This document shows, piece by piece, positions 1 through 64,000 of a stretch of 64,000 nucleotides of DNA; the first letter of the stretch is position 1; each line of letters begins with the position of its first letter. Location: the IMG/VR virus record IMGVR_UViG_3300032334_002567, positions 1 to 64,000 of that record; one strand, 5' to 3'. A program made the translations under genes and the position numbers. The notes under the pieces are model-generated. The model did not search any database. It worked only from the letters and a program-made list of their open reading frames with translations, and was not told where the DNA came from.

Positions 1-118
1 GTTGGTGTTGGTGTTGGTGTTGGTGTTGGTGTTGGTGTTGGTGTTGGTGTTGGTGTTGGTGTTGGTGTTGGTGTTGGTGTTGGTGTTGGTGTTGGTGTTG
101 GTGTTGGTGTTGGTGTTG
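1..118. repeat. Perfect (GTTGGT)n hexamer tandem repeat, ~19-20 copies, encoding (Thr-Pro)n on the minus strand
   Basis: Directly visible; in frame with the LamG ORF. Confidence 0.97.
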
Positions 119-1859
119 AACAATTAAAATCAGGTGCATCCGAGGACCATGTGACGCTTCCATTGTTTGTGGCTGATTTATTCAAACCACTAGAATCGTC
201 AAGATATGTTCCTGTAGTGTATGCTAACAGCAGCAATTTGGTGCCGCTGATAGCAGCAAGTGGTTCTGTGGGCACTGCTATGGTGGTTTGCGTTCCGTCG
301 TACACAGAATTTCCTTTGACCCATCTAAAGTTGGTTATTTTTCCATTCCACCAATTGCTGCTGCCAAATCCTATTTTTAAAGGATCAGTATTGTTGGTCA
401 CATCGTTGGGAGTAGAATAATTTATTATTCTAGATCCGTTTTGATATACAGAGGATGTTCCGCTTTGTCTTACCACCGCAAAGTGAACCCATTGATTTAA
501 ATAGTTTGCTAAACTTACTCCGCCATACAATTGAGTCCCGTTATTTACCCAAAATATGAAAGTTCCATTTTCAATACTTACGGCTATTGAGTGATTTGGA
601 TAATCTCCAACTTGAAAAAGTCTGCTATACAATGGAGGTGAGGCAGCGGTTTGATATTGCCACCATTCGATACAGAAGTCTCCCGTTCCTAGTGCCCAGT
701 CGTTGTCGCCAGCAAAAGAAACATACTTCTCGTTGGCACCAAAGACTAAGCTGCCGGTGTGACAGGGTAGATTGCTAAAACAAATATGATAGCCATATGC
801 AGCATTGCCACCAGCATTATATCCGCCAATTGTAAAAGAACTATCATATAAGATAAAAGTATAATTTACTGATCCTGCTAGGTTGTCTCTTCCTATTATG
901 CTTCCATTAACTACAAGATCATCATCTGCGACTCCGTTTATAGTAACTTGTGCTGGCAATGAAATACCGTTTGGTATGTCACTTATTGTTACTTCTCCAA
1001 ATGTTCCGTCAGGAAAACTAGATAAGAGAGGAAATTCTATATATATGCAATTTGGATCTGGTGTGGTGGTAATTGTGGGCGTGGGTGTGGGCGTGGGTGT
1101 GGGTGTGGGCGTTGGTGTAGGCACTAATCCTTGAGGGGCTTTAACAAATGAAATCTGCTCTGGTAGGTTGTATAAAGTTTTTTTCCAAAACCTATGAACA
1201 GCGCCTTTTGTTAGTTTATAGTGTCCGTGGGATCTGCTAAATTTATTGGGTAAATTAGTTTGTCCTTTAATAATCTTGAGTTCGTCAATATATCCTTCAA
1301 AATAACCATTCGGATTATTACTTGTACCACCTGCTCTTCCAACAGTAATAACACTGTTTGCATCCGTCATTTCATAAGAATCTTCTATACTCAAAATATC
1401 ATCTACATATATTTTTATATTTGTATAACCGCCTATTGGGTTGTCTCCAACCACTACTACATGATGCCATTCATTGCTCAAAATAAGTGCTGGTCCTACC
1501 AATCCATCGCCACCATTATGACCATAGAAGCCAATATGGTCGTCAGTAATACAAACAGCCCAAGACAAATTAAATCCCCATTGATCTTTGGCTATTATAC
1601 ATCCTTGTGGAACTTCTGATGTTGGATAGAACCAAGCTTCAATAGTAAATGGCGTATTAGATAAATCAAAAATAGGCGAATTAGGAATAATTAGATTTGA
1701 AGATCCATCAAAATACCCACTCGTTGCCCCCGACACGCTTTGAGAGTTGCTGATTACGGGCGATCCTTCTAAGGCTATATTATTAGAATAAGTAGAACTA
1801 TCCACAAATGTGTTACTTCCATTAGAAGCATCAAAATTAAGTAACAACGATGTTGGCAT
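1..1859 (-). CDS. Virion/tail-fibre-like protein with two LamG (concanavalin A-like) domains joined by Pro-Thr linkers; runs off the left edge; absent from the ORF track
   Basis: Hand translation from ATG at 1859: MPTSLLLNFDASNG...FTIEAWFYP...WHHVVVV...YFEGYIDELKIIKG...(PT)n...DFCIEWWQY...WVHFAVVRQSG...WNGKITNFRWVKG...(TP)n; no stop before position 1. Confidence 0.85.
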   Translation of the reverse strand, partial: MPTSLLLNFDASNGSNTFVDSSTYSNNIALEGSPVISNSQSVSGATSGYFDGSSNLIIPNSPIFDLSNTPFTIEAWFYPTSEVPQGCIIAKDQWGFNLSWAVCITDDHIGFYGHNGGDGLVGPALILSNEWHHVVVVGDNPIGGYTNIKIYVDDILSIEDSYEMTDANSVITVGRAGGTSNNPNGYFEGYIDELKIIKGQTNLPNKFSRSHGHYKLTKGAVHRFWKKTLYNLPEQISFVKAPQGLVPTPTPTPTPTPTPTPTITTTPDPNCIYIEFPLLSSFPDGTFGEVTISDIPNGISLPAQVTINGVADDDLVVNGSIIGRDNLAGSVNYTFILYDSSFTIGGYNAGGNAAYGYHICFSNLPCHTGSLVFGANEKYVSFAGDNDWALGTGDFCIEWWQYQTAASPPLYSRLFQVGDYPNHSIAVSIENGTFIFWVNNGTQLYGGVSLANYLNQWVHFAVVRQSGTSSVYQNGSRIINYSTPNDVTNNTDPLKIGFGSSNWWNGKITNFRWVKGNSVYDGTQTTIAVPTEPLAAISGTKLLLLAYTTGTYLDDSSGLNKSATNNGSVTWSSDAPDFNCSTPTPTPTPTPTPTPTPTPTPTPTPTPTPTPTPTPTPTP

Positions 1860-1889
1860 ATATTTTATTTTGAAAGAAGTATGTTTTAA

Positions 1890-2714
1890 TTATGGTGTAA
1901 CAAGATCACCATCTGTCAACACATATGGGATTTCTGTAACTTGTGAAGGATTTGAATTGCTTGAGGTATATGTGTAATTTATTTTTCTAGCAAATGCACC
2001 AGCTTTTGCACCGGCTGGATATTCTATAATTTCTGTGATTCTGTCACTTCCATCAACGGTTAGCTTTTGAAAGGTAAAAAGACCTGAGGCTCTTCCCTCT
2101 ATTAACTCCCAATCCTCTTTCATATCCCCTACAGAAAAACCTGCGTTTTCTATGTAAATTTGATCTGTGGAGTTTTCTTCGTCAAGAAGGATCAGCTGCC
2201 CTACAGAATCGGAATAATTAAATCTGTTTTCAATGGTGTGTCTAGCAAAATAAGAAGGTAACTCTGAGACTCCTGCTTTTAGGTTGAACCCCATAACAGC
2301 TTCTGCTCCGGTATTGCTTATCCACAACCTAACATCTTTCTTTATTCTATTGACTTTTTGAGTAATTAAAACCGTATTACCGTTTACATTCTCCTTAACG
2401 CTTGCAAAGAACATATCTGTGAATGTGGGGTTCGAATTTAAGGCGGAGCTTACTTCTTCGGGAGTAGTTGCCGCTGCATTGTCTCCTGTGACATTGATTT
2501 CTAGTGCGGCATAATTCTTAAAAGATTCGTCCCAAGCATAATTTAATGTTAAGGTTGCAGAGCCGCTTAAGTCCCAAGGGCCATTGTTATAAGCTAATTG
2601 ATAATTTGAGCTATTTAAATTTGGTGGACAGGCAAAAGTCAAAGAATATTGTCTATCACCTAAAACCCAGTTGCCCCTAAATTCTGTATTAAAAACATTT
2701 TGAAAAAAAGCCAT
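1890..2714 (-). CDS. Hypothetical protein, probably virion structural
   Basis: 274-aa ORF, SD-like GAGG upstream, beta-rich composition, directly upstream of the LamG gene. Confidence 0.6.
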   Translation of the reverse strand: MAFFQNVFNTEFRGNWVLGDRQYSLTFACPPNLNSSNYQLAYNNGPWDLSGSATLTLNYAWDESFKNYAALEINVTGDNAAATTPEEVSSALNSNPTFTDMFFASVKENVNGNTVLITQKVNRIKKDVRLWISNTGAEAVMGFNLKAGVSELPSYFARHTIENRFNYSDSVGQLILLDEENSTDQIYIENAGFSVGDMKEDWELIEGRASGLFTFQKLTVDGSDRITEIIEYPAGAKAGAFARKINYTYTSSNSNPSQVTEIPYVLTDGDLVTP

Positions 2715-2742
2715 TTTATCTCTACCTCATTGTTATAATGAC

Positions 2743-2790
2743 AAAAAACCCGCCAACCACTCATATCTAGAGTGATTAGCGGGTTTTTTT
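2743..2790. terminator. Bidirectional-type intrinsic terminator
   Basis: AAAAAACCCGCcAAcCACTC-atatcta-GAGTGaTTaGCGGGTTTTTTT; imperfect stem with A/T tracts on both sides. Confidence 0.8.
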
Positions 2791-2816
2791 ATATTACTAT
2801 TAATTATTTTAGATAA

Positions 2817-3116
2817 CTAAACCCCAGCTTCGATCAAATCCATCAAGGGACGTCTTACCAAAGTGCTTTTTGATGAAACAATCCTTCTTTTCTGGCTTGA
2901 ACGTAAATTGCTTTGTTTCGCAATCTTACTACGGTTATAGGTCTTTACAGGGGCTTTTGAGGCCACTCTAACAATATTTCCGTCCCTGAGTTCGTAACCC
3001 TTAATATGGTCCTTTGTGGACTCAATAACCAATACGGTTCTGCGAACCGGATGAGTGTGATTCCCCTTATACCAAAAACGAGCTACTGGGACATTTTCAA
3101 CTAAATCATACTTCAT
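2817..3116 (-). CDS. Small basic protein, possibly WYL/Sm-like fold
   Basis: VARFWY...RRTVLV...IKGYELR...KTYNRSKI loosely matches the WYL pattern; ATGA overlap with the upstream gene. Confidence 0.4.
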   Translation of the reverse strand: MKYDLVENVPVARFWYKGNHTHPVRRTVLVIESTKDHIKGYELRDGNIVRVASKAPVKTYNRSKIAKQSNLRSSQKRRIVSSKSTLVRRPLMDLIEAGV

Positions 3117-3655
3117 TTGTCAATCTCCTTTCTAATTTCTGTGAGTAACTGTGAAGCATATCGTGCATCTCCAAGTAATTTATTAGAAAATCGTGTGTCA
3201 GTCAAGGGGACTACATATAATAAATTTTCTTTCACAACATCAGGAGTGTCATGAGGCTCATATTGATCTTCTGGCAATTCGACTTCTGCTATTGCCATAT
3301 AAATATGCTCTTTATAATCTCTAAAGAAATCAATTTCCCAAGTATTTTCAAATGAATTAATTATATAACGGGTTTTTTCTAAACGGTTAAGAGCTATATT
3401 CCAAAGATCATCAAAATCTCGCTTATCTAACTTCTTTTCTACTTCTATAGCTCTACCACCTGTTGTAGCTTTTAAAGTAAAATAGTACTCAGTCTTTTGA
3501 TTGCTTAGTTTTACAGACTTACGAACACGTACCGTTATACCTCTTGTGGCTATAAGATAACCTTGGGATATGTCATACTGTGAGGATGAATTCTTTTTAA
3601 CTTCCGACTCACAGAGAGAATCTATGACATATTTTCTTTCATTTTCTGTAGGAAT
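3113..3655 (-). CDS. CYTH / triphosphate tunnel metalloenzyme (CyaB-like), 180 aa, ATT start; the ORF track shows only the last 61 aa
   Basis: (M)PTENERKY (ExExK), ISQGYL, VRVR, FTLK, EVE, EKTRY, WEIDFF, IAEVEL, DTRFSNKLL; AGGAGA 7 nt upstream of ATT. Confidence 0.88.
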   Translation of the reverse strand: MPTENERKYVIDSLCESEVKKNSSSQYDISQGYLIATRGITVRVRKSVKLSNQKTEYYFTLKATTGGRAIEVEKKLDKRDFDDLWNIALNRLEKTRYIINSFENTWEIDFFRDYKEHIYMAIAEVELPEDQYEPHDTPDVVKENLLYVVPLTDTRFSNKLLGDARYASQLLTEIRKEIDK

Positions 3656-3666
3656 GGATAAATCTC

Positions 3667-4092
3667 CTATTTTTTTAGTATCTGTCTATAGCTGTCTACA
3701 TCTTCTCTACTCTTCTGAACCTGTCCTTCTAAGAATATCTCTAGCCACTGTCCGTCTACGCCACCAAGCTCAACAGCATCTTTCATTCTTTGAACATAAT
3801 TTTCTACAACTTCTTCTTCCATCTTTAAAGCGTAGGCAAATATTTGCTCAGGATCTGTAAATTTTTCAAAGCTATTTCTTTCATCCGTAGCCGTACCGCC
3901 CAAACCAAGTATTACATCTGAGAATTCTGTGACATGGATCATTTCACCAGCAGCTTCTTTTAGAAAAAATTCTTTATATTCCTCACGGTTTAAGCCAGTC
4001 ACGGCACTTGCGTGATAAAGGTAGAAACAAAGATGTTTCCATTCATTTTTCAAGTCGTTCTTTAATAAATCTATCATTTTATCTTTATTCAT
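3667..4092 (-). CDS. Ferritin-like (bacterioferritin/Dps-type) four-helix protein
   Basis: DLKNEW...Y, EAAGEMIH (ExxH), ILGLGG, MEEEVVENY; final ExxH altered to SRED. Confidence 0.8.
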   Translation of the reverse strand: MNKDKMIDLLKNDLKNEWKHLCFYLYHASAVTGLNREEYKEFFLKEAAGEMIHVTEFSDVILGLGGTATDERNSFEKFTDPEQIFAYALKMEEEVVENYVQRMKDAVELGGVDGQWLEIFLEGQVQKSREDVDSYRQILKK

Positions 4093-4212
4093 AATTTACC
4101 TTTTATATTTTGTAAACAAGGCTAAAAACCATATATATTATGCGTATTTCGCCAAGTTGGACTATCTTATTTTAGTCAAAAGAAATTTTACTTCAAGTCA
4201 AAAAAGGTTCAA

Positions 4213-6039
4213 ATGTCAGAAAAATTTTGGATATCCACCCACGGTTCATTAAAGAAATTTTATGAAAGTGGTGGTATTGCAGATAGAAAAACTGGAAAAC
4301 TGCAGTATGATCCAAAATACTACACTTTTGATAAATATGAACTTGAAATTGATCCCACAGAAACACTAGAAGTTGTTGACCTTTATGATACTGCCAGACA
4401 ACAAAAAGAAATAATTAAATGTTGCAATTCTTTTCCTTATTTTTGTCACAAATATATAAGAATTCTTCATCCAATGAAAGGATTAATTCCTTTCGTATTA
4501 TTTAATTATCAAAGAAAAGTAATAAAAGATTATGAAAACAATAGATTCAATATTATTAGTAAATTTAGACAAGGAGGTTTGACGACAGTAACCTTACTTT
4601 GGGGTCTATGGAAGTGTATGTTTCAAATGGATCAACAAGTAATGTTAATCTCTAAAACAGATAGAGAGGCGACAGATACTGGGCTAATTATTGACAGAGC
4701 TTGTGAAAATTTACCTGCTTGGCTTAAGCCTAAAAAAGATGCAAAATGGAATGACCATTTAAAAATGTTTACAGATACAGGCTCTGCTATAAAGTTTTAT
4801 TCTCCAGAAGCTTCTCGTGGAAAAGCAGTAACTTTTTTAATAATAGACGAAGCTGCATTTATTGAAGATATGGACAAACACTGGAAAGCTATGTGGCCGG
4901 TTTTATCCACGGGTGGTTCTTGTACGCTGATATCAACGGTGAATGGTCTAGGAAATTGGTACGAACAAACGTATAGAGATGCCAAAGATAACAAAAATAA
5001 ATTCCACGTAATAGACCTAGATTTCTGGGAGCATCCTGATTACAACGATGACGACTGGATAGCCGAACAGAAAGCTCAGCTTGGAGAAAAAGGCTTTCTC
5101 CAAGAAGTAATGAGAGAGTTTCTAGGATCAGGAGAAACATATTTTCCAACTAAAACAATCACTCAATTAACCGAGCAAACTAGAAACAATTATCCTAATA
5201 GAAAGCTGTTTGCAAAATGGTGTAATAAAAATGGAAGAATGTCACAGCTAGAAGATGAATATTCTAAAGGTGCATTGTGGCTATGGAAAGAGCCGATAGA
5301 AGGCAGAGAATACATAATAGGAGCAGACTGTGCAGAGGGACAAGGCGAGAACAATGATAGTTCTTGTTTTCAAGTTATTGACACGAACAGTTTAGAACAA
5401 GTTGCTGAGTTTTATTCAAATACTATTTTACCTCATGAATTCGCACAAGTAATGAATGAGGTTGGAACATTTTACAACAATGCAATGTTGGCAATAGAAA
5501 ACATGGGTGCAGGAATGGCTGTTATTAGCAATCTTCAGCACACCCTTTATTATGATAATTTGTACTATGACACAACAAAAATTACAGCGAGCACAAAGCC
5601 CGGAATAAAGATGGGCCAAAATAATAGGTCATTATATCTCGAATGCCTTCAAAACAATATTATAAATCAATCTGTTCTAATTAATAGTATAAGATTTGTT
5701 ACAGAACTACAGACTTTCGAATATAATCCTACTACTAAAAAAGCACAGGCTCAAAAAGGAAAACATGATGATGCAATTATGGCAATGTCGATTGCTTTAT
5801 ACGTAAGAGAATCGTTAACTAGAGATTTGCCTATAGGAGCAGAGTCAAAAGATTCCGCAGCCTTAAAATCACAAGTTTACGATGAAATTAAAAAAGAACT
5901 AGAAGAAGGCATAGAAGATTTTATAAGTAATGAAGAAATAGATTTATTGGCTCCTAATATGGACACATTACACAACATAGATTTCTTCCCAAATGCCCAA
6001 AGAAAGAATGATAGCATAATAAAAGAATTTGGATGGTAA
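4213..6039 (+). CDS. Terminase large subunit, T4 gp17-like
   Basis: PFVLFNYQ, KFRQGGLTT, LIIDEAAF (Walker B), LISTVNG, QE..EFLG, YIIGADCAEG, AIEN, HDDAIMA (RNase H-like nuclease). Confidence 0.95.
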   Translation: MSEKFWISTHGSLKKFYESGGIADRKTGKLQYDPKYYTFDKYELEIDPTETLEVVDLYDTARQQKEIIKCCNSFPYFCHKYIRILHPMKGLIPFVLFNYQRKVIKDYENNRFNIISKFRQGGLTTVTLLWGLWKCMFQMDQQVMLISKTDREATDTGLIIDRACENLPAWLKPKKDAKWNDHLKMFTDTGSAIKFYSPEASRGKAVTFLIIDEAAFIEDMDKHWKAMWPVLSTGGSCTLISTVNGLGNWYEQTYRDAKDNKNKFHVIDLDFWEHPDYNDDDWIAEQKAQLGEKGFLQEVMREFLGSGETYFPTKTITQLTEQTRNNYPNRKLFAKWCNKNGRMSQLEDEYSKGALWLWKEPIEGREYIIGADCAEGQGENNDSSCFQVIDTNSLEQVAEFYSNTILPHEFAQVMNEVGTFYNNAMLAIENMGAGMAVISNLQHTLYYDNLYYDTTKITASTKPGIKMGQNNRSLYLECLQNNIINQSVLINSIRFVTELQTFEYNPTTKKAQAQKGKHDDAIMAMSIALYVRESLTRDLPIGAESKDSAALKSQVYDEIKKELEEGIEDFISNEEIDLLAPNMDTLHNIDFFPNAQRKNDSIIKEFGW

Positions 6040-6040
6040 A

Positions 6041-6967
6041 ATGTCAATTAAAGAATACTTAAAAAATCGTAAAAATGAGTCTAAAGTATCGCTAGAAAAT
6101 TACAAACAAAGTTTGTATGAAAACTTGGCAATTTTTCTAGGCACAAAAGAAGAATCTTTAGATATAAAAGAAAACCTAATAAATGAAATAGAAATCAAGG
6201 AAGAGACCGATAAACTCGGCTATCCCAACAGTAATTCATTAGTTTTATCTTTAAAAACACAAGATATAAAAGAAGTTATATTAGAAAGAAACAAACTCTT
6301 ACAGTGGGCTCAAAAAAATGAAAAAGAAATCGAAAAAATAAAAAAGACGATGGCAGTTTATGAGTCGTACATGTTGTCTAAAGAGGTTACCCGCTATGTA
6401 ATAGAAAAACTAGTTGAGTCTTGCTTAGCCAAAACAGAAATGAAGATAAATGAATTATCTTTAAAAATAGATAATATAAAAAATAAAATAAAATGGCCAT
6501 TTAAAAATATTCTCATAGAAGCCATTTATCCTGCACAAGGGCTTTTAGCTGTAGAAGCGGATGTAAGTCTGGGAGAAGAGAATGTTCAAAAAGTATTCTC
6601 TATAAATTTAGAGACAAAAGAAATTGAGCTAAATGATGAAATGCCACAAAGAATAAAAAACAAATGTTCTGAACTTGTTAGCAACTTGAATGAAAGAAAA
6701 AAAGAAAAAGTTAAATTTATAAATCTCTACATGCCAATTTTAGCCGAGAATGAAAATAAAATATTAGAATCAAAAAAAGAGATTATACTCGGAATGAAAC
6801 AATACTTACCACATGGTACTAAACTAATGAAAGAGCCTATAGATCAAGAGGGGGCAACCATTTGGAAAGTTCGAATCAATGAAAACCAATTAAAAAAAGA
6901 TGGTGAAGAATACTTAGTAATAGCCGAAAGGGCAGAGTTATTCTGGGTGGGTAAGCATGAAAAATAA
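6041..6967 (+). CDS. Hypothetical protein with capsid-targeting-like N-terminus
   Basis: MSIKEYLKNRKNES; begins immediately after the terminase stop. Confidence 0.6.
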   Translation: MSIKEYLKNRKNESKVSLENYKQSLYENLAIFLGTKEESLDIKENLINEIEIKEETDKLGYPNSNSLVLSLKTQDIKEVILERNKLLQWAQKNEKEIEKIKKTMAVYESYMLSKEVTRYVIEKLVESCLAKTEMKINELSLKIDNIKNKIKWPFKNILIEAIYPAQGLLAVEADVSLGEENVQKVFSINLETKEIELNDEMPQRIKNKCSELVSNLNERKKEKVKFINLYMPILAENENKILESKKEIILGMKQYLPHGTKLMKEPIDQEGATIWKVRINENQLKKDGEEYLVIAERAELFWVGKHEK

Positions 6968-7259
6968 CACAAATAAAGCAAAAAATCTGTTAGAACAGGC
7001 ACTTTTTAATCTTCCTCAGGATTTTTCACTAGAAACAGCCAGAAGATCTATAAAAATTGCACTATCAGAAATAATACAAATAGAAAATAAACGTGAAAAA
7101 AGAAACACACTAAAAGAAAACAGAAAAGAAATTAAAAACAAATTAATGCCTTCATCTATTAAAATAATAGATGAATTAATTAAACAAGAAAACAAAAAAA
7201 TAGAAAATAATAAAAATAGAAAAGAAAGCGAAGATATAGAGATCAACATATCCGAATGA
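6957..7259 (+). CDS. Hypothetical coiled-coil protein
   Basis: 100-aa ORF overlapping both neighbours. Confidence 0.55.
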   Translation: MKNNTNKAKNLLEQALFNLPQDFSLETARRSIKIALSEIIQIENKREKRNTLKENRKEIKNKLMPSSIKIIDELIKQENKKIENNKNRKESEDIEINISE

Positions 7260-7270
7260 AAGAAGGAAAA

Positions 7271-7801
7271 ATGAAAAAAGATTGGCATGGAATAATCAAA
7301 ATACTAGAGATTCAGCATTTAAGAAACTCAAAAGTTATATGGGAAGAAAAAAATATAAATAATATTCTTCATAGCGAGGGAGAGAACTTTTTTTTAAAAT
7401 GCTGCTTTGTCAATGATGGTTCATATCCTCCGGGTAATTATTACTTTGGACTAGACAATAGGTCGTCTGTTACAGCAGGAGACCTAATAGAAGATCTTAC
7501 GGAAGAACCATCTCTAAGCGGATATAGCAGAGTTGCAGTTGATTCAACTAGTGGATTTACCATAGAAAAAGTTAATCAAGTTTATAGAGCTGCGGGTAGC
7601 ATAATAACTTTTTCTGCTATAGGCGGTTCTTGGGGACCGGTTAGAAATCTATTTTTAACCACAAGCATTAGTTCTACATCTGATAATTTGGCATCTAGTA
7701 TTTTACTTGCGTCTGCCCAGCTGTCCAGCAGCCTTACACTAACGGATGGTGACTCCGTAAACATGAGAATGGCTTTATCTTTACAAGATACAAACGGTTA
7801 G
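7271..7801 (+). CDS. Putative tail/baseplate structural protein
   Basis: YYFGL...EEPSLSGYSRVAV...ITF...WGPVRNLFL pattern typical of phage tail-associated beta proteins. Confidence 0.55.
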   Translation: MKKDWHGIIKILEIQHLRNSKVIWEEKNINNILHSEGENFFLKCCFVNDGSYPPGNYYFGLDNRSSVTAGDLIEDLTEEPSLSGYSRVAVDSTSGFTIEKVNQVYRAAGSIITFSAIGGSWGPVRNLFLTTSISSTSDNLASSILLASAQLSSSLTLTDGDSVNMRMALSLQDTNG

Positions 7802-8211
7802 TCTAAAGTATCAAGTAAAATTTCTATAGGTTTTATTTCTATAAAATGAACGACGCTTATATCTTTATTATTTCTATCAATTTTACTGTACTGACGGTAG
7901 GTTAATTCCTCACATCCTCCGTCCTCAACATCCAAAAGCTTTTTTGCAGTAGTAGAATTGTCTTTACCATAAAAAGTTTGTGGCAAATTTAATAAATAAC
8001 CTTCATCAGTTTGTATTATTGATTTAAAACTTAAGTTATTTGTAATTATATACTTACAAAAAACTTCTTGTGCCGGTTCACTAGTATCGCCTTTTCTGAA
8101 CCAAACTGGAACACTAATTCCTGTTGTTTCTAATCTTTCACCTCTAAAAAGAGCATATCTTTCTTCTCGGGTTAAATATATGTAATGAGATATGGTAAGA
8201 GTAGCAGCCAT
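7798..8211 (-). CDS. Hypothetical protein
   Basis: 137-aa ORF, convergent with the previous gene. Confidence 0.55.
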   Translation of the reverse strand: MAATLTISHYIYLTREERYALFRGERLETTGISVPVWFRKGDTSEPAQEVFCKYIITNNLSFKSIIQTDEGYLLNLPQTFYGKDNSTTAKKLLDVEDGGCEELTYRQYSKIDRNNKDISVVHFIEIKPIEILLDTLD

Positions 8212-8275
8212 AATTGTTATCCAATATAATATATATTAGTAGGAAAAGATCTATTAATCAAGGCTAAGGAGGGCT

Positions 8276-9145
8276 ATGTATAAATTTTTAATTCTAATCT
8301 GCTTATTCTTTGCGGCATCTACAAATGTGAATGGGGTAGATTTTGATGCCCTAGATAAAATGCCAATTCTAGAGGCGTTGCCTACCGAATTAAGAGGGGC
8401 AGCTCCCGTAGAACAGAGAGGAACGGAGTACAGAAAGTTTTTAGCCCCCTCTGTAAAGATAAATGTGGGAAATGGAAGTGGATCAGGAACTATAATATTT
8501 TACGATAAAAAAGAAAATCTTGCATATGTGGCTTCTTGCGGACATTTATGGAATCCAGGTGTCCTAAACGCAGGAGAAGCTCTAAAGAAAAAATTAAAAT
8601 GCAAAGTAATATCATTCTATCAAAATGATAGCAAATTAGAGGAAGTTAAATCCTATGATGCAGATGTAATATTTTACAGTTATATTGATGGACAAGACAC
8701 ATCTTTAGTTGTATTCAAACCAGATTGGGTGCCTACGTATTTTCCTATAGCACCAAAAAACTATACTTATAACATAGGATCTTATTTACATTCATGTGGT
8801 TGTGACCATGGCAGTGAAGTCGCACATTATTCAGTAAAAACTTTAGAACTAAATCAAGACGTAGTTACAACGGAAAATAGTCCTAGACCGGGGAGATCGG
8901 GCGGTGGACTATTAGACGATGAAGGATATTATGTTGGAACTTGCTGGGGAACACAGTATGTGGACGGTAGTGGGAAAGGATTTTTTACACCCTTATCATC
9001 TATTCATAACTTTTGGTCAAAACAAAAAGGGTACGAATTTTTATTAAATCAAAAACCAAACAACATTTTGGCCAAGAATATTCCCATAAAGGACCGAACA
9101 GAAAAACAAAAAACATACACGCCAGACTATATTTTGGTGCCTTAA
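8276..9145 (+). CDS. Secreted trypsin-like (S1) serine protease
   Basis: Signal peptide; GSGSGTI, SCGH (His), QDTSL (Asp), PGRSGGGL (Ser); AGGAGG SD. Confidence 0.85.
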   Translation: MYKFLILICLFFAASTNVNGVDFDALDKMPILEALPTELRGAAPVEQRGTEYRKFLAPSVKINVGNGSGSGTIIFYDKKENLAYVASCGHLWNPGVLNAGEALKKKLKCKVISFYQNDSKLEEVKSYDADVIFYSYIDGQDTSLVVFKPDWVPTYFPIAPKNYTYNIGSYLHSCGCDHGSEVAHYSVKTLELNQDVVTTENSPRPGRSGGGLLDDEGYYVGTCWGTQYVDGSGKGFFTPLSSIHNFWSKQKGYEFLLNQKPNNILAKNIPIKDRTEKQKTYTPDYILVP

Positions 9146-9981
9146 AAGTTTTTTATAATTAACTCTTTGCCTTTTTGTTTGGTAGTGTTCTTACCATTAG
9201 CACTGGAAGTACCGCAATATGTCCATTTCTCTTCAATAATATTAAAACTTTTGTACATTTTACGAATAAAATTATTATTGTCGTAAGAAAGAACAATTTT
9301 ATGCTTAGATTGTTTTATATCTTCGCATAGTTTTTCATGATCCTTTTTTTCAAAGTTTTTTTCATAAAGCCTTGAAGAATTAGGTTGCTGTGTATTACAG
9401 AAATATGGGGGGTCTATATAAACTAAAACGTCTTTACCCTTTTCAAACAAAGGAACCTCATAGCTTTCACAGGTAACTTTTGTATCTTTTATTATTAAAG
9501 CTGCTCTTTCTAATTTATCAGTTTTTACTATATTCCATCCGCTAGGATTAGAGAAGTACATTCTTGATTTCATGCTATAGCGTACTCTACCACCCCATAC
9601 AGTTCGATGTATGAAAAGGTATCGAACTGCTTGATCCATCTCTGCGTCTTGAGAAAACTTATCAAAAGTATCTTTTAACTTAGAACTATAAATTGCCTTG
9701 CCTTTTCTTGCAGGTGCCAATATATCTTTGTTAGAAGCAGGCAATATTTTCTTGCACTTCTGAATGAACTGTTTTGGTCTATCTTTCAATGCTAAGTAGA
9801 CTGACATTAAATGCGGATCAGAGTCGTTTATCCATCTCTTGACATCTATGGGAATGTGGAAAAATATACCGCCTCCACCAACCATAATATCACGAAATTC
9901 GGCATAATTTTGCGGAAAATTAGCAACTATCTTTTCTCTAACAGACTTTCTACTTTTCCCGCCAGGATATCTAAAAATCAA
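9142..9981 (-). CDS. Dam-family (D12) DNA adenine methyltransferase
   Basis: FRYPGGKS, DIMVGGGG, WINDSD, YIDPPY, LSYD, ELII. Confidence 0.9.
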   Translation of the reverse strand: MIFRYPGGKSRKSVREKIVANFPQNYAEFRDIMVGGGGIFFHIPIDVKRWINDSDPHLMSVYLALKDRPKQFIQKCKKILPASNKDILAPARKGKAIYSSKLKDTFDKFSQDAEMDQAVRYLFIHRTVWGGRVRYSMKSRMYFSNPSGWNIVKTDKLERAALIIKDTKVTCESYEVPLFEKGKDVLVYIDPPYFCNTQQPNSSRLYEKNFEKKDHEKLCEDIKQSKHKIVLSYDNNNFIRKMYKSFNIIEEKWTYCGTSSANGKNTTKQKGKELIIKNF

Positions 9982-9992
9982 AAAGCACCTCT

Positions 9993-10769
9993 TTAGGTTA
10001 AACTATAAAAAGGACAAATAGGTCTGTATTCACAACGACGACATTGATCTCCCACCCGACCATAAACATCATTAGGGTGAGTAGAAATTATGTCCTTATA
10101 AGTTTCATGTAGCTCTGTCTGTGCCGAAGTTAAAGACTCTTCAGTAAACTTGGTGGCGACTAAATCAGCTCCATCTAAGTAGAAAAGGGCCGCTTTGATA
10201 TTTTCTGCCTTGGCACCAAATTCAAGTTGCACAACACGAGCATAACACCTCAACTGAATATCTTTTCTTATTGTATTTGAGTTCTTTCTCCAGCGACCTT
10301 TTTTAGTTGTTTTATAGTCTATAATAAAGAACTTATCGCCACGAATTATCAAACGATCCATGACGCCAGTTAAAAAATGATTATTTGGCGGGTCTAAATC
10401 AAAGTGAAAAAGATATTCAACTTTGCCATCAAACCCTATTCGATCATTGAAGTTTTTGATATTGTTAAGATGATCTCTAAATCTATTGCGATATTCTTTT
10501 TCTATTACAGGAGGCGGCTTGCCCTGTTCTACTTCGATTTTCCCAGACAAACAATCGTTAGCAATATCCTGAATTTTTGTTTGACCCTGATTTAAAACAT
10601 AAACTTCTGCAATTTTGTGCACAAGTTTTCCATAAACAAAATAAGGTTGAACAGGTTCATCGGATATTACTTTTAAGTGATATTTAAACCTATATTTTGC
10701 TTGACAATCTCGCCATATTTGCTGACGGGATACAGATATATGTTCACATAATAAATTATCATCTGACAT
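9993..10769 (-). CDS. PD-(D/E)XK RecB/Cas4-like exonuclease with putative Fe-S cysteines
   Basis: ISVS...DCQAKY, GKLVH, GVMDRL...IIDYKT, QLRCY, C-terminal CRRCEYRPIC. Confidence 0.88.
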   Translation of the reverse strand: MSDDNLLCEHISVSRQQIWRDCQAKYRFKYHLKVISDEPVQPYFVYGKLVHKIAEVYVLNQGQTKIQDIANDCLSGKIEVEQGKPPPVIEKEYRNRFRDHLNNIKNFNDRIGFDGKVEYLFHFDLDPPNNHFLTGVMDRLIIRGDKFFIIDYKTTKKGRWRKNSNTIRKDIQLRCYARVVQLEFGAKAENIKAALFYLDGADLVATKFTEESLTSAQTELHETYKDIISTHPNDVYGRVGDQCRRCEYRPICPFYSLT

Positions 10770-10803
10770 AAAAAACTTGCCTCAGTTGAATTTATTGAGT
10801 ATA

Positions 10804-10832
10804 TTGCAGCTGTTATTTTACGAGAATATAAT
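10804..10832 (+). promoter_or_regulatory. Sigma70-like promoter for primase
   Basis: TTGCAG-17 nt-TATAAT. Confidence 0.55.
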
Positions 10833-10851
10833 TTTCGTTCAAGAGAGAATC

Positions 10852-11910
10852 ATGTCAGTAAACTTTGATAAATTTGAAAGCTGGGCCCGTTTAAAATTCG
10901 GAGAAGATAATGTTGTAGTAAAAGGAAAAGAAATAAGAATCAATTCTATATTTGAGCCGGATGATACTGGTCATCATTTGTGGTGCAATCCAGAAGGTGG
11001 CAAAAAAAAGCACAAATATGGAGTTTTTCATTGCTTTAAAACCGATAATAAAGGGAGCCTTTTAAAGCTTGTTCAAATAGTTGAAAACTGTGATCGTGAA
11101 AGTGCTCTAGATCGAATAAAGGGTAGGACCCCTATCAGAGATCTAGAAAAAAAGCTTGAAGAGATATTTATTCAAGAAGAAGTAGAAATAAAAGAAGTAA
11201 AATCAGATCTTTCACTGCCTCCACAATGCTATTTAATTTCAGAATTAGGAACAAATAATTGGTGGAGAGAAAAAGCAGAAAATTATCTTCTTTCAAGAAA
11301 AATACCAATAGACGGTTTGTACATATGCACCGGGGATAGATATAAAGGAAGAATAGTTATTCCCTACTACGATAAACAAGAAAAATTAATTTATTTCAAC
11401 GGAAGAGCACTTGGAAGTTCTAAATGCAAGTATTTGGGTCCACCAAAAGAAGTTGGAGTTGGCAAAGAAGACGTAGTCTTTATGGCTGGTCGGTGGCCAA
11501 ACTCAGGAGAAACTGTTTATATCTGTGAAGGTGAATTTAATGCTTTGAGCCTTAAAATTGCTGAATTAAATGCTGCGGCTTGTGGTGGAAAAAACATGGG
11601 AGAAAAGCAAGCCATCCTATTGTCTGAGTATAAAGTTGTTTTATGCTTAGACAGAGACAAGGCTGGTAGAGCGGGTACTTTGAAAATGAGCTCTATCATG
11701 ACCTCTATGGAAACAGCAAAAAGCGGTAGTGGAAACAAGCTAATGTTTGTGTTCCCTCCTAAAGACTACAACGACTGGAATGAGTTTTTAGTGAGAAACA
11801 ATCCAGAGTTACTACACCATTATATAATCAAAAATCAAAAAAGCATCGATTACTCTGGGCCGAATGGAACAGCGTGTGACTTTTTTGGCTTTAGCGATAT
11901 ATGGAAGTAA
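10852..11910 (+). CDS. DnaG-type (Toprim) DNA primase
   Basis: RIVIPYY, YFNGR, KYLGP, ICEGEFNA, CLDRDKAG, DWNE; N-terminal Zn finger degenerate. Confidence 0.88.
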   Translation: MSVNFDKFESWARLKFGEDNVVVKGKEIRINSIFEPDDTGHHLWCNPEGGKKKHKYGVFHCFKTDNKGSLLKLVQIVENCDRESALDRIKGRTPIRDLEKKLEEIFIQEEVEIKEVKSDLSLPPQCYLISELGTNNWWREKAENYLLSRKIPIDGLYICTGDRYKGRIVIPYYDKQEKLIYFNGRALGSSKCKYLGPPKEVGVGKEDVVFMAGRWPNSGETVYICEGEFNALSLKIAELNAAACGGKNMGEKQAILLSEYKVVLCLDRDKAGRAGTLKMSSIMTSMETAKSGSGNKLMFVFPPKDYNDWNEFLVRNNPELLHHYIIKNQKSIDYSGPNGTACDFFGFSDIWK

Positions 11911-11912
11911 AA

Positions 11913-12320
11913 ATGAAAACACTAACAGTAAAAAAACTTCAAGGCTTTGTTGGACATGTATGCACAATACTTACAAACTCTGTTTGTAAGAGAGATTTTA
12001 CAGACACTCAATTCCCCGATTTTTTCTTGGGAATAGTAGAAAGCGTAGATGAAGACGGAGTTTTTTCAACACATCCTATTACTGGGTGCAAGAACTTCTA
12101 CTCTTGGCCCCATATTGTTGGGATATTTCAAGAACAGGTAATAGAAGAAACAAATCCAGAATATAAACAAATAGTAGAGGAAGCTAAAAAAGTACCTCAA
12201 CAACAGCAACCGAATATATTTCCCCTAGAAATAGATCCAAAGAAACAAAGTCCTTTTGTTAATCCAGATATGATGGCGGAACTCGCTAAACAAGCAAAAG
12301 AAATTCAAAGGAAAAATTAA
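11913..12320 (+). CDS. Hypothetical protein (possible Sm/SH3-like N-domain)
   Basis: ORF coupled to primase. Confidence 0.55.
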   Translation: MKTLTVKKLQGFVGHVCTILTNSVCKRDFTDTQFPDFFLGIVESVDEDGVFSTHPITGCKNFYSWPHIVGIFQEQVIEETNPEYKQIVEEAKKVPQQQQPNIFPLEIDPKKQSPFVNPDMMAELAKQAKEIQRKN

Positions 12321-15106
12321 CGAAGTTTTTCTTTAAAGTACTTGACTCTTTCGCTTATAGGAAGATCTTTAATATTTTCCCATTCCGTTGCCGGTTCTAT
12401 ATCTCCCGTTGGTTGCTCTGTTGATTGGCCCGTTCTTCTAAACCTTGAAAGAGGAGAAGAAGCTGTATTGGATGGTCTACTCACTGCTCTGGGAAGCGGT
12501 CTTGCTGTTGGAGTCAGCCTAGGGCGTACTCCAGCACGTTCCGCAGGTGGTACAGGAGAAGCTATTGCTGCTGAGGTTCCCTGTACGGTTGCGGGTGCCG
12601 TTGTTGCTGCTGCTTGTGGGGGGGTCGCCGCAAGTCTTTTTAGCTCTTTGTAATCGTCTCTCTCTTTAATATATTTTAATATACTTTGGGCGTCAACATT
12701 TTCGTCTTTCCACGACCTTAATTGAGCATTTATTTCTCTTTCTTTATCTCTCTTAGTAAGCAGTCCGGCAGGTCTTCGTCGTCTTGGATATCTATCTACC
12801 TGAGCTTGCCAAATAGCCCACAGCATTTGTTTTGCTAAATCATAGAATTCATCATTTGCCGCCTCTGCTCTTTGCACGGCTCCCATCAAATTGGTTTGAC
12901 CTCCTGCTTTGGCAGCTAGTTCTTTTAGATAATCTTCAAGTTTTTTATTTTGTTCTTCAGCAGAAAGTTGCGAATCATTTTCTGGATCGGGGCTGCCTTC
13001 AATATCTGTATCTTGGATTTCTCTCTCCGCTGCCTCAATCTCTTTTTCTTTTTCTTCTAGCTCACTAAAAATATCTTGAAAGTTTTTTGCGGTATGCGAC
13101 TGTCCTACTCCTACCCTCGCTGTTCTACCGCTACTTCTTGTGTAGCCAGTTGCAGATGGATCTGATGCTCTGCCTTCTGCGTCTTGTGAGATTGGTACAG
13201 TTGAAGTTGTGTAACCTTGTCGCCTAGTACCTTCTCCCCCCTCTCCCCAAGAAGTTCTAGGAATATTTTGAATAATGTCGGTAGTTCGATCTTTAGCCCA
13301 ATAAACCAAATTATTGTAGCCTGGTTCACCCGGTTCCATTCCTTGTTGACCCCACTTTTTAACTGAGCCAAGGTTGCTCAATAATTGCGTAAAAATAAAA
13401 TTGTGGACATCCAGTAATCTAGATTTTAGTAAATTTCTTAAACGAGCAGGAGCACCACCAGCACATTGTGAGCTGTTCAAACAATATAAAATTCCATAAT
13501 AAAGAGCTGGAATAACTTCGACCGTTCTTCCTGCATAGGATATGTTTTTTTTAGGAAGGTACATTTCCATTATTTTTTGACCACGATCTGTTAGATGATT
13601 TATAAAACTTTGACCTCTAGCATTTTTGTTCAGCGTTGGTGCGAAAGTTCTTATTCCTTCAGTCCCATGAAGCTTGTCATTGGGGTCAGTTGGCATCATA
13701 ACTGGTATTTCTGGTCTTTTTTGTGCACCCCATATTTGTTTTGATTTTTTAAGAGCATCTGCATATTTGGGGTTCGCAACTTTGTTACCTTCTTTGTCTA
13801 TTATCTCTTTTTTTATTGTCTTTAAGTAAGTGGATGGTTTCAATAAAAGCTTGTCATTTTCGTCAAATGGAAGATAAACAATTGGTTTAACTACCTCTCC
13901 GTTTACAATTTTGTACTTTCTTTCTTCTATATCAACTCCATCAACAGGTGGAGCATATAAACCTTCTTCTTCTATCTTACTTTTAAGAACGTTCTCTGCT
14001 GCTTTTTTTGCTTCTTTTTCTTGTTGTTTCGTCAGTTCCGGCACTTTTATTTTGTTTTTATCGCCACTAGCAATAGCAGCACGTTGTAGTTCCTCGTACA
14101 TAGTTTTTTTGATAATTTTCTCTTGTTTTTTTGCCTCTATTTCAAGCAGCCAATCATAAGTTGGATCTTCTAAATATGTGGGTATGCTATTCGAATTGGT
14201 TGAAAGTGTGATTGGTTTCCATGACGCTGAGTGCTCGTCAGGATGTGAGCCAAAATGACCATGTGAACTGTGCTGAAGGTATTTCCTTATGTCGCCAACC
14301 CATTGGCCTGCTCCGACCCAATTTGTTCCTCTTGCCAATTTTCTTGTTTCTCCTCCGGAAATCTGCTCTTTAGGATGAGACAAATCGTATCCATACCTTC
14401 CCACACCAGTATTTTCTGATTCTTCTGTATGGGGTTCACCTTCTGTTCTTTCTAAACGATGATACATTCTATTCAAAAATGGTTTAGCCTTTACTTTGGT
14501 AGTATTAGTATCACTAGTTCTTCCACGTTTACCTGGATGACGAAGAGAAAACTGAACCTCTTCATCTAAGCCTAAAGATTTTAGATTTTCTGTTTGTGGC
14601 TTTATGTATTCAAAAGCTTCATCTTCAGCTATGTGCCTTATTATTTTTAGTTTTTTTCTTTCTATATCACGCTCTCTATCGTTGGTGGCACGTTCACGAT
14701 CAGCAGCATCGGGGCTATCAGGAACTGGGATTGTGGAGCTAATATTTCTGAACTGGCTCTTGGAGTTCATGTCCACAGGTATAGGCCCATGATCAGACTT
14801 TAATCTTTCAATTAATTTTTCAGGTAAATCAGAAGGCGATCCAGTCCTTAAAAAGTTTTCTATTTTTTCTACTAGCCTACCTTCTTGTATCTTACTTTTC
14901 CTAATATCATGAAGTTTTTTTAATGCATCATGAAATAGATCCCATCTCTGGGCGATTGCAGCAGGCCAGAACTGGTGATCAAATTGATTTAGAAAATCTA
15001 AATCATCTTCATCAAAATTAAGTGTGTTCTTTGAAACGTCACCATGATATTCGCCTCTACCCATTTGTGCCATCTCAAGATAAATTTTGTAAGAAATTAA
15101 AGCCAT
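12317..15106 (-). CDS. Large (929 aa) hypothetical protein, probable internal head protein
   Basis: Long ORF, MALISYKIYLE N-terminus, low-complexity C-tail. Confidence 0.65.
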   Translation of the reverse strand: MALISYKIYLEMAQMGRGEYHGDVSKNTLNFDEDDLDFLNQFDHQFWPAAIAQRWDLFHDALKKLHDIRKSKIQEGRLVEKIENFLRTGSPSDLPEKLIERLKSDHGPIPVDMNSKSQFRNISSTIPVPDSPDAADRERATNDRERDIERKKLKIIRHIAEDEAFEYIKPQTENLKSLGLDEEVQFSLRHPGKRGRTSDTNTTKVKAKPFLNRMYHRLERTEGEPHTEESENTGVGRYGYDLSHPKEQISGGETRKLARGTNWVGAGQWVGDIRKYLQHSSHGHFGSHPDEHSASWKPITLSTNSNSIPTYLEDPTYDWLLEIEAKKQEKIIKKTMYEELQRAAIASGDKNKIKVPELTKQQEKEAKKAAENVLKSKIEEEGLYAPPVDGVDIEERKYKIVNGEVVKPIVYLPFDENDKLLLKPSTYLKTIKKEIIDKEGNKVANPKYADALKKSKQIWGAQKRPEIPVMMPTDPNDKLHGTEGIRTFAPTLNKNARGQSFINHLTDRGQKIMEMYLPKKNISYAGRTVEVIPALYYGILYCLNSSQCAGGAPARLRNLLKSRLLDVHNFIFTQLLSNLGSVKKWGQQGMEPGEPGYNNLVYWAKDRTTDIIQNIPRTSWGEGGEGTRRQGYTTSTVPISQDAEGRASDPSATGYTRSSGRTARVGVGQSHTAKNFQDIFSELEEKEKEIEAAEREIQDTDIEGSPDPENDSQLSAEEQNKKLEDYLKELAAKAGGQTNLMGAVQRAEAANDEFYDLAKQMLWAIWQAQVDRYPRRRRPAGLLTKRDKEREINAQLRSWKDENVDAQSILKYIKERDDYKELKRLAATPPQAAATTAPATVQGTSAAIASPVPPAERAGVRPRLTPTARPLPRAVSRPSNTASSPLSRFRRTGQSTEQPTGDIEPATEWENIKDLPISERVKYFKEKLR

Positions 15107-15140
15107 AATGTTTTCCTTGTTTGAATTACCTATATATAGT

Positions 15141-16013
15141 ATGAATCAGAATATACTTTATGTACCGAGACCAACAAAAGATGAATATGCACAATTATCA
15201 TGTGCTCAAAATTGTGGTAGTTTAGGGCCAACTGACCCTCTGGAGAGAATAGGACCGAGAAGAAAAAGGCAAAAAGTAAGGGAACAAATAAAGGATTATG
15301 TTCTTACCATGCTAGGAGCACCAGTTTTACCACTAGAATTAGACGATCAACAGGTAGAGAACGCAATAGACTTTGCTTTACAGGTTTTTGAAGATTATGC
15401 TCCAATGGAATATTTCCAATATTACACTTTTTACACAACTCCAGGTCAAAGTGTATACAACCTTCCAGCAGACGTAGGGTTTGTAAGAGATATATCATAT
15501 AAGGAAACTGCTAATTACGCATTTTCTGCCTCTGATTTAGGAGGTGTTATACCTTTAGAATATATGGGTGCCGGTGCTTATGGCTCAGTAGCAGGTGGTA
15601 TTAATCCACAACAACCAGTTTGGGGCAAAATGTCTGACTGGGTTATGTATAAGCAGTACGAAGATATGTACAACAGAATATCTGGGCAACAAGGTGGCTG
15701 GGAGTGGTTAGCGGGCTACAACACAATTAAATTGTATCCAGTACCATATAGAACATACCCTGTGGCTGTAAGATACTTACAAAGAAGACCTGATTTTGGG
15801 ATGGTCACACAGGCTATGCAAGAAGGAGCATTGGCTTTCGCAAAAATAATACTAGGTAGAATTAGAAGTAGGATACAAAATCCTCCGGGTCCAAATGGAG
15901 GAATTCAATTAGACGGCCAGCAAATACTACAAGAAGGCCTTGATGAAAAGAAACAGTGGCAAGAAGATTTAATTACTAGATACGGTGATATACTTGGCCC
16001 AAGAATGATGTAA
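15141..16013 (+). CDS. Neck/head-completion protein, T4 gp13-like
   Basis: IKDYVLTMLGAPVLPLELDDQQVENAIDFALQVF and C-terminal PNGGIQLDGQQILQEG. Confidence 0.88.
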   Translation: MNQNILYVPRPTKDEYAQLSCAQNCGSLGPTDPLERIGPRRKRQKVREQIKDYVLTMLGAPVLPLELDDQQVENAIDFALQVFEDYAPMEYFQYYTFYTTPGQSVYNLPADVGFVRDISYKETANYAFSASDLGGVIPLEYMGAGAYGSVAGGINPQQPVWGKMSDWVMYKQYEDMYNRISGQQGGWEWLAGYNTIKLYPVPYRTYPVAVRYLQRRPDFGMVTQAMQEGALAFAKIILGRIRSRIQNPPGPNGGIQLDGQQILQEGLDEKKQWQEDLITRYGDILGPRMM

Positions 16014-16070
16014 TTTAAAACTGTGTTTCGAGACATAAATAAAAAGGCCTACTAAAACGGAAATCTAAAC

Positions 16071-16535
16071 ATGAAAAGCTTTGAAGAGTGGAAACAAATA
16101 AACGAATCTGTTGAAGTATCTAGATACTCTGTAGAGGTCAACTTCAGAACTAACTTGGAAGAAGCTCTAGAAGGTTTCGCCAAAATTACTTTAGGCTACG
16201 TGAGTGCCGCTTTAAAGAAGCATGGATATCATACAAAGCATGTTTTCACAGAAAAGCCCCTAAGGTTATTAGTTTCTTCTAGAAACTGGGATGATGGAGA
16301 ATGGGTTGGTGCTGTTACTTATAACCCACAGTCACATTGCTTTTATCTAAGCAAAGGCTTCTACAACAAAAATCGTAGAAGCATATCAATAGAAAATTCT
16401 CAAAAGTGCGAAGGTAAATCAGCGGCAGAAATAACCAAAGAATTACATAACATGATGCATTCTTTAAAAGACGAACCAAACAAGCATGTAGAAAAATTAA
16501 AACCTGTACCACTAAAAAGAGGTCCCAAAAAATAA
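16071..16535 (+). CDS. Hypothetical protein with capsid-targeting-like N-terminus
   Basis: MKSFEEWKQINES; CATAAATA upstream. Confidence 0.65.
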   Translation: MKSFEEWKQINESVEVSRYSVEVNFRTNLEEALEGFAKITLGYVSAALKKHGYHTKHVFTEKPLRLLVSSRNWDDGEWVGAVTYNPQSHCFYLSKGFYNKNRRSISIENSQKCEGKSAAEITKELHNMMHSLKDEPNKHVEKLKPVPLKRGPKK

Positions 16536-16536
16536 A

Positions 16537-16764
16537 TTATTTTTGGTTCCATTCTTCATAGTTTCTAGCTTTTCTATTTTCGTAACCAAGTTTGTGTCCA
16601 TCGAAAAAAGCTTGTTTTACAAAACCTAAAAAAGCTTTATCGATACATTCTCCTCTTAGACTAAATTCTCCGTATGGTTCACCCATCCATTCTTTGAATG
16701 CTTCTTCTATTTTTTCGTAGTCTTCATTTAAGTCCAAATTTTTTTCTCCTTTTTTTCTTGCCAT
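16537..16764 (-). CDS. Hypothetical protein
   Basis: 75-aa ORF filling the gap between genes. Confidence 0.5.
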   Translation of the reverse strand: MARKKGEKNLDLNEDYEKIEEAFKEWMGEPYGEFSLRGECIDKAFLGFVKQAFFDGHKLGYENRKARNYEEWNQK

Positions 16765-17339
16765 CTAACATTATACAAAATATGGTCTGTCCAGTTGATC
16801 TCTCCACCCTTTTTTTCTATATTAACTAATAAGTCGAAATCTTCATATTGCCCATTATCAAACTTTATATCATTATTTTTTAAGAAATTAATATTCACAG
16901 CAAAGCTTATTCCTACATAAGATGACTTTACTTTTTTTTCAATTGGTAGCACAAAAGAGTTATCTTTGTTGTAAGTCATTCTAAACATATGAACTACTGA
17001 TTTAGAGCTACGTATTTCTTCATATAAAGTTTTAATATATGCATCTTTGAATGTATCATCATCGTCTAAAAAGCAAACCCAGTCTGTTTTTGCCATCTCA
17101 ATAAGATTATTACGAACTTTGCCAGCTTGTCCATGTTGTCCGTCAATTCCCAATTTATCTGGAAAGAAGATATATTCTATTCTTGGATCTTTTGGTAAAG
17201 GAAATTGTATTTTTTCAATAGAGTTAATTCCATCAAAACCAACCAAACATTTCCAATAAAGGTTTGACTGATTAATTAAAGATTTAAGACTATGGAGTAA
17301 TGTAGAGCGACCAATACTTGGAATTATTACTGTTACCAT
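16728..17339 (-). CDS. Glycosyltransferase family 2
   Basis: VTVIIPSIGR, LVGFDG, RNNLI, WVCFLDDDD, EDFD. Confidence 0.85.
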   Translation of the reverse strand: MVTVIIPSIGRSTLLHSLKSLINQSNLYWKCLVGFDGINSIEKIQFPLPKDPRIEYIFFPDKLGIDGQHGQAGKVRNNLIEMAKTDWVCFLDDDDTFKDAYIKTLYEEIRSSKSVVHMFRMTYNKDNSFVLPIEKKVKSSYVGISFAVNINFLKNNDIKFDNGQYEDFDLLVNIEKKGGEINWTDHILYNVRWQEKKEKKIWT

Positions 17340-17388
17340 TTGATTTATCCAGTTATGCCAAATATAATATAGATAGGTGAAATAAAAA

Positions 17389-18129
17389 ATGACAAAATCA
17401 ATAGTTTTAATGGGTGGAACTGGGAGTCGAATGGCCCCGGCCACCAGCTTTGTTAACAAGCACCTACTGCCCGTCTACTCTGGGCAAGGTGCCGTTCCGA
17501 TGCTTTACTATCCGATTGACACCCTAATCAAAACTGGGTCAAAAGAGATATTAGTTATTTCTTCCCGTGAGCACTGCGGCAGGATAATTGAGCACCTAGG
17601 GGATGGCTCACAGTGGGGAGCAGACTTTACCTATAAGATACAGGACACAACCAGAGTCCCTATGGGTATAGCTAGTGCCTTAAAATTGGCAGAAGATTTT
17701 ACCCGTGACGAACCATTCTTAGTAATTTTGGGAGACAACTTCTTTGAAGACTCATTTGCGAATGAATTAGAAAAAATATCTAAATCAAAAGTTAAAGCTG
17801 GCATATTCTTGAAAGAAGTAGAAGATCCAAAAAGATTTGGAGTATACGCAGATGGGGAAATACAAGAGAAGCCTAAGCGGCCAAAAAGTAATTTGGCAGT
17901 AACGGGCCTTTATTGGTACACGCCGCACGTATACGAAGTAGCTAACAAACTACAAGTTTCTGCTAGAGGAGAGCTAGAAATATCAGATATAAACCAACAT
18001 TACTGTAGGAACAAAGAAGTGAGTGTCGATTATATAAAAGGCTTTTGGAGCGATATGGGCACCCCTTTTAGCCTACAAAAAACACAAGAATTCATTCAAA
18101 AAAAGAATTACAGATTAAAACCTATTTAG
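17389..18129 (+). CDS. rmlA: Glucose-1-phosphate thymidylyltransferase (short RmlA type)
   Basis: GGTGSRMAPAT, NKHLLPVY, LGDN, EKP, AVTGLY, SARGELEISD, WSDMGT. Confidence 0.9.
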   Translation: MTKSIVLMGGTGSRMAPATSFVNKHLLPVYSGQGAVPMLYYPIDTLIKTGSKEILVISSREHCGRIIEHLGDGSQWGADFTYKIQDTTRVPMGIASALKLAEDFTRDEPFLVILGDNFFEDSFANELEKISKSKVKAGIFLKEVEDPKRFGVYADGEIQEKPKRPKSNLAVTGLYWYTPHVYEVANKLQVSARGELEISDINQHYCRNKEVSVDYIKGFWSDMGTPFSLQKTQEFIQKKNYRLKPI

Positions 18130-19342
18130 GCTCATTGAAGTTCTCTTCGGCTTTTTGAACCGCATACCAGTCTCTCTGATATGAACCGTCAAGAAGCCCG
18201 TCGCCTCCAGCTAAATAGCTACGAACTATTCTCGGGTCAGTGGCACCAAGTTTAGCTGCCAAGTCTACGGCTGGCTTAATCCAGTCATGGTTTCCACCCT
18301 TCTCCAAAATTTCTTTTTCCAAAATTTGGTAAAGGATATCTTGTGTAGGACGAGGATAGTAAATTTGCGTTACACAACGGCTTGACAAGGCACCGGCTTC
18401 TGAGCCATCTGATCCCATCATTTTGTCAAACAAAACCTTATTGTTAACAGTACAAATAAACAATATTTTCAAAGACCTAAGCTGGTTAACTCTAAAGTTA
18501 ACCTTTCTAATTTCACCACGATCATCTAAGGCTCCCAACCAAATTTTTAAAGCCTCTGGCTCTGCTTTCTCAGCTTCTTCCATAAAAACCAATGGAGGGA
18601 TCTCTGAGAGGTCAGAAAAGAAGAGTTTCTCTAAACCAGCCTTTGTTGTACTAGTTGCGTCAAGCTTTAAGACCGCATCCTTGCCGAACATTTGTTCAAG
18701 GCTGAACATGGTTGTGGTTTTCCCACATCCAGCGTGTCCAAAAAGAACAGCATGGTTTCTGCTGTCGCCATTTGTTTCATGTGCCCTTTTTATATTTCGA
18801 AGAATGAGTCGTATCTGGGGGTTCACGCCATAGAGGTGCTTCCAAGCAGGATGATTGCTAATATGATCATCGCTCTTGTCGCCTAAAAGCTCTTGGGGAA
18901 CCTTCAAATCACTCCAAGTTTTAACTTTGCCTAAAGGCTGAACTTCTCTGACGTTGTTAGCCATTTTTTCATTTTGTAAAACTTGTTGCAGAACTTGGTC
19001 GGGGACTTCGCTGCTGCCTTTGCTAGAATCCTCAACTACCACCCAAGGACTTTCACCAAATTTACTTGCAGACCCAGACTGCTGAATCATGGCTCTGATA
19101 TCTTGCCATTGTTTAAATTCAGCTTCGCCACCAACCTGTCCTGCTTCTTTTTTAAGGGTGATCTCGTAACGATAAACCCATTGACCATTTCTTTCAAATG
19201 GCTCTACAGTGGGAGCGTCTGCGGCCCATGTTTTACCACGGGCACCGGCAATCCCACGGGAAATAATATACTCAATTTGAGAAATTATCTTCGAATTACT
19301 TGGTCTTTTAGATAATGTGCGTTCTAAAACCAATTTATACAT
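18122..19342 (-). CDS. AAA+ ATPase with N-terminal extension (RuvB-like lid)
   Basis: GHAGCGKTT, LVFMEEAEK, CTVN, ALSSRC, TDPR. Confidence 0.8.
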   Translation of the reverse strand: MYKLVLERTLSKRPSNSKIISQIEYIISRGIAGARGKTWAADAPTVEPFERNGQWVYRYEITLKKEAGQVGGEAEFKQWQDIRAMIQQSGSASKFGESPWVVVEDSSKGSSEVPDQVLQQVLQNEKMANNVREVQPLGKVKTWSDLKVPQELLGDKSDDHISNHPAWKHLYGVNPQIRLILRNIKRAHETNGDSRNHAVLFGHAGCGKTTTMFSLEQMFGKDAVLKLDATSTTKAGLEKLFFSDLSEIPPLVFMEEAEKAEPEALKIWLGALDDRGEIRKVNFRVNQLRSLKILFICTVNNKVLFDKMMGSDGSEAGALSSRCVTQIYYPRPTQDILYQILEKEILEKGGNHDWIKPAVDLAAKLGATDPRIVRSYLAGGDGLLDGSYQRDWYAVQKAEENFNEPK

Positions 19343-19385
19343 TGTCTTTTGCGTCCTTGTGTATAATTAGCAGGAAACAAAGACA

Positions 19386-19413
19386 AGTATAGCAGAAAAA
19401 TTTGGCTTGTAAA
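19386..19413 (-). promoter_or_regulatory. Early sigma70-like promoter
   Basis: TTTACA-16 nt (ending TGC)-TATACT; same architecture as 51966-51993. Confidence 0.6.
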
Positions 19414-19436
19414 CCAACCCAAATTTTAACTTTAAA

Positions 19437-19922
19437 TTAGCCTAGAATAATTTCAAGACCATCTAAAGGAGATTCATTTAGCAAAACATCAGTTTTTGGA
19501 GATGAATCTGTGGAGTCGTTCATTGGTTGAACGGCAGAATTTCCATCTACAAGAACGTGTTCTACTTTTCCTTGATTTGTCACTGTATCTGGTTGGTCTA
19601 GAATCAACTTCTTTTCATTCATATTGCATTCCTCATTTATGATTGGATCTACATTATTAGTAGGGTTAGTTTTAGGTAGTATCTCTTCTACTAATTTTAA
19701 CAAATTCATTGGTGGTCCAACCCAATTCATGTAGTAACTATCTCCTTGAAATCTCTTTCTTGGAGAAACAGATCTAACCCCGCTGGATGTGGGTTTGGGT
19801 AAAGTCAGATCACCATCTGTGTTATTTTCATATATATAAATTCCGCTTCCGGTCATATTATTCTTGAATTTATCGGCTCGTAACTCTTTTTTTTGTTCTC
19901 TAGTTAATTTTTTTCTTCTCAT
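19437..19922 (-). CDS. Hypothetical protein
   Basis: 161-aa ORF. Confidence 0.6.
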   Translation of the reverse strand: MRRKKLTREQKKELRADKFKNNMTGSGIYIYENNTDGDLTLPKPTSSGVRSVSPRKRFQGDSYYMNWVGPPMNLLKLVEEILPKTNPTNNVDPIINEECNMNEKKLILDQPDTVTNQGKVEHVLVDGNSAVQPMNDSTDSSPKTDVLLNESPLDGLEIILG

Positions 19923-19991
19923 TTTATTTTCTTTTGGGGTTAAAGCGTATAATTATTATAGTACGAAACAAATAAAAGAGAAAGGGTAAAA

Positions 19992-20324
19992 ATGAGCAAG
20001 CAAAAGACTCCACCAAAGTGGATCGACGTATATCCACAAGGAACAAAAGAGGGAGATGAAGAACAAGGTGTTTTTATTTGCTTAGCAAGGAATCTTAAAT
20101 GGACTTATAGATCAGTTGCCCAGATAGCAAAAGAAACAAATCTTACGAAGGAAAGAGTAGAAGAAATACTATCAAAATACTGGAAAAGAAATATGGTCTT
20201 CCAGAATCCTACAAATGAAGACCATTGGGCGTATTGGGAGCGTGTACCTGAGTTATTGCCTAAAGAGCAAAAGTCGGTAACCAGAGAAGATCAAGACCAA
20301 AGAGTAAACAGCTTAAAGCCTTAA
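19992..20324 (+). CDS. Putative winged-HTH DNA-binding protein
   Basis: RSVAQIAKETNLTKERVEEILSKY. Confidence 0.55.
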   Translation: MSKQKTPPKWIDVYPQGTKEGDEEQGVFICLARNLKWTYRSVAQIAKETNLTKERVEEILSKYWKRNMVFQNPTNEDHWAYWERVPELLPKEQKSVTREDQDQRVNSLKP

Positions 20325-20325
20325 C

Positions 20326-20532
20326 TCAGCCCTTTCTATCAGGCTTATGATTTCCCATCTTCTGCATAGCATCGGCAGCTATTGGCATAAAGTAGGCATC
20401 TGGATATTGCTGGCGAGCATAAGCATCTGGGTATGCCCAGTGTGCGATACCAGCACGATGTGTCTTTTCTTCCACTTGGTACAAGGGAAGCTCTCTTTTT
20501 GATTCTCCAGCCCATTGAATGAATGTCTTCAT
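20326..20532 (-). CDS. Small protein with capsid-targeting-like N-terminus
   Basis: MKTFIQWAGES; internal YPDAY duplication; CATATATA upstream. Confidence 0.6.
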   Translation of the reverse strand: MKTFIQWAGESKRELPLYQVEEKTHRAGIAHWAYPDAYARQQYPDAYFMPIAADAMQKMGNHKPDRKG

Positions 20533-20597
20533 AATTTCCTTACTTTAAGTGTACTAGTACTAGTTTATTATATGTATGTTCTAACTTGAAATTTTAA

Positions 20598-21257
20598 ATG
20601 AATATTTCCAAAGTAAAATTAGAACCAATTGAACAGTCTCATATAAAAGAGCTTGCAGAAAGCTTTTTTATAAAATGTTCTTTTTGTGAAAAAAGATGCA
20701 AGAACACCTATGAAACTGCAGAATTATTAATAAGACTATCAGGGGACCAAGGATTTTTCTGCCCTTTTTGTATTAGAAATGGATTTAATACAAAAAATAG
20801 CAGAAATATATTGGTGCTAAGCTTTAGGAGCTTAGTAGGATATTGCTACCTAGAAAGAGGACAGATTAAAGACGAAAAAATAATTTCTAACCAAATTACA
20901 AAGCTTGTAGAAAAACACACAAAAATAGGTTTAATGAACCCTATTTTTTACTATGATTCAGAAACTATGCTTTGGTTTATTAATTTTGAAAAAGTAGGTA
21001 ATACAAGAAAAAAAGTTTCTATAGAAGAGATAAATCAAACAATACAAAAGATACTAGAATGTTTTTTGCAACAAGATTCTTTATCTGATGCCGATATAGA
21101 ATCTGTATACCAAAAGTACAAAAAAGCTATAGAGATATTTTACTCCAAAAGACGCAGACCAAACAAAAAAAGAATGCTGATACCTACTTTGGGGCTAGAG
21201 ATAAAATCTAATGTGAATATAAGAAATTTTACTTGGAATATAACAAAATGTTACTAG
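20598..21257 (+). CDS. Zinc-finger hypothetical protein
   Basis: CSFC...CPFC. Confidence 0.6.
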   Translation: MNISKVKLEPIEQSHIKELAESFFIKCSFCEKRCKNTYETAELLIRLSGDQGFFCPFCIRNGFNTKNSRNILVLSFRSLVGYCYLERGQIKDEKIISNQITKLVEKHTKIGLMNPIFYYDSETMLWFINFEKVGNTRKKVSIEEINQTIQKILECFLQQDSLSDADIESVYQKYKKAIEIFYSKRRRPNKKRMLIPTLGLEIKSNVNIRNFTWNITKCY

Positions 21258-21280
21258 ATTAAATCAAAGAAGGGGAAAAA

Positions 21281-21508
21281 ATGGACAACACACTATCAGT
21301 AAAAATAACACAAGCTAAGAATGGAACCTACGAAGGAACTGTGAGCATTTCTGGTCTGAGGCCAACAAAATTAATTAGAAAGTCAGATGGTAAGACTAAT
21401 TTTCCAAATAAGTCCTCTATAGGCGGGGCAGCTAGAAACCTAGCTAAGTCACTAGGGTTTACTGATGTGGAGATTTCAGACGGAACAAAAAAAGCAGCTT
21501 TACAATGA
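21281..21508 (+). CDS. Small basic hypothetical protein
   Basis: 75 aa, purine-rich RBS. Confidence 0.55.
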   Translation: MDNTLSVKITQAKNGTYEGTVSISGLRPTKLIRKSDGKTNFPNKSSIGGAARNLAKSLGFTDVEISDGTKKAALQ

Positions 21509-21784
21509 ATTTACAATTTCCAAACCCTTGACAGGATTAATTTCGTTCAAAAACTTCAAACTTCTTTTGGCTTCTTGCACATTTGGAAAGAATCTAAGTA
21601 TTTTTTCTGCTTTGTCATAGAGATTGTCTAATTGATTCTTTTCATATTGGTCTGAGTCGGGCGGATAAGCTGCTCTTTCTTGTTCATCGTAATAAAAAGC
21701 GTGAAATAGCATTCTTGCAACTTCTTCGATATCTTTTTGGTAGGCCAGGTTTTTATCTAGTATTTCTTGGTTCATATTTGCCAT
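21500..21784 (-). CDS. Hypothetical protein
   Basis: 94 aa, AAGGAG SD. Confidence 0.6.
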   Translation of the reverse strand: MANMNQEILDKNLAYQKDIEEVARMLFHAFYYDEQERAAYPPDSDQYEKNQLDNLYDKAEKILRFFPNVQEAKRSLKFLNEINPVKGLEIVNSL

Positions 21785-21838
21785 TATATCTCCTTTACAA
21801 TACCATAGTATATTTCATTTTTTTTTGATATATACAAT

Positions 21839-22003
21839 ATGGGAGAAAACAAAAAAAATGCAGTGGTAAAAAAAGGATGCGGCTGCGGCGGCAAGGCATT
21901 TAAGGCTTCTGAATTTTCTGTACAAGAGCACAAAAAGCAAGAATTATTAAATAGACTGAAAAAAAACAACATATATAAATCAAGAAACAAAATGTTTATG
22001 TGA
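21839..22003 (+). CDS. Small basic GCGC-motif protein (54 aa, below the ORF-track cut-off)
   Basis: MGENKKNAVVKKGCGCGGKAFK...; TATATA 4 nt upstream of ATG. Confidence 0.55.
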   Translation: MGENKKNAVVKKGCGCGGKAFKASEFSVQEHKKQELLNRLKKNNIYKSRNKMFM

Positions 22004-22011
22004 GGAAAAAA

Positions 22012-22263
22012 ATGGGATGTGGATGTAACAAATCAAGGCTGAGCAATAGAACAACTGGAATTAGAAGTGGATTAATTTCTAATAACACAAATAAGCAGAA
22101 CGCAGTAGTTGCTGGTGTACGAACTATAAATAATAGTGTTCAAACAAGAAACTCGGGCAAAGCTCCGAAAGCCCAAGTAAACAATAATGGAATTACATCA
22201 GAAAAAAGAAGGATACAGGCTCTTAGAAGAGAAGCTATACTTAAAAAATCTGGAAAAATTTAA
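22012..22263 (+). CDS. Small basic MGCGC protein
   Basis: MGCGCNKSR...; GAGG SD. Confidence 0.6.
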   Translation: MGCGCNKSRLSNRTTGIRSGLISNNTNKQNAVVAGVRTINNSVQTRNSGKAPKAQVNNNGITSEKRRIQALRREAILKKSGKI

Positions 22264-23090
22264 TTTTCTGCCATGTTGATTGATTGCTTGTAATAAGGTA
22301 ATTCCCAATTAGTTGGGTCTATACACAGATTAATTCCCACGCCAGACATATCCCATTCCATATAAATATTTTCTTCCGGCCATGTTATTCTTAAAGACGT
22401 TGGAATAATGACTCCGAACTTATCACATCTTTTAAATGACTTAAACTCTACACTAGCTAATAAGCTTCCATCCTCACGATAAAGATACTTTCCAGCTATG
22501 GCATTTATTTTAGGGTCCAATAAAGTAATTATAAATACGTTTTCACCTAAAGCACTCACTTTATACTGAATGATGCCTTGAAGAAATCCACACTTAACAA
22601 ATTCAATGTTTTTTTCTGGTAATTGAGTGATACCAAAAGATTCTAAAAGCCAGTCTGGGTTGAGCGGTGTTTTTAACATCGTCTTATCTAAATCTTTGTG
22701 GTGAGCATAAAACAATGCAGGCGGGTTCATTCTTTTAGACCAAAACCAAAAAAAGTCTTCATTAGAACCTATATCCATTTCTTGTCCGAACAGACCGTGA
22801 CTTATAAAAATCCTAAGAAATTTATCCTTTTGAAAAAATAATTTTCCCTTTGCCCTAATTGTGAGTTTTTGTGAAAATTGTATCTTTATATCCGTATAAT
22901 ATAAGCTTTTGACTCTTGAATTTGCATTATTAACAGACCTAATCAGTGACAAGGTGCCTAAGTCATCATTTTTAGAAGCCTCCGACAAATTCTCTAGAGG
23001 ATGATTATATTTATTTTTTAGGCTCAGACTCAAAAAAAGATAGATATAAACCAAGGAGAGCAATAGTGCTAATAGTTTAATTATTTTCAT
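22260..23090 (-). CDS. Membrane-anchored LolA/LppX-like fold protein
   Basis: N-terminal TM segment; EMDIGSNEDFFWFW..MNPPALFYAHH...PLNPDWLLESFG. Confidence 0.55.
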   Translation of the reverse strand: MKIIKLLALLLSLVYIYLFLSLSLKNKYNHPLENLSEASKNDDLGTLSLIRSVNNANSRVKSLYYTDIKIQFSQKLTIRAKGKLFFQKDKFLRIFISHGLFGQEMDIGSNEDFFWFWSKRMNPPALFYAHHKDLDKTMLKTPLNPDWLLESFGITQLPEKNIEFVKCGFLQGIIQYKVSALGENVFIITLLDPKINAIAGKYLYREDGSLLASVEFKSFKRCDKFGVIIPTSLRITWPEENIYMEWDMSGVGINLCIDPTNWELPYYKQSINMAEN

Positions 23091-23167
23091 TAATAAGCTT
23101 TAAAATATTTGGTAACAGACATATATAACGTACCACACCACATAATAGAAATAAGAAGAGAGGAAAA

Positions 23168-24493
23168 ATGTTATCTTACAAACAATGGAAATCAATAAAT
23201 GAATCCGTTCTACCGAGTTTTACTCTCGGACTATCAAACCCTTTGAACTTGGGCATAAAAGCACAAGGAGGAGTCGAACTTGATGAAGCCGGTCACGGCC
23301 ACCACAAAAAGAAAAAAGATAACAAAGAAGAACCAGAAGTCGAAGTAGATGTTAAAGAAGATGATGAAAAATGTAAGTGTGGTAAAAAATGTGGTATGAA
23401 ATGTGGAAAAATGTCTAAGAAGAAAATGTGGTCAGACGAAGATGATCAAGAAGATGAAGAAGAAGATCATGACGAAGATTCTGAAGAAGAATCCGAAGAA
23501 GAAGATCACGACGAAGATTCTGAAGAAGAATCCGAAGAAGAAGATCACGACGAAGATTCTGAAGAAGATGCTGAGGAGATGAAGTTCAGCAAAAAATCTA
23601 AGAAAAAAATGCTAAAAGGCAACCAGCACAAACTAGATGCCAATCATAATGGAAAAATAGATGCAGAAGATTTTAAGATTCTAAAAAGCAAGAAAAAGAA
23701 AATGGGTTCAGATAGCGTACAAAAACAAATAGACTACCATAAAGAAGTTGGATCTGATGGGATGCCCGATACTCCAGCAAAGGGTAAAACGATAAACAGC
23801 AATAAAAACTTCAGAGGCGGAAATGATTACCAACATCCATATGCCAAAAACATGAAGAAGATGAAGAATAAAATGAAAAAAGAAGAAACAGAATGGTGGA
23901 CAAGCGTACAAAATATGTTAGGGGCTGATCCCAACACCAAATTCAACGACGGATGGACAGAATATCAGTCTGACTCGCTGTTTACGCCAGTTGATACAAA
24001 TTCTTTAACACAAGCAATTAGACCAGACGGTGAGCCTGCTCCCGGCGAAGTAGGCTTTGCTCCACAAGGAAGAATGAATAGCTTTGCAAACGCAGAAGTT
24101 ACAGAAGCAATGGACTTGGATCTTGGAAAAGCTGAGGTGCCACACAGAAGGGCCCTAATACAAGATCCTAAACTAGGTGATCTAGTTAGCACTGCAACAG
24201 CACTAAAAGCTCATCAAAATAACTTAAGTAAAAATGATGATGGAATAGTTCATGATGAAAAGAAAAAACCAGTTTGGATAAAAACTGGTGATTCTGATCA
24301 TCGTGTTTTGGGTAACCCACTAACAAAAGAACCAGTATTATATCTAACTAGAAGTGATGCAAATGCAGCTGCAGCCTTAAAGGGCGGAAGAGCAATGAGA
24401 TCACATGGTGGTTACATATTAGTAAAACATGCCGTACCTGAAAAATCACAGTACGGCCTAGGATTCAGCTCAGATCAATGGGACTTGGCCTGA
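23168..24493 (+). CDS. Low-complexity putative internal head/core protein with acidic repeats and an EF-hand-like loop
   Basis: MLSYKQWKSINES; (EEEDHDEDSEEES)x3; KLDANHNGKIDAEDF. Confidence 0.65.
   Translation: MLSYKQWKSINESVLPSFTLGLSNPLNLGIKAQGGVELDEAGHGHHKKKKDNKEEPEVEVDVKEDDEKCKCGKKCGMKCGKMSKKKMWSDEDDQEDEEEDHDEDSEEESEEEDHDEDSEEESEEEDHDEDSEEDAEEMKFSKKSKKKMLKGNQHKLDANHNGKIDAEDFKILKSKKKKMGSDSVQKQIDYHKEVGSDGMPDTPAKGKTINSNKNFRGGNDYQHPYAKNMKKMKNKMKKEETEWWTSVQNMLGADPNTKFNDGWTEYQSDSLFTPVDTNSLTQAIRPDGEPAPGEVGFAPQGRMNSFANAEVTEAMDLDLGKAEVPHRRALIQDPKLGDLVSTATALKAHQNNLSKNDDGIVHDEKKKPVWIKTGDSDHRVLGNPLTKEPVLYLTRSDANAAAALKGGRAMRSHGGYILVKHAVPEKSQYGLGFSSDQWDLA
23456..23568 (+). repeat. 39-bp tandem repeat, ~3 copies
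   Basis: gaagaagaagatcaYgacgaagattctgaagaagaatcc. Confidence 0.9.
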
Positions 24494-25374
24494 TTTTTTA
24501 CAACAACTCTTTTGAGATCTTCGATACCATCCTCAACTAAATATTGAGGATGGTATTTTAGTTTATTCCTAGCTTTTTCAATATTTACAACTACCTCACC
24601 TTGGTACTTATCTGTATTGAGAGTGGGGTATTCTGGGCGAATGTTTTTCTTCATTTTTCTATTTATTATTTCTACAATTTTAGCGGCAGTTAAACTATTT
24701 CCTGATCCTATATTGAAGATGTCTACCCCCTTATACTTACTTGCCAAAAACATAGCATTAATAACATCTTTTACATACACCCAGTCCTTTACTATATCCT
24801 TGCCAAAAATCTTTACACTTTCATCTTTATAAATTGATTTAAAAAGTCTATTGACAAGGCTAGCAGATTTTCCTTTATGCGACTCATGAGTCCCAAAAAC
24901 CTCTGTGAGTCTCAATCCAACGCAACTAATTTTATTTCTATTTGAAAAATCACTTGCAAAATCTTCAAACATGGTTTTTGATTTTGCACAAAAGTTTATA
25001 GGATTTAAAGTCTGGGACTCTAGAAAAGGTGTTGGTGAATTACCATAGACAGAAACAGATGAAGCATAAATAAATTGAGTGCAACCTCTTTCTGCCGCTT
25101 TTTTAAACATAGAAATTGGCATATGATAATTAGCATAAAGAATATTGTCTTCTTTTTCATTTGGATCGTCTATTGATGCTAAATGAAAAAATGCATCAAT
25201 GTGTGAGATGTCTTCCCAAGATACTTTTGAACCTGTGTAAAATTCTTGGCAAGTAATTTTATTTTCGTCTTTTCTTCCAAGAGCAATTATTCTATAACCT
25301 TCTTGGTACAACTTGTTGCATAGGTGAAAACCAATGAATCCAGTTGCCCCAGTGACAAATACGTTTTTTATCAT
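24475..25374 (-). CDS. NAD-dependent nucleotide-sugar epimerase/dehydratase (HldD/GalE-like extended SDR) lacking the catalytic Tyr
   Basis: TGATGFIG, HLAS, YASSVSVYG, PINFCAKSK, ESHKG, DWVYVKDV, FNIGSG. Confidence 0.85.
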   Translation of the reverse strand: MIKNVFVTGATGFIGFHLCNKLYQEGYRIIALGRKDENKITCQEFYTGSKVSWEDISHIDAFFHLASIDDPNEKEDNILYANYHMPISMFKKAAERGCTQFIYASSVSVYGNSPTPFLESQTLNPINFCAKSKTMFEDFASDFSNRNKISCVGLRLTEVFGTHESHKGKSASLVNRLFKSIYKDESVKIFGKDIVKDWVYVKDVINAMFLASKYKGVDIFNIGSGNSLTAAKIVEIINRKMKKNIRPEYPTLNTDKYQGEVVVNIEKARNKLKYHPQYLVEDGIEDLKRVVVKNQAKSH

Positions 25375-25413
25375 TTGAAAACCCTTGTACTATCATTATA
25401 GCAAAAAACCGTC

Positions 25414-25572
25414 ATGAAGCTACGAAATTTTTGGCTAAACCGGATAAATGAGAAAAGTATTTTTAAAGTAATAGAATGGGCACACAAAAATAATAGAAAG
25501 ATTAAAACATTAGAAATTATGGAAATAATTGATGCTTTAAAGTCCTACATAAGGGATTCTTTGCACGCATGA
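25414..25572 (+). CDS. Small hypothetical protein (52 aa, below the ORF-track cut-off)
   Basis: MKLRNFWLNRINE...; stop overlaps the next ATG (ATGA). Confidence 0.5.
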   Translation: MKLRNFWLNRINEKSIFKVIEWAHKNNRKIKTLEIMEIIDALKSYIRDSLHA

Positions 25573-26270
25573 ATCAGTATTTAGATTATTTCGATAATTA
25601 CGTTTGCAAGGGTTTAATGCCCATAGCAATTCATAAAGGCACAAAAGTGCCTGTAGCACAAAAATGGAATATTGGCTGGAGTGCAAGGAAATGGCGTCAT
25701 TTTTTTTATGATGAAGAACATGAATTAGGTTTATTATGGAATGGAAATATAGTAGACGTAGAAGCGGACGATGAAACTTCAAATGCTTTTTTAAATAAAT
25801 TAATAGGAAACATAGACAGACCAATATACAAAAGTCATAGATCACACCACAATCTATTCATTACACCTAATCCAAAACTTACTAAGGTAAATCTATATGG
25901 TTCAAGAGGAGAAAAGATAGAAATATTTGGCAAAAAAACATTTACAATGGCCCCGCCTTCTAACCATATAAAAGAAGGTATAAAGTATGAATTTATAAAT
26001 GATTTTTGGCCTCCACCAAAGTTCCCAAATGCACTTAAAAGTTTATATTTTCAACAAAAGAAAATTAAACTATTAAACAAGGAAAAGAAAGAAAGTACTT
26101 GCACTGACTGTGGTGTTGGCTATTGCCTACACAAAAAAAGACTTACTTTAGAAGTCCGATCTTTTATTTCATTGGGGCTAGGATGGAAATGTATCAAGTG
26201 CAGAAAAAACTATGATATAGATATAAAAGAAGAATGCAGGAAGTTAAGAAAAACTATTGAAAAAATTTAA
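25569..26270 (+). CDS. Prim-Pol (AEP bifunctional primase/polymerase N-terminal) domain with C-terminal Zn finger
   Basis: TKVP...W, LGLL, VDVEAD, SHH.LF, APPS.H...YEF; CxxC...CxxC. Confidence 0.75.
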   Translation: MNQYLDYFDNYVCKGLMPIAIHKGTKVPVAQKWNIGWSARKWRHFFYDEEHELGLLWNGNIVDVEADDETSNAFLNKLIGNIDRPIYKSHRSHHNLFITPNPKLTKVNLYGSRGEKIEIFGKKTFTMAPPSNHIKEGIKYEFINDFWPPPKFPNALKSLYFQQKKIKLLNKEKKESTCTDCGVGYCLHKKRLTLEVRSFISLGLGWKCIKCRKNYDIDIKEECRKLRKTIEKI

Positions 26271-26852
26271 TGCTTGTTCAATATCTTCATTATCAACGTA
26301 GTGACCACCCTCATTCTTTTCAAGAAAACTGACTATGAAAGAGTTTTCTATTAAAAATTCTTTCATGGGAATGAATCGCTCATCCCAACTAAAGCATTCA
26401 TCATCACTACAGTGGATAACAAGAACAGGTGTTGTGTTTGATGTAGAGAGCTTATTCATATCTAAAATAGCACCATTATGGCAAACTATGCCTTTAAATA
26501 TGTCATCTGTACTTAACAAAATTTGAAGAGCGACAACGGCACCAGCCGAAAAACCTGATATGAAAAGATTTGATTCATGTAAATCATAAACTTCCCTCAG
26601 CTTATTTATCATGTTTTTAAGACGTGGGATTGTGTCCCTAAGACCTAAAACTGCTTCTTCTTGATCTCCAGTACCATTTGGTATCGGATACCATTCAGAA
26701 TATGGTTCTACAGATATCAACCTGTAATGGTCACTCTTTTGATTGTTTTTATATGCCACCAATAAATCATAGACTGAGTTGCCTCTGCCAGAGAGAAGCA
26801 ATATTGTGCCTTTATAATCTTTGCTAGGCTCTTCTGTTAAAACGTGATACAT
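26244..26852 (-). CDS. Alpha/beta hydrolase (phospholipase/carboxylesterase)
   Basis: LSGRG, GFSAGA nucleophile elbow, TPVLVIH..DD, GGH. Confidence 0.85.
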   Translation of the reverse strand: MYHVLTEEPSKDYKGTILLLSGRGNSVYDLLVAYKNNQKSDHYRLISVEPYSEWYPIPNGTGDQEEAVLGLRDTIPRLKNMINKLREVYDLHESNLFISGFSAGAVVALQILLSTDDIFKGIVCHNGAILDMNKLSTSNTTPVLVIHCSDDECFSWDERFIPMKEFLIENSFIVSFLEKNEGGHYVDNEDIEQALNFFNSFS

Positions 26853-27771
26853 TGTTTATCCCCCAAGCTGAGTAAGGGTCGGGTAGATATCTTTTTGAGC
26901 TTAACTTTTCAATAGAGTTTATTATTTCGTTTGGCAAATAATGACTAATAAAAGTCATAAACTTTTTGGCTAAGTCTATATCACATGAGTTTATACATTT
27001 CTTAAGCAGTTCTACATCATAACCAAAGCAGCAATAAGCCTTGCTTGGGTCCTCATCATCTAAAAATGAATCATCAACAGACCAAAATTTGTTATGAAGT
27101 TCATCTTGAACAAAATTCAAAACAAAATCACTCAAATCATATATCAAACCCATGTACTCCGGCGAAGCAAACCAAAAATTACCTAAAGACCTATATTCAA
27201 GCCCATAGTCCGTAACTCTGTGAGAACCAGCTTGTCCATAGACTTTTTTTCTTTTTTTTGTCATAGGGTCAACGTCTAAAAAGACTGCTGGGACGCCTAT
27301 AAATAAATCCATCATTCGAACTGTATTAAATATACTGAGTGGTTCACGTAAGAAACTGGCTCCTAGGTGAATATGACCACCAGCAGTTCTAAAAGGAGTT
27401 TTAGAAATAACTTCTTCTGGGGGTAGTATACATTGCAAACTATAGACATCCCATTCCGGGTTGCAGCCTGCTATCCTTGCCTCTTCATGCCTTAATTCTC
27501 TATCCGGATAGTCTTCGGCACAGCTTATATCAAACTTAATGGGATGAATAATTTCTGCTAAACGGGTTAATGATCTTTTGGTGTTTTCTATAAACTCTTG
27601 TTTGCTTTTGCCAGGCTTTATGGCTATTTCAGCAAGAACATTATCGTAATAAATAAAATTACCTTTAAAAGGAATTGCAGAGGTTTTTTTTGGCAATATT
27701 CCAATTGCACTTTTAGGGCAACTGTTGTTTGTTAGTATAAACTCTGGGTCGCTTCCAAATGTAAAACTCAT
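26824..27771 (-). CDS. phiEco32-like COOH-NH2 ligase (type 2)
   Basis: FGSDPEF, DNVLAE, GCNPEWDVY, RTAGGHIHLG, RK.VYGQAG, YGLEYRSLGNFW. Confidence 0.9.
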   Translation of the reverse strand: MSFTFGSDPEFILTNNSCPKSAIGILPKKTSAIPFKGNFIYYDNVLAEIAIKPGKSKQEFIENTKRSLTRLAEIIHPIKFDISCAEDYPDRELRHEEARIAGCNPEWDVYSLQCILPPEEVISKTPFRTAGGHIHLGASFLREPLSIFNTVRMMDLFIGVPAVFLDVDPMTKKRKKVYGQAGSHRVTDYGLEYRSLGNFWFASPEYMGLIYDLSDFVLNFVQDELHNKFWSVDDSFLDDEDPSKAYCCFGYDVELLKKCINSCDIDLAKKFMTFISHYLPNEIINSIEKLSSKRYLPDPYSAWGINNVSRFNRRA

Positions 27772-27780
27772 TCATTCACC

Positions 27781-28560
27781 TCATTTAAATTCATGCCAAG
27801 ATGGGACCGCAACAGGACTGCCTTGTGATTTGAGATTTATGTCTCCAGCAAATCCCATGATACCCAAGCGATTGTGTACGGTGTCCATCACCATATTGCT
27901 TGGGTAATTTTCTTTTATTCTTTTAGAGAATATCTTTTTATCGCCTAGTCTCAAGATTTTATCTAGAGCTTGTTGCGTATCTTGCAGCCATCTTTTATCA
28001 AATTTTTGATAAGGCTTGATTACACCTAGTTTTATACCTTCTATAGTAGAATAAAAAGGACAGCCTATATTATGTGAAAGGCCTACCCTTAACAACAAAG
28101 AGTATAAAGAAAGCATAGGTGGAGCATTTAGCCACCTTTTATTTGCCTCAAATAAAAATATACCATTTTTTTCATAACCAATTGGAGGATTAGAACACTT
28201 ACGAACCTTGGTTCTCTTTATTGTCAGCCTATCCTCTATTTGATTTATAAAATCTAAACAATCTATAATTTTAGAAGAAAACTTTTTATCTTTAGGGTTT
28301 GAAAGCAGTATTCTTAGGCTTTTTAAGCAAGGTTTAGGGCTTGTATTTGGATCGTATCTAAATTTATATATCTCAAAAGACCTATTGTTGATACAAGAAT
28401 AGACAACATCATGAAGAAAGTCTTTGCACCAAACGAAATCATGACATTGCTCAAAGTCGTCAGAAACCAAAGCGTATTCTAGACCTTTAGAATAAACCTG
28501 CAGAATTTTTTGTGTTAGAGGAGTTTTTTTCCATTTAATTTTTCGTTTATAGACGCTCAT
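27781..28560 (-). CDS. Hypothetical protein at the head of the ligase operon
   Basis: 259-aa ORF; CKDFLHD motif. Confidence 0.65.
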   Translation of the reverse strand: MSVYKRKIKWKKTPLTQKILQVYSKGLEYALVSDDFEQCHDFVWCKDFLHDVVYSCINNRSFEIYKFRYDPNTSPKPCLKSLRILLSNPKDKKFSSKIIDCLDFINQIEDRLTIKRTKVRKCSNPPIGYEKNGIFLFEANKRWLNAPPMLSLYSLLLRVGLSHNIGCPFYSTIEGIKLGVIKPYQKFDKRWLQDTQQALDKILRLGDKKIFSKRIKENYPSNMVMDTVHNRLGIMGFAGDINLKSQGSPVAVPSWHEFK

Positions 28561-28583
28561 TTTTGGTCCTTCGAAAAGCCCTC

Positions 28584-28591
28584 TATTTATA
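28584..28591 (-). promoter_or_regulatory. T4-type late promoter TATAAATA
   Basis: Exact consensus upstream of the gene starting at 28560. Confidence 0.6.
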
Positions 28592-28635
28592 GTTTAGTTG
28601 AATCAATAATTTTAGACAAGGGCAATACATAAAAT

Positions 28636-28920
28636 ATGTACGGATTTTATAAATTCATTCAAAATAACCCTTTGGATAGAGAGATTATTGGATTATATTA
28701 TCATAATCCTCATATGAATTTATCAGAAATTTCAAAAAAAACAAATGTATCAATAGGAGAGATTTATCGAATATTACATGCAAATGAAATTAATCCTAAT
28801 AGATTAAAAAATAATCATCAAAAAGTTCACAATCTATCTAACTTAGGATGGGGGATTAGCGAAATAGCAAGCTTTACCGGCTACACTCCAAGAAATATAA
28901 GATACATACTTAAGAAATAA
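28636..28920 (+). CDS. Tandem HTH DNA-binding protein
   Basis: [20 protein letters not shown] and [20 protein letters not shown]. Confidence 0.75.
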
Positions 28921-28922
28921 AA

Positions 28923-30686
28923 ATGACACCAATAGAATTATCTCCTACAGATACACCAACTCCAACACCAACGGATACTCCACCTACAGATACTCCTACT
29001 CCTACTCCTACTCCTACTCCAACACCAACGGATACTCCACCTACAGATACACCAACCCCAACACCAATTCCACCTACAGATACTCCTACTCCAACACCAA
29101 TTCCACCTACAGATACACCAACTCCAACACCAATTCCACCTACAGATACTCCAACTCCAACACCAATTCCACCAACAGATACTCCTACTCCAACTCCAAC
29201 GCCAATTCCACCAACAGATACTCCTACTCCAACTCCAACACCAATTCCACCAACAGATACTCCTACTCCAACACCAATCCCACCAACAGATACTCCTACT
29301 CCAACACCTACCAATACACCTACCAATACACCCACCAATACACCTACCAATACACCTACCAATACACCCACCAATACACCTACCAATACACCCACCAATA
29401 CACCTACCAATACACCTACCAATACACCTACCCCTACTCCAACTCCTGCTCCTCAATTAATTAAATCAGGAGAAATTGTTCTTCTACTTTCTGGTTCGGG
29501 TGTTACCAGTCCAGGTCAGTCTTTGGGTGGAGAACCTTCTAATACTTTTGTGTCTCAGAGACTTTTTTCAGATATATCTGCTGATCAGGCACAAGAAGGC
29601 AAGACAGACTACAGATGCATATACGTTAGCAATGCAAGTAACGAAGGAACTCTTTATGGTGCAAAAGTTTATATACTTTACAAAGAAACAAGTGACGTAA
29701 CAGTAAATTTGGGATTCGTGGCTAGAAATGAAGTTCAACAGATAATAATATCAAAAGTAAAATCCATATGCAGTGGTACTTTTAAAATAATATACACAGA
29801 CACTTATTTAGGAAATATACGACAACAAGTTACATCAGAAATAGATCTATTCACAGAAGCCGGTGAAGCAAAAAGCATTGAAGAGATATCTTCTTCTATA
29901 AAAGAAAAACTCTCAGAACTAAATGGTTTAGAAACTGTTAATTCTATTGATTCAATATCAGTAGGTGGAAGCCAAGATGTAGGCGAAGAACAAAACGTTG
30001 TAAACGAAAATAGTCAAACAAATTCGGGAAGTTCAAGTATTTCAGAATTCACTCTCAGACATTCCCCTATAACTAGTAATTCTATATCAGGAACAATATA
30101 CTTAAATAGCAACCCAATACAAACATTCGTAATGCAGGAATCCGGAACAAGCGGTGAATGTGGAATAAACTATAATTTAATCTTTACAAGTATAGGTTCT
30201 CAAGCAATAAAAGCAACTAGTGGAACAATAAATCTAACAAGTGGAAATTTGACTTTAAATTGGAACAATAGTTCTCCTGGTGTTAACTACGTACGGACTA
30301 ATTACACCTATAAAAACACTACCTTTACTTTTAATATAACTTTTCAAGGACAAGTAGGAAATCGTTTTAATGATGAATTGGCTGTTAGTGATGTTAATCT
30401 TGATTCAATAGAAAGTCCTACAATTCAAACATATAGATTGTTTTCAGGAGGACCTGTTAATACAGAAGCAGATATCATAGACGTAGAAACAACTACGCCA
30501 AATGGTGTAGAATTTTGTAGAAATACAAGTTGCTCAAGTGAAGGGTACGATAACGCTTTTTATCTAGGAGATCTACATCCTTTAGATGTAGCTCCTATTT
30601 GGATAGAAAGAATAGCACCAGCAGATTCAAACGCTATTGAAAATGATGGATTTACTTTAAAAATTGACGGCACAACTTCGAGATAG
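28923..30686 (+). CDS. Virion structural protein with an N-terminal mucin-like Pro-Thr tract
   Basis: ~170-aa PT/PTDT/PTNT tract; SLGG...LFSD...DYRCIYVSN and PIWIER tail-protein-like segments. Confidence 0.7.
28944..29453 (+). repeat. Compound coding tandem repeats: [11 protein letters not shown] units, then 10 x 12-bp PTNT units (29307-29426)
   Basis: Directly visible. Confidence 0.95.
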
Positions 30687-30693
30687 GTGAAAA

Positions 30694-30996
30694 ATGGAAT
30701 TCTGTCCTTTGAATAATAAAAATTGTGAAAAAGAAAAAATTATAAATATAATACAACTTAAAAAAGGAAAAATAAAAGAAATAAACGTCTGTAATGATTG
30801 TGTTTGTGATTATGCAGAAAATAATTTGTTAGATGATATTGGGCCTCTAAAAAACCTAGTAGAAACAATAGAAGAAAGCCCAGAATATAAACTGAGTAAT
30901 CTAAAAAACAAAATGGCTGCTGCTATAGAAATTGAAGACTATGAAGCAGCAGCCATTATCAAGAAAAAGATTGAAGATTTGACTAAAAAATCTTGA
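30694..30996 (+). CDS. Mini McsA-like protein (one Zn site plus UVR motif)
   Basis: C..C...IIQLKKGKIKEINVCNDC and LKNKMAAAIEIEDYEAAAIIKKKI. Confidence 0.7.
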   Translation: MEFCPLNNKNCEKEKIINIIQLKKGKIKEINVCNDCVCDYAENNLLDDIGPLKNLVETIEESPEYKLSNLKNKMAAAIEIEDYEAAAIIKKKIEDLTKKS

Positions 30997-31912
30997 CCCA
31001 TTCTTCCATTTTTCTGGGATCAATTATACCAAAACCTTCAAAGGCATGTTGGCCAGCAAATTGATTTGTAGATATTGTGTATTTCTTTAAAAAGTTTATA
31101 TAATCTTGAGCATTATTTAACTTTAGATCTAAACCCTTCTTCCTCTTGTAAGAAAGTAATAAACAACCTATACCAACAGCGAATGGATTAGCCATGCTGG
31201 TGCCAGAAAGTATTGCGTACCAATTTTTTGGAACCGTACTGAGTATTTTGACTCCCGGTGCTAGAAAGTCTAAATCAGGGCCTGTGCAGCTAAAACTAGC
31301 ACGATCAAAGCTCTCGTTTATGGCTCCTATTCCTATGGTTTCTGGATGGGCTGCTGGGTAAAAGATATTATGAGTCTTTCCCGCATTTCCAGCAGCACAC
31401 CAGACTACAACTCCTTTGGAAGATGCATACTTGATGGCATCGTGAAGAATTTTAGATGGATTAGGAGAACCTAAAGACATAGTTATAAAATCTACACCTT
31501 GATCCGCTGCCCAGATCACTCCATTTGAAACATCAGAAAGTTTTCCAGAACCTTTATTGTCTAAAACCTTAACAGGAACGACCTTTGTTTTTGGAGCTAC
31601 GCCTACAACACCTAGTTTGTTATTTGAGGCACATATAGTGCCCGTTACGTGGCTACCATGTCCTTGATCATCTTGAGGAGGCAACTTAGGATTAACAAAG
31701 TTTTTACCGGGAAGCAAATTATCAACTAGATCTTCATGTTCAAGATCAGCTCCTGTATCTAATACAGCTACAGTAACTCCTTCACCTTGAGTCCACTCCC
31801 AAGTTTTGGGAAGATTAAAAGCAGTTATTTCCCAACCAATTTTCTGTTCTACGTCTTGTACACTTAGAACCTCTTCTCTTTCATGAGGCAGTAGTTTTAT
31901 TCTTTTTGTCAT
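30983..31912 (-). CDS. Subtilisin-like S8 serine protease
   Basis: VAVLDTG, HGSHVTG, AAGN, SGTSMANP; GGAGG SD. Confidence 0.95.
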   Translation of the reverse strand: MTKRIKLLPHEREEVLSVQDVEQKIGWEITAFNLPKTWEWTQGEGVTVAVLDTGADLEHEDLVDNLLPGKNFVNPKLPPQDDQGHGSHVTGTICASNNKLGVVGVAPKTKVVPVKVLDNKGSGKLSDVSNGVIWAADQGVDFITMSLGSPNPSKILHDAIKYASSKGVVVWCAAGNAGKTHNIFYPAAHPETIGIGAINESFDRASFSCTGPDLDFLAPGVKILSTVPKNWYAILSGTSMANPFAVGIGCLLLSYKRKKGLDLKLNNAQDYINFLKKYTISTNQFAGQHAFEGFGIIDPRKMEEWVKIF

Positions 31913-32325
31913 ATTCCTCCTTGATTTGCAGTCACTCTCCAAGATCCATCACGATATTTAGAAACTATAAATTCAATTAATTGGCTCACTATAACACCTA
32001 CAATTATTTGTTTTACTACTGGTGTCAATGGTATCAGCCAAGCCGGAAAACTATTAGTAGCTACATAGTCAAAAATTTTAGAGATAACCAGTAGTACTAC
32101 GGCTTTCTTATCAGATCCTTTAGGTATGTTTTCTTGTACAAATAAAATTAAGTCATCTAAAGCACAGATTAAAAACTTAGTACACTCAGCAATTTGAGTT
32201 TGGTGGATCGTAAACCAAGATTTTTTTGGTGGGGCAGTTTCATCCCATTTTGTCTTCAAGTCTTCTAGATAAAAATCAAGCTTGAGCAAGACATCTTTAT
32301 CAATGTTTTCTACATTCATAGACAC
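31909..32325 (-). CDS. Hypothetical protein, possibly membrane-associated
   Basis: AGGAGG SD; hydrophobic C-terminal half; CATATATA upstream. Confidence 0.6.
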   Translation of the reverse strand: MSMNVENIDKDVLLKLDFYLEDLKTKWDETAPPKKSWFTIHQTQIAECTKFLICALDDLILFVQENIPKGSDKKAVVLLVISKIFDYVATNSFPAWLIPLTPVVKQIIVGVIVSQLIEFIVSKYRDGSWRVTANQGGI

Positions 32326-32363
32326 CTCCTTTTGTCTATTGTATATATGAAAATTAAAGCCAA

Positions 32364-32660
32364 TTATTCAGGCAAGCCAGTTTTTAAAAGTTTTTGTCTT
32401 TCTTTTGGAACTAATCGCTCATCAGCTTGATTAACTTTTGCAACATTATTTTTTATTCTTTCTGTCCAAGCTGAGACTTTTTCAAATGGTATATCTAATA
32501 AATCTGCAACTCCTTTAGAGTCATTTAGCAAAGAGAGAAAATCATCCCAAAATTCACTCCTAATGCCTATTCCGTTCCTAATTGCCGACATAGCAGAATC
32601 TTCAGAATTGTTTTCATCATCTTGTCTTACTTTTTCCCATAGTTTCTGAAAAGATTTCAT
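32364..32660 (-). CDS. Hypothetical protein with capsid-targeting-like N-terminus
   Basis: MKSFQKLWE. Confidence 0.6.
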   Translation of the reverse strand: MKSFQKLWEKVRQDDENNSEDSAMSAIRNGIGIRSEFWDDFLSLLNDSKGVADLLDIPFEKVSAWTERIKNNVAKVNQADERLVPKERQKLLKTGLPE

Positions 32661-32694
32661 TAAATCGCCTTTATTAATTTGAACTTTATTACCT

Positions 32695-32719
32695 TATTTA
32701 TACTTTATGTGCATAAATA
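32695..32719. promoter_or_regulatory. Divergent late promoter pair
   Basis: TATAAATA on the minus strand (32695-32702) and CATAAATA on the plus strand (32712-32719). Confidence 0.6.
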
Positions 32720-32724
32720 AATAT

Positions 32725-33600
32725 ATGAATTTTAAAGAGTGGCTAACAATTTTAGAAGCAACAGATTTGGAAACAGCTCCTAGTGAAGCCATCCATATTC
32801 ATAAGACCCATGATGGAGATGGAGGAACCCAATACGTAGCCACCTTTCAAATAAACAAAGGATCAGAAAGAGTAGGGTTTAAAGTAGCTGCAGAATTATT
32901 AGAAGATGAAAAAATTAGAAAAAGAGACCAAAATGGAAAAATCTATTCCATTCCTTTGAAAGGGGTTCTTTCTATAGTTTTTGGCCCCGACAAAGGATAT
33001 GGAGATCCTTCTTATGACGTTTCTAATATTTGGGGGTCTAACGCAAAATATATCTATACAAATGTAATGGTGGCAGTAAATAAAATTATTGATAGTGTGA
33101 CAGAAACTGATGTGGATGGCCTTGTTTTTACAGCCTATGATCAACGAACAGAACCAATATATCATAGGATATATTTAACGCAATTAAAACCAAGGGGCTT
33201 TATAAAAGTAGCTGACGATATGTATGCTAAGAAGGAAGTACTAGAGGCTGGGTTAAAAAAATTCCCTCCGGATGTTCAAGAATTTATAAAAAATGATGTA
33301 GAGTCCGCAGAGAGAAAGACTGTAAACAGATTAGATGCCGTGAGAAGAGAAAAAATAGAATCCAGACAAAAAACAGTACAAGCAGAAAATTTAAAAAGAT
33401 TAATTGGAAAAATAGTTTTATATAAAAATAATCCTAAGTTTGAGGGCACTGTATCTTCTGGATTGCTTTGGTCTGTGGATATGTCGCAGCACTATGCTTT
33501 AATAAAAAATAAAAAATTACCTGCGGGGCGTGAAGAAGATGCTTCATCGTGGTATGGTTCCATACAGGTTCCGGTAATGGATGTTATTGGATTAAGCTAA
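32725..33600 (+). CDS. Hypothetical protein with capsid-targeting-like N-terminus
   Basis: MNFKEWLTILEA. Confidence 0.65.
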   Translation: MNFKEWLTILEATDLETAPSEAIHIHKTHDGDGGTQYVATFQINKGSERVGFKVAAELLEDEKIRKRDQNGKIYSIPLKGVLSIVFGPDKGYGDPSYDVSNIWGSNAKYIYTNVMVAVNKIIDSVTETDVDGLVFTAYDQRTEPIYHRIYLTQLKPRGFIKVADDMYAKKEVLEAGLKKFPPDVQEFIKNDVESAERKTVNRLDAVRREKIESRQKTVQAENLKRLIGKIVLYKNNPKFEGTVSSGLLWSVDMSQHYALIKNKKLPAGREEDASSWYGSIQVPVMDVIGLS

Positions 33601-34346
33601 AAATTTTTCCAAATAACTTCTACTTTTTTTGTTTTACTCTTTATCTTTGATTTGCAAAAGTTCCAATTTTTATAAAGTCTGCTATAGAGGGGGGAAGTAG
33701 CTCCACTTATCACAACTTTGCCTCTAAAAGAATTTAGCAAATGTGACAATTGAATATGAGCATCTGTCGTTATTTCGGAACTATAAACGGTTTTACTCTT
33801 TTTATTTTCATAAAGATAAGGAGGACAACAATACAGCAGACTATCTGCAGAATTGAAAGTTGTAATTATTTCTAAAGGCTTATTGTTAAAGATAAAAACT
33901 TCTTGAAGACGGTCAGAAGTATCTTTCAAATCTTTTATAGATTCTTTCCAATCATCTGTACTAGATTTTGCAAATGTTTTTTTCAACTCTCCTCTACTCA
34001 TTTTTCTTAAAACATACTCATTCACAGCACCATCTAAATAGTCATCATTTGATTGCTTTTTTTGAAGCTTTAAAAAAGTATCTTCACAATACTTAAAACG
34101 AGTAAGCTTTTTAGTCATTTCCTTAGGCTCATCTCTTAGAGCTCTATAAACATCAATTAAAGAAGCATCGACGTAATTTAAAACTTCTAAGTAAGACTTA
34201 TTTTTTACGAAAAGAACATTGGGTTCAACACAATACGGCTCTACATAAACCAATTCACAATAGTTTTCTGGAAATTGTGATGCTATCCATTTAGCTAGTG
34301 ATCTTTTGCTGTTACCTGATTTTGAAATAGTCTTAAGCGTTTTCAT
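33597..34346 (-). CDS. Dam-like methyltransferase homologue with degenerate catalytic and SAM-binding motifs
   Basis: Dam layout (KRSLAKWI..FP, YVEP, EVLN, LSHLLNSFRGKVVISG, EVIWKNF) but CPPY replaces DPPY. Confidence 0.8.
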   Translation of the reverse strand: MKTLKTISKSGNSKRSLAKWIASQFPENYCELVYVEPYCVEPNVLFVKNKSYLEVLNYVDASLIDVYRALRDEPKEMTKKLTRFKYCEDTFLKLQKKQSNDDYLDGAVNEYVLRKMSRGELKKTFAKSSTDDWKESIKDLKDTSDRLQEVFIFNNKPLEIITTFNSADSLLYCCPPYLYENKKSKTVYSSEITTDAHIQLSHLLNSFRGKVVISGATSPLYSRLYKNWNFCKSKIKSKTKKVEVIWKNF

Positions 34347-34560
34347 TTTTTTCCTTAGTCGGACTGTATATCTCGTGTCCGCACACGCAACAAATAAACT
34401 CAAATGGTCCGTAACCAAGCTTAGAACCCTCCCAAAACCAACCGGCTTCGGAAATCTTGTCCCTACCACATTTTTGACAAAATACACTGATCTTCTGATT
34501 GTCAGTTTTTTGATGTGGATCTACCCAAAAGTAACAATCTTCTAGCATTTGTCGCTCCAA
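34333..34560 (-). CDS. Small Zn-ribbon protein
   Basis: CQKC...CCVCG. Confidence 0.6.
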   Translation of the reverse strand: MERQMLEDCYFWVDPHQKTDNQKISVFCQKCGRDKISEAGWFWEGSKLGYGPFEFICCVCGHEIYSPTKEKNENA

Positions 34561-34646
34561 CGTGCCTACATTATATTAGCGATATTCTTCAAATTCTAAA
34601 AAAGACCACTAAATACTACAGACAAATATTTAATTAGGAGAATAAA

Positions 34647-35063
34647 ATGGCTAATTCACTTTATGACATTGGAAGAAACGGATTTTTAAATGGCGATATA
34701 GATTTTTTAAATGACACAATAAAAATGGCATTGGTAAAAGATTCTTATTCTCCTGATTTGTCTATGGATGAGTATTACAGCGACGTATCCTCCAATATTA
34801 TTTCTACACCACAAGCACTATCAGGAAAAACCACAAGTGCGGGTGTTGCAAATTGCTCAGACGTAACTTTTACAGCAGTCCCAGCAGGGGCTCCCACGCC
34901 AAACACAATAGGATACATTTTAATATTTAAATACACAGGAAATGATGCCACATCTCCTTTAATAGCATTATATGATACAGCTTCCGGCTTACCTATAATT
35001 ACAAGTAATGCAGATATTACAATAAAAATTGATACGGGCGTTAATAAACTATTTAAGCTATAA
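34647..35063 (+). CDS. Phage tail-associated structural protein
   Basis: MANSLYD.GR..FL.GDIDF..DTIKMALV...DVTFTAV...SPLIALYD...GLPI; AGGAG SD; CTAAATA upstream. Confidence 0.7.
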   Translation: MANSLYDIGRNGFLNGDIDFLNDTIKMALVKDSYSPDLSMDEYYSDVSSNIISTPQALSGKTTSAGVANCSDVTFTAVPAGAPTPNTIGYILIFKYTGNDATSPLIALYDTASGLPIITSNADITIKIDTGVNKLFKL

Positions 35064-35118
35064 CATTTAACCACTAGATTTAATTTTAGCGATATACTAA
35101 AATAATCATGAGGCAAAA

Positions 35119-35517
35119 ATGAAACAAGAATGGTATGAAATAATAGATCTTTTTGGATTTACTTCAAGTTTAAGAGAAATGATAATAGAAGATTTCTACT
35201 CTGAGGAAGAGAAGTTTAAAAAAAATAAATTTGGTGGGCTATTTAAAGAACAAAAAGAACAAATAGAAAAAAGACTATCACTACAAGAGGCAGAAAACAT
35301 AGTTTCTTCTTTTGTAAAAACTAAAAAAGATAACCTTGGTAATCAATTCTATACTATTTCAAAAAAATCTCTGGCCAAAGCCCTTAAAGATTTAAATACT
35401 AGAATAACAAGTAATATATTAAAAGATTTAGTTTCCAAGGGTGTTATAGATACCGCTTATGATAATGAAAAAAATGATTTTATATTTTGGATTAAAGACC
35501 AAGATAATTTGGAATAA
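35119..35517 (+). CDS. Hypothetical protein
   Basis: 132 aa; winged-helix-like C-terminus. Confidence 0.6.
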   Translation: MKQEWYEIIDLFGFTSSLREMIIEDFYSEEEKFKKNKFGGLFKEQKEQIEKRLSLQEAENIVSSFVKTKKDNLGNQFYTISKKSLAKALKDLNTRITSNILKDLVSKGVIDTAYDNEKNDFIFWIKDQDNLE

Positions 35518-36589
35518 AAGATTCTTCTGCGGCCCAAATTAAACTATTTACAGCTCTAGAAGCGGCTGTATACGCCCAGCGGGTGTGGTCCCACTTGTTA
35601 CATCTTTGCTCAAAAACAATTAAAGAGCCAAATTGATCACCTTGTGCTTTATGACATGTTATACAATATGCATAGTCAAAAGGTTCAGATTCACTAGAGA
35701 AAGAAAATTTGTTAGTCTCTTGACCAAACTGGTCTGGATCGTATCTAATCTGTTCAAATTGCTGTCCATCGGAAATAAAATCAAAATGTTCATTTTTTCT
35801 AATTTTTGTAACAACACCCTGCATACCGTTGAATAAACCTTTTAGTCTATTGTTTTTAAGGCATATAATCTTCTCTCCAACTGCGACATATGTGTAGTGT
35901 ATATTCTTTTCTTTTCTAGCTCTTTCATTTACTATAACTCTAGTTTTGTTATAAGCACAAATTACTTGATCGACTAGAGCTATGTGCTTGTCTTCAACAG
36001 CATTATGTTTAACAACCTGTACCTTATGTGATCCTTTAAATAAAGTTGCCATCTTTCCTTGTCTTAGATGTTCTGCGAAGTGGGCTATTTCCCCTGCATT
36101 TCTGTGAACTGTTTCTAATTTATATTTGGGGTCTTTCATCAAGTTAAATTCTGTGCCGATTGGTTCTAATTGGCCGTGATCTCCAATATAGATGATTGGA
36201 AGACCAAAAGAACAAAGATCGTTATGAATTTCTTTACTAACCATTGATGCTTCATCAACAATAAACCCATCAATTATTCCATCAAAATAATCTCTCTCAA
36301 CTAATTGCCAAAAAGTTTCATCTTTTTCATCTTTAAAGGGCCTATAGATTGAACTATGAATAGTACAGGCCTTAGAAATACCCTTTTTTCTTAAAACATT
36401 TGCTGCTTTTCCCGTGTAGGCACAAGGGAGAAAATTTAGGTTCTTTTTTTCTAATATATTAAGAAGAACACGTATAAGAGTGGATTTACCAGTGCCTGCA
36501 TAACCGCCTAAAGTAGTAATTAGTTCGTTACTTATATCTTTAACAATATATCTAATAATATTTTTTTGTTCTTCGGTAAGCTGGGGCAT
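35492..36589 (-). CDS. SF1B helicase, Dda/RecD-like
   Basis: GYAGTGKST, TGKAA, DEASMV, GDHGQL, YCITCHKAQG, YTAASRA. Confidence 0.92.
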   Translation of the reverse strand: MPQLTEEQKNIIRYIVKDISNELITTLGGYAGTGKSTLIRVLLNILEKKNLNFLPCAYTGKAANVLRKKGISKACTIHSSIYRPFKDEKDETFWQLVERDYFDGIIDGFIVDEASMVSKEIHNDLCSFGLPIIYIGDHGQLEPIGTEFNLMKDPKYKLETVHRNAGEIAHFAEHLRQGKMATLFKGSHKVQVVKHNAVEDKHIALVDQVICAYNKTRVIVNERARKEKNIHYTYVAVGEKIICLKNNRLKGLFNGMQGVVTKIRKNEHFDFISDGQQFEQIRYDPDQFGQETNKFSFSSESEPFDYAYCITCHKAQGDQFGSLIVFEQRCNKWDHTRWAYTAASRAVNSLIWAAEESFIPNYLGL

Positions 36590-36609
36590 TTGCAGGCTCT
36601 GACTAGAGG

Positions 36610-36981
36610 TTATTGATTACGTTGCCTAGTTTGAACATAAAAAACATAAGATTTTTTCAGATTTCCAGCTTCAACCTGACTTGGCGATTGAGTTTCTCTA
36701 TATGAGACGACTAACTTCGTACTTTCTGTTTCATAAGCCAATATACTTTTTAATTTGCCTAAAACCGATGCTACAAATTCTGGTCTTCCTGTAATTCTGA
36801 TGCCGTCTTCGCCGTATGTTGAACCTTTGTGATCATAGCTTATCGGTGCCATTTGTATAGGGGAATCAATCCTTAGAGTTTTCCAAAAGTCAATAATTTG
36901 ATCTTTAGTCGCTCTCCATTCTGATTTTTTTCCCAATTCTTTTTGGGATTCTCTATCACTAATCCAATTTTTAAATTCCAT
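36610..36981 (-). CDS. Hypothetical protein with capsid-targeting-like N-terminus
   Basis: MEFKNWISDRES; CTAAATA 4 nt upstream of ATG. Confidence 0.65.
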   Translation of the reverse strand: MEFKNWISDRESQKELGKKSEWRATKDQIIDFWKTLRIDSPIQMAPISYDHKGSTYGEDGIRITGRPEFVASVLGKLKSILAYETESTKLVVSYRETQSPSQVEAGNLKKSYVFYVQTRQRNQ

Positions 36982-37001
36982 ACGATATTTAGTGTAAAAA
37001 C

Positions 37002-37036
37002 AAAAAAAATATAGAGTGGGTTTCCCCACTCTATAT
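37002..37036 (-). terminator. Intrinsic terminator
   Basis: ATATAGAGTGGG-GAAA-CCCACTCTATAT followed by a T run. Confidence 0.85.
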
Positions 37037-37286
37037 AACTATTCTTATCTTATGTGCATTCAAGGAAGTACGATAAAAACAGTAAAAAGGAACCTTTTGG
37101 AACTTTGCAATTTACTGTGGTTCGTATATATCCTGCCTATTTTTTTAGGTTTTTTCATTTTAAATTCAGCCAAACAACTAAGCTACCACGTTTGGTGGGT
37201 CGCCTCTATGCAATCCATTACATTAGATTGTTGTTTTTCCTCAAGAGTCCTTCTCTTGTTCTTTCAGAGTCTTCATTTCTTTTTCT
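37002..37286 (-). ncRNA. Candidate structured non-coding RNA, family unknown
   Basis: Late-promoter motif CTAAATA (37291-37297) at the 5' end, terminator at the 3' end, no substantial ORF on this strand, several nested stems. Confidence 0.45.
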
Positions 37287-37351
37287 ACTATATTTAGTAA
37301 AATGAAATTTAAATTGAACAAATATTTGGTGAAAAACGACTAAATATGAAT

Positions 37352-37660
37352 ATGATAACTTTTAAAGGGTTTTTAGAATCCAAAGTAATAATAGAAGCAG
37401 ACGCACCACCACCCGCTGGTGGGCCTCCAACGCCTCCCAGTGGTGGACCTGCCGCAGGAGGAGCCGGTGGCATATCTTCGCCTGCTTCATTGCCTGGTGG
37501 GCCTCCAATGCCACCTCCTGCTATGGGTGGAGGTATGGGAGGTGGTCCTGCTATGGGTGGGCCTCCAACAGGAGATGCATCAAGTCAAAATAAATCTATG
37601 AAATTAAAAGCTTATAACGTTTGGGACGTAATAGAAAAATTAATTACCAAAGATAGCTGA
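37352..37660 (+). CDS. Pro/Gly-rich protein with capsid-targeting-like N-terminus
   Basis: MITFKGFLESKVIIEA then PPPAGG repeats; CTAAATA 5 nt upstream. Confidence 0.65.
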   Translation: MITFKGFLESKVIIEADAPPPAGGPPTPPSGGPAAGGAGGISSPASLPGGPPMPPPAMGGGMGGGPAMGGPPTGDASSQNKSMKLKAYNVWDVIEKLITKDS

Positions 37661-37724
37661 TTCCTGCCTTGATTTTTTTCTAATTTTCTGAATAATCGAA
37701 CTCTCCAACAATTCAGGCAAATTT

Positions 37725-38789
37725 ATGAACAAAATTCTTTTATTTTCTGATATTCATATTTTCCCACACAAACGTAAAAATGAACGGCTAGAGGACTGCC
37801 TCTCTGCGTTGCGGTGGGTTTTTAAAACAGCCGAGTCTAGAGGGATTAAAAACTTACTTTTTGGCGGTGATTTTTTTCATGATAGACAAAAAATAGACGT
37901 ATATACCTATCAAAAAACCTTTGAAATACTCCAAGAACAAATGAATAATTCTGACATAGAATTGTTTCTTTTACTTGGAAACCATGATATATGGTTCAAC
38001 GATAATACAAGTATTAGCAGCGTATTCCCGTTATCTGCCCTAAGGGGTGTGCATTTAATTGCAAAGCCAGAAAGAATAAAAATAGAAGGACATAATTGGG
38101 ATTTTATACCATTCACACACAATCCAATAGAAGCATTAAAACAATTAAAAGAAAAAGACGGAAGTCCTGAGTTTGCATTGGGTCATATTGCAATAGATGG
38201 CGCAATATTACACCACAACCAATATTCTGATGTTTGCGTTGAACACGATGGGGACATGGTTCCTATTAACTCTTCCTTATTTGAGGAATATAAACACACA
38301 TTTCTGGGTCATTACCACGCAGAACAAAGAGTGAGCAAAAAAGTCGAATACATCGGCTCTCCTCTGCAACTTAGCTTTGGAGAAGCATTTCAAGAAAAGC
38401 ATATAATTATATTTGACGGTGACAAAAATGAAAGAGAATACATAAAAAATGAATTCTCTCCCAAACATCTAATTTTAAACATAGAAGAATGCAAAAACCA
38501 TTCTTTAGATGGTAATTTTGTTCAAATAAAAGTAGATGAAGATAAAATTGGAACAACAGACCTGATCGCCTTGAAAAAAGAACTAATACAAACAAATAAA
38601 ATTGGAAGTTTGGAGATCAGACATCAGAAGAAAAAAATAGAAGAGCATGTGATAAAAGACGCTAAAGCTATACTTCTTAAAGGAGAAGAAATGCTATCAA
38701 AATACGTAGAAGAAGTTGGTTCAAATGAACTAGACAAAAAAATACTAATAGAAGTAGGAAAGAAAATTTGCAGAAAGGCAGAAAAATGA
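37725..38789 (+). CDS. SbcD/Mre11 nuclease (T4 gp47-like)
   Basis: SDIH, GGDFFH, LGNHD, GH, LGHYH, YIGSPLQLSFGE. Confidence 0.93.
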   Translation: MNKILLFSDIHIFPHKRKNERLEDCLSALRWVFKTAESRGIKNLLFGGDFFHDRQKIDVYTYQKTFEILQEQMNNSDIELFLLLGNHDIWFNDNTSISSVFPLSALRGVHLIAKPERIKIEGHNWDFIPFTHNPIEALKQLKEKDGSPEFALGHIAIDGAILHHNQYSDVCVEHDGDMVPINSSLFEEYKHTFLGHYHAEQRVSKKVEYIGSPLQLSFGEAFQEKHIIIFDGDKNEREYIKNEFSPKHLILNIEECKNHSLDGNFVQIKVDEDKIGTTDLIALKKELIQTNKIGSLEIRHQKKKIEEHVIKDAKAILLKGEEMLSKYVEEVGSNELDKKILIEVGKKICRKAEK

Positions 38790-39502
38790 ATTACGTTGTA
38801 ACTGGAATCAATGAAGGATATTGGCAAAATTGGGGTTCTTCTTGGATATTGTCTCTCAGAGATGTAGCAAAGTACCAAGGTAAGGTGCTTGTAGTTGCTC
38901 ACAATCTGTCTGACTCTACAAAAAATAAACTAAAAAGCAAAGAAGTAGAAATAGTTGAATGTGAAAAAGATGAAGCTAGTGTGCGAACTTCTACTATAAG
39001 AAAAATAATAGAAAGAGCAGAAAAAGGAAACAATAAATTTGTGTATTGGGATGCTGATGTTTTCTTTCAAGAAGAAATAGATAGCATATTTGATTTAATT
39101 GAAGATAAGTTTTTGGTCACAAAAAATCTGAACAAAGGGTTCATTGCCGCTCAGGGCAAAAGATGGAACACATTAGAAGACATTGAAAAGTTCATGGAGT
39201 TAGCCAAAGATAACATTGTTTATGAAAAAATGTTTGATCTGTTGGTTAAAAATATGGAAAGGCTAACAACTAAAATTGAAGATACTTGGAACTTCATAGA
39301 AATACAAGAAGCTAAAAAGAATGAACTAGGGTTAATTACACATAAAGAAATTTTACAAAAAGCAATACACCCTACAGGAAATATTAAGCATACAATTTCT
39401 GGGGGTGGTTTTCTCTTTTTTGAAAAAGAAAAAGAAAAACACCAGAACTTCATTTCTTCAAAAAATCAAACTACAAGAAAACTCTTAACAAAAAAGCACT
39501 AA
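38786..39502 (+). CDS. GT-A fold glycosyltransferase-like protein
   Basis: YVVTGINEGY, SLR, FVYWDADVFFQ (DxD), WNF. Confidence 0.65.
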   Translation: MNYVVTGINEGYWQNWGSSWILSLRDVAKYQGKVLVVAHNLSDSTKNKLKSKEVEIVECEKDEASVRTSTIRKIIERAEKGNNKFVYWDADVFFQEEIDSIFDLIEDKFLVTKNLNKGFIAAQGKRWNTLEDIEKFMELAKDNIVYEKMFDLLVKNMERLTTKIEDTWNFIEIQEAKKNELGLITHKEILQKAIHPTGNIKHTISGGGFLFFEKEKEKHQNFISSKNQTTRKLLTKKH

Positions 39503-39509
39503 GAGAAAA

Positions 39510-41543
39510 ATGAGAAATCTTGATTTTAAGTATGCCGGGGCTTGGAATTTTTTACCATTTGGCCCCGAAGGCGTAGAAATTAAATTTAAGGACTATGGAA
39601 ACATAGTCCTTATAGAAGGACTGAATAAAGACGCCAAGCCTATAGACGAGCCATTAGATGACTTGAAAATGAGCAGTAATGGAACTGGGAAAAGTAGCAT
39701 ACAGGAAATTATAGTTTTTACTTTATATGGAAAAACAATAAAACGACCAGAAAAAATAAACATTGACGATGTAGTTCACAACAAGATTGGCAAGGACTGC
39801 CGCTGTGTTGTTGAGTTCGACAAATATCGCATTGTCAGAACAAGGATAGAAGGTGGTAAAAAGAATAAGAATAGTCTTCGCTTGTGGGAAAGCGAAGAAG
39901 CAAAATGGGACGACTCGACAGAGCTCACTTTAGGAAGCATGTCGAACACACAAAAAAAGATAGAAGAAATTATTGGTTTATCTTATGAAAGTTTTGTAAA
40001 CATTTGTATTTTTACAGATGACCAAAGATCCTGTTTCTTAGAATGTGATAAAAACACAAAAAGAGAAATTGTAGAAAACTTATTATCTTTGGGAGAGTAT
40101 AGGGAGTGGTTTGAGAACGCAAAGTCTATTAAAAAAGAAACAAAAAATAAAATAGATTTTCAGTCTAAAGAATATTCTTTATTTTTAAGAAATAAAGAAG
40201 ATGCAGAAAAAAGACTAACTCTCACGGAGAGTAAAAAAGATCAATGGATTAGACAAAAAAAAGAAGAACAAATTCAACTGGAGAACAATATAGAGTTTAA
40301 AAAGAAAGAACTTAAGAACTCGGACACGGGAGCAGCACTTGTTCTATACCAAGAAGCACAAGAACTTATATCTAAAATAAACGAAGATACACCCGAGATA
40401 GAGAAAGAAAGAAAAGAGCTTGTTGATAGAATTATTTTAATAGAAGGAAAAGAAGAAACGCAGAAAGAAGCGGCCCAAAAGGTATCAGAACAGCTTAAAG
40501 ACTGTTCCAGAGAAATTAAATACAAACTTGAAGAAAGAAAGCAAAAAGAAAAAGAAATAGAAGAGCTCCAAAAAGAAGTTCCAGGATCCAAATGCAATAA
40601 ATGCAAAAGTACAGTTGAATCAAAAAATATAGAAGAATATGTAAAAGAACTACAAAAAGAATTAAATGATATCAATGATTATATTAAGGGTCAAGCAAAG
40701 GTTGTAGAAGATACAAAAGAAAAAGTAGAAAACGTAAAAGCAAACCAAGAAAAATTAAGCAAGTTGAGATCTCAAACAGAGATTAAAATAAAAGAAATAG
40801 ACAAAAAACTTGCTGATCTTCGGGCAAAATTTGCAGAGGCAAGCAAAATAAAAGAACCAAAGACAGAAAATCGTGAACTAATTATTCAACAAAAAATAGA
40901 AGAACTTAAAAACCAGCTATCGGCTAAAAAAGATGAACAAAAAAATGGTTCGCCTTTTGAGGATATATTACAAAACGGCAAAGAAGAACTAAAAGAAATA
41001 AATAAAGTTACGGAAGAAAAAAAGAAAGAAATAGAAGTTTTAGAAAAAGAATTGCCTTACTACGACTATTGGATTTCTGGGTTTGGTGAACAAGGAATAA
41101 GAAAATGGATAATAGAAGGTATAATACCAGATTTAAACAAAAAGATAAATTATTGGCTTCAATTCCTCATTGAAGGAATGGTGTCTTTGTCTTTTGATAA
41201 TGAGCTACAAGAGAAGATTGAAAGAAGCCCACCAGACGGAGATCCCTACATTTATTATGCAATGAGCACAGGCCAAAGAAGAAGATTAAATTTAGCCGTT
41301 GGTCACTCTTTTGCATATATTACAGAATTAAGTTCTGATGCGATTCCGAGCTTGATTTTCTTAGACGAAGTGACTACAAATGTCGATCCTCTTGGAGTAC
41401 ATGGGATATACAACATGATTAGAGAGCTTGCAGAAAATAAACAAGTTTTTATAACTACGCACGATCCCGATTTAGTAAAAATGTTAGATGATTCATCAAA
41501 AATAAAACTTGTTCATGAGAACGGTTTTACTAAAAAGGTTTGA
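39510..41543 (+). CDS. SbcC/Rad50 ATPase (T4 gp46-like)
   Basis: NFLPFG, SNGTGKSS, coiled coil with CNKC hook, MSTGQRRR, FLDE, ITTH. Confidence 0.94.
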   Translation: MRNLDFKYAGAWNFLPFGPEGVEIKFKDYGNIVLIEGLNKDAKPIDEPLDDLKMSSNGTGKSSIQEIIVFTLYGKTIKRPEKINIDDVVHNKIGKDCRCVVEFDKYRIVRTRIEGGKKNKNSLRLWESEEAKWDDSTELTLGSMSNTQKKIEEIIGLSYESFVNICIFTDDQRSCFLECDKNTKREIVENLLSLGEYREWFENAKSIKKETKNKIDFQSKEYSLFLRNKEDAEKRLTLTESKKDQWIRQKKEEQIQLENNIEFKKKELKNSDTGAALVLYQEAQELISKINEDTPEIEKERKELVDRIILIEGKEETQKEAAQKVSEQLKDCSREIKYKLEERKQKEKEIEELQKEVPGSKCNKCKSTVESKNIEEYVKELQKELNDINDYIKGQAKVVEDTKEKVENVKANQEKLSKLRSQTEIKIKEIDKKLADLRAKFAEASKIKEPKTENRELIIQQKIEELKNQLSAKKDEQKNGSPFEDILQNGKEELKEINKVTEEKKKEIEVLEKELPYYDYWISGFGEQGIRKWIIEGIIPDLNKKINYWLQFLIEGMVSLSFDNELQEKIERSPPDGDPYIYYAMSTGQRRRLNLAVGHSFAYITELSSDAIPSLIFLDEVTTNVDPLGVHGIYNMIRELAENKQVFITTHDPDLVKMLDDSSKIKLVHENGFTKKV

Positions 41544-41776
41544 TTGTGAAAAGAGAAATCAGCATTGTTTCTGTTGTTTTTGTATTGGTTGGATTCTTTT
41601 TTATAATTGGTTATGTATCAAAGGAACAAGCAAAAAATATTTCAAATTTTCCATGCACAACTTGGCATAAAAACCATTGTAGGCTTTGCGGAAAAATATT
41701 TTTATGCGAAGAAGGAGTAAAAATGCTCAAAATAGATGTAAAAAACAACAATAATTCACAACAAAAAAATTTTTGA
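41540..41776 (+). CDS. Small membrane protein with Cys/His cluster
   Basis: One TM segment, then C..WH..HCRLC. Confidence 0.45.
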   Translation: MIVKREISIVSVVFVLVGFFFIIGYVSKEQAKNISNFPCTTWHKNHCRLCGKIFLCEEGVKMLKIDVKNNNNSQQKNF

Positions 41777-41824
41777 ACCGACAAACATTAGATAAGTTTC
41801 ATGCAAAAAGAAGAAAGGTGAAAA

Positions 41825-44098
41825 ATGTCAAAGCAACACAAGAAAACGAGAAACTTTCACGCTGGAATGGGTCAAGCTGTAGCGGAGAGAACGATTCTCA
41901 GAAAGAAAGAAGATGGTAAGTGGGAAACATGGGCAGATGTTGCCAATCGTGTTGCACTAGGAAATTCACTTCTATGCAAAGAATCAAAAGAACAAGAGTC
42001 AGAATATGAGGCTTTACAAAAGCATTTAATAAACGCAACAACTCTTATGAGCGGTAGACATCTACAGCACGGAGATGAGTCGCAACCAGAAAGAAACATG
42101 GAAGTTTACACCAACTGTTCAACTTCCAGCACTAGCTTCATGCTTTTTTACTTATTAATGAACGGTTCTGGTGTGGGTAGAAGTTATGACGACGACATGA
42201 TGCTTGTTGATTGGGATAACGCTCCAGCTCTTAGGTGTGTTTTAAGTGAAACTCATGCAAATTTTGATTTTTCGGCTCACGAATCTGTGAGAGATGCAAA
42301 ACACAAATATGGCAGCGGCAAAGACGTTTTATGGCATCTCGTTGAAGATACAAGAGAGGGATGGGCAAAAGCACTAGAAATATGGGAAAATGCAGCTTTT
42401 GAAAAAATCCATAAAGATAAATTGTTCATACTTGACTTTTCAAACGTTCGACCAAAAGGTGCTCCTATAAATGGAATGCAGAAACGTCCAGCTAGCGGAC
42501 CTGTTCCCTTGATGAACGCATTCAACAAAGCTGCAACTCTAAAAGCAACTGGTTTGCCCCGGTGGATGCAGACAATTTATATTGATCATTATTTTGCCGA
42601 ATGTGTTTTGGTCGGTGGGGCCAGAAGAGCAGCAAGAATGTCTACTAAGACATGGAGAGATGATAGTGTGTTAGAATTTATTACTATCAAAAGACCAATT
42701 GAATTTGCCAATAAAGGGGTAGATGAAATAACAGAGCTAAGAAAGCAAATAAGTCCAATGGGATTCTTGTGGTCTTCAAACAATAGCATTACTGTTGACC
42801 AAGAATTCTGGAAGCTCTTGAATGTAAAAAAAGGTAGTGAAGAATATAGTTCTGAATTAGCCAAACATGCAAGGAATGTTTATAAACTTGCAGTTTCTGC
42901 TTCTTATGGTGATGGCACTGGTGAGCCTGGATTTATCAATGTTGACAAACTAAATCAAGATAAGCTCGGAACTGAGAAGCTTGTTAAAGAAAGTGACTCA
43001 CTTGTTGGTAGCAAAAAATATAGCTTAAATGAAGACACAGGACTTTATATTAATAGGCTTTTGAAGAAAGCTGTTAAAAAACAGCATTTCATGATAACCA
43101 ATCCATGTGGTGAAATTTCTATTGCTGTGTGGGGTGCTTTTTGCACTATTGCGGATGTGGTTCCTTATCATGCTGAAACCTTGGAAGAAGCAGAAGACGC
43201 ATTTAGGTGTGTTACAAGAGCTTTAATCAGGGTAAACACCATGGATAGTGTTTATAAAAAAGAAGTTAAAAGAACTAACAGAATAGGAGTTGGAATAACT
43301 GGGATTCATGAATTTGCATGGAAGTTCTTTGGATTAGGATTTAAAGATCTAATAAATGAAGAAAAGTCCAAGGAATTTTGGATGACTATGGCAAGATTTA
43401 AAAGAGCCGTGCAAGACGAAGCCAGAGAATACTCAAAGAAAATTGGCGTAAATGTTCCTCATTCTGACACGACAATTAAGCCTGCTGGCACAACGAGTAA
43501 ATTATTTGGCCTCACAGAGGGATGGCATCTACCGTCTATGAGATGGTACATGAGATGGGTTCAATTCAGTAAATCAGATCCATTGGTCAAAAAGTATAGT
43601 GAATCTGGTTACCCTGTGAAAGAACTGACTAGCTACCAGAATACTGTTATTATCGGATTTCCAACTACCCCAGTTATAACTGAGCTTGGGATGGAAGACG
43701 CCCTGATTACAGCCGGTGAAGCTTCACCAGAAGAGCAGTACAAGTGGTTAATGCTCGGTGAAAAATACTGGATTCGTGGCGTAGATGTTGACGGAAATCC
43801 ACTAGATAAAGATACGGGAAACCAAATTAGCTACACGTTAAAGTACAACCCCAATAAGGTTGATTTTAAGACTTTCTGTGACACGCTAAAAAATAGTCAG
43901 AGCCTAATTAAATGTTGTTCGGTAATGCCACAAGAAGATCGTAGCAGTTATGAATATTTACCAGAGGAATCGGTGACAAAAGCAGAATACGAAAACGTTG
44001 TAAGAAAAATTACTTCTTCTTTGCAGGAAGACGTAGATCGTACACACGTAGATTGTGCAGGCGGTGCATGTCCCGTTGACTTTAAGAAAGAATCATGA
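41825..44098 (+). CDS. nrdJ: Class II (adenosylcobalamin-dependent) ribonucleotide reductase
   Basis: TNCS, GSGVG, GGARRAA, GEPG, TNPCGE, RIGVG, TTIKPAGTTS, C-terminal CAGGACP; no beta-subunit gene in the window. Confidence 0.88.
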   Translation: MSKQHKKTRNFHAGMGQAVAERTILRKKEDGKWETWADVANRVALGNSLLCKESKEQESEYEALQKHLINATTLMSGRHLQHGDESQPERNMEVYTNCSTSSTSFMLFYLLMNGSGVGRSYDDDMMLVDWDNAPALRCVLSETHANFDFSAHESVRDAKHKYGSGKDVLWHLVEDTREGWAKALEIWENAAFEKIHKDKLFILDFSNVRPKGAPINGMQKRPASGPVPLMNAFNKAATLKATGLPRWMQTIYIDHYFAECVLVGGARRAARMSTKTWRDDSVLEFITIKRPIEFANKGVDEITELRKQISPMGFLWSSNNSITVDQEFWKLLNVKKGSEEYSSELAKHARNVYKLAVSASYGDGTGEPGFINVDKLNQDKLGTEKLVKESDSLVGSKKYSLNEDTGLYINRLLKKAVKKQHFMITNPCGEISIAVWGAFCTIADVVPYHAETLEEAEDAFRCVTRALIRVNTMDSVYKKEVKRTNRIGVGITGIHEFAWKFFGLGFKDLINEEKSKEFWMTMARFKRAVQDEAREYSKKIGVNVPHSDTTIKPAGTTSKLFGLTEGWHLPSMRWYMRWVQFSKSDPLVKKYSESGYPVKELTSYQNTVIIGFPTTPVITELGMEDALITAGEASPEEQYKWLMLGEKYWIRGVDVDGNPLDKDTGNQISYTLKYNPNKVDFKTFCDTLKNSQSLIKCCSVMPQEDRSSYEYLPEESVTKAEYENVVRKITSSLQEDVDRTHVDCAGGACPVDFKKES

Positions 44099-44646
44099 AT
44101 TTCAAAGATTTTTTAGTTTGCGAACAACAAGTAAGTTTGAGCCAAAAAATTGGCCCGATCCTAGGGGACGCACAACAGTTGCGTGATCAGGCCAATAAGC
44201 TTGCTGTAAAGCATTTAGCCCAATTTTCTGGGGATGTGGTGAGAAAGATAAGGGATATACTTCATAGCCATTGGTCGGATGAACAAGTTAAATATTTAGA
44301 AAGGCTAAGAATTGTAGCTTTTAATATAGCTGATGCTATAAAAGAAAAAGGAGACCTACCAGGAATCATAGCTGCATCTGTGGAAGAATTAGATAAAATT
44401 GTTAAGGACATTGGTTCTCCAATAAACTCACTTGCAGTTGATCCAGGAACCGATAATAAAGAAACGGATTCAAAGGGCACAAGTCCCGCAATTAAGAACG
44501 TACCAAATAAGGACCAGTCCAAGCCGCCAGCACAAACTAAAACTGTTGATTCGGCCGTAACAGCTACAAATCCACTTAGCAACGATCCTGAGTCGGTTGT
44601 AAGCCCTCCTTTGGGAGGCAGCTCTGGTACTTTAGATGCGTTTTAA
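44095..44646 (+). CDS. Hypothetical protein with capsid-targeting-like N-terminus
   Basis: MNFKDFLVCEQ. Confidence 0.6.
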   Translation: MNFKDFLVCEQQVSLSQKIGPILGDAQQLRDQANKLAVKHLAQFSGDVVRKIRDILHSHWSDEQVKYLERLRIVAFNIADAIKEKGDLPGIIAASVEELDKIVKDIGSPINSLAVDPGTDNKETDSKGTSPAIKNVPNKDQSKPPAQTKTVDSAVTATNPLSNDPESVVSPPLGGSSGTLDAF

Positions 44647-44648
44647 CA

Positions 44649-44677
44649 TTGATTTTCTTAAATAATTTAAATATAAT
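44649..44677 (+). promoter_or_regulatory. Sigma70-like promoter for guaC and the GATase
   Basis: TTGATT-17 nt-TATAAT. Confidence 0.6.
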
Positions 44678-44713
44678 CCTAAGCACCTTCCCCAATTAAT
44701 TAGGATAGAAAAA

Positions 44714-45757
44714 ATGAAAGTTGAAAGCGAAATAAAGCTAGATTTCAACGATGTGTTAATAAAGCCAAAAAGAAGTAGTCTCGAAAGCAGATCTCAAGTA
44801 GACCTGAATAGAGAATACAAATTTAGAAATTCTTCCATAAAAATTGAGGTTGGTGTGCCTCTCGTAGCAGCCAACATGGATACAATTGCTACGTTTGAAA
44901 TGGCCCGAGCTTTGTCAAAAAGAAACATATGGACAGCCTTACATAAATTTTACTCTATCAATGAGATTGAAAAATTTTTTAAAGAAGAAGCAGACGTAGC
45001 TTCTAAGTGCTTTTATTCTCTAGGAATAAATGAAGATGATTTTGATAAGATAAAAAAACTTCAAGGATTAGGTGTAAAGCTTCCGTTCATTTGTGTTGAC
45101 GTTGCAAACGGCTATAGCCAAAAGTTCGTAAATGAATGTGGTTATTTAAGAAAGCTATTCCCAAATGCAGTAATATTGGCTGGGAACGTATGTACACCAG
45201 AAATGGTACAAGAGCTACTGATTTCGGGCGGAGTGGACATAATTAAAGTAGGGATAGGTGGTGGAAGTGGATGTATCACTAGGCATACAACGGGCATAGG
45301 ATTTCCACAACTTAGTGCCGTAATAGAATGCGGCGATGCTGCTCATGGTCTAGGCGGGCATATCTGCTCTGATGGTGGTTGTAGGGCTCCTGGCGACATA
45401 GCCAAAGCATTTGCTGCTGGTGCTGACTTTGTGATGATGGGAGGCATGTTAGCGGGGCATGATGAATGTGGAGGTGAATTTAAACTAAATGAAAATGGCG
45501 AAAGAAAATCCATGTGTTTTTATGGAATGAGCTCTGAGCTTGCTATGAAAAAATACTATGGAGGCAAAGCTAGCTATAGAGCAAGTGAAGGAAGAGTAAT
45601 AGAAGTCCCCTATAAAGGCCATGTAGATCAGACTATAGAACAAATATTGGGTGGGTTAAGAAGCACTTGCACTTATGTTGGTACAGATAAATTAAAAGAC
45701 TTATCAAAGTGCACTACATTTATAAGAGTGAATAGAGTACACGATAATATGAATTAA
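44714..45757 (+). CDS. guaC: GMP reductase
   Basis: KLDFNDVLIKPKRS, AANMD, DVANGY, KVGIGGGSGCITR, SDGG, FYGMSS, YRASEG, GGLRSTCTYVG. Confidence 0.93.
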   Translation: MKVESEIKLDFNDVLIKPKRSSLESRSQVDLNREYKFRNSSIKIEVGVPLVAANMDTIATFEMARALSKRNIWTALHKFYSINEIEKFFKEEADVASKCFYSLGINEDDFDKIKKLQGLGVKLPFICVDVANGYSQKFVNECGYLRKLFPNAVILAGNVCTPEMVQELLISGGVDIIKVGIGGGSGCITRHTTGIGFPQLSAVIECGDAAHGLGGHICSDGGCRAPGDIAKAFAAGADFVMMGGMLAGHDECGGEFKLNENGERKSMCFYGMSSELAMKKYYGGKASYRASEGRVIEVPYKGHVDQTIEQILGGLRSTCTYVGTDKLKDLSKCTTFIRVNRVHDNMN

Positions 45758-45768
45758 GAGGTGAAAAT

Positions 45769-46911
45769 ATTTGTGGAATAGCAGGTTTTATAGGTTTATC
45801 TAAAAAACCTATCTTTAGTTACCAGCTTACAACTAAACTATTTGAAATAAGTGAATCCAGAGGAATTGATGCCGCAGGATTTTGGGCCGTGCGTCCTGAT
45901 GGTGGCGTTATATACCATAAAAAACCCATTAGATCATCTAGGTTTGTAAAGAGAGATGAATGGAGGGATGTTTTTAAATATAATCCTAATTTATTATTAG
46001 CACACGCAAGAGGAGCTTCTAAAGGTGTAGGAGAGCCTATGTTTAATAAAAACAATCATCCTTTCACAAGCTTAGACAAGTCTATTGGTCTTATCCACAA
46101 TGGCAGGGTAGAAGACTCTGAGTATCGGTCTTTAAAAAAAGCATATGAAGTATCAAGTGATTGCGATTCTGAAGTTATCCTTAGAATAATAGAAGCTGGC
46201 TCGCACTATCATCCGCATGAGATTACAGAGTTTATAAATCTGGATTATCCAAATAGATTAGCAGGGATTAGGGACGTTTATTCCTTTATAAACTCTGGTC
46301 ATTTAGCTGTGGCTGTGGGTGAGAGGAATGACGAAAACAATAGATCCCTGTGGCTTTTTAGAAACGCTTATAGACCTCTTTGGATTGTGGATATGCGTGA
46401 GCTACTAGGACAAATATTCTTTGTCTCAGAGCCGGGAATATGGGAGGAGTCAATAAATGAATGTCCTTCTATTAGAGGACATTCTAAATTTCAAAAATTA
46501 ATAGAGTTGCCACCGGAAGAAGTTTGGTTGATAGAATCAACAAAAGAAGAACCAACTCCAAATAAAATAAAAAAATACAAAGTTTCTAAAAGCAAAGAAA
46601 TAAGTGCTAATGAAATAAACAAATATTTTCCATTGATAGAAAAGCAGCCGTCGTTTGAAGTAATAAGCACAATAAGCGAAGAAAAAGAAACCCACCAATT
46701 TTTCGAAAATAATGATTGGGAAGAATTAGAATTAAAAGAGCTTGAAAGTAAATGCAACAAAGTTTCAGAAACTGTTCAAGAAATTAAAAATTGGGTAAAA
46801 GAAAAAACTACAAAACAGTCTATAGGCAAGGACGAAATAGATAGAATCTCTAATTTAATGAATAATCAAATCGATGATATGAACAAAATAGTTTCAATAC
46901 TGGAGAATTAG
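45769..46911 (+). CDS. Class II (Ntn) glutamine amidotransferase, ATT start
   Basis: (M)CGIAGFIG, SRGIDAAG, LAHARGAS, NNHPF, HNG, CDSE; GAGGTG SD 5 nt before ATT. Confidence 0.88.
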   Translation: MCGIAGFIGLSKKPIFSYQLTTKLFEISESRGIDAAGFWAVRPDGGVIYHKKPIRSSRFVKRDEWRDVFKYNPNLLLAHARGASKGVGEPMFNKNNHPFTSLDKSIGLIHNGRVEDSEYRSLKKAYEVSSDCDSEVILRIIEAGSHYHPHEITEFINLDYPNRLAGIRDVYSFINSGHLAVAVGERNDENNRSLWLFRNAYRPLWIVDMRELLGQIFFVSEPGIWEESINECPSIRGHSKFQKLIELPPEEVWLIESTKEEPTPNKIKKYKVSKSKEISANEINKYFPLIEKQPSFEVISTISEEKETHQFFENNDWEELELKELESKCNKVSETVQEIKNWVKEKTTKQSIGKDEIDRISNLMNNQIDDMNKIVSILEN

Positions 46912-46942
46912 TAACTATATAAGATATAGAAATGAGGTTTCT

Positions 46943-47482
46943 ATGTCTTATAATTTTGAAGATTTTGAAGATTTTGTTACAGACGAAGATTTCTTAAATA
47001 AGAAGAAAAAGAAAAAAGTTAATGGAAAGAAAAAAGGCAATAGGACTGAGCTTGAACTAACTAAAATACTCAATAAGAGATTCGGAACAGGATTCAGCAG
47101 ATCAGTTGGCTCCGGAAATCGTTGGTCACAAACTAACCACTTGCCAAAACACGCCCAAGAAATATTTTCTGGGGACCTGATTGTTCCTTTGGGGTTTAAG
47201 TTTGTATTAGAAAGCAAGGGCGGCTACGAAGACATAGACATAAATGGTCTATTTGTACGAGGCAACAAAGAACTTGATGGATTCTTGGACCAAGTTTCAA
47301 GAGATGCCAAAAGATGTGACAAAAAACCAATGCTATGCTGGAAGAAAAACAGAAAACCGTGGTTGGTTGCTATTTTGACTAAAGACATGACACGGGAGTT
47401 CAAATATGAACTTCGCTACGGAAAATGGTCTATTCTAGCACTTGAAGAACTTCTAGGTTTAGAGGACGAGTTTTTCATCTAA
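46943..47482 (+). CDS. Holliday junction resolvase (Hjc-like PD-(D/E)XK)
   Basis: KKKGNRTE, RSVGSG, GDL, VLESK, Q..RDA, PML.WK. Confidence 0.8.
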   Translation: MSYNFEDFEDFVTDEDFLNKKKKKKVNGKKKGNRTELELTKILNKRFGTGFSRSVGSGNRWSQTNHLPKHAQEIFSGDLIVPLGFKFVLESKGGYEDIDINGLFVRGNKELDGFLDQVSRDAKRCDKKPMLCWKKNRKPWLVAILTKDMTREFKYELRYGKWSILALEELLGLEDEFFI

Positions 47483-47883
47483 ATGTCCCTAGAAGAAGGT
47501 CTGATTTCTCTTACCTTCTTGCCTTCAAGATAGTTGCGTAACGCATAAACAACACTAGGATATAGATTTGAAGGGTTTTTATCAGCCCTTTTAAGAAAAC
47601 GCCATAGTAGGAACACAGGGTCATTAGGCCCGCTAAAATTCTTATTGCAAAAGTCATCACAGAACTTGATGACCTTTTCTCGGTCATGTTTAGCAAGAGC
47701 TTTCGCAATAACAGCGATCATGGAAGTTGGTCTTTGAGGCATAAGTCTCATTGCTTCGATAATTTCTTCTTCATACATGATCTTAAAATCGAGCCTTTGA
47801 TTTGAAGTAGCCCGTAGTTTTTTTGCACTACCGGACTTCATCATTTGATTTGTAACGCTTTCTACAATTTTTTCTTTGTTCAT
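47479..47883 (-). CDS. Stand-alone paralogue of the C-terminal domain of the ParB-like protein at 50890-51918
   Basis: Shared AV..K...FCD...F...DP..L...Y...A....KK/RK...DI/DV pattern. Confidence 0.6.
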   Translation of the reverse strand: MNKEKIVESVTNQMMKSGSAKKLRATSNQRLDFKIMYEEEIIEAMRLMPQRPTSMIAVIAKALAKHDREKVIKFCDDFCNKNFSGPNDPVFLLWRFLKRADKNPSNLYPSVVYALRNYLEGKKVREIRPSSRDI

Positions 47884-47894
47884 ACCAAGCCTTT

Positions 47895-49118
47895 CTATTC
47901 AAAATCCGACAAGTTGAAGAAATTGCATTCTTCTGAAATAAACTTTTTAGTCGAGAAATCAGTTAGAAACCAGTACCAATTCTTGGGTTTCTCTGGCTCA
48001 ACTGCTTCTCCATAGCCATCCGTTATGACGAAAACGCCGTCTGGGTACTTTTCACCATTTTGGATATGCTGCTGGATTGTTTGCTCCAATACAGCTAAAG
48101 AAGTGCCTCCACCACCATAAACAGAGACTTTCCCATTCTGCTTTGGACTAACTTCTGCCACCTTAGTATCGAAGCAAAATAGACGAACGTCAAATTTTTC
48201 GGAAGGCAATGAAGAAACTGCGGAGAAAAACCTATCTTTGTATCCCCAGCAAGACCCAGAGGTGTCAAGAAAGAAGTAAATTTTAATTTTAGATTTGCTC
48301 TTTTCAAGATGTTCAACTTCCATTTCTGACGGGATAAAGATTTCATCTAAGGCGGTAAGTCCTGATAAACGTCGATTAATTCTAGCCCATTGATCTATTT
48401 CTTTAAATTTACTTTGGTATTTGGCGTGGCACCATTTCTTGATTACAGTTTCCCATTTTCTTTTTTTTGTTTTAACTTCAAAATTTAAAACCTGCCAGAT
48501 TCCTTCCCCTAGCCCAATATGTTTTTGTATAGCATCAGAGAGACTCTTTTTTTCTTCTTTTGACATGCCTTCCAAAATATTGTTAGGAAGGTCGTTTTTA
48601 AAGGCGTGTTCGTCTACAGTGGATATTTCACCTTCACCTGGACCACCATCTCCGAATGACTTTTCAAACAAACTGTAGTAAAACTCATATGTTTCAGAAT
48701 TGGAAAGGTTAACTTTTTCTGCGAAAACGGTGTCCACCCAACAATAACTTTCCCAATTAAGTATGCTTTCTCTCTTAAAACCAAATTTTTCCACTAAAAG
48801 ATGGTTGACAACCACATCTAGGCATTGGTTACAGGCCAACATATTCACAGAGTCTTTAGTTCTTTTGCCGTGATTCAAAATCAAGTGCAAAGATTCATGG
48901 CAAATTACAAAGAGTTTATTGTAATAATCTAAAGAGTTCCAGAAATCCTCATTAAAAAGAAAGACAACAAACTCTCCTTCTTTGTCAAATTGAACGGCGG
49001 CCGTGTTGACTCTATTGGTAAAATGAGGTTTACCAATTTGCCATATTTTATAAAATATGGCATGGTGTTCTTCTAAACTCCTACTAATCTCTATCCACTC
49101 TTTATTTGTAATGCTCAT
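47895..49118 (-). CDS. Metallopeptidase (HExxH) plus VWA domain protein (DUF2201-like)
   Basis: TAAV, CHESLH, D..VN, VDEH; LDTSGS (MIDAS), FDT, GGGT, VITDG. Confidence 0.88.
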   Translation of the reverse strand: MSITNKEWIEISRSLEEHHAIFYKIWQIGKPHFTNRVNTAAVQFDKEGEFVVFLFNEDFWNSLDYYNKLFVICHESLHLILNHGKRTKDSVNMLACNQCLDVVVNHLLVEKFGFKRESILNWESYCWVDTVFAEKVNLSNSETYEFYYSLFEKSFGDGGPGEGEISTVDEHAFKNDLPNNILEGMSKEEKKSLSDAIQKHIGLGEGIWQVLNFEVKTKKRKWETVIKKWCHAKYQSKFKEIDQWARINRRLSGLTALDEIFIPSEMEVEHLEKSKSKIKIYFFLDTSGSCWGYKDRFFSAVSSLPSEKFDVRLFCFDTKVAEVSPKQNGKVSVYGGGGTSLAVLEQTIQQHIQNGEKYPDGVFVITDGYGEAVEPEKPKNWYWFLTDFSTKKFISEECNFFNLSDFE

Positions 49119-49128
49119 TTTAGTTGCT

Positions 49129-50820
49129 CTAGGCGTAGAAGTTCTCTATAGCATAATTAAAGTGCTCCTGAGTTCTCACTACCTTATGAATATTTCCAGA
49201 TAATCTTATTGCAGAAAAAAGAGTAGTGAAGATTCTTGAATTATCAACCAAAAAACTACTAAAGTCTTTTGGAGTAGGAACTAACTTGGCAACCCAATCG
49301 GCGTTAGACAGCCAACTTTTCTCTTTGCTGGAGAATTTTCTATTCTGTACGCCAGATACAATACAATGGTTAACTATCGAAATAAAGTTTGCCCAAGGGT
49401 CTCTAGGATCTAATAAACCCTGTGAAACTTCTGTGGGCGAAAGCTCCATATTACATAATATTTCCAAGCAATTCATTGCTTCTTCACCCGTCATTAATTT
49501 GGGAATAGATTTCACTATATTCTGAAACTCTCCCAACCGTAACTTTGAAAGATCGGCATTTTTTTGTATTTTTTCTAAAGTGGTTCCCCACATTACACTC
49601 ATAGCCTTCTTGTTATAAAAAGGCTGTGCTAGATTTATCAGGTCTCCTTCATTATCTTCAAACTTAATAGCCTGCAACTCTGTGAAATACTTTCTAATTT
49701 TCTTTACCACGCTACTGTTGGTGTTGGCCTTTAGTATCTCTTCACAAACTTCTTTAAATACAGAAACCTTGTCGATTTTTCCAATAATGTACGTAGAAGT
49801 CTTGCTGTTTTCAGAAATTAAAGAAGATATTTTTTCTTTTGGAACAAGTGGCAAAAAGTAATCTTTTAATGCGTCTGACTTAAGAACGTACTTCATGGCA
49901 GATGCATAGTTGTTCTCATTTGAAAGAAAAACTTTTGCTTGATCTGTATCTTTGGCAGACATCAAAGATTCAAGCTTTTCTAAAATAGGACCGCTACTTA
50001 GAGAAGAATAAAGCTTTGAAATATTACTAGATGAAGGGAGTATGTCTCTCATATCCCCCTTACAGCAATATGTATCCAGAGCATATTGCAGCCTTCTGGG
50101 TGATACCTTGCCTTTTTCTTCTGTTGAAAGGTCTTCCCACCATTGAATAGCCGAGTCGGCTGTTCTCTGTCCGTATCTAGTGCGAAACCAGTCAACACTA
50201 GGCGAGTAGGGAACTTCCACAGATACATGGAAACGATCTTTTTGTGCTGGGTCTAGCCTTTCAACGTCATAAGTTTGATCTTCATCATCTGGATTGATTG
50301 CAGCCCAGATCATTTTTAATTTAGGAAATTTGTATCCGTTAATGGATTTAAATTGCAGCAGCTCCATTACCGCATTTCTAACTTTTTTAGGGCTGCGGTT
50401 AAACTCATCAAAAAATAACGCCTCTATTTCCCCTGTGGCGAAAACAAGAGGACGGATCAAGTCCAAATATGCCAAGCCCTGTTCTCTGCCTATCGCATGA
50501 TCTACGATCTTTGATGCAGATGATTCTGACATTTTCCAATTAGAAACAACCCAATCAACAGCAAGTTGCCGGTCGATTGTTGAAAGCTCTTTCAAAATTA
50601 AGAATTGTTCTGGGACTTTATTCTCTATTTTCTCTTTTGGAACACCAACAAAGTCAACCCAAGGGTCCATTGTAGAGGCACTAAAATACCTGTAATTTAT
50701 TGAGCGACGTTCAAAAGCATCTTTTACCATGGCTGTTTTACCAACGCCATGCCTGCCGATGAACAAAACATTCTGGCTATTTTCAATCCAGAATTCAATT
50801 TTTTTGTCGATTTGATTCAT
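49129..50820 (-). CDS. MoxR-type AAA+ ATPase with long C-terminal extension
   Basis: GRHGVGKT, DFVGVP, FFDEFNR, AAINP, LDPAQKDRF, SPRR. Confidence 0.88.
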   Translation of the reverse strand: MNQIDKKIEFWIENSQNVLFIGRHGVGKTAMVKDAFERRSINYRYFSASTMDPWVDFVGVPKEKIENKVPEQFLILKELSTIDRQLAVDWVVSNWKMSESSASKIVDHAIGREQGLAYLDLIRPLVFATGEIEALFFDEFNRSPKKVRNAVMELLQFKSINGYKFPKLKMIWAAINPDDEDQTYDVERLDPAQKDRFHVSVEVPYSPSVDWFRTRYGQRTADSAIQWWEDLSTEEKGKVSPRRLQYALDTYCCKGDMRDILPSSSNISKLYSSLSSGPILEKLESLMSAKDTDQAKVFLSNENNYASAMKYVLKSDALKDYFLPLVPKEKISSLISENSKTSTYIIGKIDKVSVFKEVCEEILKANTNSSVVKKIRKYFTELQAIKFEDNEGDLINLAQPFYNKKAMSVMWGTTLEKIQKNADLSKLRLGEFQNIVKSIPKLMTGEEAMNCLEILCNMELSPTEVSQGLLDPRDPWANFISIVNHCIVSGVQNRKFSSKEKSWLSNADWVAKLVPTPKDFSSFLVDNSRIFTTLFSAIRLSGNIHKVVRTQEHFNYAIENFYA

Positions 50821-50823
50821 AAT

Positions 50824-50867
50824 AAAAAAGTAGCTCCGTTGAGAAGGCAAACCTCTCAACGGAGCTA
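50824..50867 (-). terminator. 14-bp perfect hairpin plus U-tract (terminator/attenuator)
   Basis: TAGCTCCGTTGAGA-9 nt-TCTCAACGGAGCTA-CTTTTTT. Confidence 0.8.
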
Positions 50868-50889
50868 AGTTGGAATTTAGCCTAAGAGG

Positions 50890-51918
50890 TCAAGCGTCTT
50901 TTCTATACCACCAAGAGTTCTTGGGTGCAAGCCATTCGCCATCTTCGTGACGCCATTCAAAAACATCGCTCTGAACTTCACGCAAAACCTTGATCTTGCG
51001 ATTGTTGACCAAGCTATTCATGGCAGAAAGGGCCAATCGGTACTTCTTTAAGTCTTCACATCTGGTGAGTCTGTCCAATGCCAGATACAAAGCCTTAGCT
51101 GGATCTCCCTCGTCTACGAATCGCACATTCTTAATGCGATCACAGAAATCAGAAAGCAAAGCCGGTCCATAGAAGATATACATTTTTCCTACAGCCGCCT
51201 GCACTTCTGCTTGGGCCTTGGGAATGTGAGTCATCACCCAATCGATCACTTCTGACCACTGGATTGCAAACTCTGTGATTTCTGATGGTGTGTAGGAGAG
51301 CTTGGCATCAAGTCCACGCATAATCGCCTTGCAGAAACCAGCGGTTTTATTGCCCCAACGACGATCAACGACCATCTGCATCTTCTCACCAACACTTCTT
51401 TTCGATCCTGAGTCGATGGCAAACTTGCTCTCTGGAAGCACTCCAAAAGTGAAGTAAAAACAAACCTCTTGCTTTTTGCTTGCCAAGAAGGCGTTGATTC
51501 GATGTTGGCCATCACCAGCTTGTCCGTTGGTATCAATCGCAATGCTTTCATGAGTAGGAAGCCAGCGATCAGACTCAATGTCTCTTTGCAAAGCTTCAAC
51601 GTGCATTCTTTTAACACGCCGATTACCCTCGCTAATCGACCAAATTGCTCCAAGCAATTCTTCTGCCATTGGTCGAGTCAACATAATGAATTCACTGTAT
51701 TGGGTGCTCTTCTTCACGCATGTGAACCAAGGCTTTCCGCTACGGTGAGCTTCGCTGAGATAGTGGTTTCGGTTTTCAATCGCTTCTGCTTCGATGAGCT
51801 TGATTTGCTCTTCGCTGCTGCTTGAGACGATTGATTCTTTTGGAGTGACACCAGGAATGCTGGGCTTCAACTTCGAACCAGCAATGATTAAATCAGCGAC
51901 CGAGCCTACCTTACCCAT
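50890..51918 (-). CDS. ParB/Srx-like (DGQHR) domain protein
   Basis: TRPMAEELL...NRR...DIESDRW...IAID..G...DGQHRINA...IDSG..RS; AAGGAG SD. Confidence 0.8.
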   Translation of the reverse strand: MGKVGSVADLIIAGSKLKPSIPGVTPKESIVSSSSEEQIKLIEAEAIENRNHYLSEAHRSGKPWFTCVKKSTQYSEFIMLTRPMAEELLGAIWSISEGNRRVKRMHVEALQRDIESDRWLPTHESIAIDTNGQAGDGQHRINAFLASKKQEVCFYFTFGVLPESKFAIDSGSKRSVGEKMQMVVDRRWGNKTAGFCKAIMRGLDAKLSYTPSEITEFAIQWSEVIDWVMTHIPKAQAEVQAAVGKMYIFYGPALLSDFCDRIKNVRFVDEGDPAKALYLALDRLTRCEDLKKYRLALSAMNSLVNNRKIKVLREVQSDVFEWRHEDGEWLAPKNSWWYRKDA

Positions 51919-51965
51919 GGATTAGCTCCTTTGTTAGGGTTGTTTTGGTTATTGATCTGTCAGCT

Positions 51966-51993
51966 ATGTTAGCACGACTTATTCGGTTGTAAA
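51966..51993 (-). promoter_or_regulatory. Early sigma70-like promoter
   Basis: TTTACA-16 nt (ending TGC)-TAACAT. Confidence 0.6.
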
Positions 51994-52090
51994 GGGGGCC
52001 ACAATCAACTTCTTCTATTTCAAAATTAGCACAAAAGACACTAAATAAAGTGGCGAGTTAAGGATAACTTTTGCTTTTACAAGGAGGTAA

Positions 52091-52759
52091 ATGATTTGGC
52101 ACTCCCCCAAAATTTTAATTTGTTTGCCTACATTTCACTCAGAAATAGCATGGCTTGAACGATCTACAGAATCAGTTTCAAAGCAAACTTACGCAAACTT
52201 TGATTGCTATCTAGTCAAAGATTCTTGTACCAAGGCAGGCACTCCATGCCTTGAGTGCGACAACTGCAGGGCGACTGTGTCTTTTTGCCAGAAGCTTGCA
52301 CAAAAGGATAAAAGATTCAAGTTTTTTAATTTGCCTCTTAATTGTGCAGGTGCAGGTTGGGGGCCGAGAAATTTTGCTATACAAAATACTAAGCATGATT
52401 TAATAGCCTACCTAGATGATGATAATTGGTATGAGCCAAATCATCTAGAACTGTTGCTAGAAGCTTTAAAATCTAAAGATTCAGATATGGCATACACAGG
52501 CACTAGGTTAATTAAAAAAGATGGAACAATAGAAGGCATAAGAATTCATCCGTATGAGCCAAAGCAAGGGTACATAGATACATCTGAAATACTACACAAG
52601 AGGTTTTTAATAGAAAAATATGGAGGGTGGAGATGGGTAAAAAAAGGAAATGATTGGGATATAGTCTCTAGGTGGGTTCCGGGGTTAAAATGGAGCCACA
52701 CAAATCAAATCACCTTAAATTTTTACCTTCGTGAAGGATGTGGAATACACAGAACTTAA
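52091..52759 (+). CDS. Glycosyltransferase family 2
   Basis: LPTF, SVSKQTY, PRNFAI, IAYLDDDN, IDTS, NDW; AAGGAGG SD; CTAAATA upstream. Confidence 0.88.
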   Translation: MIWHSPKILICLPTFHSEIAWLERSTESVSKQTYANFDCYLVKDSCTKAGTPCLECDNCRATVSFCQKLAQKDKRFKFFNLPLNCAGAGWGPRNFAIQNTKHDLIAYLDDDNWYEPNHLELLLEALKSKDSDMAYTGTRLIKKDGTIEGIRIHPYEPKQGYIDTSEILHKRFLIEKYGGWRWVKKGNDWDIVSRWVPGLKWSHTNQITLNFYLREGCGIHRT

Positions 52760-53166
52760 AAGAACTTCCAGAATTTTGATTTTTCTTTTGGTTTTTGCTC
52801 TGGCTCTTCTTTTATTTTTTGAGCTAACATTTTTTGCTTTTCTTTTTTTCTTGCATTGTGTATGGCTCTTTTCACAAGTAGTTTGGCTGCGATTGGAATA
52901 AAAGGTAGATTCCTTTTATCCGACTCTTCTTTGAGCCAATCAACCACTCTATCAATGTTTTGTTCTGTCCATTCGCTTCCATTTTGATCCATTATTGCAG
53001 CTCTTTCGTTACATTTACAACTTGGAGTAGGAACTATGCCTACTTTTGCTAAAAGAGCTTTTAGTTCAGTGCCGGGACCTTCAGGGTTTTCTAGATAATT
53101 TTGTAGATTTTCTATGTATCTGGTTCTTAGATTTTGTACGTCTTCTATGTTGAAAGATTTACGCAT
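52756..53166 (-). CDS. Conserved-looking phage protein with a CxC motif
   Basis: GPGTELKALL..VGI...CKCNERA..MD..G..W...N...VDWLKEE...R.LPF. Confidence 0.65.
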   Translation of the reverse strand: MRKSFNIEDVQNLRTRYIENLQNYLENPEGPGTELKALLAKVGIVPTPSCKCNERAAIMDQNGSEWTEQNIDRVVDWLKEESDKRNLPFIPIAAKLLVKRAIHNARKKEKQKMLAQKIKEEPEQKPKEKSKFWKFF

Positions 53167-53739
53167 TTAATTTGCCTCTTTACGTAATCTAAAATTATTT
53201 CTACTAATCATAGCACGAGTTTGATGTGCAAAAGAAACTATATCTGCCCTGTGTTCGGTGATTGTTTCTTTAGCAGGCAAACCAGAATCTAATTTATCCA
53301 AGCAAACTACTAAAGGTATTCTAGCAACCGGACCAAAGTGAAAACATCCATCTTTTAGTATCGCTCCACATTGCTTTGCTGCTTCCCAAGCATCTTCTTT
53401 GCTAACATTTGGAAACTCAACAAAGCTATTCTCTAAATTTTCTATTGTTATTCTTTCTGGTTCTTGACTTGGAGGCTCAAACAAAGAGTCAAGCGGAGTA
53501 GTATAGGTGCAACAATCCTCAGCATTAATATCACAACAATCAAAACACTCTGTGTAGCATCGTCTATCACAAAAACAGCCGTCGTCTTGTGGTGATCCAG
53601 TTGGAACACAAAGAGGTCCTGGACCACCGAGGGCACAAGTCCAGTTAGGATTTTGATCGTCTGGTGGGTAACAGCAACCTTCTGCTTTTGCCAACATTAC
53701 AAATAAAATATCGTCTTCTTCTTGTTTTTCTTGGCTCAT
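53167..53739 (-). CDS. Cys-rich protein with somatomedin-B-like spacing in the N-terminal half
   Basis: GCC...C...C...CFCDRRC...CFDCC....DCC. Confidence 0.6.
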   Translation of the reverse strand: MSQEKQEEDDILFVMLAKAEGCCYPPDDQNPNWTCALGGPGPLCVPTGSPQDDGCFCDRRCYTECFDCCDINAEDCCTYTTPLDSLFEPPSQEPERITIENLENSFVEFPNVSKEDAWEAAKQCGAILKDGCFHFGPVARIPLVVCLDKLDSGLPAKETITEHRADIVSFAHQTRAMISRNNFRLRKEAN

Positions 53740-54950
53740 TCTTCCACCTTAAAAGTAAAATCAATGTCTAAAAACTTATCACTTATTCTTTTTTTGTCTT
53801 CTTCGCTTATTTCTTTGCTAGAAATGATTAAAATACTTTCTACTTGACATCTAACTTGTTTTATACCTATTATATTTAAACTTAGTAATTCTTGTTTAAT
53901 TTTATTTATAGATTCACCTTTAATTGTAAAAGGTCTACTATCTAAAAATTCAAATTGACGATAAAGCCTTCCGCAATCACAACGAGAATATTCTTGCTCT
54001 ATTTTACAATAATCTCCATTCCAATATCTTATAAAAGGACTTGGTAACGAAAAATAATCAGTGCTAAGTAATTTTTTGTCTTTTTCTTCGCACCAACTTA
54101 AATTATCTAATAGATGTTGTCTTCTTTCTTTACAAGTGATAAATGTAGATCCGCCATCCCAGCAACGCATATGGTCACAAAATTTATCTATAAAACCAGA
54201 TTCCAATAAAAAGCTTACATCTTTTTTGAGTATTTTTTCATTTGTATTGCTTAAAAGTGTACAAATTTTACCCTTAAAATTAAACTTTTTAATATAGTGA
54301 CACAAAGAGTTTATAGTAGAACCGGGACCTAACAAAACATCTATTTTATTTTCAGATAAAAATTTCAGCAAATCACGATAAAAAACATCTGGTTGATATT
54401 TGAGTAATTCTAAACTAGCACAATGCGATGTGGATTGATACTTTTCGCCATGCTTCTCCATAAAATTAGGGGGGTTTTTAAAAGTCTCCACGGCATTGTT
54501 AGACACTACCCTATTCTTAAAAAGATAAAGAACATGTGGATTAAAAATATTAAATTCGTCTAAAATCAAATCATAATGATTTTCACATTCTATGAATTTT
54601 AAGAATGGATCCCACCTAAGATACTCAAATCCAACGCCGGTTGTGCTTCCACTACTACGCATTATTTGAGATTCAGATGATAACTCACTAACATACCAAT
54701 CCTTTTTATTCAACAAATCGTCTTTTGAAAAATAAAATTGATTTTTATCTCTATAAACCTTGCTGTTTTTAAAAGCCCAAAGCTCAATATTTTTCTTTAA
54801 AACATTAACAACATCTAAAAGAACTTCTTGATCTTCATAAAGCAAGCCAGAACAAAAACTTTTGTAATCGTACAATACTTGTTTATTAGGTAAGTTATTT
54901 TTCCATTTAACTAGAAATTCTTTAGTTTTTTTATAACCTAGTTTTAGCAT
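53736..54950 (-). CDS. PaaK/CapK-like adenylate-forming (ANL) ligase
   Basis: RSSGSTTG P-loop, CWDGG, LLSTD, PFIRYWNGD, CDCGR. Confidence 0.8.
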   Translation of the reverse strand: MLKLGYKKTKEFLVKWKNNLPNKQVLYDYKSFCSGLLYEDQEVLLDVVNVLKKNIELWAFKNSKVYRDKNQFYFSKDDLLNKKDWYVSELSSESQIMRSSGSTTGVGFEYLRWDPFLKFIECENHYDLILDEFNIFNPHVLYLFKNRVVSNNAVETFKNPPNFMEKHGEKYQSTSHCASLELLKYQPDVFYRDLLKFLSENKIDVLLGPGSTINSLCHYIKKFNFKGKICTLLSNTNEKILKKDVSFLLESGFIDKFCDHMRCWDGGSTFITCKERRQHLLDNLSWCEEKDKKLLSTDYFSLPSPFIRYWNGDYCKIEQEYSRCDCGRLYRQFEFLDSRPFTIKGESINKIKQELLSLNIIGIKQVRCQVESILIISSKEISEEDKKRISDKFLDIDFTFKVEE

Positions 54951-54952
54951 AG

Positions 54953-55513
54953 CTATAACATAAAATCTGGTGTTTTTGGAGTAATGTATTTTAGGAACTC
55001 CACAGTTCCATTATTTGTAAAAACTACCTCATATCGACCTCTACATTGATGAGTGCTGCATTCGCAGTCCAAAGATCTAAAGTACTCTGCAATTGTTTCG
55101 CTTCCAGTTTTCCCAAATTTTTGTGTTCTAAGATAACATTTTCTTTTGCTTCTTCTGCCTGAGTCTAAAAACCAAACCATCCAAGACTCATCTGTCAAAA
55201 CCTCTAAAGTTTCCCGAGCTATTATCTTCGATGAGTCTTTATAAAAAATGTTATGTATGTCATTAAAGATAGGATATGCTACACTATAAACTCTATAAGT
55301 ATTTTTATCTTTTTTTATAGTATTCTTATCTATCTTAAAAAAATTACTTAACATATCAACTTTATAAGACAGCCAGTCTTTATTTTTATCTCGCATGGCC
55401 AAGTAGCAGTTCTTACCTTTGGATGGTCTTATAATAGAAGAACCTCCCAAGATAGTACCATAAAGCACTTGCTTTTGTTTTTCTGTAAATTTTGGACCAA
55501 TTTGGTAAGTCAT
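54953..55513 (-). CDS. Free-standing double-motif LAGLIDADG protein with catalytic acidic residues altered
   Basis: VLYGTILGGS and WMVWFLDSG in place of GxLLGDG and WFMDDG. Confidence 0.75.
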   Translation of the reverse strand: MTYQIGPKFTEKQKQVLYGTILGGSSIIRPSKGKNCYLAMRDKNKDWLSYKVDMLSNFFKIDKNTIKKDKNTYRVYSVAYPIFNDIHNIFYKDSSKIIARETLEVLTDESWMVWFLDSGRRSKRKCYLRTQKFGKTGSETIAEYFRSLDCECSTHQCRGRYEVVFTNNGTVEFLKYITPKTPDFML

Positions 55514-55516
55514 AAA

Positions 55517-56056
55517 TTAATCTTTGTCTTTAAAAAATTGCATATTTTTATCTGCCCATTCTATAACCATGTGCGTTCCTCTGGACAACAGTCCTACCAA
55601 TTGGGTGGGGTTTCCAGAACCCTCTATTGATATGTTTTCTCTTTCATTATTCTCGATCCAAACCAAAGAAAATATTAAACTTTTTCTTTTCTTAAGTTCT
55701 TCTACCATTTGGTGAATAGTAACTAGAGATAAATCTGGGATGCCTAGTTCTTGATATTTTTTCTTTAGTTTTTCTTCTTGGGACTCAATTATTAGCAATA
55801 AATTATCAGAAAGAGCTTTTAAACCAGCTTCTAAATTTGCTCCACTAAAAAATATTTTACATAAGTTTGAATCAACTTTGGTTAATTTGGCTTCGAAACT
55901 TGTCGTTTCATTAGCATTTTTTACCATGTATTCTATTTCTTCTTGCACTCCCCTAGACAGTATTTCATAAAAAACAAAGAAAGGTCCGTCTTTTGTTTCT
56001 ACTAATTTAACCCCGTCTATTCTTTTAAAAATATTTATAAAATCTTCAAAATTCAT
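55517..56056 (-). CDS. Hypothetical protein
   Basis: 179-aa ORF. Confidence 0.6.
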   Translation of the reverse strand: MNFEDFINIFKRIDGVKLVETKDGPFFVFYEILSRGVQEEIEYMVKNANETTSFEAKLTKVDSNLCKIFFSGANLEAGLKALSDNLLLIIESQEEKLKKKYQELGIPDLSLVTIHQMVEELKKRKSLIFSLVWIENNERENISIEGSGNPTQLVGLLSRGTHMVIEWADKNMQFFKDKD

Positions 56057-56063
56057 TTAATTC

Positions 56064-56579
56064 CTATCTAATCATTGATTTTGGAAGAACCCTATAGAGT
56101 TTGATAATATGCTTACAAAGCATAGGATCATTGTTTGGATTCACAGAAGGTCTATTACCAGTGGGTGTGTATGAAGACCTTTTTCTTCCAAACAAGGATT
56201 TGTCTAGGTGGTCGGCATAATTGCCTCGCCAATAAAAATCCTTACAATTGCAGCGAACTAAAACATGACTATTTGGATCAATTTTATTAAATTCATAGCT
56301 TTTACCATTATTTGCAACTATTTTAACATTAAGTCCCGCACCATATTTGACATTTTTAAACAATATAGAAGGCATATATTCTTTGCCATTTTCTGTATTT
56401 TGAGCCAAACCTTTCAGGTATAGAGTTTTTAATCCTAAATAAGGGACCCAGTGTAGTTTTGATATCTTTATTGGGTCTATTGCGTATTGTCTTCTAGTGG
56501 CCTTAGGAAAAGCCTTCACGGTACTTGTGTACAAGTCGTTTAAACTGCTCTCTGCTATAAACCATTGTTCGAAATTCAT
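56064..56579 (-). CDS. SWIM-type zinc-finger protein with capsid-targeting-like N-terminus
   Basis: MNFEQWFIAES; VRCNCKDF...LCKH. Confidence 0.75.
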   Translation of the reverse strand: MNFEQWFIAESSLNDLYTSTVKAFPKATRRQYAIDPIKISKLHWVPYLGLKTLYLKGLAQNTENGKEYMPSILFKNVKYGAGLNVKIVANNGKSYEFNKIDPNSHVLVRCNCKDFYWRGNYADHLDKSLFGRKRSSYTPTGNRPSVNPNNDPMLCKHIIKLYRVLPKSMIR

Positions 56580-56633
56580 ACTATATTTATTATCATAATG
56601 TTCAAAACTTAACTATAATAAATCGGAGGAATA

Positions 56634-56930
56634 ATGGAAAAAGAAGAAAAAGAAGAGATTATAAAGTTTGAGAATAGAAAGACTTTTGAAGTCAAAATGA
56701 GACCTGCCAATGGAGGGGGAATAGAAAAAGCAATTTTTATAGATGGTGAACTACTAGATTGGCAAGTAGATATAAACTCTTTGGTAGATGCTATGAAAAT
56801 GGGGCCACAGTACATGAGAGAAATTCAAAGGGACATAGAAAAGCACTTTGTAGAATCTGTGTCTGATACTGTTGGAAGAAAAGTCACAGCAGAAGATATT
56901 AAACAAGCAATTAAAGTTGGATATATCTGA
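56634..56930 (+). CDS. Hypothetical protein
   Basis: 98 aa; GGAGG SD. Confidence 0.65.
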   Translation: MEKEEKEEIIKFENRKTFEVKMRPANGGGIEKAIFIDGELLDWQVDINSLVDAMKMGPQYMREIQRDIEKHFVESVSDTVGRKVTAEDIKQAIKVGYI

Positions 56931-56931
56931 T

Positions 56932-58206
56932 ATGAGTATGGTACATGATATACTGTGTAAACACACTATAGGCGATGGAGAAAAAATCGTCATAGACCCA
57001 GTTAAAAGCAATGGTGTGTATCTTGTAGACTTAATTGATGGAAAAAAATACCTAGACTGTTCAAGTCAATATGCCAGCATGGCTCTTGGTTGGAATAATC
57101 CAACATTAAAAAAATACCTAGAAGAAAACAAAGAAAGTCTAAATTTCTGTAATTTGCATAAAATTGCAAACTGTGATTTTTACACAACAGTGTATGCAGA
57201 ATTTGTAAGCAAGTTTTCTGAAATTACAAGTGATTTCAAACATTTGTTTTTTGTAGAAGGTGGAACTTTAGGTGTAGAAAACGCAATAAAAGCAGCCTTT
57301 GATTGGAAAGCTAAGAAACTCGGGCTGACTCATAAAGCTTCTAATTCTATAGTTAACAAGTTCGATGTTATACATTTACAGCAGGCGTTTCATGGAAGAA
57401 GCGGATATTGTTTGTCTATAACTAACACAATAGCAAACAAAGTTTCATTGTTCCCAAAGTTTAATTGGACAAGAATAAAAAATCCAAAGTTAGAATTTCC
57501 TATCGTTGAAAGCAAAGTCGCAATAGATGAAGAGCTAAGCTTGTTGCAGGCCGAAAATGCTCTGAAATCGAATAATGTGGCTGCAATAGTTCTGGAAACC
57601 ATTCAAGGTGAAGGAGGTGATAATCACTTTAGAACAGAATATTTCAAAGCTTTGCGTAAACTTGCAGATCAATATGAGGCATTACTTATATTGGACGAGG
57701 TTCAAACTGGTGTTGGACTTACGGGTAAAATGTGGGCTTACCAACATTCTGGGATAATCCCAGATATAATAGCTTTTGGAAAAAAGACACAAGTTTGCGG
57801 CTTTGCTTCCACCGATAGGATTGATGAAGTTTCTGATAATGTTTTTCGTGAATCAAGTAGAATAAGTTCTACTTGGGGCGGTAATATAATTGATATGTAC
57901 AGATTTACTCAAATAATAGAAATATTACAAGAACAAAGATTGGTTGATAATGCCAAAGAAGTGGGCGAATATTTTTTAAATAAACTTTATGAAGTAAAAA
58001 ATATAAAGAATGTTAGGGGCAAAGGATTAATGATTGCCTTTGATCTAAATACAACCCAAGAAAGAAATGAAGTTCTAAAAAAGCTTCAGTCAGATATGGC
58101 TATATTGCCTTGTGGAGAAAAGTCAATTCGTTTAAGGCCACATCTCATCTTCTCTAAAGATAATGTAGATGAAGCCATATATTATATAAATAAATCTGTT
58201 TCTTAA
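56932..58206 (+). CDS. lat: L-lysine 6-aminotransferase (class III PLP)
   Basis: FFVEGG.LGVENAIKAAFDWK, AFHGRSGY, IQGEGGDNHFR, DEVQTG, AFGKKTQV, SSRISSTWGGN. Confidence 0.9.
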   Translation: MSMVHDILCKHTIGDGEKIVIDPVKSNGVYLVDLIDGKKYLDCSSQYASMALGWNNPTLKKYLEENKESLNFCNLHKIANCDFYTTVYAEFVSKFSEITSDFKHLFFVEGGTLGVENAIKAAFDWKAKKLGLTHKASNSIVNKFDVIHLQQAFHGRSGYCLSITNTIANKVSLFPKFNWTRIKNPKLEFPIVESKVAIDEELSLLQAENALKSNNVAAIVLETIQGEGGDNHFRTEYFKALRKLADQYEALLILDEVQTGVGLTGKMWAYQHSGIIPDIIAFGKKTQVCGFASTDRIDEVSDNVFRESSRISSTWGGNIIDMYRFTQIIEILQEQRLVDNAKEVGEYFLNKLYEVKNIKNVRGKGLMIAFDLNTTQERNEVLKKLQSDMAILPCGEKSIRLRPHLIFSKDNVDEAIYYINKSVS

Positions 58207-59568
58207 TCAACCAAACCAAGTAAATTTGTTATCTTTACCACGACCTAATATGGAATTTAAAAATTCTTGGTCTGGTATGTTGTGATCTCCATACACGCCA
58301 CCTGTAGGATTGCCTCCCGAACTTACGTCTGAGCTGTAGTTGATGTTAGGAGGGGCAACATCTGAACTGCCTGTTCCAAAAGGCTCTTTTCTCTTTGTGA
58401 ATGAACCCTTTTCTCTAAGAGGCGGAGCTTTTAATGGCTTGTTTTTTCCTACATATTGATATGTTGCATGATCTGCTGCAGCTGAGTCTGGGCCCATGTC
58501 TGATACGCTTCCTGTTTGAGGACCAGCACCAACAAAAGACTGATAACTTTCTGGAGGCTGTTGTGCTGATTGTGTATTTTGTGGTGTTTGATTTCCCATA
58601 TTTCCTAATTTATCAACTACAGCATTTAAAGTCTTGGTAAAATCTTGATTAACATTAGTATTGCCTAGTTTAGACTGTAAATCACGTAGTGCAGACATTG
58701 CAAGAGTTATAGACTGCAGATCTCTTTCAGCGTCTACTCCAGCTTGTCTTTGTTGTCCAGCCTTGCCCCAATTTGACCAAGCAGATTTTACATTGGCCCA
58801 TTGATTGCCTATCCAATCACCTGCTTTTTGCAACCAATTCTCTGAGTAATTATCTACATACCACTCTGTGAAAGCTACAATATCTATTCCTTGATTTTGC
58901 AATTCAAATAGTTGCTTTTTTATTTCTAGGTCTTCATCAAAAAACTCTGTTTGAACAGATTCATCTAAACTATTTTTAAGTAAACCAATTAAATTAATTA
59001 TATTTTTATGAAACTCTGGATCTGCTACTTTATTTTGTAGATCTTTTGAAACCCCTAACCTTTTGGACAAAGTATCTAATGCATGTCTGGCAACCGCTTG
59101 GGATTTTTGAAGGGGTGTCATTTGTGGTTGTGGTTGTCCATTAGTAGTTGTAGAACCTTGCTGTGCTTGGGCTTGGTTTTGATTTTGTTGTGGTTGATCT
59201 CCTATGACACCCTTTGTAAAACTATCTCCGGCTCCTTTTGCAGAACTTGCCCAAGAACCGATTCTTTTGGCTAAACCTTGTGCTGCTGAGCCTAGGGCAC
59301 TTCCCATATATTCTGCACTTGCTGATGGCTTTTCTACAGAAGAACCGGCTGAGTAACCTTGACTGGCTCTGTTAGCCAAACCTGCTGCTGTCGGGAACCA
59401 TTTGTTCAAAAATTCATTTAAAATAAGTTTATCTTCAAATTGACCATCTTCAACATACCAATTGATGAATTTTTCTGGGTCTATACCCTTGTCTGCCATT
59501 ATAACCAGTGCTTGTTCTAGCAATTTAATGTTTTTGGTGATTCTAAGACTTTCAGAAAAACTTCTCAT
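58207..59568 (-). CDS. Hypothetical putative internal head protein with a duplicated module
   Basis: AGGAG SD; GIDPEKFINWYVE and GIDIVAFTEWYVD; Gln-rich linkers. Confidence 0.65.
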   Translation of the reverse strand: MRSFSESLRITKNIKLLEQALVIMADKGIDPEKFINWYVEDGQFEDKLILNEFLNKWFPTAAGLANRASQGYSAGSSVEKPSASAEYMGSALGSAAQGLAKRIGSWASSAKGAGDSFTKGVIGDQPQQNQNQAQAQQGSTTTNGQPQPQMTPLQKSQAVARHALDTLSKRLGVSKDLQNKVADPEFHKNIINLIGLLKNSLDESVQTEFFDEDLEIKKQLFELQNQGIDIVAFTEWYVDNYSENWLQKAGDWIGNQWANVKSAWSNWGKAGQQRQAGVDAERDLQSITLAMSALRDLQSKLGNTNVNQDFTKTLNAVVDKLGNMGNQTPQNTQSAQQPPESYQSFVGAGPQTGSVSDMGPDSAAADHATYQYVGKNKPLKAPPLREKGSFTKRKEPFGTGSSDVAPPNINYSSDVSSGGNPTGGVYGDHNIPDQEFLNSILGRGKDNKFTWFG

Positions 59569-59648
59569 ACTTTCTCCTAAATTATTCAAAATATCTCTCT
59601 TTTATATAGAGAAGACCTGTATTTTTTACCAATAACCAAGGAAATAAC

Positions 59649-60908
59649 ATGACAATGCTCCAAGAAGCTAAAAAACAACTAGAAGCAGCGTATGGGTTTG
59701 CACAAATAGACAAAGAAAGCTGGGAGCGTCTTCAATATCCACAAAAAACACTACAAGTCTCTATCCCAATACGTCACGATGATGGCACCTTAAAGGTTTA
59801 CCAGGCGTACAGATGCCAGTATGACAGCACACTTGGGCCATATAAAGGAGGGATAAGATATCATCCAAATGTAGATCGTGATCACTGTGAGGCTCTTGCT
59901 TTTTGGATGACTTTTAAATGTGGTTGTTTAAAACTTCCTTACGGAGGTGCAAAAGGTGGTATAAGTGTAGATGCAACAAAATTATCGCACAGAGAGCTAG
60001 AAAGAATCAGCAAGGCATATATTGCTTCAATAATGGACTTTATAGGCCCCGATTCAGATATACCTGCTCCTGATCTTTACACAGATGAAAGAATAATGGG
60101 ATGGATGTATTCTGAGTACAAAAGAATCAAAGGAGGCCATCCAAAAGACATTATAACCGGCAAGCCAGTGGCGTTAGGAGGAATAGAAGGAAGAAGCTCC
60201 GCTACAGGTCACGGTGGTTATTATGTTTTAGAAAATATTTTGAAAAGCAATGTGAAAGATATTTCAACTAATCCAGAAGATATTAAAATAGCAATACAAG
60301 GTTTCGGCAAAGTAGGTTACTGGCTTGCAGAGAAGTGCTTTAGATCAGGTATGAGAGTAGTGGCAGTTACGAACGAATTTGGTGGAGTTTATAACAAGAA
60401 TGGATTAAATATAATTTCTTGTAAAAAATGTATAGAAAATAGCTCTGGACAAGAGTGGGGTGAAGGAGAAAAAATTACAAATGAAGAAATTTGGGATTTA
60501 GATGTAGACGTAATTGCTCCTTCTGCGGTGGAAAATGTGATTACTAAAGATATAGCATCTAAGATTAAAGCTAAAATAGTTTTAGAAATGGCTAATGGAC
60601 CAACTACAAATGAAGGGGATGCAATTTTAAATGATCGTGATATTTTAGTTGTCCCAGATATATTGGCAAATGGCGGAGGAGTAGTTGTTAGCTATTTTGA
60701 ATGGCTCCAGAACAGAAATGCTATTACAAGGTCCTTAGAAAAAGTGGAAGCAGACCTAAAAGAAATGATGGTCTATGCAACAGAAAGAGTTTTAGGGTTA
60801 CACACAAAACACAATATACCAGCAAGAACTGCTGCTTATGTTTTAGCACTCAAAAGAATAAACGATTCAAATGTTTGTTTAGGAATAAAAGACTACTTTC
60901 AAAAATAA
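59649..60908 (+). CDS. gdhA: Glutamate dehydrogenase (Glu/Leu/Phe/Val family)
   Basis: GPYKGGIRYHP, MTFK, GGAKGG, DIPAPD, TGKP..LGG..GR..ATG, QGFGKVG, EMANGP, PDILANGGGV.VSYFEW. Confidence 0.93.
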   Translation: MTMLQEAKKQLEAAYGFAQIDKESWERLQYPQKTLQVSIPIRHDDGTLKVYQAYRCQYDSTLGPYKGGIRYHPNVDRDHCEALAFWMTFKCGCLKLPYGGAKGGISVDATKLSHRELERISKAYIASIMDFIGPDSDIPAPDLYTDERIMGWMYSEYKRIKGGHPKDIITGKPVALGGIEGRSSATGHGGYYVLENILKSNVKDISTNPEDIKIAIQGFGKVGYWLAEKCFRSGMRVVAVTNEFGGVYNKNGLNIISCKKCIENSSGQEWGEGEKITNEEIWDLDVDVIAPSAVENVITKDIASKIKAKIVLEMANGPTTNEGDAILNDRDILVVPDILANGGGVVVSYFEWLQNRNAITRSLEKVEADLKEMMVYATERVLGLHTKHNIPARTAAYVLALKRINDSNVCLGIKDYFQK

Positions 60909-61234
60909 GTGGGCACTGTATAAGATAGAGTGAGACCGTCATCAAAAGACACACAAACTTCTCTTGTTCTTGGATTAAAAGCTTTTACACTCCAATTTGG
61001 ATTGTCTAAAAGTATTTTTCTTGGATAAGATTTCTCAATTGGACGATATTTATTTTTATAAAGTCCATTTTTGAGATCTAAAGGTTTGGCTGCTGAGTTG
61101 ATTGAATCTATTCTTATTTTTTCCCCAGAAGCAACTTCGATAATATACGTAGGATCAGGATATGTTGGCAAAATAGCCAATAAAGTTTCTCTTCTCATTC
61201 TTTGAAGATTTAGACACGCTCTTTTTTGATTCAT
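60899..61234 (-). CDS. Hypothetical protein
   Basis: 111-aa ORF. Confidence 0.5.
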   Translation of the reverse strand: MNQKRACLNLQRMRRETLLAILPTYPDPTYIIEVASGEKIRIDSINSAAKPLDLKNGLYKNKYRPIEKSYPRKILLDNPNWSVKAFNPRTREVCVSFDDGLTLSYTVPTYF

Positions 61235-61291
61235 CTTGATTTTTTTTCCAATACATGTAAGATAAGTTATTTAGTGGGCTCAAATTGCAAA

Positions 61292-61666
61292 ATGCAAAGA
61301 AAAAGCTATATTGATAGAATTCATATTTCTACTTTTGGAAACAACAAAACTTTGTTTTTCACCAAAAACAAACTTAGAATTGCCAATGGCTATGAAAAGA
61401 TAATTATAGAAGAAAAGCCTTTCTGCGTGTTTTTGCACAAACAAATTTGCCATGAAAACATTGCTATTCCCTTTAAGCAAATTTGGAGAGAAGAAAGTGA
61501 AAAGTCCGATTACATTGAGTATAGAAGCAAAGATTATTGCAACATAAAACTAAAGTACGACAAGAAAACGCTAAGATTTTTCGTTTCATTATTTGACTTA
61601 TCCACAGAAGAAATACAAACACTGGTAGAACCGCTGCTCAGGACCAAAACAATTCAAAGGATGTAA
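61292..61666 (+). CDS. Hypothetical protein
   Basis: ORF abutting the exonuclease gene. Confidence 0.5.
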   Translation: MQRKSYIDRIHISTFGNNKTLFFTKNKLRIANGYEKIIIEEKPFCVFLHKQICHENIAIPFKQIWREESEKSDYIEYRSKDYCNIKLKYDKKTLRFFVSLFDLSTEEIQTLVEPLLRTKTIQRM

Positions 61667-61667
61667 T

Positions 61668-62264
61668 ATGAAATACGTGTCAATTGATATCGAAACAACT
61701 GGGTTGGATTTTCAAAAGTGTGATATCATTCAATTTGCAGCTGTTATAGATGATTTATCCGAAAGAGAGCCTATAAAGGAACTGCCTAAGCTAAATGTAT
61801 ATTTTACGAAGGATCATTATGTTGGAGAGCCCATAGCTCTTTCCATGCACTCAGATATATTCAAGAAAATAGCCCTTGCTCGTAAAAACAAAGTTGAATA
61901 TGACGAAGTAAGCGAGTCGCATTTTGCCAACATAGAAGATTTGCCTTCTATATTTAGAAATTTTCTGACCAAAAATGGAATAGAAGAAAACATAAGAACG
62001 GGTGCAATCGTTATCAATGTCGCCGGTAAAAATATTGGCGGGTTTGACATACCATTTTTAAAAGAAAAAATTAAAGACTGGGAACAAGTTTATTTCAGAC
62101 AAAGAGTTTTAGATCCATCTATTTTGTATATGAACATAGAAACGGATAAAGAAATTCCAGATAGTAAAACCTGCATGGAAAGAGCAGGAATAAAAGGTGC
62201 TGTGTCTCACACTGCACTTGAAGATGCAATGGTTATTGTAGAGTTAATTAGATATAAGTTTTAA
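61668..62264 (+). CDS. DEDDh 3'-5' exonuclease (DnaQ-like)
   Basis: SIDIETTG, GKNIGGFD, LDP, HTALEDA. Confidence 0.9.
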   Translation: MKYVSIDIETTGLDFQKCDIIQFAAVIDDLSEREPIKELPKLNVYFTKDHYVGEPIALSMHSDIFKKIALARKNKVEYDEVSESHFANIEDLPSIFRNFLTKNGIEENIRTGAIVINVAGKNIGGFDIPFLKEKIKDWEQVYFRQRVLDPSILYMNIETDKEIPDSKTCMERAGIKGAVSHTALEDAMVIVELIRYKF

Positions 62265-64000
62265 AAGGCTTTTGTATCACTAGTTCTTTTGCAAGTTTTG
62301 AACAGTTCTCTTTTTCATCTTTATATTTATTATAAAGATCATTATATTCTGGATATTTTTCTAGTTCTTCTTCTAACTCTAAAGCATCTTTGTCTTTAGT
62401 GTTTTCGTTTTTTTTACACCAACTTCTGGCCCCGTAGTGTCTTCTTGTATTAGGGTCGAACATTTCCACAACGTAATCTGAATTTAAAATTTTTGGTAAA
62501 ATAAAAGCACCCACATCTAAACTCAAAAGTCTAAATTCATTATTTGGGTCATAAACATCTTTATACAAAGAGTTTTGTTCATGTTCTAAAAGTCTTTTTC
62601 CTCGCCAATACTCTAGAAAAGCAGATGAACTAGTAAAATTGTCTATCTTGAACCTTTTTTCTATGTCTACATGATATCCAACCCAATTTGCTTTAATTCT
62701 TTTCATTAATGGTAGGCTACATAAGAGAAAATCTGTGCTTGTTACATGCGGCATTCTAAGTTGATCTTCACTCTTGGGATATGCAAGTACACCTACAGCA
62801 CTCAGAGGAGCGGCTGTCTTCATTATTGCATTTTTATTGCTAAAAAAAGATTTAAGTTGACTTTCCCAATCACGACTTAGAACTATAACATCATCGTGCA
62901 TTAGAAGATAATACTCTGTGTGAACCCAAGAAATACATTGTTCTATAATCTGTGAATGACCTACACGACTCCAAGTTCTACTAATCGTGATTGGCATAGG
63001 TTTATCCCATGCCCCATTAATATCTACCCAATTTAGAGATCTAAGCTCTTCTAAAAACTTTTGTTTCTTATCCTGTAATTCTGGGGGATTATTTTTATCT
63101 CTATCATCTCCTCCATTAATGCCAACTATAAAATGTTCTAAAGTTTCTGGGGTGGTTCTGAGCAGTAAAGAAAAAATACATCTCATAAAAGTATTAATGT
63201 CACAATTATATGTTGGGATAATTGCTGTCATTTTGTTAGGTACTTTAGTTATTTTCTCACACTCATACTCAGTCAAAATTGTATACGGGTCAGATTCTAC
63301 ATCGAGTTTTTCTATAGATTTAAATTGATCCTCATAAACATCCCAGTATTGTTTCCATTCACCCAACAAATGACAATCCCACATCCAGTCTAAAAAAGAA
63401 GTCCAATGTACATAATTAAGACTATCTATTTTTGAATGGGTTAATTGAACATCATGTCCCATTTTTCTGACTTGTTCTAAAATATGATTGTCCCCATGTT
63501 CAAATATTTCCCGAGCGGTTAGACGAAAAGGATTCGTCGCAGACCAAGCTGGTCGTGTGCCTATTTGAAGCTCACCTTCTTTTGGAAAAGTTAATTTTCT
63601 TGCTACTTCACTTGTAATTCCATACGCCACAGTTCTTATGTGACCACCTTCTCTGTGCGGGGTTTTTGGTTCATAACATTGAGCAACAAGGCCAACTTTT
63701 GGATTAAAAAACTTTTCAATAAAAGGGACCAAAAAGTTTTTTCTCATAGGGAGCATATCATCTGAAAACCAAAACATTTTTTTCCACTTTAATAAGTGCA
63801 ACATTTCCCCACATGCATAAATTAAAGCTTTAAGATCCATCAAAGATGAATTTTCAAACTGAATGTAGAAGTCGGGATTATACTTTAGTATGTTTTCTTT
63901 TTCTTCTTCTAAAGAATTATGATTCGAATCAATAGAGTGAAAAACAAAAAGTTTACAATTGCATTTATTTGCATTGTTCCAAGCCCTAAGCCATTTATCG
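62248..64000 (-). CDS. Multi-domain GT2-like glycosyltransferase; 5' end beyond the window
   Basis: WFSDD and AIIPTYN...LLMHDD modules; frame stays open from 63843 to the window edge. Confidence 0.75.
   Translation of the reverse strand, partial: DKWLRAWNNANKCNCKLFVFHSIDSNHNSLEEEKENILKYNPDFYIQFENSSLMDLKALIYACGEMLHLLKWKKMFWFSDDMLPMRKNFLVPFIEKFFNPKVGLVAQCYEPKTPHREGGHIRTVAYGITSEVARKLTFPKEGELQIGTRPAWSATNPFRLTAREIFEHGDNHILEQVRKMGHDVQLTHSKIDSLNYVHWTSFLDWMWDCHLLGEWKQYWDVYEDQFKSIEKLDVESDPYTILTEYECEKITKVPNKMTAIIPTYNCDINTFMRCIFSLLLRTTPETLEHFIVGINGGDDRDKNNPPELQDKKQKFLEELRSLNWVDINGAWDKPMPITISRTWSRVGHSQIIEQCISWVHTEYYLLMHDDVIVLSRDWESQLKSFFSNKNAIMKTAAPLSAVGVLAYPKSEDQLRMPHVTSTDFLLCSLPLMKRIKANWVGYHVDIEKRFKIDNFTSSSAFLEYWRGKRLLEHEQNSLYKDVYDPNNEFRLLSLDVGAFILPKILNSDYVVEMFDPNTRRHYGARSWCKKNENTKDKDALELEEELEKYPEYNDLYNKYKDEKENCSKLAKELVIQKPFKTYI

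What the first reader, a model, noticed from the sequence alone, without database searches (positions are those of the whole stretch)
47479..51993. Early operon: ParB-like, MoxR AAA, peptidase-VWA, then a truncated ParB paralogue
Seen: four co-directional genes behind a TTTACA/extended -10 promoter. The first and last share a C-terminal domain (FCD..F...DP..L pattern), and the last lacks the DGQHR domain. Known: MoxR-VWA pairs act as chaperone/remodelling machines. Inference: the bracketing paralogues could be substrate/adaptor and a dominant-negative modulator of a host-takeover or counter-defence module.
Basis: partly seen in the sequence, partly recalled or inferred. Interest (0 to 1): 0.6.

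Follow-up and report, generated by a model that had tools for sequence, protein, structure and literature searches.

The report
Huge-phage ParB-like pair bracketing MoxR–vWA
A clade of very large environmental phages keeps a four-gene block in which a ParB/sulfiredoxin-fold protein and a stand-alone copy of its C-terminal domain flank a known AAA+ ATPase and protease-vWA pair; the sequence observations hold, but the proposed host-takeover or counter-defence role has no support so far.

Summary
The window is the start of a 381-kb phage record. The four minus-strand genes are real.

- **g1** (342 aa) has a ParB/Srx-fold core with a DGQHR motif and a helical C-domain.
- **g4** (134 aa) is a stand-alone copy of that C-domain (hhalign 99.7%, E 4.7e-27).
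- **g2** is a MoxR-clade AAA+ ATPase.
- **g3** is an HExxH zincin (DUF2201_N) fused to a vWA domain with a complete MIDAS motif.

The g2–g3 pair is the N4 gp24/gp25 and phiRSL1 ORF091/092 type. It has already been described in jumbo phages.

The TTTACA/extended -10 promoter belongs to a recurrent promoter class that is also conserved in relatives. However, a strong terminator hairpin separates g1 from g2 here and in 13 of 14 relatives. The block is therefore not a simple operon.

The g1…g4 bracket is conserved across about 20 related huge-phage loci. At least three lineages lack AAA–vWA but keep g1 and g4, and AAA–vWA occurs elsewhere without them. These look like two separable modules. A g1–g4 complex got only weak support.

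"Early" expression and any host-takeover or counter-defence role remain untested. This is a new variant of known kinds, of moderate interest.

The parts
51966..51993 (-). Sigma-70-like promoter: -35 TTTACA, 16-nt spacer containing an extended -10 TG, -10 TAACAT
   Evidence: Found. It belongs to a class with 18 matches in the genome, 10 of them in sense upstream regions against 0.7 expected. The same type sits upstream of g1 in relatives L005, L009, L013, L018, L025, L026, L028 and L031. Function has not been measured.
51926..51931 (-). Shine-Dalgarno AAGGAG, 7 nt before the g1 ATG
   Evidence: Read directly from the sequence.
50890..51918 (-). g1: 342-aa protein with a ParB/Srx-fold core, a DGQHR motif and a helical C-terminal domain (phrog_5931)
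51394..51711 (-). g1 residues ~70-175: ParB/Srx-fold core. The DGQHR motif (residues 136-140) lies at 51499-51513.
   Evidence: The AF2 model has pLDDT 84.7. The top 23 VIA rows are all ParB, Noc, KorB, PadC or Srx, with Z 3.5-5.6 and about 90 residues aligned. G137, H139 and R140 are invariant in 27 homologues.
50959..51363 (-). g1 residues ~186-320: helical C-terminal domain shared with g4
   Evidence: hhalign gives 99.7%, E 4.7e-27. There is no clear solved-structure match; the best is the BrxU helical region at Z 4.3.
50821..50867 (-). Intrinsic-terminator-like element between g1 and g2: a 16-bp perfect stem (50867-50831) followed by CTTTTTTATT, which abuts the g2 ATG
   Evidence: Found. 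Folding gives -31.5 kcal/mol, z -6.9, with 0 of 200 shuffles as stable. Unrelated sequences form equivalent hairpins at the same place in 13 of 14 relatives (z -3.7 to -9.2).
49129..50820 (-). g2: MoxR-clade AAA+ ATPase of 563 aa from the ATG at 50820 (the ORF is open back to a TTG at 50859). Walker A GRHGVGKT is at 50734-50757; Walker B DE is at 50404-50409. A long helical C-terminal region is of unknown function.
47895..49118 (-). g3: HExxH zincin (DUF2201_N; the HESLH motif is at 48885-48899) fused to a vWA domain with a MIDAS DTSGS motif (48252-48266). phrog_1314, mis-named 'HNH endonuclease'.
47479..47883 (-). g4: 134-aa stand-alone paralogue of the g1 C-terminal domain. Its start is 11 nt after the g3 stop. 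Its stop overlaps the convergent PDDEXK gene by 4 nt.

Best explanation
This is a conserved block of one clade of huge environmental phages. It is built from two separable modules.

Module 1 is g1 plus g4.
- g1 is a nucleotide-binding ParB/Srx-fold protein of the DGQHR (DndB/DUF262-like) kind. It has a phage-specific helical C-terminal domain in the position where ParB and KorB carry their DNA-binding domain.
- g4 is that C-terminal domain alone.
- Inferred: g1 acts on DNA as an NTP-gated binder. g4 tunes it by pairing with g1's C-domain or by competing for that domain's ligand.

Module 2 is g2 plus g3.
- It is a MoxR-clade AAA+ ATPase with a zincin-vWA partner, the N4 gp24/gp25 type.
- Inferred from the family: the vWA MIDAS site captures a peptide of a client protein, the ATPase remodels that client, and the HExxH domain cleaves it.

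Transcription.
- g1 is read from a sigma-70-like extended -10 promoter and ends at a strong hairpin terminator.
- In this genome g2-g3-g4 are packed 10-11 nt apart with no promoter of their own. They must therefore be made by read-through at a lower level than g1.
- Most relatives carry a second promoter of the same type after the terminator.

Whether module 2 acts on module 1 is open. The linkage looks ancestral in the clade but is dispensable.
For: Shown:
- Paralogy of g1 and g4.
- ParB/Srx fold, with invariant G-x-H-R.
- Invariant Walker A/B and Arg residues in the AAA+ protein. 12 of 14 family members hit AAA_3, and the best PDB hit is 2r44.
- Invariant HExxH and a complete MIDAS motif, a vWA fold at Foldseek prob 1.00, and DUF2201_N in 12 of 12 members.
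- Exactly two copies per genome, one long and one short, in the window's own genome and in 5 of 5 relatives tested.
- The g1..g4 order in LR756511.1 and in about 20 distinct IMG/VR loci.
- AAA-vWA lies between g1 and g4 in 16 of 21 distinct loci, on both sides of the midpoint root of the g1 tree. At least 3 independent absences keep g1 and g4.
- AAA-vWA occurs alone in phiRSL1 and in N4-like phages (PMC2784036).
- Promoter class and terminator.
- Surrounding genes are class II RNR, GMP-reductase-like, GATase and PDDEXK, and several of these are syntenic in relatives.

Weak: g1-g4 complex ipSAE 0.43 against a best control of 0.01.

From the literature: MoxR-vWA pairs act as chaperone and cochaperone, and the MIDAS site binds an extended peptide (PMC7159879). 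A MoxR plus metallopeptidase-vWA pair has been noted in jumbo phages (PMC7824862).
Against: - No biochemical or expression data exist; there are no RNA runs.
- g1 is not recognised by the ParB_N, DndB or GmrSD_N HMMs, and the structural Z-scores are modest (at most 5.6).
- The C-domain has no recognisable DNA-binding fold.
- All the loci come from related huge phages whose neighbouring genes are also collinear. Part of the linkage may therefore be inherited gene order rather than functional coupling.
- The genomes that lack AAA-vWA are incomplete (7-67%), so the pair could sit elsewhere in them.
- The complex prediction is in the score range where passes are more often wrong than right.
Confidence: 0.45

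Rival explanations
1. All four genes form one machine for host takeover or counter-defence. The MoxR-vWA-peptidase remodels or cleaves the ParB-like protein (or uses it as an adaptor), and the truncated paralogue acts as a dominant-negative modulator.
For: - g4 starts 11 nt after g3, so the two are co-expressed here.
- The four-gene order looks ancestral in the clade.
- Two g3 homologues weakly match Peptidase_M78, the IrrE/ImmA type, at E 0.0017. From my own knowledge, that family cleaves DNA-binding regulators.
- There is weak g1-g4 complex support.
Against: - g1 and g4 stay together without AAA-vWA in at least 3 lineages, with other cargo or nothing between them.
- AAA-vWA works without them in phiRSL1 and in Schitoviridae.
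- A terminator, and in relatives a separate promoter, splits g1 from g2.
- No match to any PADLOC defence model.
- Nothing points to a host target.
Confidence: 0.15
2. g2-g3 is a virion-assembly chaperone and protease, as proposed for jumbo phages by Iyer et al. 2021. g1 and g4 are unrelated neighbours kept only by inherited gene order.
For: - PMC7824862 proposes this role for the MoxR plus metallopeptidase-vWA pair of group 2.2 jumbo phages. It cites the MoxR-vWA pair of Acidianus two-tailed virus, which is needed for tail development.
- The wider synteny of the region shows that gene order is broadly inherited in this clade.
Against: - Here the pair lies among nucleotide-metabolism and nuclease genes, not structural genes.
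- In N4-like phages it lies beside RNA polymerase II and DNA-metabolism genes (PMC2784036).
- The promoters are sigma-70-like, not a late type.
- g4 is translationally close-packed with g3.
Confidence: 0.15
3. g1 and g4 are decoys or inhibitors aimed at host DUF262/DndB-type systems (GmrSD/BrxU/SspE type IV restriction, or Dnd). They would mimic the ParB/Srx-plus-helical module but carry no nuclease.
For: - The DGQHR and GQHRLTA-like motif resembles the DGQQRLTT motif of GmrS/DUF262 (PMC4619093).
- The helical domain's best structural match is the BrxU helical region, Z 4.3 over 124 residues.
- No nuclease domain is present.
- The phage carries glycosyltransferases and other genes that might modify its DNA. 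The link to DNA modification is untested.
- A small-phage homologue sits as an oppositely oriented single-gene insertion, moron-like, among the structural genes of Vibrio phage 1.131.O.
Against: - No HMM match to PF03235 or PF14072.
- Z-scores are low and lie in the range of chance helical matches.
- There is no evidence that the phage DNA is modified or that its host carries such systems. The host is unknown.
Confidence: 0.07
4. g1 is a true ParB of a partition or DNA-segregation system for the very large phage genome, and g4 is an accessory.
For: - The structural matches with the highest Z are CTP-bound ParB, Noc and KorB.
- Longer homologues carry a Lys/Arg-rich N-terminal tail. From my own knowledge, this is reminiscent of the ParA-stimulating peptide of ParB proteins.
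Against: - The ParB_N HMM does not detect g1.
- The motif is of the DGQHR type rather than the GERRxR box of ParB CTPases.
- The window's own g1 lacks the basic tail.
- No ParA gene is adjacent.
- No parS-like repeats were looked for.
Confidence: 0.05

Closest known systems
N4 gp24 (AAA ATPase) / gp25 (vWFA) pair of Schitoviridae, phiRSL1 ORF091/ORF092, and the 'MoxR AAA+ with metallopeptidase-vWA' pair noted in group 2.2 jumbo phages (Iyer et al. 2021, PMC7824862)
   Same: - Adjacent AAA+ gene followed by an HExxH(DUF2201_N)-vWA gene in the same order.
- g3 hits phrog_1314 at 7.8e-34 and g2 hits phrog_1297 at 8.3e-19.
- tblastn finds the g3 family in N4-like Vibrio, Pseudomonas and Achromobacter phages.
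- The profiles hit phiRSL1 ORF091 at 7e-89 and ORF092 at 3e-28.
   Different: - Here the pair is bracketed by a ParB/Srx-fold gene and its C-domain-only paralogue. None is adjacent in phiRSL1 or ZC03.
- g2 has a long extra helical C-terminal region.
- In this sub-clade g2 has a 58-aa insertion between Walker A and Walker B.
- The function of the pair is unknown in every one of these phages.
Cellular MoxR-vWA chaperone systems (RavA-ViaA, midasin, CbbQ/NorQ, vWA-MoxR ternary conflict systems; PMC7159879)
   Same: An AAA+ ATPase of the MoxR clade encoded next to a vWA protein with an intact MIDAS motif.
   Different: - Pfam scores stay below the curated cut-offs (AAA_3 22.9 bits against 27).
- The vWA protein carries an N-terminal zincin.
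- No VMAP or other third component of the ternary systems is present.
- No PADLOC model matches.
ParB/Srx superfamily, DGQHR branch (DndB PF14072/TIGR03187; DUF262/GmrS; PMC4619093, PMC4507180)
   Same: - Fold of residues 70-175.
- A DGQHR pentapeptide followed by an RxTA-like stretch.
- A helical domain follows the core, as in DUF262/BrxU.
   Different: - None of the ParB_N, DndB or GmrSD_N HMMs detects it.
- No nuclease domain is fused, and there are no dnd or dpd partners. No TGT/DpdA is found in the 381-kb record.
- It belongs to a phage-only family (phrog_5931) that Pfam does not cover. Shorter relatives of 270-290 aa occur in Vibrio, Microcystis, Brevundimonas and mycobacteriophages.
Full-length protein plus domain-only paralogue pairs (a general regulatory theme)
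   Same: A short paralogue keeps only the non-catalytic domain and is always encoded in the same genome, downstream on the same strand.
   Different: No interaction or antagonism has been shown. The complex prediction gave weak support only.

Membership tests
ParB/Srx superfamily (fold level) | Alpha/beta ParB/sulfiredoxin core fold | tested here: met
   The AF2 model has pLDDT 84.7. All of the top Foldseek hits are ParB, Noc, Srx, KorB or PadC, but at E >= 0.037. By VIA-align the top 23 rows are all from this superfamily, with Z 3.5-5.6, about 90 residues aligned and rmsd 3.1-4.5 over model residues 70-175. The Z-scores are modest, so the call rests on the consistency of the hits.
ParB/Srx superfamily (fold level) | Phosphate-binding G-x-x-R type motif (DGQHR / GxHR) | tested here: met
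   DGQHR lies at residues 136-140. G137, H139 and R140 are invariant in 27 homologues, while D136 and Q138 vary (N, R).
ParB_N (Pfam PF02195) | Match to the family HMM | tested here: not met
   No hit at E <= 1 in hmmscan. The six-frame search of the genome at E <= 10 finds only another ORF at 184.6 kb, not g1.
DndB / DGQHR domain (PF14072, TIGR03187) | Match to the family HMM | tested here: not met
   No Pfam or NCBIfam hit. One small-phage relative (Vibrio phage 1.131.O gp04) gives DndB at E 0.0043, below the cut-off.
DUF262 / GmrSD_N (PF03235) | HMM match and a fused or adjacent DUF1524 HNH-type nuclease | tested here: not met
   No PF03235 match in the genome at E <= 1. No nuclease domain in g1 or g4.
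ParB-type NTPase/CTPase | Binds and hydrolyses CTP or another NTP; binds DNA | not testable with these tools
   Requires purified protein.
MoxR clade of AAA+ ATPases | Walker A, Walker B and conserved Arg residues | tested here: met
   G22, G25, G27, K28, D138, E139, R196, R242 and R243 are invariant in 14 homologues.
MoxR clade of AAA+ ATPases | Match to the MoxR-type models (AAA_3 / AAA_5) | tested here: inconclusive
   AAA_3 scores E 8.6e-5 at 22.9 bits, below the 27-bit cut-off. AAA_5 scores 19.4 bits against a cut-off of 22. 12 of 14 family members match AAA_3 at E <= 0.01. The best PDB sequence hit is 2r44 at E 1.2e-5; from my own knowledge that entry is a MoxR-family ATPase.
MoxR clade of AAA+ ATPases | Helix-2 insert | not tested
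   A 58-aa insertion between Walker A and Walker B, relative to the LR756511.1 homologue, lies roughly where the helix-2 insert is expected. g2 was not modelled.
MoxR clade of AAA+ ATPases | Adjacent vWA partner gene | tested here: met
   g3 starts 10 nt after the g2 stop. Its vWA fold is confirmed.
DUF2201_N zincin-vWA proteins (COG3864-like; N4 gp25 type; phrog_1314) | HExxH metallopeptidase motif and DUF2201_N HMM match | tested here: met
   H74, E75, H78 and H83 are invariant. The window protein scores 22.6 bits against a 23.2-bit cut-off, but 12 of 12 family members match, the best at E 1.7e-11. phrog_1314 matches at E 7.8e-34.
DUF2201_N zincin-vWA proteins (COG3864-like; N4 gp25 type; phrog_1314) | vWA fold with a MIDAS motif (DxSxS...T...D) | tested here: met
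   D285, S287, S289, T339 and D367 are invariant. Foldseek matches integrin I domains and the MDN1 MIDAS domain at prob 1.00, E 2.7e-4 (model pLDDT 69).
DUF2201_N zincin-vWA proteins (COG3864-like; N4 gp25 type; phrog_1314) | Protease activity and an identified substrate | not testable with these tools
Known anti-phage defence systems (PADLOC-DB) | Match of any of the four proteins to a defence-system model | tested here: not met
   No hit at E <= 1 for any of the four proteins.
Intrinsic terminator | GC-rich hairpin followed by a U-run | tested here: met
   A 16-bp stem with 8 GC pairs, then CTTTTTTATT. z -6.9. The feature is conserved as a structure in 13 of 14 relatives. Termination efficiency cannot be tested here.

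The most novel reading that the evidence does not exclude
The ParB/Srx-fold protein and its domain-only paralogue would be a new two-component, NTP-gated DNA-handling system specific to huge phages. For example, it might organise or mark the very large genome, or act as a decoy against DUF262/DndB-type host immunity. The MoxR-vWA-zincin machine would load, unload or cleave it. This would give the long-orphan N4 gp24/gp25-type pair its first client.
Probability: 0.12. Interest if true: 0.7.

Novelty: new variant of a known kind. Interest (0 to 1): 0.42.

Why it matters
The AAA+/zincin-vWA pair is conserved in Schitoviridae (N4 gp24/gp25), in phiRSL1-like phages and in other jumbo phages, yet it has no known client or role. 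In this huge-phage clade it is repeatedly flanked by a ParB/Srx-fold protein and a stand-alone copy of that protein's C-terminal domain. That gives a concrete, testable candidate for a client or partner.

The analysis also defines a phage-only branch of the ParB/Srx superfamily that Pfam does not cover. It maps a sigma-70-like promoter class and a conserved terminator in an uncultured huge phage.

If the two modules prove independent, the result is ordinary annotation of a conserved syntenic block.

Tried and rejected
- **HMM searches on g1 and g4.** Pfam, NCBIfam and PADLOC scans gave nothing usable. A profile of 27 g1 homologues found no sequence match in the PDB, and the g3 profile likewise found none.
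- **Fold of the C-domain.** No convincing match. The best was the BrxU helical region at Z 4.3, alongside lysozyme-like helical bundles at Z about 3. The ESM Atlas look-up of g4 gave only scores of 0.88 or less and TM below 0.5, and I rejected these as chance.
- **DpdB-like role in 7-deazaguanine DNA modification.** No TGT/DpdA is present in the 381-kb record, so this is unsupported. The record is only 79% complete.
- **CobS/CobT reading of g2/g3.** There is only a faint phrog_249 hit at E 0.0089, and g3 carries a zincin rather than a CobT N-terminus. Rejected.
- **PHROG label 'HNH endonuclease' for g3.** Rejected, because the protein is HExxH plus vWA.
- **g1-g4 complex prediction.** ipSAE 0.43 against a best control of 0.01. 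All three runs agreed in their contacts, and the partner's pLDDT was at least 81. On the tool's calibration the pass mark was reached by 58 of 80 solved complexes and by 2 of 110 mismatched pairs. Scores of 0.60 or under came from only 7 of those 80 solved complexes, and from both mismatches that passed. The verdict is 'weak support' and I do not count it as evidence of binding.
- **Expression.** No RNA run holds the region. Read laying was not used, because only DNA contigs were on offer.
- **AAA-vWA elsewhere in the genomes that lack it at this place.** None was found, but those records are only 7-67% complete.
- **Other searches.** The large representative-protein search and the third word search were not run, because no claim here rests on an absence of relatives.

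Full report
**Context.** The window is bases 1-64000 of a 381,443-bp IMG/VR virus record, which CheckV estimates as 79% complete. GC content is about 35% and the window has no tRNA genes. The nearest GenBank record is LR756511.1, an uncultured 595-kb phage. The genes around the finding are:
- a B12-type class II ribonucleotide reductase;
- an IMPDH/GMP-reductase-family enzyme;
- a glutamine amidotransferase;
- a phage PDDEXK nuclease;
- GT2 glycosyltransferases;
- a LAGLIDADG endonuclease;
- a class-III aminotransferase;
- a glutamate dehydrogenase.

This is therefore a nucleotide-metabolism and accessory region of a huge phage.

**The observation.** Four minus-strand genes are present:

| Gene | Coordinates | Length |
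|---|---|---|
| g1 | 50890-51918 | 342 aa |
| g2 | 49129-50820 | 563 aa from the ATG; the ORF extends to a TTG at 50859, but homologues align from the ATG |
| g3 | 47895-49118 | 407 aa |
| g4 | 47479-47883 | 134 aa |

The similarity of the g1 C-terminus to g4 is real:
- BLASTP gives E 1e-6 over g1 202-319 and g4 18-134.
- Both proteins hit phrog_5931.
- An HMM built from short paralogues of related phages scores g1 at 5.7e-23.
- hhalign of the two family alignments gives 99.7% probability, E 4.7e-27, over 147 columns.

g4 matches g1 residues about 186-320 and lacks the DGQHR-bearing N-terminal part. In the window's sub-clade the short protein also lacks the terminal DIFEW segment, which other short paralogues keep.

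**What the proteins are.**

*g1.* It belongs to a family of about 55 metagenomic proteins with no Pfam domain, found on contigs up to 623 kb.
- The AlphaFold2 model has pLDDT 84.7. It shows an N-terminal helix, an alpha/beta core at residues 70-175 and a helical domain at 176-320.
- Every top structural match of the core is a ParB/Srx protein: CTP-bound ParB, Noc, KorB, PadC or sulfiredoxin. The Z-scores are 3.5-5.6 over about 90 residues.
- G137, H139 and R140 of the DGQHR motif are invariant. DGQHR is the signature of DndB-type domains and resembles DGQQR of GmrS/DUF262 (PMC4619093, PMC4507180).
- The ParB_N, DndB and GmrSD_N HMMs do not detect g1.

I therefore file g1 under the ParB/Srx superfamily at fold and motif level only. 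Shorter relatives of 270-290 aa with the same two domains occur in Vibrio, Microcystis, Brevundimonas and mycobacteriophages.

*g2.* It has invariant Walker A/B and Arg residues. AAA_3 (MoxR) is the commonest Pfam match in the family, in 12 of 14 members, although below the curated cut-off. The best PDB sequence hit is 2r44.

*g3.* It has an invariant HExxH motif and a complete MIDAS motif. DUF2201_N matches in 12 of 12 members, the best at 1.7e-11. The vWA fold is confirmed by Foldseek at prob 1.00. The PHROG label 'HNH endonuclease' for this family is a misnomer.

*The g2-g3 pair.* It is the N4 gp24/gp25 type (PMC2784036) and also occurs as phiRSL1 ORF091/092. Iyer et al. 2021 described a MoxR plus metallopeptidase-vWA pair in jumbo phages and proposed a role in virion assembly (PMC7824862).

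**Transcription signals.**

Two comparisons support it.
- Across the whole genome the pattern TT[GT]ACA-N13-15-TGNTANNNT occurs 18 times. Ten of these lie in sense orientation within 150 nt upstream of a gene, against 0.7 expected, and they often share GTGCTA.
- The same promoter type sits upstream of g1 in many relatives.

*Terminator.* A 16-bp perfect hairpin plus T-run lies between g1 and g2 at 50867-50821 (z -6.9). In 13 of 14 relatives an unrelated sequence forms an equally strong hairpin at the same place (z -3.7 to -9.2). In most of them a second TTTACA/TGnTAnnnT promoter follows it, before g2. The window and its closest relative L005 have no room for such a promoter.

*Inference.* Here g2, g3 and g4 are spaced 10-11 nt apart. 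I infer that they depend on read-through and are made at a lower level than g1. 'Early' expression is plausible for sigma-70-like promoters but is not shown, since no RNA run holds the region.

*A second motif class.* The motif TAAA..AATTGTACCCTA is concentrated at 260-340 kb of the genome and is absent from the window.

**Conservation and linkage.**
- The order g1-g2-g3-g4 is found in LR756511.1, at 28-41% identity, and in IMG/VR loci L005, L022-24 and L027-28.
- In a second sub-clade (L006-L020) g4 lies 3.5-6 kb further downstream. Unknown genes X and Y, and in some loci an M23 peptidase, lie between g3 and g4.
- Every genome tested has exactly one long and one short copy.
- In L026/L034 and L030/L035 g1 is followed directly by g4. 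In L025 genes Y and X lie between them, and in L031 an unknown 533-aa gene does. None of these has AAA-vWA there, and none was found elsewhere in those incomplete records.
- On a g1 tree, AAA-vWA is present in 16 of 21 distinct loci on both sides of the midpoint root. Its absence needs at least 3 changes. This fits an ancestral four-gene block with repeated loss, though the root is not established.
- Downstream neighbours (PDDEXK, GATase, a 183-aa ORF) are also syntenic in 6-14 loci. Part of the linkage is therefore inherited collinearity.

**Interpretation.** I read the block as two separable modules.

*Module 1 (g1 plus g4).* g1 is a nucleotide-binding ParB/Srx-type protein whose helical domain occupies the place of the ParB/KorB DNA-binding domain (row 8qa9). 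g4 is a domain-only paralogue, always co-inherited. The most economical mechanism is that g4 pairs with, or competes with, the C-domain of g1 and so tunes it. This is inference. The complex prediction gave weak support only: ipSAE 0.43 against a best control of 0.01, in a score range where passes are more often wrong than right.

*Module 2 (g2 plus g3).* This is an ATP-driven remodelling and proteolysis pair whose client is unknown in any phage. Its recurrent position between g1 and g4, and the tight g3-g4 spacing here, make g1 or g4 a candidate client. Two facts argue against obligate coupling: g1/g4 persist without AAA-vWA, and AAA-vWA occurs without g1/g4.

Nothing supports a host-takeover or counter-defence role. 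There are no PADLOC matches and no identified host target.

**Novelty.** Each part belongs to a known kind. What is new is the conserved bracket of a ParB/Srx-fold gene and its C-domain-only paralogue around the MoxR-vWA-zincin pair in a clade of huge phages, together with the definition of this phage-only ParB/Srx branch. I rate it a new variant of a known kind, with moderate interest.

Noticed in passing
G000 (whole 381-kb record), mainly 260-340 kb; none in window 1-64000 except an off-consensus copy at 52574: The motif TAAA..AATTGTACCCTA......TGT occurs about 80-96 times. 76 of the 80 exact TTGTACCCT copies lie in one 80-kb region, and 32 lie in upstream regions. It looks like a phage-specific promoter class that marks a distinct, possibly early, gene block.
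   Followed up: partly
window 19342 (upstream of the minus-strand gene 18122-19342), plus G000 105565, 169210, 171662, 194712, 198923, 211843, 292357 and 347350: These are the other members of the sigma-70-like extended -10 promoter class (TTTACAA...GTGCTAnAcT) that drives g1. The genes they control were not annotated.
   Followed up: partly
window 41825-47482: A nucleotide-metabolism cluster that converges on g4: class II (B12-type) RNR, a 183-aa unknown ORF, an IMPDH/GMP-reductase-family gene, a class-II glutamine amidotransferase and a phage PDDEXK nuclease. The PDDEXK, GATase and 183-aa genes are syntenic in 6-14 related loci.
   Followed up: partly
window 52091-63843: An unusual metabolic load for a phage: two GT2 glycosyltransferases, a class-III aminotransferase (56872-58206), a Glu/Leu/Phe/Val dehydrogenase (59649-60908), an RNase T-like exonuclease and a LAGLIDADG homing endonuclease (54953-55513). 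A role in DNA or surface modification is possible but was not examined.
   Followed up: no
window 37725-41543: A metallophosphoesterase followed by an SMC/AAA_23-type ATPase, which looks like an SbcCD or gp46/gp47-like nuclease pair.
   Followed up: no
window 50410-50590 (g2 residues ~65-123 from the ATG): g2 carries a 58-aa insertion between Walker A and Walker B relative to the LR756511.1 homologue. The insertion is shared with the L005-L021 sub-clade and may be an enlarged helix-2 insert.
   Followed up: no
L007 11370-14555; L025 8147-10392; L031 8047-9648; L012 8085-8906: The cargo between g1 and g4 varies among relatives. It includes two unknown protein families (X, about 380-470 aa; Y, about 380-390 aa), an M23 peptidase, a 533-aa unknown protein, and a BaxI-like membrane protein inserted between g1 and g2. 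X and Y have no homologue in the window's genome.
   Followed up: partly
L037 4483-7545: In this 146-kb contig the AAA and vWA genes match as several short ORFs each. This could reflect frameshifts, decay or assembly errors.
   Followed up: no
G000:C1:184638-184763 (524-aa open frame): This is the only place in the genome that the ParB_N HMM detects (E 8.4e-5, below the cut-off). It is a second, different ParB-like gene outside the window.
   Followed up: no
homologues of g1 (alignment A1, columns 48-100): Most longer g1 homologues start with a Lys/Arg-rich tail (for example MSKKSRQRKW, MASKRGLRRRNER), followed by a conserved SVADLI motif and a Pro-rich linker. The window's g1 keeps SVADLI but lacks the basic tail.
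   Followed up: no
sequencing-run search on window 47300-52100: Only metagenome DNA runs from two studies hold the region, and one of them is labelled lake water. The habitat is probably freshwater, and the host is unknown.
   Followed up: no

What the first reader, a model, noticed from the sequence alone, without database searches (positions are those of the whole stretch)
52091..54950. PaaK-like ligase, Cys-rich protein, CxC protein and GT2: a possible virion-decoration module
Seen: three tightly coupled minus-strand genes (4-nt overlap; abutting) converge on a late GT2. The middle protein has 12 Cys within about 56 residues in SMB-like spacing. Known: CapK/PaaK-like ligases occur in polysaccharide loci. 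Inference: acylation or glycosylation of a disulfide- or metal-rich appendage, or a RiPP-like modified product. I know of no described phage pathway with this composition.
Basis: partly seen in the sequence, partly recalled or inferred. Interest (0 to 1): 0.6.

Follow-up and report, generated by a model that had tools for sequence, protein, structure and literature searches.

The report
Phage enzyme pair with tagged swappable cargo
A 381-kb freshwater jumbo phage carries a conserved cassette of a sugar-adding enzyme, an ATP-dependent ligase and a cysteine-rich protein with a short N-terminal tag; in related phages everything after the tag is swapped, which points to an undescribed way of modifying or mounting exchangeable binding proteins.

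Summary
The 404-aa protein has no Pfam hit, but its AlphaFold model is a PaaK/CapK-type adenylate-forming enzyme (Foldseek E 1e-13). The 222-aa protein is a GT2. The 190-aa protein has 12 Cys in 56 residues.

Linkage is conserved. In 11 distinct relatives the order is GT2, ligase, variable protein, tightly coupled. Thirteen of 14 GT2 orthologues in IMG/VR sit beside the ligase. The window has the ligase-cargo-p136 segment inverted.

The main new result is an N-terminal tag. All downstream "cargo" proteins (56 to 2,654 aa, up to 19% Cys, or Pro/Thr-rich) share 8-14 residues ending in an invariant Lys and nothing else. They carry Stig1, PKD, DUF285 or laminin-G domains. In one pair of relatives, DNA homology (91%) stops exactly after the tag.

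A second tag type goes with a second ligase clade, and both occur in this genome. Other clades pair the ligase with other glycosyltransferases, including a GT9 fusion beside ADP-heptose synthesis.

Best reading (about 0.45): a tag-linked glycosylation/acylation cassette for swappable, adhesin-like proteins. Display on the virion is unproven. The CxC protein is a widespread accessory of glycosyltransferase islands, not specific to this cassette. No cultured phage or cellular genome carries the ligase.

The parts
52091..52759 (+). GT2 (GT-A fold) glycosyltransferase, 222 aa. It has an invariant DDD motif (res 109-111, nt 52415-52423) and a four-Cys insertion (res 46-59, nt 52226-52267).
   Evidence: Pfam PF00535 E 4.6e-17. 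Weak NCBIfam matches to TuaG, PglI and WcaA, well below cut-off. Nearest solved relative is GalT1, 5hea. Orthologues of 47-65% identity sit directly upstream of the ligase in 13 of 14 IMG/VR loci. Invariant columns.
52756..53166 (-). 136-aa helical protein with a conserved PxCxC motif (CKC at res 50-52, nt 53011-53019). An accessory of glycosyltransferase islands; function unknown.
   Evidence: No family match. 923 homologues. AF2 model is all-alpha, pLDDT 79.6, with no significant structural match. Homologues sit beside GT25/GT2/WavE genes and Mtd_N fibre genes, and downstream of the cargo in L011.
53167..53739 (-). 190-aa 'cargo' protein: acidic N-terminus, tag, Cys-rich region, and a C-terminal ~100-aa region of unknown fold.
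   Evidence: No family match. Only 2 homologues (88% and 79% identity) among 5.8 billion clusters. Tag and all Cys conserved. Atlas model is poor, pLDDT 0.40.
53686..53709 (-). N-terminal tag, residues 11-18 (ILFVMLAK). Pattern: two hydrophobic residues, F or S, x, L or M, 1-2 residues, then an invariant K.
   Evidence: Shared by every protein encoded directly downstream of clade-1 ligases. A tag HMM scores 8-25 against a best score of 6.1 in the reversed database. DNA homology between L010 and L020 ends just after the tag.
53509..53676 (-). Cys-rich region, residues 22-77: 12 Cys, with spacing CC-11-C-8-C-10-C-1-C-3-C-3-C-2-CC-6-CC.
   Evidence: All 12 are conserved in P0121 and P0122.
53736..54950 (-). 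PaaK/CapK-fold adenylate-forming ligase, 404 aa. P-loop SSGSTTG (res 99-105, nt 54636-54656); variant A5-like motif (res 258-267, nt 54150-54179); YWNGD (res 309-313, nt 54012-54026); CxCGR (res 324-328, nt 53967-53981).
   Evidence: AF2 pLDDT 87.5. Foldseek hits to BT_0428 (4r1m), PaaK1, ClxA, AjiA1 and NatL2 at E 1e-13 to 1e-11, TM 0.5-0.6. Atlas structural neighbours are CapK_C clusters, TM 0.72. More than 321 homologues. Conserved columns. Profile alignment to ClxA.
54953..55513 (-). Free-standing LAGLIDADG homing endonuclease. It flanks the cassette and marks one end of the inverted segment. Probably not a functional part of the cassette.
   Evidence: Pfam PF03161 E 1.5e-25. 65% identical copy in L011, on the far side of the segment that is inverted in the window.

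Best explanation
This is a phage cassette that makes a post-translationally modified, swappable binding protein. The cargo gene encodes a short N-terminal tag ending in an invariant lysine, followed by a fast-evolving Cys-rich (disulfide- or metal-bonded) body.

Two enzymes travel with the tag. One is a GT2 glycosyltransferase, which would transfer sugar from a nucleotide-sugar. The other is a CapK/PaaK-type ligase, which would use ATP to turn a carboxylate into an acyl-adenylate and pass it to an amine, hydroxyl or thiol.

I infer that the tag is the handle through which the cargo is recognised, by the enzymes and/or by its docking site. I also infer that the enzymes decorate the cargo, or a glycan on it, with sugar plus an acyl or amide-linked group. 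The finished protein would act outside the cell, on the virion surface or released at lysis, as an adhesin-like module.

Shown here: the folds and families of both enzymes; the conserved, reciprocal gene linkage; the tag; cargo swapping at the tag boundary; and the adhesin-type domains in relatives' cargos.

Inferred: that the cargo is the enzymes' substrate; the role of the lysine; the chemistry; and the location of the product.
For: Enzyme identity:
- Ligase fold.
- P-loop and the YWNGD and CxCGR motifs are conserved and align to the PaaK-family enzyme ClxA.
- GT2.

Linkage:
- The order GT2, ligase, cargo, with overlapping or abutting genes, occurs in 11 distinct relatives.
- 24 contigs carry the window's own arrangement.
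- In the reverse test, 13 of 14 GT2 orthologues in IMG/VR lie next to the ligase.

The ligase is tied to glycosylation across clades:
- It lies beside unrelated GT2 genes in L022, L034 and L038.
- It is fused to GT9 and followed by HldE in L015.
- HldE-like and GlmS-like genes are nearby in L001 and L032.

The tag:
- 22 seed sites plus 7 new ones, all at residues 4-20 of ORFs next to ligases. Scores are 8-25 against 6.1 in the reversed control.
- All 15 IMG/VR stretches (20 matches) to a back-translated tag pattern are true N-termini.
- Among five paralogous tags in this genome there are 39 synonymous against 11 non-synonymous codon differences, so selection acts on the peptide.
- The two tag types map to two separate, well-supported groups of the ligase tree.

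Cargo swapping:
- L010 and L020 are 91% identical through GT2, ligase and the first 22 cargo codons, then unrelated.
- Cargo length runs from 56 to 2,654 aa.
- Cargo domains: Stig1 repeats (8, 13 and 33 copies), DUF285 plus PKD, laminin-G x5, and Pro/Thr mucin-like linkers.
Against: - There is no direct evidence that either enzyme touches the cargo. The complex prediction could not be run.
- In this same genome the second ligase lies 145 kb from its presumed tagged genes, so cis-linkage is not obligatory.
- Five IMG/VR fragments carry tagged genes but no ligase. They are only 29-65% complete, so this is inconclusive.
- Several distant ligase clades show no tag within 10 kb.
- One relative (L002) has a downstream laminin-G protein without a recognisable tag.
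- The tag has no invariant Ser, Thr or Cys that would suit a glycosyltransferase, so the GT2 target must lie elsewhere.
- Cys-rich proteins made in a reducing cytoplasm are unusual for virion parts.
- No expression, proteome or cultured-phage data exist.
Confidence: 0.45

Rival explanations
1. The tag is an assembly or targeting handle. It could dock onto a virion site or work like the T4 capsid-targeting sequence for packaged proteins, and the enzymes would not read it. GT2 and the ligase build or tailor a glycan on the virion or the cargo body independently of the tag, or merely share the cargo's expression timing.
For: - A conserved N-terminus with a swapped C-terminus is the usual design of phage fibres and of T4 internal proteins (my own knowledge).
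- The homology break sits right after the tag.
- Tagged genes can lie far from the ligase.
- Cargos carry fibre or adhesin domains.
- Homologues of the CxC protein lie beside Mtd_N fibre genes.
Against: - The tag is only 8-14 residues long and stays with the upstream enzyme genes at recombination junctions.
- The two tag types follow the two ligase clades.
- The tag end lacks a consistent L/I-x-E protease site of the T4 kind; only a few of the 22 tags have one.
- Tagged 56-aa peptides are odd as structural parts.
Confidence: 0.25
2. This is a RiPP-like or toxin-like system. The tag is a leader, the Cys-rich part is a core that is matured (glycosylated on Cys, Ser or Thr as in glycocins, or acylated) and released at lysis. 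The released product would act as an antimicrobial, signalling or host-manipulating peptide. The giant versions would be secondary expansions.
For: - Many tagged ORFs are 56-140 aa with 8-14% Cys. One is a 16-residue tag followed by a 40-residue core with 8 Cys.
- Several tagged genes can follow a single ligase (L022, L028).
- GT2-family enzymes glycosylate Cys-rich, leader-bearing peptides in glycocin systems (my own knowledge).
Against: - The tag starts within 4-20 residues of the N-terminus, which is shorter than typical leaders.
- No RRE-type domain, leader peptidase or exporter was seen near the cassette.
- Clade-1 cargos are 180-2,654 aa with repeat and lectin domains.
- The window's cargo has a ~100-aa non-Cys C-terminal region.
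Confidence: 0.15
3. GT2 and the ligase act on something other than the cargo. Candidates are host envelope polysaccharide (serotype conversion or exclusion) or glycan-hypermodified phage DNA. On this view the Cys-rich gene is a functionally separate neighbour.
For: - CapK-like ligases and GT2s are typical of polysaccharide loci. The best structural match, BT_0428, is a CapK/PaaK-family protein solved as a putative acyl-CoA ligase.
- Phage glycosyltransferases are known to modify DNA and host serotype (PMC12619734).
- Sugar-nucleotide genes are nearby in relatives.
- The genome is rich in other glycosyltransferases.
Against: - A tagged ORF immediately follows the ligase, with coupled or overlapping genes, across relatives whose ligases are 34-55% identical to the window's.
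- The ligase-cargo-p136 segment inverted as one block.
- The homology break lies after the tag, not at the gene boundary.
Confidence: 0.12

Closest known systems
CapK/PaaK family of adenylate-forming enzymes (ANL superfamily; BT_0428 PDB 4r1m, PaaK1 2y27; Pfam CapK_C PF27533)
   Same: Same two-domain fold over the full length (Foldseek E 1e-13, TM ~0.6; Atlas TM 0.72). Shares the P-loop SSGSTTG and the RY-x-x-GD-like and CxCG motifs. Like these enzymes, it is associated with glycan genes.
   Different: No Pfam, NCBIfam or PDB sequence-level match. The A5 'YGxTE' position reads HMRCWDGG. It has many extra invariant Cys, His and Trp residues. It is found only on large uncultured phage contigs. 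It is always followed by a tagged variable protein.
CoA-independent PaaK-like amide/ester ligases NatL2, AjiA1 and ClxA (benzoxazole pathways)
   Same: Among the top structural matches. ClxA is the only PDB sequence that a family profile aligns to, at E 0.29. These enzymes show that this fold can pass the acyl-adenylate directly to an amine or hydroxyl without CoA.
   Different: They act on small aromatic acids in natural-product clusters. There is no evidence here for such substrates, and identity is only 12-16%.
Phage virion glycosylation (mycobacteriophage capsid and tail-tube C-terminal glycans; Freeman et al. 2023, as cited in PMC12619734)
   Same: Phage-encoded GT2-type enzymes that modify phage proteins.
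   Different: That system has no ligase, no N-terminal tag and no swappable Cys-rich cargo, and its targets are the major structural subunits. Here the target and its location are unproven.
Glycocin systems (SunA/SunS, ThuS) and serine-rich-repeat adhesin glycosylation (GalT1, PDB 5hea)
   Same: GT2-family enzymes acting on leader-bearing Cys-rich peptides or on adhesins. GalT1 is the nearest solved sequence relative of the window's GT2, at E 6.7e-5.
   Different: The similarity is limited to the generic GT-A core. The window's GT2 is only 222 aa, with no extra peptide-binding domain. The cargos are mostly far larger than glycocins.
T4-type internal proteins with a capsid-targeting sequence (my own knowledge)
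   Same: A roughly 10-residue conserved N-terminal tag on otherwise hypervariable proteins.
   Different: The tags here lack a consistent L/I-x-E cleavage site and end in an invariant Lys. They are linked to two enzymes, and the cargos carry extracellular-type Cys-rich, lectin and PKD domains.
Stig1-type Cys-rich repeats (Pfam PF04885)
   Same: Relatives' cargos hold 8, 13 and 33 such repeats.
   Different: The window's 190-aa cargo matches no family. It shares only the tag and the high Cys content.

Membership tests
PaaK/CapK adenylate-forming enzymes (ANL superfamily) | Two-domain PaaK fold | tested here: met
   AF2 model pLDDT 87.5. Foldseek to 4r1m, 2y27, 9s45, 6wuq and 6six at E 1e-13 to 4e-12 with full-length alignments. 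Atlas TM 0.70-0.73 to CapK_C clusters.
PaaK/CapK adenylate-forming enzymes (ANL superfamily) | Phosphate-binding loop (S/T)SG(S/T)TG | tested here: met
   SSGSTTG at residues 99-105. G101 is invariant, and S100, S102, T103 and G105 are at least 90% conserved in 25 homologues.
PaaK/CapK adenylate-forming enzymes (ANL superfamily) | Match to the curated sequence models (PF00501, PF27533, NCBIfam PaaK/CapK) | tested here: not met
   No Pfam hit at E <= 0.1. The only NCBIfam hit is the DVU_1553 AMP ligase C-terminus at 15.4 bits against a cut-off of 300. phmmer against PDB finds nothing.
PaaK/CapK adenylate-forming enzymes (ANL superfamily) | Core motifs A5 (YGxTE) and A8-like (RYxxGD) | tested here: inconclusive
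   In the profile alignment to ClxA, YWNGD aligns with RYDLGD and CxCG with CSCG. The A5 position reads HMRCWDGG against YYGCTECG. The alignment E-value is only 0.29. The catalytic Lys of the C-terminal domain could not be assigned.
PaaK/CapK adenylate-forming enzymes (ANL superfamily) | ATP-dependent adenylation of a carboxylate; nature of the acceptor | not testable with these tools
   Needs an enzyme assay.
GT2 glycosyltransferases (GT-A) | Pfam PF00535 above the gathering score, and a DxD motif | tested here: met
   62.9 bits against 23.3. D109, D110 and D111 are invariant in 9 orthologues.
GT2 glycosyltransferases (GT-A) | Donor sugar and acceptor | not testable with these tools
   All NCBIfam equivalog matches are far below cut-off.
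Somatomedin-B (SMB) domain | Match to the SMB model; 8-Cys knot | tested here: not met
   No Pfam family at E <= 1 for the 190-aa protein. The resemblance in Cys spacing is by eye only.
RiPP biosynthetic cluster | Conserved leader followed by a variable core on a small precursor | tested here: inconclusive
   A conserved N-terminal tag is present. Some precursors are 56-140 aa, but the window's is 190 aa and relatives reach 2,654 aa.
RiPP biosynthetic cluster | Known maturase, RRE domain, leader peptidase or exporter in the cluster | tested here: not met
   None was found by Pfam, PHROGs or NCBIfam among the neighbours.
T4-type capsid-targeting sequence cargo | N-terminal ~10-residue tag ending in an L/I-x-E prohead-protease site | tested here: not met
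   Only a few of the 22 tags end in L-x-E. Most have L-x-D-K or L-x-G-K. The invariant residue is Lys.
Virion decoration / fibre protein | Presence in particles; position in a structural gene block | not testable with these tools
   No cultured relative and no RNA or proteome data. The neighbours in the window are a MoxR/VWA pair, a ParB-like protein, a homing endonuclease and metabolic genes.

The most novel reading that the evidence does not exclude
The invariant lysine of the tag is the acceptor of the ligase. An ATP-activated carboxylate (an acyl group, a sugar acid, or another protein's carboxyl) would be joined to it. A short, portable peptide tag would then let the phage covalently equip or mount any cargo placed behind it, from a 40-residue knot to a 2,600-residue repeat protein. 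The glycosyltransferase would extend or complete the adduct. That would be a new tag-directed protein conjugation system, native to jumbo phages.
Probability: 0.2. Interest if true: 0.85.

Novelty: new variant of a known kind. Interest (0 to 1): 0.7.

Why it matters
Phage-encoded protein modification is barely charted, and the known case (mycobacteriophage virion glycans) involves neither a ligase nor a tag. Here an enzyme pair and an 8-14-residue tag stay constant while the protein behind the tag is exchanged wholesale. That is the signature of a system at the phage-host or phage-environment interface.

If the tag is what the enzymes or the particle recognise, three things follow. It gives a handle for finding the variable binding proteins of uncultured jumbo phages. 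It is a testable example of leader-like recognition on full-size proteins. It is also a possible short tag for enzymatic protein modification. The family occurs in hundreds of freshwater phage contigs and has no annotation at present.

Tried and rejected
No verdict.
- Sequence-level identification of the ligase by Pfam, PHROGs, NCBIfam and PDB phmmer: nothing usable.
- Cultured phages (INPHARED), by blastn and tblastn: no match.
- GTDB species genomes, pattern scan: no relative.
- Literature searches for this gene combination: no paper. A CapK search gave only unrelated Staphylococcus capsule papers.
- Homology between the 136-aa protein and the 134-aa CxC protein of clade-2 cassettes: BLASTP found nothing and hhalign aligned only 17 columns at 24% probability. 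Not established.
- Fold of the 136-aa protein: a generic helical bundle with no significant match (Foldseek best E 1.8; VIA best Z 5.8). The atlas fold library was unavailable.
- Atlas search for the 190-aa protein: model too poor, no lead.
- N-terminal 240 aa of the 642-aa ligase fusions, and the 425-aa upstream proteins of some clades: no family or PDB match.
- A link to the neighbouring lysine 6-transaminase-family gene and glutamate dehydrogenase: syntenic only in near relatives, so rejected as part of the cassette.
- Inverted repeats at the ends of the inverted segment: none convincing.
- Promoters, terminators and the T4 late motif: at chance level.
- RNA evidence: no RNA run holds the region. 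Read laying was not used, because DNA contigs would not bear on function.
- Ligase in five tag-bearing IMG/VR fragments: absent, but the records are 29-65% complete, so this is inconclusive.
It was redone from files.
Full report
**What the window is.** The window is the first 64 kb of a 381,443-bp virus record, about 79% complete by CheckV. It carries a T4-type large terminase, class II ribonucleotide reductase, SbcCD-like proteins, a primase and a RecD-like helicase. GC content is about 35%. DNA runs that hold the region are lake or freshwater metagenomes, and none is an RNA run.

**Observation.**
- The four genes are at the stated coordinates.
- The ligase gene (53736-54950, minus strand) overlaps the Cys-rich gene (53167-53739) by ATGA, behind a Shine-Dalgarno-like stretch.
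- The Cys-rich gene abuts the 136-aa gene (52756-53166).
- The 136-aa gene converges on the GT2 gene (52091-52759, plus strand), overlapping it by 4 nt.
- A LAGLIDADG endonuclease gene ends 2 nt before the ligase start.
- The 190-aa protein has 12 Cys in residues 22-77.
- 'Late' and 'SMB-like' could not be substantiated.

**The ligase.** Sequence families fail to identify it.
- It has more than 321 homologues of about 400 aa, at 42-56% identity among those listed. They lie on contigs of up to 487 kb.
- A model built on 25 homologues is confident, with pLDDT 87.5.
- The model matches PaaK-family structures over its whole length. Hits are BT_0428, PaaK1, ClxA, AjiA1 and NatL2, at E 1e-13 to 1e-11 and TM 0.5-0.6.
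- The ESM Atlas places it next to CapK_C clusters, TM 0.72.
- The P-loop, a YWNGD motif and a CxCGR motif are conserved. The usual YGxTE position is replaced by a family-specific HMRCWDGG.
- No cultured phage and no GTDB species genome carries it.
- The nearest viral structures are distant AMP-ligase-like proteins.

**Linkage.**
- In 11 distinct relatives a 217-233-aa orthologue of the window's GT2 (53-65% identity) ends at or overlaps the ligase start on the same strand. These are L001, L002, L007-L014 and L020.
- In each, a further ORF starts at the ligase stop.
- Searching from the GT2 side, 13 of 14 full-length orthologues in IMG/VR lie on ligase contigs next to the ligase. The most divergent one has no ligase within 4 kb.
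- L011 is syntenic with the window on both sides (p342, GT2, then LAGLIDADG, p179, p171). It has ligase, cargo and p136 co-directional with GT2.
- The window therefore carries an in-place inversion of exactly this three-gene block. So do 24 contigs with an 88%-identical cargo.
- No inverted repeats mark the ends of the inverted block.

**The ligase goes with glycosylation in general.** Other clades pair it with unrelated GT2 genes (L022, L034, L038). L015 fuses it to a GT9 domain and follows it with HldE, which makes ADP-heptose. HldE-like and GlmS-like genes occur nearby in L001 and L032. Homologues of a second glycosyltransferase of the window (62248-63843) lie within 10 kb of the ligase in five loci.

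**The cargo and its tag.** The proteins encoded after the ligase are unrelated to one another in sequence and range from 180 to 2,654 aa.
- Cys content is 8-19%, or the protein is Pro/Thr-rich.
- Domains found are Stig1 repeats (8, 13 and 33 copies), DUF285 plus PKD, five laminin-G modules and mucin-like linkers.
- All share one short N-terminal motif ending in an invariant Lys. In the window it is ILFVMLAK, at residues 11-18.
- A second motif type, GPIYSxLxGK, follows clade-2 ligases.
- An HMM built from 22 sites recovers 7 further tagged small Cys-rich ORFs next to ligases. Scores are 8-25, against 6.1 at best in the reversed database.
- A back-translated pattern for type 2 hit 15 IMG/VR stretches (20 matches), and every one is a true N-terminus. 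They include a 56-aa peptide made of a 16-residue tag and a 40-residue core with 8 Cys.
- The genome itself holds a second ligase at 120451-121692. It also holds five type-2 tagged genes at 266045-269563, preceded by two glycosyltransferase-like genes.
- Across those five tags, synonymous codon differences outnumber non-synonymous ones 39 to 11. The peptide is therefore what is conserved.
- On a ligase tree, the two tag types fall in two separate, well-supported groups. This shows co-inheritance, not proof of co-evolution.
- L010 and L020 are 91% identical through GT2, the ligase and the first 22 cargo codons. After that they share nothing. Cargo is exchanged exactly behind the tag.
- The window's own cargo has only two homologues in 5.8 billion clusters. 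Both keep the tag and every Cys.

**The CxC protein.** Its family is large, with 923 hits. The model is a helical bundle with no informative structural match. In other phages it lies at the edge of glycosyltransferase islands and next to Mtd_N fibre genes. A local PxCxC resemblance to the 134-aa protein of clade-2 cassettes does not establish homology. I treat it as a general accessory, not a specific partner.

**Interpretation.** Three facts fit a cassette that modifies and/or mounts exchangeable, adhesin-like proteins. The two enzymes and the tag stay constant, the cargo is swapped at the tag boundary, and the ligase associates with sugar chemistry across clades.
- The enzyme chemistry, namely acyl-adenylate formation and sugar transfer, follows from the families.
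- That the cargo is the substrate, and that the lysine matters, are inferences.
- The main rival is that the tag is only an assembly or targeting handle.
- A RiPP-like reading fits the small tagged peptides but not the giant ones.
- Action on host glycans or on DNA is possible. It leaves the tight, reciprocal linkage and the tag-boundary swap unexplained.

**What could not be done.**
- No RNA data exist for the region.

Noticed in passing
window 52756-54950 compared with L011 9962-14055: The three-gene block of ligase, cargo and p136 is inverted in place relative to the syntenic relative L011. The flanking genes (p342 and GT2 on one side, LAGLIDADG, p179 and p171 on the other) keep their order. 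No inverted repeats lie at the ends.
   Followed up: yes
window 54953-55513 (-): Free-standing LAGLIDADG homing endonuclease, 2 nt upstream of the ligase gene. L011 has a 65%-identical copy at the equivalent junction. It may be connected with the rearrangement.
   Followed up: partly
window 56872-58206 (+) and 59649-60908 (+): A protein of the L-lysine 6-transaminase family (TIGR03251, 503 bits, just under the 520.8 cut-off) lies near a glutamate dehydrogenase. This is an unusual metabolic pair for a phage. It is syntenic only in near relatives, so probably not part of the cassette.
   Followed up: partly
window 28923-30686 (+): 587-aa protein with a ~170-residue N-terminal Thr/Pro/Asp repeat (mucin-like linker) and then a globular part. 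It is a further candidate glycosylation target. The 172-aa 'Cys-rich' ORF on the opposite strand is a shadow of this repeat.
   Followed up: no
G000 120451-122437: Second ligase paralogue (413 aa, 46% identity). It is followed by a 137-aa protein with an NPNCxCRG motif and a 95-aa membrane-like protein with a CHEC motif. The same trio occurs in L028 and L032, and the 134-aa protein also in L022 and L033. Proteins of PrkA/DUF444/SpoVR size lie upstream, matching the trio annotated in L001.
   Followed up: partly
G000 266045-269563: Cluster of five genes whose products all start with the type-2 tag (GPIYSxLxGK) and then differ: 190, 312, 114, ~124 and 177 aa. It is preceded by GT2_4-like and GT34-like glycosyltransferase genes (261066-263175).
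   Followed up: yes
L056 3341, L057 5296, L058 3711, L067 1130: An identical 56-aa ORF (16-residue tag plus a 40-residue core with 8 Cys) occurs on four 50-90-kb phage contigs. It lies among small membrane-protein genes and glycosyltransferase-like genes. No ligase was found on these incomplete records.
   Followed up: partly
L015 9974-13647: A natural fusion of the ligase with a GT9 (heptosyltransferase-type) domain, followed by HldE (ADP-heptose synthesis). It suggests that heptose is one of the sugars used by this system.
   Followed up: partly
window 47895-51918 (-): A MoxR-like AAA ATPase (576 aa), a VWA/metallopeptidase-like protein (407 aa) and a 342-aa protein with a DGQHR ParB-like motif (phrog_5931) lie just upstream of the GT2. 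All three are syntenic in L011 and L047.
   Followed up: no
window 62248-63843 (-): 531-aa protein with a weak GT2 domain. Homologues lie within 10 kb of the ligase in L001, L007, L009, L014 and L015, so it may be a further member of the same glycosylation island.
   Followed up: partly
L004 8001-17929: A 642-aa ligase with an unassigned 240-aa N-terminal extension. A DUF8361 protein precedes it, and three consecutive large Cys-rich proteins follow (1,154, 568 and more than 925 aa; 5-11% Cys). Their N-termini do not match the tag HMM.
   Followed up: partly
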